In this document: piece after piece, positions 1-64,000 of the stretch
How positions within the stretch are numbered: the stretch's first letter is position 1
Layout: every line of letters starts with the position of its first letter
Source: Naegleria gruberi
Lineage: Eukaryota
DNA: 64,000 nt
NCBI GenBank assembly: GCA_000004985.1
Contig: GG738862.1
Reading direction: 5' to 3' (one strand)
Notes under the pieces: generated by a model
Databases searched by the model: none
What the model was told of the DNA's origin: nothing
Seen by the model: only the letters and a program-made list of their open reading frames with translations
Made by a program: the position numbers and the translations under genes

Positions 1-59
1 CCACACAACAATGTTTTCTCGTTTTCTCTCTTGTCCTTAGAAAAGCAAAAAAAAACAAA

Positions 60-1919
60 ATGTATCAAAGGAAAGCATTGATAACTAACCAATCAATCCT
101 TAGTGTCAGTTTGCTGCTAGTTTGTTTACTGGCATTAAGTATTTTGCATGTTCCATCATCTGTTTTGTGTGCTTCCTCAAGTAGCTCATCAAGTAATGGA
201 ACTGTGAGAGAATGGCTCAATGACTTGAATGATCAAGCTGCTAATCTACAATCCTCTGCTTCAAGATTGCAAAAAGCTATTGCAATTTTGAGTATGGCCA
301 ACAATACAGCATCCATCATCAGCATGAGAAATGCCCAGCTAAAGAAGATTAATTCTGCACTTGACATGATTAATCAAGAAATTTCAATCTTTAAAATCAC
401 CTGCAGTAATAATGATGGTCCTGATTGTAGCATTCCAGTATGTGTATCAAAGTGTTTGAACTGCTCTGGACCTGGAAAGTGTGGTGTTTGTTCTGGTAAT
501 TTTGATGGAAGTGATTGCTCTGCATGTAAATCTGGATGGAGTAATTACAATAGCAATTGTACTGTTCCAATTTGTGATTCTAAATGTATTATTTGTCAAT
601 CACCTGGAAACTGTACCAATTGCTCTGGTAATTATGATGGTTCTGTATGTTCATCATGCAAATCAGGATGGAATGGTTCTAATTGTTCAACACCTATTTG
701 TGATTCTAAATGTGTAACTTGTCTCTCACCAGGAAACTGTACTAATTGCTCTGGTAATTGGACTGGATCTGCCTGTTCTATTCCTGTATGTGATTCCAAA
801 TGTTTGAATTGTTCAGCACCTAGTGTTTGTTCTCAATGTTCTGGTAATTGGGTTGGTTTAACTTGTTCAGTATGTCAGACAGGATGGACAGGAGCAACTT
901 GTTCAACACCAGTATGTGATTCCAAATGTACAACCTGTGCATCTCCTGGTGTTTGCTCAGTTTGTTCTGGTAATTGGCAAGGATCTACATGTTCCACATG
1001 TAAGACAGGATGGACAGGAGCAACTTGTTCAACACCAATTTGTGATTCCAAATGTACAACCTGTGCATCTCCTGGTCAGTGTTCTGTGTGTTCTGCTGGT
1101 TGGACAGGAGCAACTTGTTCAACACCAGTTTGTGATTCTAAATGTACAACATGTGCATCTCCTGGTCAGTGTTCTGTGTGTTCTTCTGGTTGGACAGGAG
1201 CAACTTGTTCAACACCAGTTTGTGATTCCAAATGTACAACATGTACATCTCCTGGTGTTTGCTCAGTTTGTTCTGGTAACTGGGATGGTCCTTCATGTTC
1301 TGTGTGTAAAACTAGTTGGACAGGTTCATCTTGCAATCTCGCTCTTGGTGATTTTGCAAACTCACCATTATTCTCCGCTAGTTATGGAGCTAGGTTGATC
1401 ACATCTATTTTGAGTGGCGTTATGAAGAAAACACCAACCAGACTCTATAGAGCCATGGCAACTTATGGTATGGGAATTGGTTATGGCTATCATCCTTACG
1501 CTTTCCATAATGCCTGCAATGGTTATTCTTCAACAGTTACAATTGTGAAAACATCAGCAGGGGCTGTATTTGGTGCCTATCTAAGCATTCCATGGGAAGA
1601 TTATAATGCTGGGGATACAACAACTCGTAAGACATTTTCAGATCCTAATGCATTTCTATTTAGTATGGTAACATCGAGCGGTGTGGAGAGATTTGTGAAA
1701 TTGGGTTATTCTGGAGCTGTTGGACAAACTGTTACATACAATTTTATAACACATCCATTGTTTGGAGCGTCGGATATTTATTTGGGACAAGGGATGAGCT
1801 ATCAGCCAGCACCTGATGCTTATTCGAAACCAGCAACTTTTCAACCTTTGGAACCTAACTGGAGTTATGGAACTACATATTCATTCACTGTTTCTGATTA
1901 TGAAGTGTATAGTATTTAA
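60..1919 (+). CDS. Secreted cysteine-rich repeat protein with a C-terminal TLDc domain (619 aa, single exon)
   Basis: ATG at 60 with a signal peptide, MYQRKALITNQSILSVSLLLVCLLALSILHVPSSVLCA. A short coiled-coil-like segment follows, then nine or more tandem ~30-38 aa modules, CDSKCTTCASPGQCSVCSxGWTGATCSTP, with CxxC and EGF/furin-like spacing. The C-terminal ~190 aa match the TLDc signature: YRAMATYGMGIGYGYHPYAFHNACNGYSSTVTIVKTSAGAVFGAYLSIPW and later DPNAFLFS. The ORF is uninterrupted for 1860 nt. Confidence 0.8.
   Translation: MYQRKALITNQSILSVSLLLVCLLALSILHVPSSVLCASSSSSSSNGTVREWLNDLNDQAANLQSSASRLQKAIAILSMANNTASIISMRNAQLKKINSALDMINQEISIFKITCSNNDGPDCSIPVCVSKCLNCSGPGKCGVCSGNFDGSDCSACKSGWSNYNSNCTVPICDSKCIICQSPGNCTNCSGNYDGSVCSSCKSGWNGSNCSTPICDSKCVTCLSPGNCTNCSGNWTGSACSIPVCDSKCLNCSAPSVCSQCSGNWVGLTCSVCQTGWTGATCSTPVCDSKCTTCASPGVCSVCSGNWQGSTCSTCKTGWTGATCSTPICDSKCTTCASPGQCSVCSAGWTGATCSTPVCDSKCTTCASPGQCSVCSSGWTGATCSTPVCDSKCTTCTSPGVCSVCSGNWDGPSCSVCKTSWTGSSCNLALGDFANSPLFSASYGARLITSILSGVMKKTPTRLYRAMATYGMGIGYGYHPYAFHNACNGYSSTVTIVKTSAGAVFGAYLSIPWEDYNAGDTTTRKTFSDPNAFLFSMVTSSGVERFVKLGYSGAVGQTVTYNFITHPLFGASDIYLGQGMSYQPAPDAYSKPATFQPLEPNWSYGTTYSFTVSDYEVYSI
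907..1290 (+). repeat. In-frame tandem DNA repeats (90-nt and 114-nt units, >90% identical) encoding the Cys-rich modules of the gene at 60-1919
   Basis: The string caacttgttcaacacc recurs at 1021, 1111 and 1201 with near-identical 90-nt units. A longer 114-nt variant unit starts near 907. Confidence 0.85.
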
Positions 1920-2098
1920 ATTCAAACAATAAAAGATTCTTCATGAGCCATTAAAATAATGTGATGAAATTCCAACTTGGAAATCTTGCTGATTTTCAAC
2001 TGCATTTATTTATTTTTGATGTGTTTCAAACGAAACGACATCACTTCTACCAAGTTTATTATTTATAAAACAATAATGATGTAAACTAACAAATCAAT

Positions 2099-2830
2099 TT
2101 ATTGAGACAAACATTGATTAATGGATGGACATTGAGATGGAAGAATAAAATTAGCATTATCCACCTTTTCAATCATGTCATAAAAAACTTGTTCTTGAGA
2201 AGCATTCGAAACTACAACATACGAGCTCAATAACCAACACTTATTGGAGGTCATTTGTGGTTCTCTGAATGTCCACATGGTTCCAGTGGATCCGTTTTGA
2301 GAAGAAACAACTTTCAATGCATCATAATTACCAATCTTTCCTTTTGTAATCTTTCCATTGGATGCTGGAATGCAAATTGAATTCCATTGATTGAAATCTG
2401 AAACCTTTCTACAAACACATTGACCATCTCTTAAACCATACAAAACAGTTACTGTAGAACTAATCTTGATATCCCAATTGGTGTAATTGAAAACAACTCC
2501 ATCAACTGTATAACTGATATCTTGTCTCATCTTTCCAGTATTGTAATCTGCTGAAACTTTAAAGTTTCCATCGTAATGTTGTAAAGTGTTATTGGACAAG
2601 ACAGCAATTTGATTGAAACTTCCTTTCAAAGAAAAGACATTTGGCAAACAACAAATATTTGAATCAGATGGAGCTCTCTTATTGAAAGCAGAACTTTCGA
2701 ATAATTGATTGAAAACAAACATTGGAGAAGCAGCGTGGCACATTGAAGCCATGGTTGCAACAACAAGTAAGAATGAAAGAATTGTTAGTTTCAACATTTT
2801 TTTTGGTATGAGAAATTGTAAGATATTCAA
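2099..2830 (-). CDS. Secreted hypothetical protein (~230-243 aa)
   Basis: ORF with an N-terminal hydrophobic signal, MLKLTILSFLLVVATMASMCHA. The true start may be the internal Met at about 2797. There are several Cys and N-glycosylation sequons, no recognisable catalytic motif, and a 732-nt open frame in an AT-rich background. Confidence 0.55.
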   Translation of the reverse strand: MNILQFLIPKKMLKLTILSFLLVVATMASMCHAASPMFVFNQLFESSAFNKRAPSDSNICCLPNVFSLKGSFNQIAVLSNNTLQHYDGNFKVSADYNTGKMRQDISYTVDGVVFNYTNWDIKISSTVTVLYGLRDGQCVCRKVSDFNQWNSICIPASNGKITKGKIGNYDALKVVSSQNGSTGTMWTFREPQMTSNKCWLLSSYVVVSNASQEQVFYDMIEKVDNANFILPSQCPSINQCLSQ

Positions 2831-3969
2831 ATTATTTTACTAATTTATACATTTTCAAATTGGAAACTCAATCGAAACAATTTAATTGATCAATCTTGAA
2901 ACTTTAGTTGAAAGAATAAAAAGACTACAGCACCACAGGTTCCCAAGTTGTCTCCAACCTCAGTACTGATGTGGCTCGACGATGCTTAACTTCTCAAATC
3001 GGACGGGATGAGGTGCATTCATCGTGATATGGCCGTAGCCATTCTTTATAATAATCTTTCATCATTCAATTCCTTAATCTTTTACTCTTCAATTAATAAT
3101 TTTACTAAAATTGCAAAAGGAAAAAGAGTACGTGACAAATTGTTGCCAAAAGGTTTGTTGTTCTTTCTGGATAGGATTTGAAATTGAAAGAACAAGAAGA
3201 ACATCACTGCTAGATAACATCACGGAGATGTATTTATTGGTGTCTTGATGAAGATTGATGAAGTAGATGATGAATAATTATTGTTGGGAAGACATGTGAA
3301 AATTCAACTTTCCAATCTTTGGAAAATTGCTGAAAAACATTGCAAATCTACCTTTCCTGTTGTGATTTAATAACAAATCTTGTTCGTCCTGTTGAAATTG
3401 AACAAGTTTTCCAGTGCTGTTTTTGGCTGTGAAAATTAACGGTCAAACTTTCATCTTCTCCAACTCTACATCTGCTTGAAGGAAAATTTTGAAACTTTCT
3501 GGTATGATGCTAATTAACATTTAGAACAAGCCTAGGATGTTCTTGTTGCTTTTGATGATGTTCTTCATGATGAAAATATTAAAATTATTAATTTGATGAA
3601 AATATTCTTAAAGTAATACAATCGCACCCATTTGATTGTTATATCATTGCTGTATACTAATGGATGATGTGGGTTTTACTTCTCCAACTCGACAAAATGT
3701 TCCATCAATTTAATCGGTGCCTTTTAAAATTTGTAATTCATGTTGAAATACAACAAAATTAATTCCCACATGTTCCATATTATCCTATCCTCTTGTTCTG
3801 AAAATATTTTCCGCAGTGTCGAAGAATTGCCTTTGAAAATCAGCAATGATGAAAACTGTAGCAGAGTGATGAAATTTTTTCCTCTTTTTTTTTGCTTGCA
3901 CTTTCTTTCATCAAACTTCATTTAATGCAAAAACTCGGCAAAGATTTTCATTTACATATGTAACGGTTT

Positions 3970-5013
3970 TTGAAGAATAAAAAAAAGATTTTAATAATTT
4001 TCGAAAAAATGAGTAGGATCGGGAAAGTGTGGTCATTGTTCGATCATTTTTGCGATTTATTAGCATCTCATCACGCAATACTAAATGAGGAACCATTTGT
4101 AAATTTCCCTACTACTTCACTATCGGTCAGCCAAAAGCTTTTTGAAGATTTTAAACAATACACCACCCACCATAGAGATTATAAAGGGTTTCCTACAAGA
4201 AAAGGACATAAAAAGAACAAGTCTCTTCTTCCGAAGAACACAACAATGCCAAAGAATCACGAAGGTATTGTTAAAATGTTCAATAATTTCTTCAATGCAA
4301 AGAAATCTTACATTCAAGAAAAACTCGAGGAAGATAAAAAGAACGGCCCTACCATTGCAGGTGTTGTTGAAGTTGTTGAGTGTGATAAAGATGACAATGA
4401 GCAAGAATTATCAGATGACGAGGTTGTTGTGGATCCCAATGACGAAGATGTTGAAAAGAAATCATATTCTGTCTCGAACGAATCAGTAACAAGTATAATT
4501 AAGAAAGATATGAATGAATTAAAATCCAAACAGAGGAAAATATCTGACATTCAAGACTATGAAATTGAAGAAAAGCCCTTAAAGATTAAAAAGAAAGAAC
4601 TTGTTAAACAACAAGACCAGCAGGCCAATCTATGCAGAGGTGCTATTATAACATTAAAGAAAGAGGCAAAGCAAGCTATTGATATTGATACAGAATCTCA
4701 AGATAAGAATATGACACAAACAAAGCTGTGTGTTCAAAAGATAGAACAAGTGTTAGAAGAAACTGTACCTATAATTGAAAAAGAAGCAAAAGAACTTCAA
4801 CAAAGAAAAGAAAAAGTATTGGCTGAATTACAAAAAGAAGAAGAACGTATCAAATTAAGCATGGGACTTGTAACTACTGCTTCTCAATTCAAAGAACATT
4901 TGGTTGGTTTTATTCATGAGAAGGAAATAGAGTTTGCTAAATTGGAACAACAAGAGGAGGAGAACTTGAACGATTTTTATGCAAATCTGTTCAAAAACTC
5001 AAACAATAAATGA
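3970..5013 (+). CDS. K/E-rich charged, coiled-coil-like hypothetical protein (347 aa)
   Basis: Long ORF with acidic and basic low-complexity and heptad-like stretches, for example EAKELQQRKEKVLAELQKEEERIKL. I recognise no domain. Confidence 0.5.
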   Translation: MKNKKKILIIFEKMSRIGKVWSLFDHFCDLLASHHAILNEEPFVNFPTTSLSVSQKLFEDFKQYTTHHRDYKGFPTRKGHKKNKSLLPKNTTMPKNHEGIVKMFNNFFNAKKSYIQEKLEEDKKNGPTIAGVVEVVECDKDDNEQELSDDEVVVDPNDEDVEKKSYSVSNESVTSIIKKDMNELKSKQRKISDIQDYEIEEKPLKIKKKELVKQQDQQANLCRGAIITLKKEAKQAIDIDTESQDKNMTQTKLCVQKIEQVLEETVPIIEKEAKELQQRKEKVLAELQKEEERIKLSMGLVTTASQFKEHLVGFIHEKEIEFAKLEQQEEENLNDFYANLFKNSNNK

Positions 5014-5071
5014 AAGCGAGTAATGGCCTAAAATTGGTGTAAATTTCCAAAAACGTTTGGCTAATGGACTT

Positions 5072-8000
5072 TTATTTAAAAACAATTTTCTGATTGTTAA
5101 TTAAAACATTGTAAAGATGAGAAAGTTCAAAGAGACACGACTTGTCACGAATGTTAATAATTGTCCTCAAATATTTCACTGCATCCCTATTAAATATTCT
5201 ACACTTGTACAAGAGTGGAAGTCCTTCAAGAGATTCTCTTGAAATAAGTCCAAATTCATCAATAATTGATTGTTGGAATAATTCCTCTTCCTTAGAGTTT
5301 GGTGCATAGGGTTTTGGAGCTATTCCCAAGAATTTACAGAACTCATCTTGTTCTAATTGATTGGCAAAATAGAGAGATCCAGCAAATATGTGAATGTCAG
5401 TCAACAAGTTCAGTAATACCTTGTCAGCAATTTCAAAGTTATTATTTGGTACACTCCATGCTGGTTCATCAATCATGATACGAGAGGTAGGACTTGTTCG
5501 TGAGCAGAACATGAGTATACGAGTTGGTGAAAATTTGTCCAACTTTTGAATATAATGATTAGCCTCTTCTGGACTCAAAATGATAATTGTTTGTGAGTAT
5601 TCACTGTAGGCCAGCCAAGTGACGGGTTTGAAGAATGGACTATTCTTGGAAGCATTCGAAACAGTTTTGAGGTAATTGTCAGTGGCATAAATGTTGTGAT
5701 TCCAATTGATTGGAGAGGCCAATAGAGTTTCTTCCAAAGATTCAGATAATGGACGGGCTTTAAGTGGTTGAATGGAGACATCATATTCCTCTTGGAGAAT
5801 GCCCTTCTTCATGAATAACTCCAAGGTATCGTCAATTACAGTAGCTGCAGGATCACATTTTTGAGGTCTCTCTACAATTCTTTGCTCTTCCAATTCATTT
5901 TCCAATTCTCTTTCCTGTTCCTCGTTGAGTATTTGTGAAAAGATAGTTTTAGAGTGAGCTCTCTTATTAATATTTGCTCTAATTAATTCCAAAGAAGGAG
6001 AAATATCTATGGAAAAGAGTTTTGAAATGTGAAGGGCTCTCTTTTCAAAGATACTGAGAAGGTATTGTTCATATCTTTCCTGTCCATAAAAATCACTAAT
6101 TTTGAATAATTCATTTTCAGTGCACTGCTCTGCATATTCATCCATTTTAAGCTTGGCATCATATTCGGTTTTGGCAATTTTTTTAGAGTAGAAGAGCAAT
6201 CCACTAGTTGACCATTGTAGATAGTGATCATTTTCCATTTGTACTCTATTGTGAATGGACCATTTCAATATTCTTTCTTGGATTGTAAGCTGTTGTGAAA
6301 AATTGTCATTAATAAAACGATCAACTTCTTGACTTGCCCAGAAGGCAACAGAGTGTCCTTTTCCTAATAATCTCATTCTCATACAGGCTTGGCATAGTCT
6401 CTCAAATGTAAGACCATTACCCAGTGTTACGGCTGCTTTCATTCCAGTAGGGAATTTGAGATCTGTACCTCTTGTGTGAATATCATCAAGATAAATCAAA
6501 CATCTTTCCAATTTGTTCTTATAGGGAGATATTTCGAATGGAATTATCAAACCATTTCTATCCAAAACAACCAATTGATCTTGGGTGTTGAAAAATACAG
6601 CTGCATCTGCAACTTGTTCAGTCACAGAGTTTAACCAGTATTTGCAAAGATTCATATTACTCATTTCAAGCATGAGCGCTCCCACATCAATTAATACTCG
6701 TTGGTTATTAGCATTCAATTCAGATATAAAGTTAGTAATCTCTGCTTGTTTGACAACATGATATTCTTCATTCTCTTTAGAGAGGAGAATTTTCAATAAT
6801 TCTCCAGTAGTTCCCCTAAGGGAAGGAAGCTCATTTTCCTTAATGGTGATTGGCAAAAGGAATGCCTTCGTTCCAGAGAATCCACAAGTAGGGAATTTAC
6901 TTTCCTTACAAAGATTCCAAGCTGATGCTGAAATCTTTCTATCAAACTGTTTACATTCTCTTGAGAATACAGCTCGATTGAGGAAAAAGTCAATCACTGC
7001 CATGTTATTTCTTAAAGCTGGGTATAAAACTTGTGTCTTTTGAATAAAGTCTTCCAAGTTAATGCTCTTGTAATGTTTGATTGATTCGGGAATATTTTTC
7101 ATTTCATAGACCCATTTCTCATATTCCACATCGGGAGATTCTATTCTTTGAAGGAATTGGAAAACCACATCTAATTGTTCATTAGTCAATCCAGAATAAT
7201 AATAACTCAATAATGTTAAAAGAATTGCAATATCTGGATGCCCAAACTCGGCTCTATCAGAAGGGCAATCCTTAGCTCTGTAAGGAACAGCCACCAATCT
7301 CTTGATATTAGGATTGACTCCATAATTAACTCTCCATCTCTTATTGAGCGAGTGATACAATAATCCAAAAGCAAATATACCTCTCATTAATAAAATTTCC
7401 GATTTTAAAATATCATTTGACATGGTAGAAAGAATATCCAACTCAGTTTGTGAAATGGTTTCTGCTGTTAATATCTTCTTAATATTTTCTCGGTCGTTCA
7501 ATTTGTAAGGAATGAAAATTTCACTTGCCCTTCCTTCTAAAATATCATCTACAATTAAATCAACTAATTGATTGTAAGATGTCTTATCTAAAACTCTAAA
7601 ATAAGGGAAAGTATGAGAATCTCCTCTAGTAAAGAATTCAACATGTGAAGCGCCAAGTTTGTTGAATAAACTTTCAGCATGCTTTCTAACAATTCTCATA
7701 ATTTTTTGAGGTAATATCCATCTCAGATTTCCCATATCCAAATCTTTTTGTTCTCCCACAGTATAAATTAATTGATATCTAACATGAAGAATTTCATCAC
7801 TTTCATCGAGAATATCTCTGCAGTGTTTTTCGAAATAGTCTTGTAATCTCAAATAATCGTGAGCAATTGATTCCTTAGCAATTGCTTTTTCAATTCCTTT
7901 CAATTCAAATGACAATCTATATTCTGGAACAGTGATAAGAATGCTCCTTTCCTTTTCCATTACTTCCAATACACTTCTAATAGTCTTTAAATCTGTTGCA

Positions 8001-11000
8001 GTAATTTTCAAATCTCTGCTAAATGGTAGATAGATTACCTTTCTATTAAGAATTCCACCAAGTTTAAATGAAAGATATGTATAATTGGTCTGGAGTAATT
8101 GTTTTAGTACAGTCAATCGAGGAATTTGTGCTTCGTTAAATGCAAGGACTAACATTGGAATAATTACCGATGTTTTGCCTTCTCCCATATTGAATTGGAG
8201 AACCATGTTTGTACTTGAGGAAAGCATGTGATTTGCAACTTCATATTGTCTTGGTCTAATCATCAAATCGAGTTCAATTTCCAATAATAACCATTGGGGG
8301 AACTTTTTAGGGCTCCAATTAACATGTCCACTATTTTCAAGTTCTCTATCAAATTGTACCTTCTTATTTGGATCATTGTTCATAAGTTTCAATCTGTTGT
8401 ATCGTTGTTCCAAAGTTGTTAATACAGCAAGAGCTCCAATCAAGTCTTTACAACCACAATACTGTTCAGTATCTGATATCAAATCCTGGAATAACAGATA
8501 TGGGCATAAACGATTTGAAATTCCACATTCTGCTATTGCTGATTTTGCAGTATCGGAAAAATTAGAAAGTTTACATTCCAGAGCTTTCCAAATTTTTTCT
8601 TTCAATTCCAATATGACAGAAATATTAGGCAGTTGTGCTGAGGTTACTTGGTTTGGGTTATTGGCTGTCAAATAACTGCCCTCCAGGTCTAGAATGTACT
8701 CGTTGTAAAGAGGGTCATGAGAGTCATGTGAAAATAATTGAACATCATGCTCCAAGGTTTTGATTACATCCTTCTCACAATATGGTGATATGTCACCTTT
8801 TTCAAAAATGTATTTAGCCATTTCTGGAACATCAGCTAATCCAAAAACAAGCTTATTTCCATCTTCTTGTACCTTGGTAAAATTCTGAATATCAAATGTT
8901 TGATTTGTTTCGTTTGGCTGTAAATTCTCCATTGTAATGTTGACTATTGTTATGTCACCTTTAGCATTATTCATCATATTTTGGAGAACTGATTTAATAC
9001 CTTGTAAAAATTTTTGAACTCGTTCTCTATTGTAAAGTGTAGATAAATAGTTATTGATATGATCGACAGCTTCACTCTTATCAATAAAATTTAATCTTCC
9101 AAATTTGTTTTTCTCCATTAATTGCTCCTTATTGAATGCTATTTCAGCAAACCTTAGGCATGTTCTAATATCATTATTAAACGTTTCATGGTCATCCTCA
9201 TCATCAAATGTTAGTCTACTATTTGCCGCTTTCAATAAATTTATAACGTCATCTTCATCAAAATCAGTACATTCCAAATCATCAACACTTGAAAAAATTA
9301 AAGGTGAATGTTGATTTCTAAAAGAATTGGCAAATAAATTAATAATCATGAAACAAGCCAACATTTTCTTTTTTTCTGGGAATACATAACCGAGATAAGA
9401 TATGAAAACTTTGAAATCGGCAGGTGTTTGAGTTTTGGCTGCTTCATAGAGTGTGAGGAAATCATCTTCGAGGTCAATATTTTTCCAATCATACAGGAAG
9501 TTCTCCACTTTTTTTTCTGGATTGAACGAGGACACTGAATTGATAAGTTCAACTGCTGAAATTTTCTGAAAATTATTTTTTGAAATAGATGCCAAGTACT
9601 TGCAAGCAACATAGGATGTCATTGAAGAGATCTTGATTGTTTCAACATAATTGACATCTTTTTGAGAACTAATTCTTAAACGTACAATAGGATTGTAATA
9701 ATTAAGGTAGGCTTTGTAATACCTTCTTGCCAAGAAGAGAGGATCTTCCTCGTCACTCTTTTTAACACTACTGCCACTTTCCCCGTCTAGGAAAATTGTC
9801 TCCTCTGACTTTTTAACAATAGAGTCCACAATTAGTTTGTAAGCATCCAAAAGACATAAACTTGATAAATTTGTTTTAGGCCATGTTATCTTCTCATTGA
9901 CTTTCATTTTTGGTGGATGGAAGCTTCTGTCAGGAGAAATAGATGAAATGGCCTCTAGTAGAGAGGTTTCCAATTTTGAGAGAGGTCTCATTGGCCAACA
10001 TCTTGCAGATTTCAAAATTTTGAGAGCTGATTCATAACCTGTTAATTTTGTGAATGGATCGACTATTACAGAGCTGGTGATACCATGAAGAAGTGCCAAA
10101 AAAAGCCAGGACGATAAGCTATCATTAGCTTCTAATTGCCACATGTACTCATTAACAGAATAGGTGAAATAAGGAGTATCTATTGATTTAGTCATATCGA
10201 TACGTGTTAAATGGTGATGTTTGAATTTTTCTGTTGAAATTTCACCATTTGGTACAAGCACAATCTTTTTAGAAGAGTTTGGATTTTCGTCCTTCAGCAT
10301 TATGGCATTAGAAAGTCCAATTAATGTACCACAATAAAATGAATCGCAAACTATCATTGAAAACTCCTTTGATCGTAAATAGCTGTTGTTCACCAATTCA
10401 AAGTGAAGTCCCAAACGTGGAAGTTCCACTAACACTTCATCATTATTTGCAAATATATGAATATTATGTTTGAGTTCAATTCTTGAAATTGATTTCAATA
10501 CTTCTGTATACGTTTCTCCAAAATAATTCATGAGTACTCTTTCAGTACCAACTTCTTTCAATTTCTTTTCTGTGACATCGAGTTTGTAAGCAATGCTACT
10601 TTTAAATTTTGGAGAAAAGAAAGAAATAGGTCTGAAAAGCACACAATTAGTTGTAACATCATACCAATGACTGTAGTTTTCCACAAATTGAGCTGGAAGA
10701 TCATATTCAAAAATTTTGTGAGACAATAAAATAGATGTTTCAGAGCCATGCTTCAGAATGAATTGCATACTTTTTCTAAACTCCAGTTGACAGCCGTCAA
10801 TATCGTACGATGTCACAAAAGCATCTGGACGTGTGGCTTGTTGCACATCAAACACAAAATTACCAAACACTCTCTTATACTTTGCATCTGCTGTGATAGG
10901 ATCAGGAAGTCTTCCAATTGGATTTCCATTGACAAGGAATGTTCCTCTAACAATATTGAAGGCAATTGCTGTAAATCCCGAATCGGTAAGAAGTGCTGCC

Positions 11001-14000
11001 TTAACCCATCCATTGGCTACCTTTTCCCATTTTGCATATGGATCAGTGTATCCAGACCAATAGAACTCAGCAAATATATTCAGTGCAATAGATGGTAATC
11101 CAATATATTTTTCAATTAAACAAGCAGTTTGGTAATAGCGTCTCAATAGGAAAACTTTGAGAGTGTTTTTAGGAAATGTGAATTGTTTGCTCAACACAGT
11201 GTTGTCATGAATTCTAGAAACACATTTACACCAAATTTCTACGTTTGTGTGAATAGCTAATTGAGGTTTTAGTACTGAAGGTTCCAAATTGAATGTAAGA
11301 ACTGCACAACAATTAATGTCAATCAGATTTTGTCTAATTTTGGCTATTTCTAGAGGTGGAGAATCAGTCATTGTAACAATAAGCGTTTCAATGTCTTTGG
11401 ACCACTTCAATATCAAGTTTCTGATTTTGGTCAAAAATTCAATGTACTTGTCAATAATTGATTGAGTAATATGAATATTGATAACCCTCAGAGCAGCAAC
11501 TATTAAAACTAGTACAACTTGGTATGATTTCCAGTTTTCCTTATACTTTTCCAATATAGATTCGAGCAATTCCAAAAGTTTTGAGCAAAACATTGAATTT
11601 TGTAATGGCTCATTAACTTCTCTGTACCACACATCAGAATCGTTTGGGCAATTTTGAAGCATGGATTGAAGCAGTAGAACAGTAACATCTGGCCTCTGAA
11701 TGGAAAGTTTTTCATTGGCCAAACATCTCACTATATTGTGCCACTGTAGTCTAAATCCTGCCCGTAGTGAACCATATTCTACAAACTCGGCCAAACTTAG
11801 ATTTGGATGACAGAGTGCTTGGTTGGCTATTACTTGATTTTGAGAGTGATCGAAACCACTAATAGCCCATTCCAGATTGGCATATTCAGGTGATTCAATT
11901 TTAAAGGTAAAATTACTTTCCTTCATTGATGAATGAGTCATTGTGTATGTGTGGTCGTTACCAACTGTTGCCACTAGGTCACATCCATTTGGTTTTAAAA
12001 AGCTATCCTCTGAACTCTGTACATGCTGCCGTGAGTAGTGAGTGTCAGAAAATCCTTTCACAGTACTACCAATAGTTGAGCAAGGTGGACGTCCAGATGT
12101 GAAATTCTCAAGGTAGCCTTGTTCTCTCCAAGTGCTTGGAATTTTATCTGTTTTCTGAACTCGGCATTGAAGCTGAGCCATACAGAAGAATGCATCTCTA
12201 TAATTCATATAATAATTCGGAATTAATAATTCAAAAACAATTGCATATTGTTCCACATATCCTGAAGGTAAAAAATCTTCAAAAATTGAAACATAAGTAT
12301 TGTCCAAACTTCTTTTCAATGAGCATTTGGAGCAATATTTGGAATGCCTTGTATAGCCATGAACATTAATGAAATATTCACATTCCATATTATTGTATCT
12401 GTTATAGTTTCTTTGATAATCATTCTTTCCTCTCCTTACTTCTTCAAGCTTTTGTTTTTTTCTTTCTTCATTCTCTTTTAGAATTTGATCCAATGTTTGT
12501 CTCATTGTCTTGTCGTGTCTCACAAAAAGGACACAATAGGAGTTAGCACTGAGTTTGTTTGTCAAAAAATCACATGGGCGTTTGGTTGTCTTATCGAAAC
12601 GTGTGAAATATTGTTCCAATTCGAGAGCAAATTTCATATCACTCGGAGAATCGAGTAATAAATATTTAAATGTAGATACATCCACTCCTGTTGAATATTC
12701 TTCTAACAGTTTGGAGCATGAAATGGCTATAATGTGCATAGCTTTCAAGAAGCCAAATAATGTCAGTATGAATCTGCTCTTTCCTATTGGATCGTTTTCA
12801 TAGAATTTCGAACCTAAATTGTAATAGGCATCCATTTTCTTATATACTGTATCAGAGAATGATTTTCCCTTCTTACTTTCATCAATGATTGTGAATAGCT
12901 CGTCTCTAACCCATGATTCATACTCCATTAATTGTCTTGTTGTGTAAATGTTATCATGTTCTTCCTTAGGAAGTGATGAATTCAAAAGACTGATTTCCCT
13001 TTGTTCAAAAAGGGTTTTGTTGTCCTTAATCTTTTGCAGAGAGTTACTTAAATTTTGAGAGCAAGAATCGGTATTCTTTGGAAAATTAGTGTTAAATGTA
13101 TCATTCTTTTTGATTTCCTGAATTGTTACATCCATTCTTTTTTGGATGAATTCCTTTGTGTCTCTAGTTGTAAATAATGCTGATGACTTGGATACGTGAA
13201 GCATATCCTTTAACTTTTGATTATTCACCTCTTTGCTTAAGGTACTTTTAAGGTTTTCTAACTTGGTCGCTCTCAATGAAATTTTGATTATCATTTGCAT
13301 TAGATAATCATTACTCATATTAATATACGTTCTCGCTTTTTTGCATAAATAGCTCATAAAATCCAGCATGAAAAGTTTGTAAAGAAACTTCCCCTGAATA
13401 GGTCCATATATTTTGTTGAATTTGTAATGCAGTGATGCTTTCAGGGAAATCCAGAAAGGAGATCTTCTTGTGCCATCCTGTTTAGGCCTCACAAAACTTC
13501 TCACTTTCTTTTTAATATTATTAGCTACAATATTAGTAGGACCACCAGAGAGTAGTGAAAGCATCCATTCTGTTATTAAAATTGGAGAAGAAACTTCTCT
13601 ATCTTCCGAAACAACTGTTCCTTTCCTCTTTGTTTTTGCTGAACTCATTTCCTGACTTTCAGTCAAATAAGTTAATTGATTTAAAAATGATTGACTTTCT
13701 AATACTGGAATATTATCATCCAGTACTGAAACTGATAACTCGGGATAAGTCATGCAACAAATGTCACATTTATAAATATTTGCATTCTTTGGATGACAAG
13801 TAAATGCTGACGCAATATACTTTGGTGTACTATCACTCGAATATTCGAACATTAACAAACAATTATTTCCAGTTAAATAGAACGAAATGCAATCATTACT
13901 TTCAGTCAGGTAAGATGTAATTGTTTTTCCCTTAGGAATGTCAATATCATTCAAATTAGATTGCACTGCAGCAATATTTGCAAAATATTTATCCAACCAC

Positions 14001-14299
14001 TTTAAGGAAATACCAGATAGTAAATTATCCGAATGTTCCTTTCTAAATTCCATCAAATGGTGCAAAACTTCCATATTTTCATCCAATCCACTTTGTTTTA
14101 TCGTGTAAAACACATCGGAATACATTCTAAACATTGACTCTGATGCCGTCTTACTCCTCTGTGATGACGATAACGTACCAGAAGCCTTTGTTGGCTGATT
14201 ATTGTTTGCATTATTTGCCGTTGTGTTAGTATTTGCTGTTGTTGAAGTTTGTTGCGAAGAAGAATTCGCTGATGGAACAAAAACCATTTTTTTTTTCAA
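5072..14299 (-). CDS. Giant 3075-aa single-exon protein with a P-loop-like GEGKTS motif (possibly the DUF3638/DUF3645-type large eukaryotic protein family)
   Basis: Uninterrupted 9.2-kb ORF. It has an N/T/S-rich N-terminus and a Walker-A-like MGEGKTSVIIPMLVLAFN near aa 1870, followed by hydrophobic strand-like segments. The family assignment is from memory of the GEGKTS context only. Confidence 0.8.
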   Translation of the reverse strand: MKKKMVFVPSANSSSQQTSTTANTNTTANNANNNQPTKASGTLSSSQRSKTASESMFRMYSDVFYTIKQSGLDENMEVLHHLMEFRKEHSDNLLSGISLKWLDKYFANIAAVQSNLNDIDIPKGKTITSYLTESNDCISFYLTGNNCLLMFEYSSDSTPKYIASAFTCHPKNANIYKCDICCMTYPELSVSVLDDNIPVLESQSFLNQLTYLTESQEMSSAKTKRKGTVVSEDREVSSPILITEWMLSLLSGGPTNIVANNIKKKVRSFVRPKQDGTRRSPFWISLKASLHYKFNKIYGPIQGKFLYKLFMLDFMSYLCKKARTYINMSNDYLMQMIIKISLRATKLENLKSTLSKEVNNQKLKDMLHVSKSSALFTTRDTKEFIQKRMDVTIQEIKKNDTFNTNFPKNTDSCSQNLSNSLQKIKDNKTLFEQREISLLNSSLPKEEHDNIYTTRQLMEYESWVRDELFTIIDESKKGKSFSDTVYKKMDAYYNLGSKFYENDPIGKSRFILTLFGFLKAMHIIAISCSKLLEEYSTGVDVSTFKYLLLDSPSDMKFALELEQYFTRFDKTTKRPCDFLTNKLSANSYCVLFVRHDKTMRQTLDQILKENEERKKQKLEEVRRGKNDYQRNYNRYNNMECEYFINVHGYTRHSKYCSKCSLKRSLDNTYVSIFEDFLPSGYVEQYAIVFELLIPNYYMNYRDAFFCMAQLQCRVQKTDKIPSTWREQGYLENFTSGRPPCSTIGSTVKGFSDTHYSRQHVQSSEDSFLKPNGCDLVATVGNDHTYTMTHSSMKESNFTFKIESPEYANLEWAISGFDHSQNQVIANQALCHPNLSLAEFVEYGSLRAGFRLQWHNIVRCLANEKLSIQRPDVTVLLLQSMLQNCPNDSDVWYREVNEPLQNSMFCSKLLELLESILEKYKENWKSYQVVLVLIVAALRVINIHITQSIIDKYIEFLTKIRNLILKWSKDIETLIVTMTDSPPLEIAKIRQNLIDINCCAVLTFNLEPSVLKPQLAIHTNVEIWCKCVSRIHDNTVLSKQFTFPKNTLKVFLLRRYYQTACLIEKYIGLPSIALNIFAEFYWSGYTDPYAKWEKVANGWVKAALLTDSGFTAIAFNIVRGTFLVNGNPIGRLPDPITADAKYKRVFGNFVFDVQQATRPDAFVTSYDIDGCQLEFRKSMQFILKHGSETSILLSHKIFEYDLPAQFVENYSHWYDVTTNCVLFRPISFFSPKFKSSIAYKLDVTEKKLKEVGTERVLMNYFGETYTEVLKSISRIELKHNIHIFANNDEVLVELPRLGLHFELVNNSYLRSKEFSMIVCDSFYCGTLIGLSNAIMLKDENPNSSKKIVLVPNGEISTEKFKHHHLTRIDMTKSIDTPYFTYSVNEYMWQLEANDSLSSWLFLALLHGITSSVIVDPFTKLTGYESALKILKSARCWPMRPLSKLETSLLEAISSISPDRSFHPPKMKVNEKITWPKTNLSSLCLLDAYKLIVDSIVKKSEETIFLDGESGSSVKKSDEEDPLFLARRYYKAYLNYYNPIVRLRISSQKDVNYVETIKISSMTSYVACKYLASISKNNFQKISAVELINSVSSFNPEKKVENFLYDWKNIDLEDDFLTLYEAAKTQTPADFKVFISYLGYVFPEKKKMLACFMIINLFANSFRNQHSPLIFSSVDDLECTDFDEDDVINLLKAANSRLTFDDEDDHETFNNDIRTCLRFAEIAFNKEQLMEKNKFGRLNFIDKSEAVDHINNYLSTLYNRERVQKFLQGIKSVLQNMMNNAKGDITIVNITMENLQPNETNQTFDIQNFTKVQEDGNKLVFGLADVPEMAKYIFEKGDISPYCEKDVIKTLEHDVQLFSHDSHDPLYNEYILDLEGSYLTANNPNQVTSAQLPNISVILELKEKIWKALECKLSNFSDTAKSAIAECGISNRLCPYLLFQDLISDTEQYCGCKDLIGALAVLTTLEQRYNRLKLMNNDPNKKVQFDRELENSGHVNWSPKKFPQWLLLEIELDLMIRPRQYEVANHMLSSSTNMVLQFNMGEGKTSVIIPMLVLAFNEAQIPRLTVLKQLLQTNYTYLSFKLGGILNRKVIYLPFSRDLKITATDLKTIRSVLEVMEKERSILITVPEYRLSFELKGIEKAIAKESIAHDYLRLQDYFEKHCRDILDESDEILHVRYQLIYTVGEQKDLDMGNLRWILPQKIMRIVRKHAESLFNKLGASHVEFFTRGDSHTFPYFRVLDKTSYNQLVDLIVDDILEGRASEIFIPYKLNDRENIKKILTAETISQTELDILSTMSNDILKSEILLMRGIFAFGLLYHSLNKRWRVNYGVNPNIKRLVAVPYRAKDCPSDRAEFGHPDIAILLTLLSYYYSGLTNEQLDVVFQFLQRIESPDVEYEKWVYEMKNIPESIKHYKSINLEDFIQKTQVLYPALRNNMAVIDFFLNRAVFSRECKQFDRKISASAWNLCKESKFPTCGFSGTKAFLLPITIKENELPSLRGTTGELLKILLSKENEEYHVVKQAEITNFISELNANNQRVLIDVGALMLEMSNMNLCKYWLNSVTEQVADAAVFFNTQDQLVVLDRNGLIIPFEISPYKNKLERCLIYLDDIHTRGTDLKFPTGMKAAVTLGNGLTFERLCQACMRMRLLGKGHSVAFWASQEVDRFINDNFSQQLTIQERILKWSIHNRVQMENDHYLQWSTSGLLFYSKKIAKTEYDAKLKMDEYAEQCTENELFKISDFYGQERYEQYLLSIFEKRALHISKLFSIDISPSLELIRANINKRAHSKTIFSQILNEEQERELENELEEQRIVERPQKCDPAATVIDDTLELFMKKGILQEEYDVSIQPLKARPLSESLEETLLASPINWNHNIYATDNYLKTVSNASKNSPFFKPVTWLAYSEYSQTIIILSPEEANHYIQKLDKFSPTRILMFCSRTSPTSRIMIDEPAWSVPNNNFEIADKVLLNLLTDIHIFAGSLYFANQLEQDEFCKFLGIAPKPYAPNSKEEELFQQSIIDEFGLISRESLEGLPLLYKCRIFNRDAVKYLRTIINIRDKSCLFELSHLYNVLINNQKIVFK

Positions 14300-14467
14300 G
14301 CAATTTTATGAAATTTTTTCCATCACGTGATGAGAATATAAATTTATTTAATTTTGCGCAATCGGAATGAATTTTCGGAATTAATTGAAAGTAAACAAGA
14401 TAACAATAATAATATTGTTTTTACAGCAGCAACTTGTATTCAATTTGGTGAAAGTTATTAAAAAACT

Positions 14468-15034
14468 CTATTTCCTTAAATGTCTAATCAATTTTTGAAT
14501 TTTTGGAGCATACTTGTAAGTGGCAATTAATCTAAAAGGTTCCAACAGACGATTCACAATGTAAGCCACTGCAAAATTAGCATACTTTTCCGATTGATCG
14601 ATTTTTGTGGCATCAATGAGATTCAACTGAATTAAATATTCCATCACTGCTCTTGTTGGCAATAATCCATTCTGGAATAACAAGTACAAACAACCCAATG
14701 TTGCAAAGTATTGAGAAAAGTAAAAGATTAAACCTGTAGCTCCGTAATTCTTGATGAATTCTTTGATTTTTTCGAGGAGAGTCTTTTTGATTGGTGGATT
14801 CTCCTTAGTTTCGGTTGAGGAAGAGGTTGGGTTGATGGTTAGAGGAGTTTGTTGGAAGGATTTCTCTTGAGTTTGTTCGTGATTTTGCTTGACAATGTTT
14901 TGGTAGAAAGTTCGAGAGCAGACAATGAGCGGTTCCATGAGGAAACTGTTTACGAAAGGTTTCGAATTGGATTTGGAGAGAATAACAGTGGATCCTTTTG
15001 AGAGGACAAAAGATCTTCTTGTAGATGTAATCAT
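14468..15034 (-). CDS. DUF1279/FAM210-like small protein (188 aa)
   Basis: The segment KEFIKNYGATGLIFYFSQYFATLGCLYLLFQNGLLP matches the FAM210/DUF1279 core (KxYG..G..fY.....lG.fY). A hydrophobic helix lies in the C-terminal half. Confidence 0.55.
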   Translation of the reverse strand: MITSTRRSFVLSKGSTVILSKSNSKPFVNSFLMEPLIVCSRTFYQNIVKQNHEQTQEKSFQQTPLTINPTSSSTETKENPPIKKTLLEKIKEFIKNYGATGLIFYFSQYFATLGCLYLLFQNGLLPTRAVMEYLIQLNLIDATKIDQSEKYANFAVAYIVNRLLEPFRLIATYKYAPKIQKLIRHLRK

Positions 15035-15190
15035 GTTGTTGTTTTTTTGTGTTTTGGAATGTGAAATTCAAAGCTGGAGTAGTGACACTTGATTGTAAAT
15101 CTATGTTCCACTGTGTAAAATAGAAATCCTTCCATTAGAATAAAGATCATCCACAAATCATTACGGAGAAGATAATTGTAAATGTTTATT

Positions 15191-18100
15191 TTACAATTCC
15201 ACAATTTCAATTTCATCACTCTTATCTTTGAGTTGAATGACTGGATAAATATCATTCAAGAGTTGAGGATCATTGCTCACTGAGAGTTTCTTGAGAAGAA
15301 TGAAAGGTTTCTTATTATTGACCGAAACCCAAATTGTTCCATTCTTATCTAGATTCATTTCAACAGTTGTTCCACTTCTTTCATTTACAACCACTTCTCT
15401 CACTCCAGATTCTGGCATTTTAATTCCCTCCTGTCCACAGAAAAATCCATCATTCAAATAATAATACCATCCACATGTTTCATGATTTGAAAAATTGTAT
15501 TTCAATTTGCTTTTTGGTGCAAAGCCAAACATGATGCTTGAACTGATAGTGGAGAGGACTTTGATTTTGTATCTGAAAGTTTTGGTTAATACAACTGTGC
15601 AATTCCATTCACTTTGTGACATGCCAATCTTTTTGGCACGTTTTGGATTGGTGAGTTGAGCTGTGAGACTCTTTGCTTCTGAATCGAATGTAATATCCAC
15701 AATGGCTTGATCAAAGTTTGATCCACAAATGTTAATATTCGAACCAGCAAAATCATGTCCATTTAAATTACATTTAGATAAATTGGCACCAAACATATTA
15801 GAGTTGGTAATGAGAGTTTGTGAGAGGTTACATTGAGAGAAATCTGCCTCTGTAAGATTACAATTGGTAAAGACAGCTCCTTGTAAATTGGCATGTTTGA
15901 ATACTGCTCTGGAAAGGTCGAGTTTTGTAAACTGAAATCCTTCCAAATTACAATCAGTAAAGTCCACTCCTGTGACACTTAATGAACTTTGCAACACATC
16001 CGTATCAAAGAAGGCAGAACAGAGTTTGGCTCCGCTGAGACTGAGTCCATCATTGAGGATTGACTTGATATTACATCCAAAAAGGATAGCCTTATTGAGC
16101 GAGCTGTTTCTCAATAGAGCTGAATCTAAATTACAATAGGTAAAGTTTGCTCCCTCAAAATTACAATTGGATAGATTAGTTTTGGAAAGGTTGCAATTGG
16201 ACAAGTTGGCCAAACTGAAATCAGAGCCAAAGAAATCTAAGGATGACAAGTCGAAACCAATCAATGAAGATCTTGACCAATTGGTGGATCTTAGACTTGT
16301 AGATTTTCTCAATAATCTTTCATTAACCATAGAACCACTAAATTGTGAGCTACTCAAATCATATCCAGTACTCGTAGATGCTACTTGTGTCAAGTCACAC
16401 AAATTAAAGTTTACATTTCTACATATTGCCTTTTCAATGTTACAACCAAATAATTTAGAGATTTTGAGTGTAACTCCATTCAAAGAGGCTCCAACGAACT
16501 TGGAATTACTCAAATCACATCCAATCATTTCACAATTACTGAGAGTGCATCCACTGAAATCACAATACTTGAAATTGCAATTGTGGAATTTGGCCTTGGA
16601 AATTTGAATTCCAGATAAATCACAATCAACAATTTCAGCATCCATAATAGTGATATTACTCAAATCCAATTGTTTGAGATCCTTCTTGGTGAGAATGAGT
16701 GGTTTCTTTTGATATTTGGAAGTACTCAATAAGAAGGTGAAATCATTTTGAGAGAGAACAGTTGAATCAGTTGTCAATTCAGCAGTTTCCTCATCAATTT
16801 CATTGACAATTTCATCCTTGAGAGATGCTTTCATCTTGTTCAATCCGAAATATTCCGCAACATGACTCAATCTTTCCTTTAAATATTCACAATCAATACT
16901 AATATTACCATATCTGAGCCAATGCAATATATATTTGAACAATGCAGGATCACAATCAATAAAGTAAGAACCATCCTCACATTTTCTCAATGGATATTCA
17001 CCATCAAACATTTTAGCCAACACTGAATTCTTTTCCAAACTCGTATCAGTAAGTGTTTGAAGAGTTGCCTTCATCTTTTTACCTCCAACGTTCAAAGTAA
17101 TTGGTTGATTAGATTTTGGAAGCTTGACACGATATTTAGCTGTCTGATCCCATTTTTTAGTTTCACTCTCCAACTTTTCTTTAAGAGTTTCAATTTTTTC
17201 CTGTAACATTTTACAATCATTTTCCAATTTGGCTTGCAAATCTGCCTTATCCGCAATTTCCTTCTCAAACTTGTCCTTCTTTGTGAGATATTCCTTTTCC
17301 CAATCCTGTTCAGTTTTAATCTTTGATTGGAGACGTGAGAGAGATCTAGATTTGGAAGGACTAAATGCTGGATTATAGGCATTCGATGCTGGACTTGGCA
17401 TTTCCTTCTCAGCATCCAAAGCAATTGCCTCTTTCACCAATGCAGCAATTGGTGAATTCTTAATCGATGCACGATAAGCAAGAGCTACTGAATTAGCAGA
17501 TGGAGTTGTCTTTCCATGTTGATAGAGAGGATTGATGAATTCAATTTCTTCCTCATCTTGATCTTGTGTTGGTTGTTCTTGTTGGAAATTGAGAGAAACT
17601 TGACTTGCTTCTTGAGCAAAGAAATTCAAGTTGACAGCACTTGCGAATGGATTTGCTTTCTTGACACGGACAACTTTGACTTTTTTGACATTTGGTGCTG
17701 ATGATGATTGTTGAAGATTTGTTGATGGATTTGATGATGATGGTGATGGTGATGAATTTTGATTATTATTATTCTTAATGATGAAAAATAATTATTATTC
17801 GAAAGTTGGTGAATGTAAATTTTACATACATTGATAAAGACACTTTGACTTCTATAAATTGTATTAGATGACAAGGCTCCCATAGAATTAAAATCCGTAA
17901 TTACATGTTGTGAATCCGCATCCAATAAAGTAGACGAAACTTGTGGAGATTCCAAAGAACAAGGAGAAACCACAGAAGGTGATTCGTCCACAAATGATGA
18001 TACTGGCGAAGGTTGTATATCCAAACTTCCACGTAATTCTTCAGCTTCATCAGGAAAATCCGAAATTTGTGGCTTTCGTGTAGATTTCGAATTCTTTGGA

Positions 18101-18192
18101 GGAGTAGACGAATCTCCTTCGCCACCACCACTTGTTTGATTGGAACCTAAACCAATTCTGTCCTTGAAAGTGCCCAAGTTTAGTCTTCTCAT
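15191..18192 (-). CDS. KCTD9-like protein: coiled coil, BTB/T1 domain, a long pentapeptide-repeat array and a SPRY-like C-terminus. Two exons.
   Basis: BTB/T1: ITLNVGGKKMKATLQTLT...DGSYFIDCDPALFKYILHWLRYGNI. More than 40 pentapeptide repeats (NCNFKYCDFSGCTLSNCEMIGCDLSNSKF...). Upstream exon 17829-18192 (MRRLNLGTFKDR, S/P-rich) joins through a 56-nt intron at 17773-17828 on the minus strand (gtatgt...attaag), in frame with ...NLNFFAQE. The ORF-track start at 17629 is a TTG, not a real start. Confidence 0.7.
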
Positions 18193-18376
18193 TTTTTTTT
18201 GTATGGTTTTTGGGTGATTTTGTAAGGTTTCGAATTTTCTTGTCGAGATTCGAATAAAAATGTGAAAGGTGAATTTGGGTCGATATTTGTCGAATTACCA
18301 AAAAGAATAGTTTTACCAAATGATATCTTTACCATTGTATTAAAAGAGTAAAATACAATAATTAAAAAAAACAATA

Positions 18377-19126
18377 ATGAAAAACAGTTATTCGAAACAT
18401 TTGAATCGTCTAGTTTCCAAACACTGGACAAAAACCAATCAAAATTACCTTTCCTCTCATTCCAATACACCAATTCCATTCTCCTCCCAATCCTACAGTC
18501 TCATTTTCAATTCCAAATCTACCAAAGTTTCGTCTCCTTTCTTCCCAACCAATTCCTTCCAATCCTTTCTCTATTCCTCAACCTCAACCTCCAAACCAAC
18601 TTCCACTCCAAACTCCAATCTTTCCAATCAAGTTTCAAGTGGTCGCGTTTTCGATAATTTAAATTCCTCGTCAATTTTATTTATCGATCCAACGAGTGGA
18701 ATTCCAATTGTTTTTCGAAAGGAAAAATTAGAAACTTTTCCAATGAATAGTGAGAAGGAAGCTTCTGAAGAGGTTATTTATCATAATTTAAAGTTTCTGG
18801 TGAATAATTCGATTTTGGAAGAAAGTGATTTGGTTATTCGATTGTGTGAATTGTGGATTTCTAATTTTGGAGATCCTGAGGATGAACAACATTCAATGGT
18901 GTTGTTGGGACAATATTTGAGAAAATGTGGAATTAAGAATAAGAACATTGATCAAATAATGAAGCAAGTGAATAGTTTCGGTTCGCATTATTCGAATTCG
19001 TTCAAAACCAATCATTCTTTATTCAATAGGGGAAATGAAGAGGTGGAACATCAAGATGAAGTGAACATTGACCGATTATTGACAACACACAAAGCATTTC
19101 CCTACATTCAACTCGAAGAAGAATAA
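18377..19126 (+). CDS. Hypothetical S/T-rich protein (249 aa)
   Basis: ORF only. The N-terminus is low-complexity Ser/Pro/Thr-rich. No motif recognised. Confidence 0.4.
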   Translation: MKNSYSKHLNRLVSKHWTKTNQNYLSSHSNTPIPFSSQSYSLIFNSKSTKVSSPFFPTNSFQSFLYSSTSTSKPTSTPNSNLSNQVSSGRVFDNLNSSSILFIDPTSGIPIVFRKEKLETFPMNSEKEASEEVIYHNLKFLVNNSILEESDLVIRLCELWISNFGDPEDEQHSMVLLGQYLRKCGIKNKNIDQIMKQVNSFGSHYSNSFKTNHSLFNRGNEEVEHQDEVNIDRLLTTHKAFPYIQLEEE

Positions 19127-19167
19127 AACCAAAATTTATCTTTTTAATTCCACAAAATGTGTGAAAT

Positions 19168-20847
19168 TTAAATTGAATTCATAAAATATTCATCATCGTC
19201 ATGCTCAATTGTAGTTCCCATCGATTCTAGATAAGTTTTGGCATCACCTTTTATCCAGCCAAACCAAGTTGGAAATTTAGAGCACCAAAATAATGCCTTC
19301 TCATAATCAACAGGAATTCCACATTCACCCCTCATGTATAATTGTCCCAATGATATTAAGACTTCTTTTCTCGATAAAAAGGAACACGATTTGGAAAGTT
19401 GTACGAGCTCTGCAAATCCACGCTGTTTATCTTGTGCAAGAAATCCTTGAATTCCTGTAATGTGTTTCCTTGCTATCCATGGTGAATACCAGTCAATATC
19501 GTCTCGTTTCTGTAAGAATGTGTAGATTTGGAAAATTGTGGAAATAGGTAATTGAGAATTACAAGCCCAACAAAGTGAATGAATTGTCGATTGTTTCATG
19601 TTTCCAACAAAATATTGGAAAAATTCATTACAAATCGTACTTCCTTTCTTTGATAGAATTGTGGCATTGAAAAATAGTTCACAAGATATTCCATGCCCGA
19701 TTTGACTGGGAGAGGTTGCTATACGAGAAAGACGCAAATTATCAAAAGTGGACAAAGCAGAGTCGTTACAATAATTGGATTCTTCATAGTTGTTATCGTA
19801 CAGAGGAAGAAACAAGGAAAAACATGTCATTGACGAAAGTACATTGGAAATTTCGTTGTGTATCAGTTCTCTCTCTGATTCATCAAATAGGTTTTCCTTA
19901 TTTTGATTGATAATGCTTAATTCACCAAGAAAGCGCATGATATTCGAATAGACATCTTTGGAATTAAAACAATCACTTAAATTTGTTAAGGCAAGATTAG
20001 AAATCAGACTAATATCCTCTCTTCCAATTAATTTTACCAGAAATCTATTACACAAATCCATAGCACTCTGGTTTCCGTTATAAGCAAGACGACACAAGGC
20101 CAAAAAACCACATTCTTTCGTTTTTTCAAATAAGGTGACTCTCTTTAGTCCCAAATTCATTTCACTCAATTTTGTTTCAAGTTCAGTAGTAAACTTTTGG
20201 CTTATCTGACAAATCTTTTCAGAATTTCCCTCCTTTAAATATTCTAATAGTGATGAAATACAATTTTCTAAACTAGGTAAATTATCATAACTCTGTTTCA
20301 CATCTATCAAGCTCAGTTTCTTTGCAAACTCAACATCTCCATTCAACAATGAAGAAACATACCAAGCCAAACTTGTGGGCATATACCTTCTAAAATCACC
20401 AACAAACATGCAGAGTTCTGGATATTGGTCGATTATGAATATAATCTTTTTCAATAATTCACACATTTCTAATAGTGGTTCAGTGATATTGTCGTCTTTG
20501 TTGCTGTCCACTAAAAAACGACACAAAACAATGGACGGATCATCCCAACACAATTCATAAATTGTTGCTTCACTACCAATTTCAAACCTCACTCTCCAAC
20601 TGACATCATTTTCTTGATATTCAACATGAAACGGAGCAATCTTTCTCCATAAAAAACCATTAATAAACAATCGTCCGATTACATCTTGACTTGTTAAATT
20701 ATGAAATGAAGAAGTACTTGAAGAACTCAAGGGAAATAAGGCAAATTCGACAAGGTATTTAAACGAAGAGGTTTTCCTCTTGATGAAATACAGCAATCCG
20801 CCTCTTTCTTCTGCCTTTATCCCTTTGAAATAAAAGAACGTGGACAT
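19168..20847 (-). CDS. Hypothetical protein (559 aa), possibly with Sel1/TPR-like helical repeats at the C-terminus
   Basis: 1.68-kb ORF. The C-terminal GQLYMRGECGIPVDYEKALFWCSKF resembles a Sel1-type repeat. This is weak. Confidence 0.5.
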   Translation of the reverse strand: MSTFFYFKGIKAEERGGLLYFIKRKTSSFKYLVEFALFPLSSSSTSSFHNLTSQDVIGRLFINGFLWRKIAPFHVEYQENDVSWRVRFEIGSEATIYELCWDDPSIVLCRFLVDSNKDDNITEPLLEMCELLKKIIFIIDQYPELCMFVGDFRRYMPTSLAWYVSSLLNGDVEFAKKLSLIDVKQSYDNLPSLENCISSLLEYLKEGNSEKICQISQKFTTELETKLSEMNLGLKRVTLFEKTKECGFLALCRLAYNGNQSAMDLCNRFLVKLIGREDISLISNLALTNLSDCFNSKDVYSNIMRFLGELSIINQNKENLFDESERELIHNEISNVLSSMTCFSLFLPLYDNNYEESNYCNDSALSTFDNLRLSRIATSPSQIGHGISCELFFNATILSKKGSTICNEFFQYFVGNMKQSTIHSLCWACNSQLPISTIFQIYTFLQKRDDIDWYSPWIARKHITGIQGFLAQDKQRGFAELVQLSKSCSFLSRKEVLISLGQLYMRGECGIPVDYEKALFWCSKFPTWFGWIKGDAKTYLESMGTTIEHDDDEYFMNSI

Positions 20848-21058
20848 TTTTTTATATTAAGGATGTGATGAACTAACTCTCTGTTGGTTTTTCAACGATC
20901 GTGTGTGTAGTTTCCACCTTAATATTAATAATGTTAATAATATAAGTGTTAATTAAAAAATTAATGTCACACCTTAAATATCTACGCAACACTAAGCATT
21001 CGTATACTAATTGAAATATTTTACAAATTATTTGGGTTTAATTTCCAAACTGGAAACA

Positions 21059-23234
21059 TTAAATGTTATTAGTTTTTTTCAAATTTTGAACGGATAACCA
21101 TTTAGAATAGGTTGAGGTTTGTTGTAAACGATTGAAAGTATCCTGGAGGTTCAACAGCAAATCAGTTTCAACACATCTCCAAACTAAATCAAATTCAATC
21201 TGAGATTCAGCTTCACACTTTTCTAAAAGTGAATAAAACTTCCTCCTGCAAGTGAAAGGAAGGTTCACTTCATATTTTGAATAGTTTCTAATAAATTCAG
21301 CTTCAATTTCTTGTAATTCTTTGAACTTGACAAACTTTCTACCCTGTAGCGATTTCAACTTGATGTAAAATTCATAATTCTCTGAACTAAACTCCTTTTC
21401 ACAGTATTCCTTTAAAAGTACAAGTAAATCTGCATTTTTCAATTCTTGATCCCAATCCAGTTTTGACATTTCCTTTCGTTTTGTTATCATTTTGTAAATT
21501 TCAATCAATAAAACATTTCCTCCACTAATTTGGACGAAACTCAAACAAAGTAAAGTGTTGAAAATTCCTGTAAATATTGATAAATTTTGAATAGTTTCCA
21601 CATTTGACGAGCTCACTACTGAATTTTCAATTCCAGTTAGAATTCCAATGAAAAGTGGTATAAAAGTCGAAATTAAATCAACTCTAAAATAGAAAGGATC
21701 GTCGAAAAAGAAGAACTTTCGAATACCTCCTCCCTTTAGCATGTTTTTTCTTTGCAAGAACAAATCTAATAGCAAACAAAGTCCACAAAAAATCCACAAA
21801 ATAAGAATAGCAGCTAATAAAATAATAGGTCTATAAACATCGGCTGCTATCTTGCTTTCATTCACAAAATAGTAAACGCTTGTCAAGTTCAGTAAATGTG
21901 AAATTGGGAAGGTAAGAACTACGGTCACTAGCAATCCTGCCTTTTGAGAAGCGAGCATTTTCAATAACTTTTCTCTCTTTGGAAACATTACAATGAGAGA
22001 GTATAAATTTCGCAAATAATAGAACCGAACAATGGTGGTTCCATAAATGGTAACCCACCAAAAAAAGCAAAATAAAGAAACGCTATACCAAAATCCAACA
22101 CAAGTTCTGGATAGTCCAGTGAATGTAAGCATGATACCCAATATTAGAAGTGATGTGTATGGAATTCCAATTCTTCTTTTGATTGATGGTTTTTTGTAAA
22201 CTTTCAAACCGAATAACAATAAAAAATAAATTACTATAATTAGGAATTGAGGAATGATAAAGTAATCCAAAATTGGTACGAAATCCTCGCCATAACACCC
22301 ATCAGTTTGGCACATATAGCACGTAGAAGGAAGTAAATTTTGCCAAGTTTCATTCAAGGAAAGATCACCAGACATGTTCAAATTAATCTTATCATTAACG
22401 AGAGTCCAATTTCCATTAATTTGTGTCTTTCCAGTAATGTTACTAATGATATCAATATCTAGTTGAGAAAAATTAGCATAACCAGTCATCCTTCTAAAAA
22501 ATTGAGCATCCGAAATGTCAGGTCTGTTATCACAATTTGTAACTTCAAAATCAAACATGTTAGCAACTAACTGTATTGGTAGTAGATTGTGTGTAGACTT
22601 CATACGGGATGAGAGGTATCGCAACAAAGTCGGCAGTGTTCATGTAGATGCCAGATGCCATGTCAACATCGCGATAAAATCTCAGATAAAACGAAAAGTA
22701 ATAGGGATCCAACAAGATGGCATCATATTTTGCAAAGTAATTTCTTCTCTGACACATGTCCACCTGTGGATAAATAGGAAAGTAGCTGGAAGAATCTAAA
22801 CTATTTGATGACCCGACAGAAAGTGACAGATTTACACAGGTGAAAAATCTTGCCAAGTAATCATAAAAATCTGGAATAGGGCCGATGGTTAAACCCTTCT
22901 CCTTGACCGATTCTATCAAATACTTTCGTCTAGAATCGTTATTATTTGTGGTGATTAGTTTAGTCAAAGTTTCATTAGAAAATTTACTTTTCCACACGAA
23001 TAGTATTAGAAATGTTCTTACTCCAACCACAGAATCTCCGGTTTTAACTTGTGTAAGAAGTGGAGAAGTTGTAGTAACCAAGTCTAAAGCATTCTTTCTT
23101 TCACAAGTTGTGTGTGAAATGAGAAAAAACCAAGTGAATGTCAATAGAAGGAGAAAAGCTGATTTTTTCATGGTTGTCAAACGCAAATTTCGAAATTTCA
23201 TGCACTCTAGTTCTACTTGTTTCCAAAATAACAT
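21059..23234 (-). CDS. 7TM receptor with an RGS-domain fusion and a large N-terminal ectodomain carrying a signal peptide. Probably one gene, with the junction at about 22560-22640 unresolved.
   Basis: ORF 21059-22627 has seven hydrophobic helices and a C-terminal RGS box: KEYCEKEFSSENYEFYIKLK...EIEAEFIRNYSKYEVNLPFTCRRKFYSLL...FDLVWRCVETDLLLNLQDTFNRLQQTSTYSKW. ORF 22560-23234 begins with the signal peptide MKKSAFLLLLTFTWFFLISHTTC and ends 60 nt inside the next ORF in another frame. A 1-nt frameshift or an unrecognised splice is needed to join them. Confidence 0.6.
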
Positions 23235-24044
23235 TTACTTACTGGTTTTGGGGCACAACTGGGCACTTTAGGCAAGTTTCACATTTACCTTAGCTTAGGA
23301 ACTCGTCATGTATGATTTTGAAAACATAATATGAAACCAACACATCATCATCTTAAGATCATCATTGGTCTATCTAAAATGTATAGGAACTTGGTAAATT
23401 GACAACATGATGAAAATCTGATAATAAATATGATTTTAATCTGATAATAAATAGTAGTTACTAAAGACATGATTCAAGTTGGTGAAGTACATGTTGAGTT
23501 ATGGTCCAAATACTTTTTCAAAATTAGAATGTACCTATCCCTATAATAACTTGACCAAAATTGATTAGAGAAAGTTCTTCTACTATTGACCATTCCGAAC
23601 AATACTACATTAACATGATTTTTCCAACTTGTCCAGTAGATATTTAAAATTAAATTACTAAAAATTAATTTCCACAAATACAAATGGCATTATATTGATG
23701 ATGGAACACAATAATGATGATGGTTGGTGAATGATCGAATGATGGAACACCAACTTGTGATTTTCCATCATGAAAAATAAATTCCAATTTCATGATGATA
23801 ATCCACCAATAAAAATTACTATTATTATTACTATTTAGATCATGTTGAGATGATGTTGTGAAGGTTTGGTAGCTTCAAGATGTGAAACCACTCCGAAAAT
23901 CATTAAAGTACATCACATACTCGATGTTGAAATATTTTTTATTGTTTTTTGTTATTTACATATTACATATTTATTTTTATTGTTTTTTTGTTTTATTTAA
24001 ATCTGAGAAAAGATGAAGAACAGTTTATTCCAATAATCATTCAC

Positions 24045-25190
24045 TTATTGAAGAGAAAAAACTTCATAATCTTCAATTTGGAAATATTGTGATCCTGTCA
24101 AGTATGATTGTGCGGTTGAACCTGGTGTCAATATTCCATCACCATAGCTGTGACCTAGATTAGCATAATTGTAATTATCTGCAATATGTAAATCATGTCC
24201 TGCTCCAAATGCTGGTCCATATTGAGGATTGTGATAAATTGAGTATTGAGAAGAGTTGTCTCCAATCTTGAAGTAATATCCATATTGTTGAGTCAATTTT
24301 GTAAATCTTTCAACTTTGTCAGCTGAAACTAAACTAAATAGAAATGCTGATTTGTCTGGAAAGAATGCTCCAGTAGTTGAGGTCCATGAAATACTTGTAT
24401 AACCTCCAAATACAGCACCTGTTTTTGCCTTGACAATTACAACGGTTGAACCTTTGTTATCACATTTCGAATGGAATGCTTGAGCTGAGAAACCATCTCT
24501 TGATGCCTTAAATATTAATTTGAGTCCATTTGGTGTTGGAATGCCATTCAATATTTCTGTTGCTAATCTTTCTGATTGTTTTTGAGATAATAGTGTTGAA
24601 TCTTTCAATCCACTTATTTTGGATTCGAGTTCTTTCTTTACTTGTTCTTCCTTATTCTTCTTTTCTTGTTCTTCTTTCAATTTCTTTTGATATTTGAGTT
24701 TCTTCTCTTGTTCTTCTTTCATCTTTGTTTCCAGTTCCTGCGAGGATTCAGATTTGAGCTGTTTGTTATCTTTGAGTTTATTCTTTTGGTTTTCTTTAGA
24801 TTTAGATTCATGTCTTTCATGTAATGGTCTTGTTTGATATAATAGTTCAAGATTTTCAATTTCAATTTCCAAAATAGATTTCAATTCATTCAATTCATTT
24901 CTTGTTGTTGATTTATCAGATGTGTAAGATTTAAACAAAGATGATTTCTTTCCACTCACTTCAAATGCATCCAATAAAATGTTAATTTCCTTCAATGCAT
25001 TTGATGTGTCTTTCAAATATTGCTTTTTATCTTTCAATACTTTGAACACATCTCTTGTTGAATATGTTGATGATGAAGAATTGTTGCTTGTTCCTTTACT
25101 AAGTAATGTTACTGTTGATGATTGTGCATGTGTAGCCATTACTAATGCACTCATCAATATTATTAAGGCAAATAAACAACAACGCAACAC
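24045..25190 (-). CDS. Secreted coiled-coil TLDc-domain protein (381 aa)
   Basis: Signal peptide MLRCCLFALIILMSALVMATHA. K/E-rich coiled coil (KEEQEKKLKYQKKLKEEQEKKNKEEQVKKELESK). TLDc core LIFKASRDGFSAQAFHSKCDNKGSTVVIVKAKTGAVFGGYTSISW ... DKSAFLFSL ... GAGHDLHI. Confidence 0.8.
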   Translation of the reverse strand: MLRCCLFALIILMSALVMATHAQSSTVTLLSKGTSNNSSSSTYSTRDVFKVLKDKKQYLKDTSNALKEINILLDAFEVSGKKSSLFKSYTSDKSTTRNELNELKSILEIEIENLELLYQTRPLHERHESKSKENQKNKLKDNKQLKSESSQELETKMKEEQEKKLKYQKKLKEEQEKKNKEEQVKKELESKISGLKDSTLLSQKQSERLATEILNGIPTPNGLKLIFKASRDGFSAQAFHSKCDNKGSTVVIVKAKTGAVFGGYTSISWTSTTGAFFPDKSAFLFSLVSADKVERFTKLTQQYGYYFKIGDNSSQYSIYHNPQYGPAFGAGHDLHIADNYNYANLGHSYGDGILTPGSTAQSYLTGSQYFQIEDYEVFSLQ

Positions 25191-25635
25191 AATTGTGACG
25201 ATTGTTGGTACAGATATTACTGTTAATCTGTTTCATTCAACAGATCCACAACTATTAAATGTTGGTTATCTTTTTGTGGGCCTGAAAATAGAAGTACAAC
25301 ACAATATGGTAATTGAATGTGATTACAACTATTACAATTGGACAATTAAAGAAATATTGAAAGTTCAATAATAATTATCACAGTTACTCCATTAAAAGGA
25401 CAATTAACTTGACTCTCATCCAATTTTTAACCATACCAGTGATATTTAAATAATCTTAAATAACCCATTCTGGGCCCAAAATGATATTTACTTTTAAAGA
25501 AACTTTACTTTGTAAATTTGGAAGTTTGACAAAAAAGATATGTAATTTGTTTGGAGAAACACTTGCTTTGGGTTATTCAAAAAACACTATAAAACACCAC
25601 CTATTCACACCTTACTTGAAACAATCGAAAAAGAA

Positions 25636-26385
25636 ATGGAAAAATCATCAAATAACTCCAATTTGGTTTTCATTACAGGTGTAACTGGTCATTTGGGAAG
25701 TGTTCTTTGTAAGAAACTGTGTGAATGTGGCTACAAGTGTAAAGGTTTGGTTAGAGATGAAGATTCCAAAACCTTGGCCATGAAGGAGATGGGTTGTTCT
25801 GATGTAATTGTTGGTGATTTGGTAGATTGCAATCCAAGTGACATGGTTGACTGGTTGAAAGATTGTGATTTTGTCATTGATGCTGCAGGAGCTTCAATGC
25901 AATCAGAAATTGAACAGGTTGAATTCATTGCAGGAAAGAAACTATTCGATGCTGCTGTCAAATCCAATGTGAAAAAGTATATTTGCATGTCTGCGCTAGG
26001 TTGCGATATCATTGCCTCTGGACAAACTGGAAAGGAACAACAATTGGTTTGTAAAACATGTAGTGAGAATCCAAAGTATGCTAAATCTCAATACAAGTTG
26101 GATAAGTACATTCAAGATCAAGCTCCAAGAAATTTGGACTATCTCATTGTCAGATGTGGAGATTTAACTCAAGAGAGTGGATGTAATAAGATTATGGTGG
26201 CTCCCAATTTGAGTAAGAAGTATCATGAAAAGAATTGTTGCGTGTCCAGGCAAGATTTGGCAAACTTTATCGTGGCTGCCATGAAGAGCAATAACTTGAC
26301 AAGAACTACTCTCGAGGTGATTAATAGTGAAAGAGATGGAGTAGCACCAGAGGAAGCTCTTAAACAAATTAATGTTGCCATCTAA
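25636..26385 (+). CDS. NmrA-like/atypical SDR NAD(P)-binding protein (249 aa)
   Basis: N-terminal Rossmann motif VFITGVTGHLGSVLCKKL (GxTGxxG). Sized and patterned like the NmrA/HSCARG family. Confidence 0.65.
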   Translation: MEKSSNNSNLVFITGVTGHLGSVLCKKLCECGYKCKGLVRDEDSKTLAMKEMGCSDVIVGDLVDCNPSDMVDWLKDCDFVIDAAGASMQSEIEQVEFIAGKKLFDAAVKSNVKKYICMSALGCDIIASGQTGKEQQLVCKTCSENPKYAKSQYKLDKYIQDQAPRNLDYLIVRCGDLTQESGCNKIMVAPNLSKKYHEKNCCVSRQDLANFIVAAMKSNNLTRTTLEVINSERDGVAPEEALKQINVAI

Positions 26386-27890
26386 TCATGAATAATCAAC
26401 ACATCGTGGAAAGGAACTGTCTCTGAAGAGTGAGTCAATTCGTGAGTTGCATACCTTTTCATTTTCAATAAATTATTGATCAGTAAAGTGTTATTTCTAA
26501 TAACATCCATCATGACTGCAATCAAACTGCTTCCACAAGCCACATCAATCACTGTATGGCTATCAATGTAATTAGCAAGCTCAACGTTTTCAGCATACTG
26601 CACCTTTAATTTTTCCATAATATTGTAAGGAGTATTAGGAGCATTCGTTGCTGAACCACATGACATTAATTCCCTGGTTCTAGGATTGAACGAAACAATA
26701 CTTGTGAAACCTCCAAACATTCTCAAATCATGAGCATAATCCACATGCTTTGAAAATTGATATGATTTCACAGTCTCGAATCCACCTATATTATCATGCC
26801 CCACGTATCCATTAATCATAAATAAATTATTGGTTGTGTAACAAGTGAGATGGCTCAATCTTAATGCATTAATATTTACAACTCCAGGAATACTTGGTAA
26901 TTTCTCTAATACATTGGATGATGTGACTGAAAGAGTTTGTCCATAATTATTCATTCCCATCACATAAATATCTCCATTCACTGTTTGAACAATCATGTGT
27001 CCATAACCTGCTGTAATATTTCTAATAATTGGATAACCAGTTCCAACTGTAAATGGAGTAAAATCAGTCAATTGTTGTTCCACTCTTCCTGCAATGTAAA
27101 TGTATCGATTATCCAAAACTACAATGGTGCTATACGTTCCACAAACTGCATGTGTAATTCGTTGTCCATCCATAATAATGTGTTTTGTGGCAACCAAACT
27201 GAATGGTTCCACTCCAGAAGTAGTTGGTTTCTCCAATTTACCATATTGACTATTTTCAGAAAGGACATCTTTAGAATCATCATTTGGTGTAATGAATACA
27301 ATTTGAAATCAAATGTACTTACGAACATAAATCTTGTTACTCTCCTTAATGGCAATCACATGATAATAGCCAGCCAATAAAAACTAATGATCATCATATT
27401 ATGTTAAAATACACACAAAATGATATGAAACTTACCTTTACTTTTGTCTTATCATTGGCAAAATCCTCAGATGTTGGTACAATTATTGTTTCTATTGTAT
27501 TATTCTCTGCAGCATCACTTCTCAAAATGAGTCCTTTCGCTGTGTGCCCATATTTAATAAATAAATAAATTAAAATCATGATCAATAATATATTTAAATA
27601 TAATATTAGAGATGATCACAAAACATACCTGTAGAACAAAAGAATTGTGATCCGGGTGCAGTGATCATATGAATCTGATCATTTCCGACCTCTTTGGGCA
27701 TTTTGATCTTCAAATAAAGTTGATCTTTGAATGCAATAAAGACCTTCCTCTCTACACATGGCAAATCACTCAAATTAGAAGGATCAAAAGATGAATTTTG
27801 TTGTTGATGTCTCTTTTCTGCTATATTACTGTGATTATTATTGCTGCTGATCATTTTTCTGTTTTTTCTAGAGCTTGTTTTGTTGCCCAT
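26382..27890 (-). CDS. N-myristoylation-motif RCC1-like beta-propeller repeat protein, multi-exon with about four exons (internal boundaries approximate)
   Basis: Exon 1 (27633-27890) starts MGNKTSS (Gly2/Ser6 myristoylation consensus) and ends at a gtatgt donor. On the minus strand, candidate introns are 89 nt (gtatgt...cacacag), 52 nt (gtaagtttcat...cattag) and 54 nt (gtaagtacat...ctaaag), with consistent phases. The last exon (26382-27280) has RCC1-like repeats: GYGHMIVQTVNGDIYVMGMNNYGQ and HAVCGTYSTIVVLDNRYIYIAGR. Its stop overlaps the stop of the convergent gene at 25636-26385. Confidence 0.55.
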
Positions 27891-28261
27891 TTATTTTTAG
27901 GTTGTGTTTGATGAACTTTTGTTCATGATCACCGATCAAGTGTAAGCATGTCCATCTAATGAGCCAAGCAAGGAGTGAATAAGTTTTTTAAAACATGCTC
28001 ATTGTTAAAGAAGCAATGAATACATTGAGATGATTACCACCATTCAATGAACACTCATTTAACACTAAATAATGAATGTTCAATAACAAACAATCTAAAA
28101 CTGGGATATTCATATCTAAAATTGTTCCCATTATTATTGTACTGGACTCTATATCCCTCCTTAATTAATTTGAACATCTGTAAATCACTGTAAATATCTA
28201 TGTATTACAATAACTGTTTTAGTCATCCACACAATAATCCCTTGGAAAAGCAAACAAAAAA

Positions 28262-29410
28262 AATGTATCAATATAAAGCATTGCTTAGTGTCACTTTGCT
28301 GATAGTTTGTTTACTGGCATTAAGTATTTTGCATGTTCCATCATCTGTTTTGTGTGCTTCCTCAAGTAGCTCATCAAGTAATGGAACTGTGAGAGAATGG
28401 CTGAGTGACTTGAATGATCAAGCTGCTAACTTACAATCCTCTGCTTCTAGATTGCAAAAAGCTATTGCAATTTTGAGTATGGCCAACAATACAGCATCCA
28501 TCATCAGCATGAGGAGTGCTCAACTCAAGAAGATTAATTATGCTCTTGACATGATTAATCAAGAAATTTCAATCTTTAAAACCACATGCAGTAATAATGA
28601 TGGTCCTGATTGTACCATTCCTATATGTGTATCAAAGTGTTTGAATTGTACTGCACCTGGCATATGCTCACAATGTTATGGCAATTGGAATGGTACTGAC
28701 TGTTCCTATTGTAAGATGGGATGGAAAGGCATTGATTGTAACACTTCTCAATGTGATTCAAAGTGTTTGATATGCACTGGACCCTCTCAATGTTCAGTTT
28801 GTTCTGGTAACTGGGATGGTGCTAACTGTACTACTTGTAAGGCAGGATGGGCAGGAACTAATTGTGCTACCCAAGTTCCTGTGGGAGATTTATCATCTTC
28901 TTCCATATTGACACCAGTTAATGCCACAAGATTTGTTTCTGAAATAGTTAATAGTGTAAGATCCAAACCAATTACACTATTGTATAGATCTTCAAGAGAT
29001 AGTTATAATCCTTCAATCTTCCATAGTTTATGTGATAATAAGGGGCCAACTATTACAATTGTTAAGGCTAATACGGGAGCCATATTTGGAGGTTATACTT
29101 CAATTAGTTGGAATTCAGGTGGTGTCAATTTTATAGTGACCCAAATGCTTTCTTATTTAGTATTATTTCTTCAACAGGAGAGCAAAGATTTACAAAGATA
29201 CTCCAACAACCACCATACGCCTATAGTATTTATACATCTTACCACCATTTCCCTGTATTTGGTGCCGGGAATGATCTTTATATTGGCACAAGTTATTGCA
29301 GCACTACCCCTTCCTCATACATATATCAATCCAGAGCTTATTTCGCTTGTCTCCCAAATGTTAATTGTGATACTTGGGTTCTTTCAGATTTCGAGGTTTA
29401 CTCGTTGTAA
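28262..29410 (+). pseudogene. Truncated paralogue of the 60-1919 Cys-repeat/TLDc gene with a 1-nt frameshift inside the TLDc region (pseudogene or assembly indel)
   Basis: The first ~420 nt, 5' flank included, are ~95% identical to 60-480. Only about three Cys-rich modules remain. The reading frame breaks at about 29129-29132 in a T-run (...ISWNSGGVNF then SDPNAFLFSIISSTGEQRFTK continues in the +2 frame). The ORF-track pieces are 28200-29420 and 29108-29410. Confidence 0.6.
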
Positions 29411-29963
29411 GCAAATTTAATCTGACGAAAACAACATGTGGATACTCAATACTGTTGAAACCTTTCAAATAGGGACTGTGGCAAGATAAATGATCTGGTG
29501 GTTCCAAAACACTGCTGTGATAGCAGCATTCCCAATATTTCTTATTGTGCCATCCAAAAGAGATAATTTACTAGTAAATGATTGCATATCCTTTCACTTC
29601 AGCCTCACAAACAACTCTACAGTATCCAAAGGAAGCCTTCTCGTTTTTCCTTTCTATTCTTGATATCCACCAGTGGCTGTATCCTTGTTCATTTCGGTTT
29701 TTCCTTCCATGAATTGTTTAATTAAGTCCACTGTTTGATTTTTCCTTCCATGTATTGTTTAATGAAGTCCACTGTTATTGATTCTTGTTGATGGTTATTC
29801 TGTTATTATTGTTGATGATGATGCAGTTTGTTGCCAAGAGTCAGAATTTTATGAATCATCAGACTAGGATGATACCTCCTTTCTCTTTCTTGCCATTTTT
29901 TTTAAACATTAAATTAAACTTTGTTACAAAGGCGGGAACAAGTTCATAGTCTTACAAAAAAAA

Positions 29964-31113
29964 ATGCCTTCAAGTGATTATGTTGTTCCCTATGGTTTTG
30001 ATTTTGGAAGTTACATGACACAGGCTGGAAATACCGATCACTACAATTCTTCAGCAGATTTTCGAACAATCATGGGATTTCCAAAGGAAAAACCAATCAT
30101 GGCCTTATTATTGGATTCGGAGAGAAATTATGGATCAAGTAGAATGAAGGAAGGCTGGATTGGAGATGAAGTATTTTGGAAGAGTGGAATTGCTCGTTTG
30201 GAATATCCTATTCGGAGAGGAATTGTTAAGGATTGGAATTTATTTGAGTTGTTTCTAGAGTTTGCCTTTTCGAATGCTTGTAGAATATCGAGTGCTGAAC
30301 ATCCAATAATTGTTACTGATTCTCCTTTTGTTCCGAATCAGCAGATCGAAAATGACTGAATTGATGTTTGAGAGATTTAATGTTCCTGCTTTTGCAATGA
30401 TCAATTGTGCAATGGCCAGTTGTATGCATTATGGAAGAACAACTGGAACAATTGTAACTTCTGGAGAGGGAAAAACTTTCGTACAATCATTTTATGAAGG
30501 CTATTTGTTGAAGGAATCTATTGTAAAGATGGAAGTTGGAGGTTGGGATATTACTGAAAATCTTCAAAGAATGCTCAATCAAAAAGGACATTCTTTCAAG
30601 ACTTCAAGTGACTTTGAAGTTGTGAGATTGATTAAGGAAAAGCTATCCTTTTTAAAGATGAGTGAAGCTGAAATGATGGTAGAGAAAGAATATGAGCTAC
30701 CAGATGGAAATATTATCAATTTGGGAGAGGAATTGCACGAATGTGTCGAGCCATTATTTAACCCACATTTGGCTGGACTTGATTGTTTGGGCGTTCATGA
30801 GCTTGTTACCAAATCAATTCAAGATTGTACTATTGATGTGAGGATGGATCTGTATAGAAATATATTACCTGCTGGCGGTAATACAATGATTTCTAATTTT
30901 ACTGGTCGATTGAAATGTGAAGTTGAAGCATTGGCTCCACCTAATGCCAAAGTCAAAGTTATAGATGATGCATCGAGAAAGTATTCGGCTTGGAATGGAA
31001 TGGCAACTCTTTCTAACATGTCAAGCTTTCAAGATAAGTGGTACACAAAAGAATACTATGAGGAGAATGGGTCGTCTTCTTTACTGAGGAGTTGTGTTAA
31101 TTTTTCTGGGTAG
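29964..31113 (+). CDS. Divergent actin-related protein (Arp/actin fold), with an apparent 1-nt frameshift at about 30349-30352
   Basis: The two ORF-track pieces align end to end with actin: GIVKDWNLFELFLEFAFSNACRISSAEHPIIVTDSPFVPNQQIEN, then MTELMFERFNVPAF...GRTTGTIVTSGEGKTFVQSFYEGY...YELPDGNIINLGEELHECVEPLFNPHLAG...VRMDLYRNILPAGGNTMISNFTGRLKCEVEALAP...RKYSAWNGMATLS. They are split inside a gaaaatg A-run. Confidence 0.75.
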
Positions 31114-31282
31114 TGATTTAAATTATTCCAGTAATTTTGGACGATTCTTCTTTCCTTATTGAAGCAATAAGGTAAAAAAAAGCACCCAACAACATTGGAA
31201 AGCCACAAATGGCTGTCTGAACACAAAAGAATGTGTAAACAGATGTTCTTTCATAACAGGAATAATTATTGAAGATGAAAAC

Positions 31283-31711
31283 CTACATGATACAAAATAC
31301 ACACTGCACTGGATTCAAATTAAAGGTTGACAAGGTGATACAAACCACTTGTGGCCATCCTCGTGGTCGTAAGATTGAATCAACACTTTTGTCCTGCTTT
31401 GTGAATTCACCCACAAAATGCCCAATGTAGATAAAGATTGCCAACACAATACAGTAAATTCCAGGAGCTGTTGTAAATGCCATAGATGACGACCTATCCT
31501 GTGCCATCAGAATTGCTACCAACCCAAATATGAACAGAAAGTAAATATTACTATTAACAAGAACACGAGCGAGTGGGGCAAACTCTAATCCTTTCGACAG
31601 GGTGACTGCCATACTTTCAGGAGGTTTATATTTGCTTTGTCTTCGCTGTTTAATGCTATCAGATTCTGAATGGGTTGTTTCGAGGAGTGGTACTTTTAGA
31701 GTTCTTGACAT
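31283..31711 (-). CDS. Small two-TM membrane protein ending in a CaaX-like CIM (142 aa)
   Basis: Two hydrophobic helices. The C-terminus is ...QCVFCIM then stop (Cys-aliphatic-aliphatic-Met, a farnesylation-type box). Short ORF, so uncertain. Confidence 0.4.
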   Translation of the reverse strand: MSRTLKVPLLETTHSESDSIKQRRQSKYKPPESMAVTLSKGLEFAPLARVLVNSNIYFLFIFGLVAILMAQDRSSSMAFTTAPGIYCIVLAIFIYIGHFVGEFTKQDKSVDSILRPRGWPQVVCITLSTFNLNPVQCVFCIM

Positions 31712-31860
31712 TGTTTTGATTTGTTTTTTTATCTTCTTAATAAGTCCGTGAAATCTTCTATTTTCTCTTGTTTGTTCTGTTTGGAGTTCGTAAGTGCAAA
31801 CAATGTTCTGAATTTAACAATTTAAAAAGCTGTAAACATGGGGTGAAATAAACTCTTTAT

Positions 31861-32889
31861 TTAATCAATACGAATGACAACCTTACCAACATGCTTTTGA
31901 GATTCCATATGCTTGAATGCTTCTTGAGCTTGATCAAAACTAAAGACCTTATCAACAACTGGATGAATATCATTATTTTCAATAGTCTTGACCATATCTT
32001 CAAACATGGCACGAGAACCAACAATGAATCCTCTCAAAATTGCTCCAGAAAATAAAACACTCATTCCAACATCAAAATTATCATTTGGATCCTTTTGAGC
32101 TAATAAACCAATCATGTGAACTTGACCTCCTCTCTTGACAGATTGTAAAGAACGTTGCAAAGTGCCAGCACCTCCAACTTCAATAACATGATCAACACCA
32201 TTTGGCACAATTTCTCTAACTTTTTCTTGCCAATTTGGAGTTTTAGAATAATTAATTAAATGTTGAGCTCCCAAAGATTTGGCCTTTTCCAATTTTTCAT
32301 CACTTGAAGAAACAACAATGACCTTTGCACCAGCAGCAACTGCAAATTGAGCAGCAAAGATGGAAACACCACCAGTTCCAATAACCAAAACTGATTGAGA
32401 TGGTCCAACATGTTTAATTCCATTTTGTGCAAGTGCATGATAAGCAGTCAATCCAGCACATGGCAAAGTAGCTGCCTCTTCAAATGTCAAATTGGATGGC
32501 ATCTTGATAATTCCATGCTTTTCAAAAACTCTATATTGACTCAAAACTCCATGACTCGATCCACCCAAATCATTGGCCATATGTTCATCCTTCATATCTC
32601 CAGCAATCCAATCCTGATGAAACAATCCACATACTCTATCTCCAACAACAAATTCCGAAACATCCTCTCCAACACTCACAACTTCACCTGCTCCATCCGA
32701 GCAAGGAATTAATTGTGATGGAAATGGTCCCGGATACAAACCCTTAACCACCAATAAATCACGAAAATTCAAGGAAGCAGCACGCATACGAACGAGTACT
32801 TGTCCTCTTTTTGGTTGCGGAATGGTGGCTTCCTGGGTGAGAGCCAAATTTTCAATGCCTTCGTGTTTGGCAATGTGGTAGGATTGCAT
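31861..32889 (-). CDS. Medium-chain dehydrogenase/reductase, quinone oxidoreductase/zeta-crystallin-like (342 aa)
   Basis: GQVLVRMRAASLNFRDLLVVKGLYPG... then a nucleotide-binding VLVIGTGGVSIFAAQFAVAAGAKVIVVSSSDEKLEKAKSLGA. Typical MDR length. Confidence 0.8.
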   Translation of the reverse strand: MQSYHIAKHEGIENLALTQEATIPQPKRGQVLVRMRAASLNFRDLLVVKGLYPGPFPSQLIPCSDGAGEVVSVGEDVSEFVVGDRVCGLFHQDWIAGDMKDEHMANDLGGSSHGVLSQYRVFEKHGIIKMPSNLTFEEAATLPCAGLTAYHALAQNGIKHVGPSQSVLVIGTGGVSIFAAQFAVAAGAKVIVVSSSDEKLEKAKSLGAQHLINYSKTPNWQEKVREIVPNGVDHVIEVGGAGTLQRSLQSVKRGGQVHMIGLLAQKDPNDNFDVGMSVLFSGAILRGFIVGSRAMFEDMVKTIENNDIHPVVDKVFSFDQAQEAFKHMESQKHVGKVVIRID

Positions 32890-33177
32890 TTTGCACAGTT
32901 TTCGAGTTTTTTGATTTTTTTTTTATTTTTTTTAAATTTGTTTTTGGCGCGAGATTCTTGTGAGAATTAATTTTTTTGAGATTTGTGATGAATTTGATAA
33001 AATTGGAAGGTTGTGAGAGTGGATTGTTTTAAGATATTTGTTAAGCTTTGATGTTCTTTGGATTGTTTTCATCAAGATAAACACTTTTGAAAAGAAACTG
33101 AAAGAGAACAGAAAAGATTAAGGATGACAAGAGATGAAAGTACTTTAAAAAGAGTGAGAAACAAATGATTCTTACAT

Positions 33178-34625
33178 TTATTTAGAAAATTCTATGAATT
33201 TGTTAATGGCATCAACTTCTTGTTGCATTGTTTCGTCTCTAATTTCATTAATTTCATTTGTGAAATAATTCAAGAGTTGACCAAATTTGGAATTCCATTC
33301 TTCTGAGCTAGTTGAAGGTTTTGTATTTGTTGTATAATCATGGCTTTGTTGTACAGTATCCATTTCTTGTAAGTAACCTTTCACATTCTCAACATATCTC
33401 ACCAAAGCAATTGCCTTTCGAATACCATTAGTTTCGAAATAATTTTCAAGATTTGAGTCAACATTGACATGTTTTTCCTCTCTAACCTTCTTACCCTCAA
33501 CAGTTTCATATGAAAGTGTCAATTTCACATTCGAAACTCCCTTAAAATTATTCTTTGCTTTCAACCTTAATAAAATTATTCCACCCTTAACTCCTCTTTC
33601 GTCCAATTGACCAGCTGAACAAGTATCCACTTTCATAATTTCTCCAGTCGATTCTCCAGCAAAATTTGTCCCAAAACATTTTTCAATTTCATAATTTTCA
33701 CATTCCATAGTCAACTTGACATTGTAACAAATTGGCGTTACAATATAATTGAAATCCTCATTCAAAATCTTCTTAAATTCTTCGGTAGATTTGACTGAGA
33801 AATAATTACAACCACGAACTCGAGTCAATTCGTCCACAATTTTCGAATTAAAGTCCAAACCAATTCCAACAAAAGTGGAAAAGATAGAATATGGACCAGA
33901 ATTCGCATCTTTTGTGAGAATATCGAGAGTGGCAGTACCACCAACATTTGGACAAGCATCTGTCAAGTAAATGATTCGATTAGAGTTGGATAAATCAGAC
34001 GAATCTAAACTGGAAAATAGATCAATTCCTCTTTGCATGCCAGCTTCGAAATTTGTACTTCCTTTCTCTTTAATGTTTAGAACAGTTTCCTTGAGTGATT
34101 TCTTATCTAAATCCTGAACTATTGTTAGAGGAAGCAAAGTTTCGGCCTTATCATCGAATAAAACAATTCCCAATCTTTCGAATTCTCTCAAATTTTCAAT
34201 TATTTCACAAATTACTTCATTAGCAACTTGCATTTTAGTTTTTTCCTTGCTGGACATGGCAGATCCCATCGATCCACTAATATCCAATACAATCTTTACA
34301 ATAAAGTTTACAATAAATGTTAAATTAATAAACATACGACGAGATTCAAATCTTTTCTTTCATTGAGTCCATCTTTACAGCTGTGTAATCCTAAAGCCAA
34401 GTGAAGTTGCTTTTCCAAAGTGATCGGATCGTGATCAATAGCAATCGAATAGGCAGCTTCCAATAACTTATCCGAAACTTTCAAACCAGTTTGATAAAAG
34501 TATTCTTTCATAATTCCTTCAAATGTAATAGAAGAAGGCAAAGGCAATCCTGCTCCATTACTATTAAACAAGACATCTCTAAATGCTCCAATATTGAATG
34601 CTCCCGAAGAGTGTGATGCTCCCAT
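33178..34625 (-). CDS. vWA-domain protein with an N-myristoylation motif (two exons, ~470 aa)
   Basis: Exon 1 (34338-34625) starts MGASHSS. A 44-nt intron on the minus strand, plus-strand 34294-34337 (gtatgt...gtaaag), joins ...KDLNLV to IVLDISGSMGS, the vWA MIDAS motif DxSxS. This gives a clean beta-strand, LNLVIVLDISGSMG. The ORF-track start at 34335 lies inside the intron. Confidence 0.7.
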
Positions 34626-34948
34626 TATGACAAAATTATTCGAATAAAACTTGCAAACTGCTTTTGATCTATTGATATTTTTTTGATTGAATGAAACTGC
34701 TGTTTCTGGTGGAGTTTAAAGAAATTTGAAATGTTACAAAGTTCAGAGATAAAAGGAGCGCTGATGTTAATCATGACGTGGAGATTTGTTGTAAACAATT
34801 CAATATCTATGTAAAGCATTATACAATGAACCAAATTTTCATTTCCAATTTTATATTAGAATAAGCCAAGAATTTTGTTGTAAATTTCCAATTTATTTTG
34901 TGAATATGTTACATTGAAACAGTAAACTGTGCGCTCAAAATATAGAGC

Positions 34949-36253
34949 TTAGTAATGTTTCTTGTGATGTTTCTTTGGTTTCTTGTGGTGTCTCTTTCCT
35001 CTCTTCTTTTCCTTCTTTTCATTCTTATCACATTCTTCCTTCTTCTTGCAAAATTCAGAATCTTTGTGATAAACCTTGAAAATGTCAACCATACCATCCA
35101 TGTGATGGTTATCAATGTGACAATGGAATAACCAGTTACCAGTATTGTCAACTTCAACATCCAAAGCTCTGGCAATACCTGGAGCTACGAAAACTGTATC
35201 TACTCTTCTGATACCATCTTCCAATCCAACAATACCATGCCAGTGAACTGGATGCAAATCAAAGTTACCAATAGTTCCTGCATACCATCTGACTCTTTCA
35301 CCTTCACACATAGAGAATCCACCAATATTGTTAATACTCATGTATCCATTGATTGAATCCTTTTGATTACTGGCAGTTAATGAACCAGCTTTGAATGCCT
35401 TGTATTGAGCTTCTGTCAATGTACCAGTTGCATTCAAATACTTTTGAATGTTTTGATCCAAGTAGAAACTGGTTTGTTCGTTGAAAATCTTTGGAAGAAC
35501 AAAGAATTCTCTATCAACATCCTTTGGAGAACCATCCTTTCTAGCATAACCTTTTTTAGTAATAACAATGAAACCAATCAAACCAGCTTGAGTTTCTGCT
35601 GGTTCATCCAAAGCATGTGAGTGATACATCCAAGGAATTGAACTCAATGGACTGTCTTCAAGTGGACCTGCACGATCAGGAACATTGAAAATATATTCGA
35701 AACTAGCACCAGCAGGTACAGCATCACCAGTTCCAGGACTAGCAAATGACATATCCTTATCATTATCTACGTAGGCAGCTCCTTCTGATAACTTATCATA
35801 TTGAACACCATGAGGATGGATACCAGCTGGGAATTCCAACTTGTTTCTAAACAAAACTCTAATTTGTTCACCAACTTCTCCTCTAATAATTGGACCAACA
35901 ATTCCCAAATGTGGAGCTTGTTCCTTCTTTGTGGTAAAAGTCTTGTCAGTATACTCGATATACTTTGCCTTCAAATATTTAAGACCAATGGTTGTGGCAG
36001 ATGGACGATGATTGACTCCAAATTCCATTCCCATGAACATATCCTTTCCATAAGGTCCATAATTCCACTCAACTCTTTCAGCTTGAATGTAATAACGTCT
36101 AATACGAGTTGGCTTGAAAGGTTTCTTTGAAGGAATATTGTTTTCTGCTGGAAGATTTGGTTTTGGCAATGAATGGTCTTCACCATTATGTGCCAAAACA
36201 AGTGCAGCAAAGAAGAGAGAGATTACCAAGAGACAAGTAAGTGTCTTGTGCAT
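34949..36253 (-). CDS. Secreted two-domain multicopper oxidase, ceruloplasmin/hephaestin-like (434 aa) with a His/Lys-rich tail
   Basis: Signal peptide MHKTLTCLLVISLFFAALVLA. RRYYIQAERVEWNYGP parallels ceruloplasmin REYYIGIIETTWDYAS. Copper ligands HPHG, HSH, HPVHWHG and HCHIDNHHMDGM. C-terminal KRHHKKPKKHHKKHY. Confidence 0.85.
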   Translation of the reverse strand: MHKTLTCLLVISLFFAALVLAHNGEDHSLPKPNLPAENNIPSKKPFKPTRIRRYYIQAERVEWNYGPYGKDMFMGMEFGVNHRPSATTIGLKYLKAKYIEYTDKTFTTKKEQAPHLGIVGPIIRGEVGEQIRVLFRNKLEFPAGIHPHGVQYDKLSEGAAYVDNDKDMSFASPGTGDAVPAGASFEYIFNVPDRAGPLEDSPLSSIPWMYHSHALDEPAETQAGLIGFIVITKKGYARKDGSPKDVDREFFVLPKIFNEQTSFYLDQNIQKYLNATGTLTEAQYKAFKAGSLTASNQKDSINGYMSINNIGGFSMCEGERVRWYAGTIGNFDLHPVHWHGIVGLEDGIRRVDTVFVAPGIARALDVEVDNTGNWLFHCHIDNHHMDGMVDIFKVYHKDSEFCKKKEECDKNEKKEKKRGKRHHKKPKKHHKKHY

Positions 36254-37345
36254 TTCTTTCGTTTTTTTGATTGTTTTGATGATAAAGTTGTTCAGTCCAT
36301 TAGGCTTATAAAGGAATGGTATATGAAATGCCTGGTTACTAATTAATAGTGAAAGTTGAACGCTAAAAACTTAAGTAAATCCTTTTATGTACTTTGAGAT
36401 GAGGAGAGGTCATTTCCAATCTAATTGATGAAGTCTTTTCGGGTGTAGGACATTGTTGTAATTTTAAACATTGGTGTTCTGTATTATTTTTCCTCCTTAA
36501 TCTTAATGTTGATTTGATATGTTCATATATTACTATGAGGAATTAATAATTATTTGTGTGGTTGTGATGATGAGGGAATTCATAGTCATTGTGTTGTTTG
36601 ATGTCTGGCGAATATTTTTTTAAAAAGATTTTTTTGTTAAATATTTTTTGGTGATTACAATAATTATTTAATAAATATTATTTAAAAAAATGTGCCATCA
36701 TCAAATTGTCATTGATAGCTAGCGGATTCGATCCAGATTGATCGCGATCAATATATTTTGGCTTAACAACAATAAATAGTAATAACACCATCAAGCAATT
36801 CATATTATTACCTTCATCAAAAAGTATAATAGTTGATAGTAGAAACAATGGCAGAACAAGAAGTACCAATATTGATACACAAAATCTCATGAGCAGAATA
36901 TTCGTTACTTTTGGTCATTCCAAATTCTCCTCCAATCATACAAAACAATTAAAAGTTGTGCGTCCGACACTATTACATCAACACTGGTTATTTCCAAGCA
37001 AATTTATATTAATATAATAACATGATCATTAGCAAACCATATGATAATTATAATTATAATTTTCCATCGATATCAAGGAGTGTAGTTGTTGCTGGCTTGT
37101 TGTTGATATCAACAACCTTTGCAGATTGCGTGTCCAAATTCGAAGCCTATCTTCGGAAAGATCCCAAATAGCAGGTTGCCTTCTCTGGACTCAACGAGTA
37201 AGCACAAGCCAACAACAGGGATGGCTTGACTATTTTGCACCATTTAGAATAATTATTTGATGGACAAAACACAAACTTTTGAAGGTTTGATATGCTTGCT
37301 CGTTAATCGAAAGGTTTCAATTTTGTTAACAATAGAAAAAACAAG

Positions 37346-39563
37346 ATGAAGATTCCCCTGCCGACACAAAGTTATGAACAACAAGAACATTTAGTTAGTA
37401 CTGACGAGGAAGAGGAAGATGATTTTTCATCATCTCTTTCGTATTGTTCCTCTTCGTATGTGATGGACCAAATTATGATGAAAAGGAAGAATTCGTTTAG
37501 TGGTGGTAGTTATGGAGCAGCACATCAACAATTGTATGGTAATGAAGAGGAGGAAAGGAATCATGTCATTTGGTGTGATGTGTGTAAACAGGAAGGATTT
37601 GAAGAAGCTGCCACTCATTACTGTTCAACATGTTTCAAGGAAAATCAGAAAGATAAGAGTAATCGAGTGATTGTTGTTCAACAAAATGATGAAAGGGAGA
37701 GTTTGGAAGAAGAGGAAGACGAATCGAATGTAACAATATGTCACTATTGTCAATATCATGCCAATAGACATAATAGGAGAGATCCACTGCATCAAATAGT
37801 GTCCATTAGACAGGAAAGGATATTTGCATCATCGAGCTTGTTACGTTCTGGTTCATTCATGTCGAGTGCTTCATCTTTTGATTCGAACATGTCCAATTCA
37901 TCACCAATTCCTTTTTTCACAACTGGTAGTACATCAACTGGACCACTGTTCAATTATGGTTGTAATGGTAATAACAGCAGTAGTAATAACATGTTGGCGA
38001 GTAGTAATATTGTCAGATATTGTTTTAAACATGAAGAGGCCATTCCACTTAATACCTACTGCAGAACTTGTGAATTGGTAATTTGTTCTCAGTGTGCCTT
38101 GTCCAAAGCACATAAAGGACACTTGATTGAGTTAATCAAGGATGTAGAAAATAGTGAAAGAATGCAATTGGGTGAACATGTTAAGGTTCTTAAACAATCA
38201 TTCGAAGAATGGGAAGAGGAGTTCAGTGTCCATGATGAAGACTTGGAGGAAGAACTGACACTAATTGATGAACGAGAAGAATCACTCACATATCAGATTA
38301 ATTTAGCATTTGATGAAATGAAGGAATGTCTAGAAAAGAGAAGAAATGTTCTCATAGAACAAGTGGAACAATCATCTCATGAAAACAAACAATCTGTTCA
38401 TAACATTCTCAAAATGAAGAAGGAATCCAAAGAGTTACTTGGAGAGTTTGACAATTTGGAAGAGATGAGTGGATTTGATGTAATTGATAAAAAGTTGAAT
38501 AGACTCAATCTTATCATTGTACTATACGAAAAGATGCAAAAAGAATTCAAGACGAGAAAACTCTCTGACCTTCATAGAATATCTCTGGACAAGTTTGCAA
38601 GTAGGAAGAATATTATTCAACATCACATTGATGAGCTAGGTCAAGTTGTCAAGAAGACAAATGATGATTCTGGTCCATCATCGACTTCTGTACCTATCAA
38701 TTTCAAACATATAGAAACTATTGGATCAGCTAGCAATTCAAATAATAAGCATGTGCAGTTTAGCTTTCCATCCGATGTTAAAATTTCTCATCAACATGCA
38801 TGTATTGTTGTAGCAGATTTTGGCAACAAGAAGATTCGTGTTTTGGATTTGATAACTAGGCAGTTCAAGTACGATATTGATACTGCGTCAGCTCCAAGAA
38901 ACATTTCAATAGATCACACAGATGACGACTCTATTATTGTATCATGTGCAGATCACTGTGTTTACAAGTATTCATTACTTAATCAGGGAAAGTCAATAGT
39001 TTGGAGGAGCGGATCGCCAAATGAGAGTGGAAATTCTCAACATCTTTTCAAATATCCAAGAGCAAGTATTGTGGATATAGATGGCAATGTATACGTGTGT
39101 GATCATGGTAATCACCGAATCAAGGTATTAACATCTAGCAATGGCCAATTTGTGAAAATTATTGGAATAGATCAAAATTCAATTTAAACGGCCTTGGGGT
39201 GTTTGTATTGATAAGGATGGAAATTTAGTTATTAGTGAGAAGAAGAATAATAGAATACAAAGAATATCAAAGGAAGGAGATATTTCACTCTTTATGTTAG
39301 GAAAGAAAGGATCATCTCAATACGAATTTAACAAACCGAGAGGTATATTAATTGACAATCACACTGAGCATATGTTTATTTGCGATGGAGCTAATCATAG
39401 AATACAGGTATTTTCCAAAGCAGGAAAATTAATCAAAACCTTTGGTTCTGAAGGTTCCAAATCAAGCCAATTATTTCAACCTCATAGTTTATGTTTTGAT
39501 TCAGTGAGTGGTCAATTATTTGTAGCGGATTGTGGAAATCACCGAGTACAGATATTCCAATAA
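37346..39563 (+). CDS. B-box zinc finger, coiled coil and NHL-repeat protein (TRIM-NHL-like, no RING seen), with an apparent 1-nt frameshift at about 39170-39185
   Basis: B-box: CFKHEEAIPLNTYCRTCELVICSQCALSKAHKGHLI (C-x2-H...C-x2-C...C-x2-C-x5-H-x2-H), plus an upstream C/H cluster. A ~200-aa E/K-rich coiled coil. NHL repeats HACIVVADFGNKKIRVLDL and VYVCDHGNHRIKVL continue after an a-run in another frame as RPWGVCIDKDGNLVISEKKNNRIQ, MFICDGANHRIQVF and LFVADCGNHRVQIFQ (ORF 39294-39563). Confidence 0.75.
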
Positions 39564-39616
39564 ACTTTTAATCGCTTTCACTGCTGCTTGAATTGTCTTG
39601 CTTAGAGCTTAGAAAC

Positions 39617-42600
39617 TTAATTGCCTTGTTTGGTGAATTCCATGTAACCCAATCTTTTTCCTTGTGAATTGAATGGAAAGGAGTTCTTTTTTGAACTATC
39701 GTGTTCGTAAAGTGTAGAATCTGAAAAGTTAGCAGTAAATTTCTTTGTTCCGACTGTAAGTTCCATATATCTTGGATACCTGTCTCTATGGTACTTTCGT
39801 TTTCCTCTCAGCAACTTGGCGCTTGTTTTGGCGTCGAAAATTATAAACTCCTTTCCCGAATTATAAACTGTGACCTTATATTTTGAAGCTTTCTTTTGCT
39901 TAAATGGAGCGTAGGCATGTTCAAGGAAATTATTCTTTGTAGGATTGAAAGAGCCAATATGTTGTTGTCCTGGATCTATTTGAATGAATTCAATTTGTGG
40001 AGAGAGGTTACTATTCATCTTTTTTGGTCTCAGAATTTCCTGAATGTCATTAAGGGAGTACTCAAAGAATGTTGATAATTTGAGGTTATTGGTAATGTAT
40101 TTTACACGTTGATCTATTTTTCTAAATCCCTCACTTGCAGTGTCATATGCAAAAGTAATGTCCACTTGTGAATAGTCATGCTTCTTTGATGGTTCTGTTA
40201 GTGATAAATCTCTTTCTGTACTCTCTATTGTTCTTCTTCCTTTAATCGACACAAGAGCGTCAAATTCGTGAAGTTTTTTAAACGAGTTGATAATCATTAA
40301 AATTCTTGCAAGACCATTAAATTGAGTGATGGTTGGCTTTAGATCACCTAATAAAATAGGATTTACCACCTTCTTAATATCGTAGCCACAAATACCTATC
40401 CTAAACCCTCTCATTGCATACTTTATCAATCTAGTTTCAAAAGTTGTTGATTGTCTATCCACATCCACAATATTACATCTAGTTCTTATTGCTTCTCTAG
40501 CTCTTGGTACGCAAAATACTTGATTTCCATCAAAACCAATGCTGCAACAGGCAATATCAAATCCCATCAACACTTCAGCCTTTTGTTTATCAAAAGATTT
40601 GTAAATTCTCAAAATTACTTAAACTTACTGGTGATTTGTAAATTCTCAATACTATTTGTACAGATTTTTTGTGATATCCTGAACATTTGAAGGTGATAGC
40701 ATGTTGTGTTCTGATAATTAGTAATTCTCCATCCTTAGTATTTTTCTTGAAAGTGTTAAAAATACTAACAATCTTCTTTTCAGCATCTGTTTCTGAAAGA
40801 CCATACAAAAATAAATCAATATCACTCTTTCTCCAAGGCTTATTTTGGAAATACTGTCTAATGGTATATTCTTCTGATGAAGTATTTTGACTCGGGCTAA
40901 ATTTAGTATGCATATCATTTTCTTCATCTGTCACGTAATCATCATCTGATGAATCATTAGTATTTGGAGCTTCTCCATCACTTGCATCGTTATTACCCCA
41001 AAATTTGGAAAGACTTTTTTGTTGTTTCCATAGCTCAGTATTATATAACCTGCCACGTGAAAATTGTGTATCGCTACGAACTTTAACTTTCAAACAGGAA
41101 GCTAAAACTGATCCTCCAGCCACAAAAACATTAGACCAATCCATCTCCTTAAATATTCCATCTGTGAAAATGTCAAATTGTTTCAGAAATTGTTCTCTTG
41201 ACTCTACAAGTTCAGGAGGTGTAGGAATTGTTAAGGATGACTTTTTGGCTAGCTCAAAAGCTTCACAAGGATCCTCAAAGTTGAAAAGTAACTTGCTTGG
41301 TTCCAAAACTGGATCTTTGCACCTGAAAGATTTCCTAATACTGTTGCTAGATCCAAAAATATTAATCAAGTTGATATATGGATCATTGAGGATTACATTT
41401 TCTCTATCAGCAACAAATAAATTTCTCAAAAAGTCCTCATATCTTTTGTATTTCAAATTCTTTTCTCCGATTTCTTCTATTGGATATCTACAAATATCAA
41501 AATATTCTAGAATACCGTTCAATCTGAAATATTTAGCCTCACTATAGACTTGTTTCTTTGTTTCTGTTAGAGTTGGGAAATTATCAATCTTTCCATTCAA
41601 AAGATATTCATGAATAAATTTGAAAATTTCTGGATCTCTATCAATAAATATTTCGATTCAATTTGGTAGAATTCTTTACAATGGTATAGAGCAAACTGTC
41701 AGGTTCTCTCAAAAGCTTGGATTTGGTTAAACTAAACTTGACTCCTCTAACATTGAAAGTGATATCCGTCATGTTCTTGGACATTTCCATTTCTTTCAAG
41801 TCTTCGAATTCCCTGGTTAGTTTTTCTTTTTGGTCCTTGATATATTTCTCAACTTTTTCCTTTTCTTCAAGAGTGATCATGGCAAACTTGGAATAAAATT
41901 CCTCATCCAAAGCTTCGTCGACCAGAGAAGAAGAAACTACTTCGGGTACTTCATCTGGAATATAGATATTCTTTCGTTCTCTAACCTCATTCTTGTAAAT
42001 ATCTATAAGTGATTTTAACTTGATAGTGAGTTTATCAAGCGCAAAAAAGTCTGATTCCTCCAAAAGCTTTTTCAAACGTTTGATATTCCTCTTACTTGCA
42101 TCCTCCCAAATACCAATATGAGTGGTTGAACCAGTTCTCAAGTGTTCCAAAATTATTGGAAAATATTCAGGATCTCTATCAATTAAAATACACCCATTCT
42201 CATCCTTATCGACTCCAAACTGAGATTCCAACATGACACGAAGCATATTATCCCTCTTACACAAAGTAGACATTGTGCTTACAAAAATCTTCCCTCTCAA
42301 ATTAAGTTTCACAATATTTTCCTCTTGTTGGGACAATTCAAATTCTTGTAAAACTTGTTTTCCATGAACATCCATCTCTGCAACCTCTTCTCCATCATCT
42401 CCACCAGAAAAACGCTCCACAAGCAATTCAACTTCCTTCTTCTTCATCTCATTCCGCTTCACTTCATCCTTCAACTCGATCAAACTCTCAACTCTAAATC
42501 TTTCCAAAGCCCGACGTTCCTTCCAAATATTTCTCTTACTTTCCATCTCCTTATCATCAAGAACACGAACATTTTTTTGATCATCATCATCACCCGAAGG

Positions 42601-42669
42601 CTGATTATTATTTTCCTTTCCGTGATGATCTTTTAGAGTTTCGTTTTTACGCTTCTTTGATTGCGGCAT
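39617..42669 (-). CDS. Tandem BTB/T1-domain protein with an N-terminal charged coiled coil and a large C-terminal domain of unknown function (about 1000 aa). It has one 49-nt intron and one apparent 1-nt frameshift.
   Basis: BTB#1: IVKLNLRGKIFVSTMSTL...ILIDRDPEYFPIILEHLRTGS. BTB#2: ITFNVRGVKFSLTKSKLLREPDSLLYTIV... then, after a frame slip near 41645-41655, IFIDRDPEIFKFIHEYLLNGKI. Intron on the minus strand at plus 40580-40628 (gtaagtttaag...aaacaaaag) joins ...VLRIYKSP to AEVLMGFDIACCSIGFDGNQ. The C-terminal region carries FVAGGSVLAS, DIDLFLYG and GFDIACCSIGFDG motifs. Confidence 0.55.
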
Positions 42670-42894
42670 TTTTTTTAATGTTTTTTTGCCAGTTTTGAAA
42701 GGAAATTTATAGATTTTACAATGAGATCAAAGATCATGAAAATTGAGTTGTTGACTTCTAGCGGAAAATTGAAGATTGAAAATATTATTGAATAAGACAC
42801 TTTACAAAAATTGGATAAAAATGGAAATTTGATAAGAGATGGACGAAACCCTTTGAAATTTCAAAAATCAATTTTCCTAAACATCAACAAAAAA

Positions 42895-44457
42895 ATGTCT
42901 CTTCAAGGTTGGACCCTTTCGAATAACATAATCTTCTTCCTCCTCTTGTTGGTTTCCACAACTTTCGTCTATTGTGATTTTCAACCAAGAGAGCTTCATC
43001 TTGCATTCACCAACAATCCAAATGAACTTGTTGTTTCCTTCCACACTTCAAACTATTCGGAACAACTTTTAGGTAAACCTCTCATCACCTTCAGCACAAG
43101 TGAAAATTTAGCAAATTACGAAACTGCAAGTATTGGAAGTGTTGTTACAAGTTATGGAGATTCGTCCAAGACAGGATTTGATTTTCATGTCCTGTTAACA
43201 AATTTGAAATTTGCTACCAAGTATTACTACAAGTGTGGATTTGAAAAGGCAGAATTCTTATCCGAAACTTTCTTCTTTTACACAAGAACTGATCCGATGT
43301 CAGACGAAAGTAAGGAGACCACTATTGTTATCTATGGTGATCAAGGAACAACCAACAGCAAATATGTTATTGCTCAAACTCAAGGTTTCGTCTCAAATTT
43401 CCTTCAAAAATCAAAGAATAAGAATTTATTCATTTATCATTTAGGTGACATTGGTTACGCTGACGATTTTGCTGGTGCAATGTATCAACCAATTTGGACT
43501 AAATACATGCAAATGATGAATAGAATTATGCCATATGTTCCATATATGGTTTGTGTTGGAAATCATGAAGTAAGTTTATTTGGAGCAATTATTTATTCGA
43601 ATCTACTTATTAGAATGGTCCTCAAAATAAGCCATATGATGAATTTGAAGCTGGTTTCCAAGCTTACAATCACAGATTCTTCATGCCAAGTAGAAACGAT
43701 TCCTCAATCGGTCACAACATGTGGTACACTTTCAAACAAGGATTAATCACATTCATTGCAACCGATACTGAAACTAATTTCCCTCAATCATTCTTCCCTC
43801 AATATGATAATCTCTTTTCTGGAAATAAGAATCAATTAATTTGGTTGGAAGAAACTTTGAAGAATGTCGATAGAAAGGAAACTCCATTTTTGATTATTGT
43901 TGGACATCGTCCAATTTATTCATCAGATTATGCATTTTCTGATATTCCTGGAAATATTATTGGAGAATCTCTTAGATTACAAGCAGCATTTGAAGATTTA
44001 TTGTACAAATATCATGTTGATATTGCATTTTATGGACATGTTCATTCCTATGGTAAGTGAATTCTTGAATTTTCCAAATATTTAACAATTTTTTGTAATC
44101 TTTGTAAAATATTTTTCAATTATTTCATTATTTAATTATTGGAAATTGATATCAATTTCTCGAGTAGAAAGAACTCATCCAGTCTACAAAACTAAAGTAG
44201 AATCCAAAACCAACATGCACAATCTCAGATATCCAATTCACATTGTCAATGGAGCTGGTGGAAATATCGAAGGTTTGACAGCAACCAAAGATTATCATTT
44301 TGGACATGAATGGACTGCTTCCATTTACAATAAGGATGAAGGTTTTGGAGTCCTCAAAACTTCTTCTGATTCCAAAGTCAACTCGTTAACATTTAATTAT
44401 TTTGCTGCCACAACTGGACAACAAGTTGACACATTCACCATAACCAAGGACATTTAA
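42895..44457 (+). CDS. Secreted purple acid phosphatase (metallophosphatase), three exons
   Basis: Signal peptide MSLQGWTLSNNIIFFLLLLVSTTFVYC. Motifs GDLG...D (as HLGDIGYADDF), CVGNHE and GHVHSYER. The 44-nt intron at 43570-43613 (gtaagt...tattag) restores NHE|NGPQNKPYDEFEAGFQAYNHRFFMP. The 115-nt intron at 44053-44167 (gtaagtgaa...cgagtag) restores GHVHSY|ERTHPVY. Exons: 42895-43569, 43614-44052, 44168-44457. Confidence 0.8.
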
Positions 44458-44492
44458 TAAATGTCAAGGTCAATCATTTCACCTGCAGACAA

Positions 44493-47477
44493 ATGACGTT
44501 TTTAACATCACAAAAAAACATGTCTCTGCATCACCTAATCTTGGTTGCTTTGCTCATCTCAGCACAATTTGTTTGCTTTTCACAACAGCAAGCAACCATG
44601 GCGCCAAGTGTCAGCCACATGCTTCTTGCTGGCGGAAACACACCTTTCGGCTATTATGGAAATACGAAAGGTCTCACTCCTTCTTCCATCTTGTGTGGTC
44701 AAGATGATTTCATCTACAGTGTGGACACAAGCGTTGCTGGTATCAAAATAGCCAAATTACTACCTAGCGGCGTTATTTCCTCTTCTTTTGGCACTGACCA
44801 TAGCTCAGCCACAGGAAGAACACTGGGAATGGCTTCGTATCCTGATGGCTCTGCTGCTGGAAAGTATTTTGTCTATGAATTGGATCCTGTAACCAAAATC
44901 CTAACCAAGAATTCAGTGAGTTTGAATGCTAATGGACCTGTTGGAACTATTCCAATGGCTGCAGAGGTGATAAGTGATCCAAGTGGATTGGCTGTCACAT
45001 CAAATGGTGATTTACTATTTTCAGATAGTAAGGCGAATGTTATTCGAAGAATTAACATGACAGCACCTGGATTGGATGGAAATTACACAACAACAATTGT
45101 TGCTGGAGTTGTTGGAGCATCTGGATATGGTGGAGAATCTGTTGTGGCCACAGGAGCAATTTTATCTTCACCAACAGGAATAACTGTATTTGGAAATGCT
45201 TTTTATTTTGCTGAAACTTCTCTTAATATTATTCGAAAGGTTGACATGCAAACTGGATTATTGACAACTGTTGCTGGAATACAAGGTCAAAGTGGTGATA
45301 GTGGAGAGGGTTATTTGGCCACATCAGCATTTCTGAATGGTCCTCAATCAGTTGCCTTTAATAGCAATGGTGATATGTTCATTTCTGACTCAAAAAATAA
45401 CAAAATCAAAAAGGTGTTTTTCAATAATGGAACTATTATCACAATTGCTGGAACTGGAAGTGCTAATTTTACTGGAGATGGATCAAATGCCAAGTTTGCA
45501 ACTTTGAATTTGCCAACATTTATTTCAGTTTCCAATTCAACTGGTGACATTTATATTATTGATTCTCAAAATTACAGAATTAGAAAGATTACTGCAAGTA
45601 CCAATGTTATTTCCACATTTCTAGGCAATGGACTTTCGAGAAATTACGGTGAAAATATTTCAGCTGGTGCAGCTTCTTTCAATTCCCCAGTTGGTTTCAC
45701 ATTTTCTTTGGCTTATCCTAATAATGTGATTTATGTTGCTGATACAGGAAATCATAGAATTAGATCATTCTCTCAATTCTATTCTGGCAGAAATATTGTA
45801 ACTGTGGCAGGTTTACCGAGACCTGGACTTGGAGGTGAGAATTTGCCTGCCTTATCAAGTTCTTTCAATTTTCCATCTAATTTGGTGTTTCATCCAATTT
45901 CAGGAGATTTACTAATAGTCGATACCCAAAATCATAGAATTAGAAGTATGAGCAAGAGTACATCCTTCGTTAAAACAATTGCTGGAACTGGAATAGCAGG
46001 TTACAATGGAGAGGGTATGCTTTCGAATATGACCAAAATGAACTCACCATCTGGCATTGCAGTCCTAAGTACTGGTGAGATTATCTTTGCAGATACATTC
46101 AACAATTTGGTAAGAATGATTAATTTGCAAGGTATCGTTTCAATATTTAGTTCTAATGTTTCTGCACCTGTTGGTATTGCTGTCAATTCAAAAGATGAAA
46201 TTTATATTGGTGATAGTGGTAATCAAAGAGTATTACGCTGTACCAAACAAGGAGTTTGTGTTACATTTGCTGGTACAAAGGGAGTTAAGGGTTATTATCC
46301 AAGCAGTTCCAAAGTTGCTGTTCCAGTTTCTCAAGTTTTATTCACTCAACCAACTTACATTGCACCTAATAATGCAGGAGATGTTTATGTGGTGGATAGT
46401 GGAAATGGAAGAATTGTTAAAATTGCAAGAGATGGAAAAGCTGCTAATGTTTTGAATAATTTGGTCAATCCAGGAAATATTGCATTCAATGAATATGAAC
46501 AAAGTCCAATCTTTATCAGTTCTGATATAGTTCATGAGTTAAAGTCCACATGTAACTCCAATTATGTGCTCTCCATTTATGATTATGAATGTAATTTGAT
46601 AACATGTTCTGGAGTTGCCTTGACAAACAGTTCTGTATGCTCCTCGCACGGAGTTTGTGCCTCAATGGACACATGTATCTGCAACACGGATGATACCTAT
46701 TTTGGAAAGAATTGTGAGTTTAAACTATGTAATGGAGCTCAAATTTCATCCACTCAACCATGTGTAGCTCAACAATCACCATCCACAAAGGAAATCAAAG
46801 TTGAAACAATTTTAATCTCTTCATTGAATGCAAAGAATGTTACTTTTGACAAGTTTGAAACCATTCAAGTAACCTTCCCTTCTTCAATCGTTTCTCAATT
46901 GAATAGCACAGGTTCAGTTTCAGGCAATCTCAACATTGACCTCGTCAGTTCAGTTGTAAATCAAACTTTGGACAATTCACTCAATAGCTTATCAGAAAAC
47001 AATACAATTTTCCTAGTGAGCTCCATTGTGACAATTTCACTATTTGACAGAGACACTGGAAAGGAAATTTCAGTCAAGCAACTCAGTGAACCAATCAATA
47101 TTCAAATGAAATCCATCTCTGTTCCGAATTCCCTCCTTGAAAACCGTGAATTCTCCTTTGTGTGCATGTACCTAGACATTTCCTCCAACACTTGGAAAAC
47201 CGATGGTGTTGAAACCATTATTCAAAACTTACAAAACACCACAGAAACATTGACCTTCTCCACCCTATGCAGAACCACACACTTGACCAGTTTCGCAGTC
47301 ATTGATCCAACCTATAAAAAAGCCTCAAAATCTGATTCAAACAATAGCAATCTCCTCGATCTTGGCACCATCATTGGAATTGCTGTAGGAGGTGGTGCAG
47401 GTCTCTTAATTGTTTGCACCATGATGGTTCTCGCCATTGTTGTATTGGTTGTTTGCTGTGTGAAAAAGAGAAAGTAA
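44493..47477 (+). CDS. Type I membrane protein with an NHL-repeat beta-propeller ectodomain, EGF-like Cys module(s) and a single TM helix (994 aa), no kinase
   Basis: Signal peptide (MSLHHLILVALLISAQFVCFS). Twelve or more NHL-type repeats (...VADTGNHRIRSF..., ...IVDTQNHRIRSM..., ...YIGDSGNQRVLR...). EGF-like CSSHGVCASMDTCICNTDDTYFGKNCEFKLC. C-terminal TM IIGIAVGGGAGLLIVCTMMVLAIVVLVVCC followed by KKRK and the stop. Confidence 0.8.
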   Translation: MTFLTSQKNMSLHHLILVALLISAQFVCFSQQQATMAPSVSHMLLAGGNTPFGYYGNTKGLTPSSILCGQDDFIYSVDTSVAGIKIAKLLPSGVISSSFGTDHSSATGRTLGMASYPDGSAAGKYFVYELDPVTKILTKNSVSLNANGPVGTIPMAAEVISDPSGLAVTSNGDLLFSDSKANVIRRINMTAPGLDGNYTTTIVAGVVGASGYGGESVVATGAILSSPTGITVFGNAFYFAETSLNIIRKVDMQTGLLTTVAGIQGQSGDSGEGYLATSAFLNGPQSVAFNSNGDMFISDSKNNKIKKVFFNNGTIITIAGTGSANFTGDGSNAKFATLNLPTFISVSNSTGDIYIIDSQNYRIRKITASTNVISTFLGNGLSRNYGENISAGAASFNSPVGFTFSLAYPNNVIYVADTGNHRIRSFSQFYSGRNIVTVAGLPRPGLGGENLPALSSSFNFPSNLVFHPISGDLLIVDTQNHRIRSMSKSTSFVKTIAGTGIAGYNGEGMLSNMTKMNSPSGIAVLSTGEIIFADTFNNLVRMINLQGIVSIFSSNVSAPVGIAVNSKDEIYIGDSGNQRVLRCTKQGVCVTFAGTKGVKGYYPSSSKVAVPVSQVLFTQPTYIAPNNAGDVYVVDSGNGRIVKIARDGKAANVLNNLVNPGNIAFNEYEQSPIFISSDIVHELKSTCNSNYVLSIYDYECNLITCSGVALTNSSVCSSHGVCASMDTCICNTDDTYFGKNCEFKLCNGAQISSTQPCVAQQSPSTKEIKVETILISSLNAKNVTFDKFETIQVTFPSSIVSQLNSTGSVSGNLNIDLVSSVVNQTLDNSLNSLSENNTIFLVSSIVTISLFDRDTGKEISVKQLSEPINIQMKSISVPNSLLENREFSFVCMYLDISSNTWKTDGVETIIQNLQNTTETLTFSTLCRTTHLTSFAVIDPTYKKASKSDSNNSNLLDLGTIIGIAVGGGAGLLIVCTMMVLAIVVLVVCCVKKRK

Positions 47478-48604
47478 ATTGTTATCAAGTTCATCCAGTC
47501 TGGACCTCTTTTGGATGTCTCGAATATTGAGCTTGTTCAAAAACCTTGTTGAAATATCTTAATCAGGCTGCAAGACCCAAACATCGCAGTGGAATGATTC
47601 CTCAACCTTGAACATTTCTACTCCTTCACAACTACTGTTCCTTTTAAGGCGAATTGGGGTTGTTGAATCTCAAAACGCCTTGTTTTCAATAGCTGCATGG
47701 ATAATGAGAAGCATTGGTCAATATCCGTTTCAATATCCTCATGCCATTATTCAGTCAATTTAATACGTCCTGCTTAATAGCGCACTGACAAACATCATCA
47801 GCATCACGTCAAATATTATTCCTCAACTACTACTTTCTCTCAATGATTGAAGATGATTACTTCTTTCTTTTTTGGGCTATCAAACAAAAGTGTGTGCCAA
47901 CAAACAACCCATTCGATATTGAAGTATTCCTTCTATTAAATCCCTCGCGAATTCTTGTTGGTGTTTTTCGCTTCTCCTCAACAGCGATTCAGAAGACTTT
48001 CGATTTGAGCGCCAAAATGGTGCGACCTCAAGCAACAATTGTTTTGCATTTTGGTGTGTGGTGAAGTGGTTTTGTTGTATGAAAATTGTTCGGACAGCTC
48101 CTTTGTACCACTTGAAGTATTTTAGGTGAAGCATTTTCAGTAATACAACAAAAAAAACCCTCAACAACAACTAGAAGGCGAACTGTTGCTCTCAAGAGAT
48201 TCCATTATACACTAACGAGCTAGGTACGAAAAGGTTCTTTTGAGTTAAATAGAAGGTAGGTAATATTATCAATGATTACAGTCTTGCTGATTATATTGTT
48301 CTTGTATTGTTCATCGTCATCTTTTTGTATTTTCATATTGCGTTATCTTTGGTCTTCTTTCGTCATCATTATCCAATAATAATAATTATTGCTTGCTTAC
48401 TTGCCCGTTGGTGTTATTAATATATTTGATGACCGTCCTCATCACTATGAATTTCACCGATATGGAATGAATATCAATTATGGACAAATGTGCAAATTGT
48501 CCTCATCGACACCCAACAACAACATCCACAATTTATGCTTTGTTTATTTAACACACTCAACGAATCATCATGATGAATTAAAAAATTGCAACAATAACAT
48601 CTAG

Positions 48605-50219
48605 ATGTCAACGCTAACACAAAGAAGCAATACCAAACAAAAACAAGGTTTGGCAGCAACACCATCATCTCACGATGTTGCCAAGAACAAGGACAATAAG
48701 AAATCACCATTCAGAGCTATTCACTACAACAAGGATATTGTACAAACAACACCAGAAACACAATGGAGACCATATCCATGGTGTTTGTGGCCTGATTGGG
48801 TCAGTGGTGTTATGGGAATGTGTGTGATGGCTCCACTCACTCCTCCTCTCATTGTCTTGTTGACATTATCTAATGTTTGGATGGCTGCTATGCAGTGGTC
48901 CTGGAGCAAGTTTTTGAGTGTAACACCTCTCATCAGATCCATTCCTGACCTTGTTTATGAAAAGTTTGCCAAGTGGGCAGCCAAAAAGACCTTGAATGAT
49001 GAAAAGAATTCTGAATTTATTCCTTCTCTAATTTGGTTGACCGTATTGTGCCCAACCATTCTTGCTGTTTCAACCTATAGATTGTACGTTGTTATTGTTA
49101 ATTGTTTTATATTAATATTATCAATATTTTCACATTAATCCATGTGAAAAACATTAATAATTAACATTTCACACATTCCAACAACAAATTGGAACCCTCA
49201 TCAACGATTTTCTTGTCACACAACGAACTCTTTTTCAATGTCACAACAATCAAATGAATCACAACAGCTATCATTATGGATTTGAATTCTCTACCTTCTT
49301 CCTTTTCCACTTGTTACGTTTGGGACCTCGTTTCCGTTTCTTCACTCACTTGCACGTTCTTCTCCACAAAGAAGGACACGACCATGATGGTTTCTTTAGT
49401 TCAAAGAAGACCAAATTATTACACCTTTTAAACCATTGGTATGTTCAATGGTTCTTGGGTCCATTCTATGGTCAAGTTCCAAACTCCTACTGTATTGGTC
49501 ACAACAAGATCCATCACAAGTATGACAATGGTTTGGATGATGTTCACACAAATATTGACTTGGATCGTACTTCATCATGGAGTTTCATTATGTATGCTCC
49601 AAGATTTGGTGGCTATTGGGTTGGTATTACACCATTCTTCCATTTCCTCTTCACTGAAGAATACCAATTTGCTTGGGATATCTTGAAGGGAATGATTCTC
49701 TATTATGGAATTTGGGTTCTTGGATACTTTACTTTGGGATTCACTTATACTTTCTGTTACTTGATTTATCCACAATTGGAAGCCATCACTTTCTTTGCTG
49801 CCATTTCTTATATGTGGCATTTGTGGATTGATCCAAAGGATCCAACTAATCCATACATTAACTCTGTCACAATTGTTAAGGGTCACGATAACGTTTGGGG
49901 AGAAGATTACCATGCCATTCACCACCATGCTGTTCATGTTCACTGGAAGGATGCTGATGATCACTATGATGATCATGAAAGTGAATATGGAGAAAATCAA
50001 GCAACAATTTTCACTGATTGTGAAGAAGGTGTCTTGTTGTACTGGGTATTTAGTGGTCAATGGGATGAAATTGCTTCTCACTTTGTCGATATGTCTGGTA
50101 AGATGACCCATGATGAAAAGAAGGAACTTTTAATTAATAGAGCCAAATGTACTTTTGGTAAAAAGACACAATATGGGTGGTCTCACATGTTAAAGTTCTT
50201 TACCTCTAGTAAGAATTAA
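48605..50219 (+). CDS. Membrane fatty-acid desaturase/hydroxylase-superfamily protein (three His boxes). Possibly two exons joined by a 184-nt G-poor intron.
   Basis: ORF 49254-50219 carries HLHVLLHKEGHDH, HNKIHHKYDN and HAIHHHAVHVHW, the HX3-4H / HX2-3HH / HX2-3HH pattern. The upstream ORF 48605-49138 is hydrophobic. A candidate intron at 49084-49267 (gtacgt...aacag) has no AG for ~180 nt before the acceptor and joins ...AVSTYR to FYHYGFEFSTFF in frame. If it is not spliced, the two are separate genes. Confidence 0.5.
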
Positions 50220-50258
50220 ATTTTAAAAACAAATAAATTAAAAATTAATCATTAAAAA

Positions 50259-50879
50259 ATGAGTGAAGAAATCATCGTGATCTTGAAACTGGATCATCAC
50301 ATCGGATCTGGAGTTTTAACTAATTTTTATAGGACCACTGCCAAGTTAGAGAGTAAACTAATCAACTATTCACAATATCTTTCATTATTCAAAGGTGAAT
50401 TAAAGATCCACACACGTCCAAGATTATTATTCAGATCGAGCAGGGATGGATTTTCTCTTTCTGATTTTCATTCACGATGTGATAATCAATTCAAACTTGT
50501 AATTATTGTAAAATCACAAGAGGGTGATTTATTTGGAGGATACACAACTAAGAATATCAATACAATGCCAAAATCTACATATGACTCTGTGGGGGATAAT
50601 GATTCATTTACTTTTCAATTTGATGAAGAAAAATTGCATATTTTCAGATTGTTGCCTTCGAGGTTGGAAACTGCCTTGCATCGATATGAGTTAACTTATC
50701 TTTTTGCCTTTTCTTGGAGTTTCTGGATTTGTGAAGATGCCAATACTAAAATATCTGGTTCACATGAGTCAACAACTGAAAATATACTTCCAGAATGTAG
50801 ATTACCAGTTGGAAAAAAGTATTTTGGTGGATTGACTTTTCGTGTTGAGGATATGGAAGTTTTCAAGATTGAGGAATAG
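50259..50879 (+). CDS. Cytosolic TLDc-domain protein (206 aa, no signal peptide)
   Basis: LLFRSSRDGFSLSDFHSRCDNQFKLVIIVKSQEGDLFGGYTTKN... This is the TLDc core. It lacks the N-terminal hydrophobic segment of the other three TLDc genes. Confidence 0.75.
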   Translation: MSEEIIVILKLDHHIGSGVLTNFYRTTAKLESKLINYSQYLSLFKGELKIHTRPRLLFRSSRDGFSLSDFHSRCDNQFKLVIIVKSQEGDLFGGYTTKNINTMPKSTYDSVGDNDSFTFQFDEEKLHIFRLLPSRLETALHRYELTYLFAFSWSFWICEDANTKISGSHESTTENILPECRLPVGKKYFGGLTFRVEDMEVFKIEE

Positions 50880-51243
50880 TATTGTGTGCTATAGTTACAT
50901 TTAGTAAATTCTGGAGGTAAAAACATGATCAGCATTCACAAGTTTTGATACGTGATCAGAAATTATATTTACCACCAATATCTAAATCTGTGGACCATTT
51001 AAAACCATATTTATCATTCCAACTGATATCATTTTCACAATCTTTTTCTCGGGAATTCAAGTAATTTCCTTCCACAACAAGACGAAACAAAAATCAATTG
51101 GAATTACATCATTTTTTAATATTTAAATTTTAGATTAATTTTCAAAAATTACGTAATTGGATGGTGTGTTACTTTGTTTCATCCGAAACTTTAAGTGGAA
51201 CACAACTTGGCACACTAAAGTCATCCATCATGTGAAAAGAAAA

Positions 51244-54200
51244 ATGCGCAGACTGCTCGTTTTGCTGAGTTTATTCTTGTTTATTCAGCTTGGTTATTCG
51301 AAACTGGTTGAGTATAGATGGGAACCTATCAGTGGTGTGGCCAAATTTTCAACATCTTTTGCCAATGCATACCAATCCGAAAATCAGCCAGAAATTATAT
51401 ATTTTCAGGAATCTTCTTTTCGTATATTTAAATATAATCAAACTTCTGGTGATCGAAAATTATTGCTTGGTTGTTATACTAGTAGTATTTGTATGCCCGA
51501 GAATTCGGTTTCTACTGGTGATATCAATAGTGCAACTACCATTGATCTCACCATTACTGCTTTTCATGTGGACGAAACTTCATACGAAACTATTTATGTT
51601 GCTACCCACAAGCAGATCTACAAATTTCAAAATGGAAATTTAATTCTTCTTTCCAAGCAGTTAGGAGCTTCCACTACCATTCAGGAAGGTTCAGCACTTT
51701 CGAATACCACTTTCACCAAAATTGGTTCAATTTCTAGGGATCCTATTGGAAACTTGTATATTTGTGAGGAATCAAACCTATATAGAGTTGATTTAAACGG
51801 AATTATTAATTTTATGAGTTTGCGAGGTGGATTTACGCTAACCAAGAAAGATGGCTTTTCAAACGAAACAATTTTTTCAACTTATATTTCGAATATAAGA
51901 TATCACAAGGGATACTTGTATGGATGTGATTTATTCTCAATATTCAAGATTAATTTACAAACATGGTGGATGACTGTCATTCAAGGGAGACAATTTGATG
52001 GAAATACCAATGATGGACCTGCTTTGGATGCTAAAGTGAATTTTGTGTATGGATTTGCAGTTTCTCCTCTTGATGATTCAATTTATCTTACAAATTTAGG
52101 ATATTGGAAAGTGATTAATCAAACTACTGGGAATATTTCGACCATTTTGTTGTTCGATTCATCCATTGCATCACCAACTTTTTTCTCACCAAATCATATT
52201 TTAAATGGACAAACTATAATGAAAACTGATTTGTCCCTTAAACAAGTTTATCCAATTTTAACTATTAATGGAGCTATTAATGATGGTACTAATGTGCAAA
52301 ATAGAGTGTTTGATTCAATAGCTGCTATTGCGTTCAATCAATCAAGTAATGAACTATTAATTGCTGATTCTAATTTTGGATTTAATTTGAAGAAAGTGGA
52401 TTTGACAACTGGAACTGTGTCTACCATTACATTAATAGACAAATTTTCAAATGTTTCATGTTGGAATTCTTCTGAAGAGACTAATGAGAGTTTTATCCGT
52501 TCAAAATTCATTCCCAATGCATTACAACTCAGAAATTCTGATTTATACGTTTCATCAACTCAGATGATTCAAAAAATAGATGTATCTAAAGGAAATGGTT
52601 GTTTCTATGCTGGTTCCATTACTGGTGATAGATTAAGAAAGGAAGGTCCTCCGTCCTCAATAATTTTGAAAAATCCAACAGGAATATTCTGTCTCGATTC
52701 ATTTTCTACGATTTATATTGCAGATACTGATAATCATAGAATTCTCAAATATATCTCAAAAGAAATGGTAGAGGTTATTGCTGGTATTGGAGTTCAGGGA
52801 TTTTCTGGTGATGGAGGTTTGGCAATTAATGCTCAATTAGACAAACCTCATTCAGCTCATTTTGATAAGATTTCTGGGAATATTTACATTGCTGACAGTG
52901 GAAACCACAGAATTAGAATGATATTTCCTAATGGAACAATAACCACAATTGTTGGAAGTGGTACTAATGGATTTAATGGAGATGGATTGAATCCATTAGA
53001 AACTCATCTCAACTTACCAAAATATGTATTCTATGATTCTGAAATTTTATACATTTCAGATTCTTTCAATCATAGAGTCAGATCTTTTTTCAATGGAACT
53101 ATAAGTACAGTATTAGGAAATGGAATTACTGGATCTAGACTTGTTCCCAATAATCCTAAAGAAACTCAATTGAATTCACCATTTGGATTGTTTGTTTCAA
53201 ATTATAATCTCTTTGTAGCAGGTAAGTTTCTCTTTCCTACTAGTTAGGATACATTAATTTATATTAGATACTTATAATCACAGAATATTGTGTGTTTATT
53301 ATGATTCCAAGGTTGAAATCATTGCTGGAACAGGTGAATCAGGTAAGTTTCTAATACATTAATGAATATTGATGAGAATAGGATATAATGGTGATGGTAT
53401 GGTTGCAACACAGGCAAAACTCTTCCTACCAAGTATGGTATCTGTAGTTGACCAATCTATTATTTATATTGCTGATACTGCTAATAACAAAATTCGTATA
53501 ATTTCTAGAGGTGTTATTTCATCCTTCTATGAAAAAATAATATCTCCAATTGGTTTATGCCCAGAAGTGTCATATTTTGCTTATACAGCAGGAAATTTAG
53601 TTTTATCAAATGGTCGAACGGAACCACTTGTAGGAGGTATTGCAGATGGATTGAATGTCTTTTATGCTAATGTAAATCCCACAAGAATTCTGTTAACTAC
53701 AGACAACAAGATGGTCATTTCGGAATCTGAAACTAATAGGATTAGAATGATTGATAATATTAAGGGAGGTATCAAGACAATTTCTGGAACAGGTAAATTT
53801 GGATTTAGTGGAGATGATAATGCTGCAAACCTTGCCATGCTAGCTTCTCCAACTGGATTAGCACAAGGAGTAGATTCCAATTTGATTTATTTTGCTGATT
53901 CAAGTAATAATAGAATCAGAGTAGTAACTGGTGCCTCAACTTTGACATCATTAATAATGACAAAAGCTGGAACAGGAGATCAATCATATTCTTTTCCTGA
54001 TTTACCGATAGATCCACTGAAGGCCAAGTTCAATACTCCAAGATTAGTGTCTAGGTTAAGCAATGGAAATATTCTGATTGGAGACACTCTCAACTATCGA
54101 ATTCAGATGATTTCGAATACTGAAAATGGCGAGAAATTACGAACCATAGTCAATGTAGCAGACGCATATGGAAGTTCAGTAATTACAGACATGGTTGTGA

Positions 54201-56010
54201 CCGAGCAAAATATAATTCTCGTCTCCACTATGGATGCAATTTACAACCTCTTGCCCCTTTGTGATAAGGGGTATCAACTTGTGAATAACAATACTGAATG
54301 CCTTCCTATTTGTTTTGGATCTCTTGGGCAATTTTCCTGTTCAGGCAGAGGCAAATGTGTAGAGCCAGATAATTGCTCATGCCTTCAGGGACTCTACACA
54401 GGAAGTCAATGTGAAATTCCAATATGTAATGGAATTGCTGCAAATGAATCAAGCGTTTGTTCTTATATGAATGGTACTTGTGGAATCAATAATCAGTGTA
54501 CATGCAAGGATGGATTTTATGGCAACATGTGTGAGAATCCAATTTGTTTCTCACAAATAGTTGGAGAATCATGCGGAGGTAGTCTCAGAGGAACTTGTAT
54601 TCATAAGGATAGATGCTCATGCAATCAACATTTTACTGGAGAGCGTTGTGAATTAAGAATGTGTTCAGGAAAAAGTGAGAATGACACTAAAGTGTGTAAT
54701 GGACATGGTAAATGTGTGGAAAATGGAAGATGTACCTGTGACGCTTTATATTCTGGTTTAGATTGTTCAGATATGAGTCAAATATATGCCTTAGGTATTA
54801 GTGCTTCTATTGTTCTATTGATATTGACTGTATTGGCTGTGGTTTCTATTATATTAGGATTAGTTGTTCATAGAAAGAATAGAAAGGAAAGAAAAATATT
54901 GGAAACTGAGCTATCTCTTGATGAGAGGTTGCTATCAACTACTGACGCATACGAAATGTCTATTTCTTCTGCTTCTAGTAATATTCATTCAACTAGTGAT
55001 GATCCTTCCTCTTTTGTTATTCCTCTCCATAAAATTGGAATGGATAAACCAATCAAGGTAAGTTTACTTTCGAATATAACAATTATTTAACAATTTTAAT
55101 ACAGAGACTGGGAGAAGGTGGAATAGGAAGTGTATTCATGTCAAAATATAATGGAATGATCGTTGCAGTTAAAGTATTTGATTTAAATAACTTGAACATT
55201 TCGGAAGAAGATTTCAAAAATGAGGCTATTCTATTAAGCAAACTTCGTCATCCTAATATTATCAATTTTTACGGAGTTTCTACATCACCAACGAAACGTT
55301 ACATAATTATGGAATGTTTGGATCAGAGTATGGAGAAGGTGATTGCCAAATTAGAGTTTAAACAATTAACTCTCTCATTGGATCAAAAATTGAAAATGAT
55401 TCTTAATATTGCTAATGGAATTGAATATTTACACAGCTTGAAACCAAGAAAAATCATCCATCGTGATCTAAAACCACAAAATATTCTATTGGATTCGAAT
55501 GGAAATTGTAAATTGTGTGATTTTGGATTGAGCAAATCCATTTCACAAGCAACTGTTTCTGCACTTACTAATCAGTTGGGTACACATTTCTACATGAGTC
55601 CAGAAATGTTTGATATTAATGCTGTTGATCCTACCTATGCTACTGCAGTTGATATTTACAGTTTCTCAATAATCATGTGGCAATTATTATTCGAAATCAA
55701 AGATCCCTACCTCTTTAAATCGTCAGAATTATTCCACAAATTGAAAACGAAATCACTTGAACAAGTCTCATCCTATCAGCTTACCAAAATGATTTGTGAA
55801 AATAATTATAGACCTTCTATTCCATTCCAATCTATCAACGAATGTACAGATTGGTGTACCGAATTTATGAAGTCAGAACTAGGAAATACTTCAACAATTT
55901 TCAAATTGGGCCAATTGATTAAAGAGTGTTGGCAAGCAGATCCAAAACTCAGACCAAGTATTGAACAAGTTGTAGATCAATTACAATCACTTGAGAATGA
56001 GCTTGTATAA
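51244..56010 (+). CDS. Receptor protein kinase with four exons: signal peptide, NHL-repeat block, second NHL block, EGF-like repeats, TM helix and a TKL-type Ser/Thr (or dual-specificity) kinase domain
   Basis: Exon 1 51244-53221 (MRRLLVLLSLFLFIQLGYS, NHL repeats such as ADTDNHRILKY and ADSGNHRIRMIF). Intron 53222-53267 (46 nt). Exon 2 53268-53342 (DTYNHRIL...IAGTGESG). Intron 53343-53381 (39 nt). Exon 3 53382-55057 (NHL repeats, EGF-like CSGRGKCVEPDNCSCLQGLYTGSQCEIPIC..., TM LGISASIVLLILTVLAVVSIILGLVV then HRKNRKERK). Intron 55058-55104 (47 nt, gtaagttta...aatacag). Exon 4 55105-56010 carries the kinase subdomains LGEGGIGSVF, VAVKV, HRDLKPQNILLD, DFGLSK and SPE. All donors are GTAAGT and phases are consistent. 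Confidence 0.8.
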
Positions 56011-56420
56011 TGAAACGTTGGAAGTTGTCACAATTTGGCTTATTAAAAGTTTTTGTAAATCTTCTGGAAGTTGGTGAATCTCTTGGCTTTTTTACACTCA
56101 ATATCCTTGTTGACCAAACTCAATTTCTTAGAGTCAATGAGGTAAAAGATCAAGTATAGCTTCATGTTGATGTTTCTCATTCTGGAAGGAATGTACTGTA
56201 CAAGACCGTAATCATGTTGTATGAGATAACAATGTCTTATTTGAAGTGCGTAACTCCTTTAACATGATAACTTGTCGATACCAAAACATTCCATTTAAAC
56301 CACCAAATACGATACGTTGACAACCCTTGACAAGATACAGCCAAAACAATGAAAGATTCCCTTAAAAAAGAATAGGATATCTCTGCTGCTACAGTGGAGA
56401 CAAAGAAAACAAAGAAAAAA

Positions 56421-57511
56421 ATGTCAACAGCATTCAACAGTACCTATATGAATGTCACCAATGATTTCTTTCCACCTGTGTGGACCAGCAGTACATCAAT
56501 TGGTAACAGTGTCTTGTATCTCTCTCTGTACTCAATTTACTTGATTACTTTTATTATTCTATTCTCAAGGATAAATGGACGAATTAAGATCTTGAACGAA
56601 AGTGCAAAATCCAAATCACGGAATAAAGTGATAAAGAGGAACCACATTATCATATTTGCCTTCGTTCTGATTCTAATCCTTGTTGAAATGATTAATTTGA
56701 TTTTACGAATTGTTGGAGATGGATTATCGCTCAATGCAAGAATGAAACTGGACAATAATATGCAAGTTCTCACCAGTGAATATCTTGCCATTTGGATAGT
56801 GAATGGATTTTCAACTTTATTCATGTATTCCAATTTCATCATGCTCTTTTTGATAATGTTTGTTGTTCAAATGATATTGTAAGTAATTCATCTGAAATAG
56901 TCAACTGAAAAATTGAAAGTTGGAGAACAGCCATGATTATGAGATCCATTTCAAAATTTGCATTTCGAAGAATTAAAGAAATATCCACAATATCCATTAT
57001 CATCTCTGCAATTCTCATACTTACATGCAATATCTTTTTAGCTATTACCATACCCTTGACCAAAATGGGAATAATAGATAATAATGTCTACACCATTCCA
57101 AATTTTATTCTGCTACTCATTGTTGTTATATTATTTATCAAAGATATGCTTGTTGTTTTGATTTCTGGTTTCATGGTCATTCGAACCATTAAGAAATCCT
57201 TAGAAAAGAATAACAAATCAAAGAATGACAAGCTGGAGAACCCATTCATTGTCATAGTGTCCCTAATGATTGGTTTAGTATTGTGCATTTTCCTTCAAAT
57301 CTTTGCAGGGGTATTGGCTGGTGTTTTGCTTAGTACGGAGCTAAAACACTTAAAGTTTCTGTGGCACTTTTTTAATGGATTGGGAATAATTGTATTTGCC
57401 ATATTGAATTTGTGTTTATTCTATCCATTATTTGTACAAACACAAATGGTGTTTGAGGAATTACATATTGATGATGTCAAGTCAACTGTATCAAGTCAAG
57501 TACAATCTTGA
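56421..57511 (+). CDS. Seven-TM (GPCR-like) membrane protein, two exons
   Basis: ATG at 56421 (MSTAFNSTYMNV...). Seven hydrophobic helices run across the two ORF-track pieces. A 47-nt intron at 56879-56925 (gtaagtaatt...gttggag) joins ...VVQMI to L-TAMIMRSISKF in frame. No family motif recognised. Confidence 0.55.
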
Positions 57512-57649
57512 GCCATGTAATCAGAAAAATTTCTTGTTTGTAAGAAACAATCAAGAATCAAGAGAGGTTGGTGAATTGACGGCTTGGGATGACTTTCAGA
57601 TCAGGAATAAACTGACTGGCAACAAACTTGGAAAGCTCTAAATTTTGTG

Positions 57650-60600
57650 GAATGGATAATCCTTTGTTAACCTGTCATTCTCTCTCCGCACATATTCAGA
57701 TCTTACAACTTATCATTGTGATGAATGATAGACTGATCTACATGTGTTAAAAACGTGTAATATGCTTGATATAACCAATAAAGTTTAGAATTTTCCAGAA
57801 ATACCCTTTCGCCAAGATTTCATTTTGCCATATTTGGGATCTCCACAGAAACCACTATTGAAATATAAAATGTACAGATATGTGAGAAACATAATGTGGT
57901 GAAACTGATCAATAACTCGTTGAAATGACTGATATGGATTGCAAACTATTGTTTACTTGTCATGTAATTGTGACTAGACAGTGTCAATTCCACTAAAGTA
58001 TTTCATACTGAATTGACATCATCAAATACACTTCTATACATCATATATATCATATAGAACTAGTTTTAATATTTGATATTGTGAACTGACTCTGTTGGAT
58101 ACCATCTCTATAAATATAGCTAGATGAAAAGTGTCAATATTTGTTTTCACATACATGTTACTATGGAGAGTCCTCATTATATCATCTAAATAGGTATTTC
58201 TACTTTCAGTGGAATTGACTTTAGAAATAAATATTTAGTTGACTTGAAGATATTGAGCAGGGAATATGAAACTTTCTCAGATTGTTCTCCTCATCTAGGG
58301 AAGTGTATTCATATTTTATAATAGTATGATATTTTGTAAAATGACTGAGATAGAATGTAATCTATGAATTGAAAGTTGACTTTTTGATAGATTGTTATTA
58401 ATATCATAGTGAATTCAATTCTGACAGACTGAAATTGATACTATATGTATAATAGTATGATTAAACATACCTGGTAAAGTTACACGATGGTTGGATGTAC
58501 TTTCATTGAGATAGAGTGTACACTTGGATATAAGCACTATTGACATTGAACATTAACTGACTGACTAATTGAAAGTAATACGAATTGTTTCCAAACTACT
58601 ACCAGTGTATTAAATAGATGTATACTCTGTGTGGTATCAATTCTAGACTGATTGTACGTGTAATGAGTGAGTTGGAGTATAATCTATGACATCATGTCAA
58701 ATTTCTATAGTAAATTGATAGAGTTGATATGGGGTTGGTTAGGATTCAGAGTTGATTTATTTGGGTTATTTAAGAGATTACTTATTGAAGATTCATATCA
58801 TTGATTATATTTCTTATCATCTATAAATGATGTAAATTTGATGTTTTCATTTCTTGTATTGATAGATATATAAAGGTCAGGTCAGTACTAACTTTTGAAA
58901 TATGGAGTTGGGTTGGTGGGGTTTGGGTGAGTTTTATACACTTTCATACAATAGAGTGATATTGAAATGTACCCTTTGATATTTCTGGATGGGTAGCATG
59001 ATTTAGTGATGATTCCGACAATAAAAATCATATATTGTTCATATAATTATCAAGATATTGTATAATTTATTAAATATAAAGTGGGTAATATTGAATATTC
59101 TTTGTAGGAGCGGAAGCACTTATTCTTGTCAGTTGGAGTCAGTATTGTATTAAGGTTCATTTAAGGAATCTTAAAAAAATACAATAACAACTCACCTGCA
59201 TCAACATCATCAAGTATATCATCTATATTGAATATAAAGCAACAGCAAGAATGTATGGAGTTGATTCAACATGATTATTGGATTGGAGAGATGGCAAAAA
59301 TATTACTATTATTGTATTTGTCAAGTTGGAAGTACCCTCAGGATCATCAGCGAGGTTTCCTCTTCATCTCTTCTTGTTAGAGAGGTTTTTCATCCACAAG
59401 ATGGTCATCTTCTTCAATTGAAGAGGTTGCTTTATTATTAAGCACTGAGAGAAGCGTTTTTAAATTTTATTTTGATGAAATAAATCAAAATTTATTACGC
59501 ACAACACATCAAGAACAACAACAGCAACATGCTGATACACCATCATCATCACTGGGTGAATTGGCCATCATTGTTGTATAATTTCTTGGAATTTATTGGA
59601 TTAACAGTAAATTTTGGAATTACTCTCCTATTGAAGATGGAACATCAGCAACATCACCAAGATGATATTTAATTGGATAGTATTGTTTTCAGGAGTGGTT
59701 TCACGCTTTTTGTGGGCTCTTTCAACATACCATCATAAGAATGGTCATCATCTTGTTGAGGGAAGATGTTCAACCTTGTTTTGGAAGGTAGAATATCTTA
59801 CCACCACTCTATTCTCCTATTTTGATTGGATTGGTGGAGGTGCCACCACCTCTTCATACATTACATCAAGTTGAATCTTCCCTCCATCATTTGATGGGGG
59901 AGCAACTTCTCCCTTCCATATTGTTTAATAAATTATTGTTATTATCATATAATGATACAATTATTGTTGTTGTTTGTTGTTAATTGTTGTTCTTAATAGA
60001 AACCGACAATTCCCCCTTAATAAGTTATACAACCACTTGGTTATTCGTATGAATTATTTCTAGATAATAATGCTATAGCACTGTTGGTTCAGTGGTTGTA
60101 TGTTGGAATGTCAATTAAGGGACGAGTGATCGATTCAGGGTTTTGGGTTTGGGTGGGTTTGGGTTTGGGTTAGACGAAAACCCATCGACGACTAACGAAC
60201 GGCCAATATTGAGTATCTGAATTTCATATATGTCATTCAAATATTAATAAAAAGCTTATATTGTAACGAAGCAGTCATATCTCAAAGTAGTTATAGAGAT
60301 AATCAACTCTGATAAAATAAAAGTTAGGTTTTCCCGGTATTACTCTATGAATATGGAGATCGCCGGTCTGGATTAAATATATGTAGTAGACATAAATATG
60401 AGTTGACTATATTCGCAAATAAATTTGAAAAATATCATTGCGTTCAAAAATAATAAGGCACTGCCTGAAATATTAAGGTTTTTACCCTAGTAGGTCTAAA
60501 ATTTCAAAGTTGGGTTGAAATTTAAATTTTAATATATTGTAGATATATATATGAATAGATGATATTATGAATTAATCATGTTGAATCGGTGTATTTAACA

Positions 60601-61815
60601 AGTTACAACATGTCTAAATATTAACTTTTCAACATTTATTGTACTATTATATGAATGTTATTAGAATCATCATCAATCTCATATATATGATGTATAATGA
60701 TGATTTTCACATTGTAGAAGTGTTGGAAGTATAATATATGATATCCTTAGTATACTGTACTCATTCTACCTTAATTGACCAAGATATTGAGCCATACTAT
60801 GGAAACACTATACCAATTTATTAAACTTGTTAATATTGTAGTAAATATCAAATATAATCATATATAATTGAAATAATCATTATTGGATCCATACTCAGAC
60901 TGTAGGAAGTCAACTTGTGTGAAAATGACAATATCGGTAATTGAAGGATGAATATCATACATGACTTAATTCCACTCATTGATACATGTCTAATTATCAT
61001 ATTTTATGATATGTAATTGAAATAATTGAAATCTATCATATATATAGGGAGATAACCAATTAGGATGAAAGTAGGGGAAATTAAGCTCACTATTTACCAG
61101 GTAAACACTTTCAATAAGGACCTACATATTTTATTTGATAATATCGTTTAACTATGCATTTTATCGATAAATACCTCGTTTCATGATGTAATATTCTATA
61201 TTTCCAATTTGGGAAATGTTGCAATGTCAATACTCAATAGAAATATTGCCATAATACCAATTATTGATTATATATCATGAAACTGATATTATAGACTCTA
61301 ATTGATGTATGTATGAATGTATGATAGAAATATTTCAATTTTGACATTTCTTAATGACATGGATAGTTCACTAAGGTAGTAACTTTGTCATATGACAACT
61401 ATCTAAGATGATATTGAAATCATTCCAAAATTGATAATATGAGAGTATTTGATGATTATAACATGACTATATTGAATTAGAATTGATTCTAATCATTATT
61501 GACATGTAAGAATGCAACCTTTGATCCATTGGGTCAGTAACTTGACAGATATCCCATTTATATAGATATTGATTTCTATCACTCAGTAACGTTACCAATA
61601 TCATTTATAAGAGTAGTGGTATTATATTCTATCTTGTTGCACATCTTGATATTGACTTGTCATATTGTCATGAGTAGTTACCTACATGGCTAAATGACAT
61701 GAATACTGAATGATGTCCAAATGATATGAAATTGATAGGAACCTCATTATATGATGTTAATAACATACTGTATCAATTTGGTAATGAATCTCATTGTCCT
61801 TAGGGTACTTCCTTA
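57650..61815. repeat. Gene-free AT-rich degenerate satellite-like tract
   Basis: No ORF over 70 aa across ~4 kb. Short words recur, such as tgatat, attgaa, catgat and gtcaat. Degenerate telomere-like runs occur at about 58909-58932 and at 60137-60172 (GGGTTT for about 5 units). Confidence 0.6.
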
Positions 61816-62088
61816 NNNNNNNNNNNNNNNNNNNNNNNNNNNNNNNNNNNNNNNNNNNNNNNNNNNNNNNNNNNNNNNNNNNNNNNNNNNNNNNNNNNNN
61901 NNNNNNNNNNNNNNNNNNNNNNNNNNNNNNNNNNNNNNNNNNNNNNNNNNNNNNNNNNNNNNNNNNNNNNNNNNNNNNNNNNNNNNNNNNNNNNNNNNNN
62001 NNNNNNNNNNNNNNNNNNNNNNNNNNNNNNNNNNNNNNNNNNNNNNNNNNNNNNNNNNNNNNNNNNNNNNNNNNNNNNNNNNNNNNNN
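61816..62088. other. Assembly gap (273 N)
   Basis: Run of n. Confidence 1.
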
Positions 62089-62934
62089 ATTCCCTAATTG
62101 ACCATATATATATTACCAATTGATGAAACTAATATCAATCGACTAGATTTTCAATTGTGAACACAATGGTATCAATAGTTATATGATTCATGATAGTTTA
62201 AAATTGAGTTGGTCATCTAAGGATAGGTCATTAAGGTTTGAATGAATTGATATGAAATTCAATACCAATTATTGAAATACCATGATTAATTGATCTATAT
62301 ATGATGCTATAATTGAAAGATTTTAAAATTAATATGATTTGATTATCTTGATATTCATTATTCCCATGATTACACTCCTGACATGTTGAATGATTTCAAA
62401 TTGTCATGAAACTGATACAGTGGTGTTCATTCACCATTAGTAAGGTACTGTATCAATTTCATAAAGATTGGTATAGTTGATATCATTGTCACATCCCTGT
62501 TGGTATCAAGTGGATCAGCCATGTACCATGTATGATATGGATGAATGTCAAAATGATATTAATGTATTTAATTATCATGTATAGATGTATTGGAAGTGAA
62601 TTGAAGTGGTATAGATTTCTATCTTCAATGTTAGTATAGGTCAGTTGACAAGTTGAATAGTTAATTTCCTGATATGATACCAAAGTATTTGAAATTGATA
62701 TATATTGTTATTAACATGATTTATAAGGTGATATATTGATTTGAAATGATTTTGAAATGTTTTCATTGATATTCTAATTGTCTAATCTATTATATGAAAT
62801 TAACTTAAATAAGTTATTATAATGATGTAATATTATGTTATAATATGATTATATATTCAATTTGGAGTATATTGATATATAATATATTGATTTATAATGA
62901 GTATTTATTGAGATAATTAATTAAGATGAATAAA

Positions 62935-63322
62935 GGTTTGGGTTTGGGTTGGGTTTGGGTTTGGGTTTGGGTTGGGTTTGGGTTTGGGTTTGGGTTTGGG
63001 TTTGGGTTTGGGTTTGGGTTTGGGTTTGGGTTTGGGTGTTGGGTTTGGGTTTGGGTTTGGGTTTGGGTTTGGGTTTGGGTTTGGGTTTGGGTTTGGGTTT
63101 GGGTTTGGGTTTGGGTTTGGTTTGGGTTTGGGTTTGGGTTTGGGTTTGGGTTTGGGTTTGGGTTTGGGTTTGGGTTTGGGTTTGGGTTTGGGTTTGGGTT
63201 TGGGTTGGGTTTGGGTTTGGGTTTGGGTTTGGGTTTGGGTTTGGGTTTGGGTTTGGGTTTGGGTTTGGGTTTGGGTTTGGGTTTGGGTTTGGGTTTGGGT
63301 TCGGGTTTGGGTTTGGGTTTGG
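62935..63322 (+). repeat. Telomere-like hexamer array, about 64 GGGTTT units (TTTGGG in telomere convention) with occasional GGGTT or GGGTGTT variants. The G-rich strand points to the right end.
   Basis: Read directly from the sequence. The array abuts a 50-N gap at 63323-63372. Confidence 0.95.
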
Positions 63323-63372
63323 NNNNNNNNNNNNNNNNNNNNNNNNNNNNNNNNNNNNNNNNNNNNNNNNNN
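63323..63372. other. Assembly gap (50 N)
   Basis: Run of n immediately after the telomere-like array. Confidence 1.
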
Positions 63373-63414
63373 ACTGAATTATGCAATGTTCACAAAATGT
63401 CTGAAATTAGAACC

Positions 63415-64000
63415 ATATGTAGTATTTGAGATGTTAAACATGATGGTAAAGTTGCATAGAGTGGTCATTTTCCAGATTTTCATCCATGTCCACAGTTGAC
63501 TAGTTGGTATGAAAGGGATGAAATCATGAATATGAAAGTGAAAATAAACTTGATATTCTATCTCTACTCATCGAATGGAGCATTTTCATGTATATATTGT
63601 TGGTTGAAGTGATGTATTTGATAGAGTTGGTCTGACTTGTCTTTCTCAACAATAAAATATCAACATTTACCTTCCCATGATACCATTTCTGATTTTTATG
63701 ATATGAAATTGAATTCTATATCATTATATATCATCTACATCATGTTGGTAAAGTTTCAATAGGTGGTCCTTTTTCAAGAGATTTCATCCTTTTGTCATAG
63801 TTGACCATGATGGTTGAGGGAAGAAATCTTTAAATATGAAAGTGAAAATAAATTTGATATTCGATGTTTACTCATCAAATGGAACATTTTCATATTAGGA
63901 TTCAATATGTTTTGATGAGAAACTCAAAAGTTATAGGTGACCTCTTTTACCTCACATCTTCCCTTTTCACTCGATACTTTTATATCTACAGACTTGTACT
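63415..64000. repeat. Tandem repeat with a period of ~300 bp, about 1.9 copies at ~80% identity, running to the window edge
   Basis: catgatggtaaagttgcatagagtggtcattttccagattttcatcc...gttgac at ~63438 recurs as catcatgttggtaaagtttcaataggtggtcctttttcaagagatttcatcc...gttgac at ~63738. Likewise atatgaaagtgaaaataaacttgatattc...catcgaatggagcattttcat at ~63530 recurs at ~63835. Confidence 0.8.

Follow-up and report, generated by a model that had tools for sequence, protein, structure and literature searches.

A telomere-type (TTTGGG)n array in a subtelomeric setting of the Naegleria gruberi draft genome, probably a true chromosome end followed by a misplaced contig

A (TTTGGG)n array at positions 62935 to 63322 of a 64,000-nucleotide stretch of Naegleria gruberi DNA (contig GG738862.1 of assembly GCA_000004985.1), hereafter called the window, has a repeat unit of the telomere type and lies in subtelomeric surroundings. 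We consider it probable that this array is a genuine N. gruberi telomere and that the contig carrying a ~304-bp repeat on its far side was placed after it by a scaffolding error. The initial annotation had offered a misjoined chromosome end or an interstitial tract as the two readings of the array. This was the right pair of alternatives, and although the window alone is indecisive between them, the evidence presented below favours the first. The features of this part of the window are as follows.

53366-56007: NHL-EGF-transmembrane-kinase gene, one of the last clear genes (ORF analysis).
56421-57508, plus strand: multi-pass membrane protein, apparently with two exons, the last gene before the subtelomere (ORF analysis).
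57509-61815, no strand: gene-free AT-rich subtelomeric zone (GC 0.26-0.31, compared with ~0.34 in the gene-dense part; ORF scan).
58725-58770 and 58905-58930, plus strand: two weaker G/T-rich telomere look-alikes (73% identity to the 60.14-kb tract).
60137-60172, plus strand: degenerate interstitial telomere remnant of 36 bp, GGGTTTTGGGTTTGGGTGGGTTTGGGTTTGGGTTAG (mismatch-tolerant motif scan).
61816-62088, no strand: scaffold gap of 273 N between the main contig and the small contig (1,234 bp) that bears the array (sequence).
62089-62934, no strand: unique AT-rich sequence proximal to the array on the same small contig (self-comparison; no ORFs).
62935-63322, plus strand: (TTTGGG)n telomere repeat array (TRF, unit parsing, match to the published motif, PMC3622300).
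63323-63372, no strand: scaffold gap of 50 N directly after the array, across which there is no continuity (sequence).
63373-64000, no strand: two diverged tandem units of ~302-304 bp, non-coding (self-alignment, autocorrelation, nhmmer).

The array had been described as about 64 GGGTTT units, and the repeat analyses agree with that description: TRF returned a period of 6, 65.2 copies, 96% matches and a score of 732 over 388 bp. When the array was parsed into units, 58 of 66 were perfect GGGTTT and none (0/66) was GGGGTT. The eight variant units comprise GGGTT (three times), GGTTT (twice), GGGTTC (once) and GGGT+GTT (once), and the rare 5-nt units, GGGTT and GGTTT, could have arisen through telomerase slippage or Sanger read error. 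As a tandem array of a short T/G-rich unit, the tract has the form of the canonical telomerase-type repeats, the units of which are 5-8 nt long. A search of the window with the (GGGTTT)3 18-mer, in which up to three mismatches were allowed, gave 65 matches, all of them on the plus strand, compared with 0.03 in dinucleotide-preserving shuffles. The G-rich strand runs 5' to 3' toward the right, as had been noted earlier, and hence away from the genes, which end to the left of the array at ~57.5 kb. No inverted (CCCAAA)n array was found in the window, and a head-to-head telomere fusion is therefore not supported. The sequence GGGGTTGGGGTT is absent throughout the window.

The two edges of the array are of different kinds. 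On the left, unique sequence switches sharply to the repeat (...GATGAATAAA|GGTTTGGG), with no degenerate transition zone. On the right, the array abuts the 50-N gap directly and the contig break falls inside the repeat, which truncates it, so that its length is at least 388 bp. The initial annotation placed gaps on both flanks; this is accurate for the right flank, whereas on the left the 273-N gap lies 846 bp upstream, and the array therefore occupies the distal part of a contig of only 1,234 bp (62089-63322). The varied lengths of the N gaps fit a draft that was scaffolded with mate pairs. A satellite beside the array, which had also been proposed, could not be substantiated: the proximal AT-rich DNA contains nothing beyond weak self-similarities of 56-62%, its periodicity (z of 2.4-2.9) is no stronger than that of a coding control region (z of 3.0), and TRF calls no satellite there.

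Subtelomeres typically combine a gene desert, AT-richness and telomere relics in the same orientation. In the window, genes are densely packed as far as ~57.5 kb, after which 5.4 kb without coding signal follow before the array begins. Between 57.5 and 64 kb, we found no ORFs of note, no coding potential and no protein-level paralogs of window genes, and the zone beyond 57.5 kb, the 60.14-kb tract included, has no Rfam match; neither a tRNA nor an element resembling a telomerase RNA was found in the window. The membrane protein encoded at 56421-57508 has no detectable homolog in a collection of 5.8 billion proteins, in which the protein itself was not found either, and it may be an orphan or may be unannotated in the reference. 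A higher-GC patch within the gene desert, at 59165-59980 on the plus strand, contains a run of five short ORFs that overlap, change frame and have no paralog in the window; they may be what is left of a pseudogene that decayed at the subtelomere edge.

The 36-bp tract at 60137-60172 shares its strand with the main array and accounts for two motif matches, compared with 0.03 expected window-wide. Contiguous non-telomeric sequence lies on both of its sides, and the tract is thus interstitial. The look-alikes at 58.7-58.9 kb, which fall below the threshold set at three mismatches, are possibly older telomere remnants. The three tracts are positioned 2.8-4.2 kb proximal to the array, and the one at 60.14 kb adjoins an unusually CG-containing segment (~60100-60480). 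A telomerase RNA or another non-coding RNA encoded by this tract and its CG-containing flank was considered and rejected, given the lack of an Rfam match and the fold z scores of -0.62 and +0.13 for the two strands; moreover, a 36-nt imperfect repeat exceeds the length of every known telomerase template. We read the tract as an old telomere that was left internally, and not as an RNA gene.

The host was identified through the ORF at 31864-32892. It matches with 100% identity a "predicted protein [Naegleria gruberi]" at NCBI, the scaffold of which is 502,116 bp long; the next-best matches come from N. lovaniensis and Willaertia. The motif had suggested a ciliate or a variant genetic code, and both were rejected on the grounds of this identity and of the ORFs of up to 3,077 aa that the standard genetic code gives in the window. 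The longest of these, at 5075-14305 on the minus strand, is a single uninterrupted reading frame with low-complexity stretches rich in N, Q, S and T. Two further ORFs on the plus strand, at 3-1916 and 28194-29417, encode paralogous cysteine-rich proteins with near-identical signal-peptide-like N-termini, which we read as secreted; in the first of them, tandem coding repeats of 126 nt and 90 nt specify CxxC/EGF-like modules.

TTTGGG has been known as the candidate telomere repeat of N. gruberi since 2013, when Fulneckova et al. reported it after surveying scaffold ends in silico (PMC3622300). The survey covered 143 genome assemblies and weighed candidates by their position and by their orientation with respect to the adjacent sequence; the finding of only internal blocks, or of short or occasional terminal repeats, was taken as inconclusive (PMC3622300). 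Internal blocks were also present in most of the genomes that had terminal arrays, and the authors stated that experimental confirmation was still required (PMC3622300). The array described here is one instance of the result of that survey. The suggestion that its unit, being different from the common types, would help to place the organism does not hold up, as TTTGGG was already published for N. gruberi and no new telomere type is involved. In the literature that we searched, there was no experimental confirmation of the N. gruberi repeat by Bal31 digestion, TRF Southern or TRAP, and no other paper that tied TTTGGG to Naegleria. The N. fowleri nanopore paper makes no mention of telomeres, and a full-text search of the Naegleria pangenome paper for 'telomer' gave zero occurrences. 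A nanopore re-assembly of the N. gruberi genome exists (PMC12695648).

Metagenome contigs from all organisms were scanned for (GGGTTT)6. In the first 80 pattern-match loci (L002-L081), there were 60 internal arrays, 15 terminal ones in the telomere orientation and 7 terminal ones in the wrong orientation. Because most of the matches are internal and some of the terminal ones are wrongly oriented, the motif alone is not diagnostic of a telomere. In the WGS project JAESGV01, all 12 of 12 contigs (L006, L029, L030, L041, L055, L079, L081, L085, L086, L087, L107 and L121) carry (TTTGGG)n exactly at the contig end, with the G-strand pointing outward. Internal arrays broken by the assembler would leave the two orientations equally often, and 12 of 12 therefore has a p of ~2^-12 under that null hypothesis. 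Each of these ends has its own sharp and unique junction to AT-rich sequence, and ORFs lie 0.1-3 kb away.

A P4-ATPase fragment beside one of the JAESGV01 ends matches Acrasis kona with an E value of ~1e-84 and 42-48% identity, whereas the next named taxa are found at ~1e-28. Because the best match is A. kona, far above the next taxa, the organism is assigned to the Heterolobosea; going by this single fragment, it is apparently an uncultured Acrasis-like heterolobosean. Its contig ends support TTTGGG as a real telomere repeat in Heterolobosea. The same motif is thus present at many independent ends, those of N. gruberi according to the 2013 survey (PMC3622300) and those of the JAESGV01 heterolobosean by direct observation, which suggests that TTTGGG is common to telomeres across the Heterolobosea. 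The JAESGV01 ends resemble the N. gruberi array in having the G-strand outward and a sharp junction to unique AT-rich sequence. They differ in that they come from another genus-level lineage, in that genes lie 0.1-3 kb from the telomere rather than ~5.4 kb as in the N. gruberi window, and in that the arrays are 50-140 bp long, having been truncated by short-read assembly, compared with at least 388 bp in N. gruberi. Since the 12 ends have sharp junctions, the sharp junction in the N. gruberi window is normal.

In one of these contigs (L087), a 1,254-aa ORF at 1-3762 runs straight out of the terminal array and appears retroelement-like from its sequence; it could be a retrotransposon that landed on the chromosome end or is targeted to it. 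The search of named relatives gave no further chromosome ends. The ADH copies of N. lovaniensis and Willaertia are positioned mid-contig in different neighbourhoods, and no chromosome end of a relative was found there; the N. lovaniensis ADH locus (L001) has no match to (GGGTTT)3. Neither of the A. kona P4-ATPase loci extends to a telomeric contig end; the one of the two that was scanned (L122) lacks (GGGTTT)3.

The sequence beyond the 50-N gap is at least 628 bp long, as it reaches the end of the window. It had been described as ~630 bp of different repetitive sequence with a ~300-bp tandem repeat, and we found the same: two copies of a unit of ~302-304 bp, which are 77% identical over 195 bp and 90% identical within a core of 61 bp. 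The autocorrelation peaks at lag 304 (z of 4.6). No telomere units are present in this piece, its left edge included, and its first bases are non-telomeric. Relatives of it were not detected in the other 63 kb of the window, either by BLAST or by nhmmer at E<=10, nor does it overlap with the sequence at 62089-62934. The ~304-bp repeat as a dimer of a ~150-bp proximal satellite was rejected, because nhmmer detected no similarity between the two and the proximal periodicity (z of 2.4-2.9 against 3.0 in the control) is no signal of such a satellite.

That the array has the character of a telomere is indicated by the G-strand pointing away from the genes, the drop in GC, the same-strand remnant, the published motif and the 12 of 12 ends in JAESGV01. 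For its being a true end, we can cite four further observations. With a length of at least 388 bp, a purity of 96% and all its units on a single strand, the array contrasts with the 36-bp degenerate relic upstream. The contig breaks within the array even though a block of ~400 bp is within the reach of a Sanger read. The far-side piece opens with non-telomeric bases and has neither telomere units nor kin in the window. Both distal contigs are small and joined by gaps only, where mate-pair ordering is least reliable. Against a true end are the order of the scaffold, in which the array is not terminal and the placement of the distal contig implies some clone-level linkage, and the upstream remnants, which show that distal sequence has been gained over former telomeres before.

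One interpretation of these results, and the one that we prefer, is that (TTTGGG)n caps the chromosome at the distal edge of the gene-free AT-rich subtelomere. By analogy with canonical telomeres, telomerase would extend the 3' G-rich strand from an RNA template of the CCCAAA type, which would hold one complete CCCAAA repeat or more, together with a few nucleotides for alignment. Capping proteins would bind the double-stranded repeats and the 3' overhang, and the array would thereby shield the end and offset replicative loss. The far-side piece would then most likely not be physically distal on the same molecule. It may be a small repetitive contig that was misplaced or misordered during mate-pair scaffolding, or it may come from an allelic or paralogous subtelomere.

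Alternatively, the array might be a real interstitial tract in a layered subtelomere that resembles the X-(TG1-3)n-Y' arrangement of yeast, with the true terminal telomere lying beyond the window. Toward the chromosome end, the proximal subtelomere would be followed by a former telomere that is now internal, a distal telomere-associated repeat of ~304 bp and the terminal telomere, and the distal element would have been copied onto the chromosome end by break-induced replication or recombination. We judge this to be unlikely, if worth serious consideration. The scaffolder did put the contig with the ~304-bp repeat distal to the array, and the same-strand remnants at 60137-60172, and possibly those at 58.7-58.9 kb, would be the products of earlier rounds at the same end. 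Furthermore, tandem repeats are common among telomere-associated sequences in general, and the 2013 survey found internal blocks in most genomes with terminal arrays (PMC3622300). However, an array of at least 388 bp and 96% purity is unlike the degenerate 36-bp remnant, and the gap breaks continuity at a place where Sanger reads could have crossed ~400 bp. The lack of telomere units at the left edge of the far-side contig, and of any relative of its repeat elsewhere in the subtelomere of the window, also argues against an internal position. A form of this proposal to which we give equally little credence is that the array is internal on at least one haplotype, where a long pure (TTTGGG)n tract would be followed by the ~304-bp telomere-associated repeat and then by a second, terminal telomere. 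If true, this would mean a very recent capture of the distal element or a polymorphism of the chromosome end, and, together with the Acrasis-like contigs, it would make TTTGGG the ancestral telomere repeat for a large part of the Heterolobosea.

Another scenario, which seems to us quite improbable, is that the two homologues differ, one ending at the array and the other continuing into the ~304-bp repeat, and that the assembler laid the two ends in series. The shared proximal part would have been collapsed, and the short end would be either a shorter allele or a truncation that was healed by a new telomere at ...AATAAA|. The sequenced strain is reportedly heterozygous according to the N. gruberi genome paper, which counts for this scenario, as does the linkage of two small distal contigs by gaps only. 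The abrupt change from unique sequence to telomere could also be taken in its favour, but it does not discriminate, because sharp junctions are the norm at the 12 ordinary JAESGV01 ends as well. Moreover, the second allele should run on from 62934 in unique sequence, and no such contig is visible; nor does the far-side piece overlap with 62089-62934.

A large-scale misjoin, in which the scaffold would run far past the window into the DNA of another chromosome and the telomere would mark the join, is very unlikely. Unrelated sequence does follow the telomere-bearing contig, and the scaffold is 502 kb long, but there is no sign of a long gene-bearing sequence beyond and no inverted telomere array, and the far-side piece that is visible is a non-coding tandem repeat, more like subtelomeric junk than chromosome-internal sequence. 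Finally, an ordinary GGGTTT microsatellite with no role at a chromosome end can hardly be entertained: the (GGGTTT)6 matches of other organisms are indeed mostly internal (60) and sometimes wrongly oriented (7) among the first 80 loci, but the motif is published for N. gruberi itself (PMC3622300), the array has a subtelomeric context and orientation, and the 12 contig termini of a related heterolobosean are all correctly oriented.

We return to the preferred reading, that of a true chromosome end followed by a misplaced contig. It offers little new biology, as a telomere array beside a scaffold gap is a routine feature of a Sanger draft assembly. It does flag a probable local scaffolding error, or a chromosome end, in a 502-kb reference scaffold, and the junction ...GATGAATAAA|GGTTTGGG can anchor this end in long-read assemblies. 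A telomerase RNA template of the CCCAAA type is validly predicted from TTTGGG, and the motif shared among heteroloboseans narrows the template to be sought in heterolobosean telomerase RNA. The TTTGGG contig ends of the Acrasis-like heterolobosean are a mildly new by-product of the analysis.

The closest known case is the N. gruberi candidate of Fulneckova et al., with which the array shares the species, the hexamer and the type of evidence, namely where the repeat lies in the JGI draft assembly and how it is oriented there. It differs in that a gap and then a small contig with repeats come after it in the scaffold, where it is not strictly terminal. To our knowledge, the telomere of Paramecium is the only other well-known one that contains TTTGGG. 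There, TTTGGG is a minority product interspersed with TTGGGG in a telomere made by telomerase, and it has been explained by misincorporation or stuttering while the TTGGGG-type template of a single telomerase RNA is copied (PMC13085455, PMC5855555). The likeness consists in the TTTGGG hexamers. In contrast to the mixed telomere of Paramecium, the array here is homogeneous, with no interspersed GGGGTT among its 66 units, which implies a dedicated template; and whereas Paramecium is a ciliate, the host here is a heterolobosean with the standard genetic code. The third comparison is with interstitial tracts. Such tracts are known from subtelomeres, as at the X-(TG1-3)n-Y' junctions of yeast and in the (TTAGGG)n islands of human subtelomeres, and they are usually short or degenerate. 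The degenerate 36-bp tract at 60137-60172, on the same strand as the array, fits this class. The main array differs from the yeast and human tracts in its length of at least 388 bp and its 96% purity, and in having a distal flank only across a 50-N gap; it too would fit the class if the far-side contig were truly distal.
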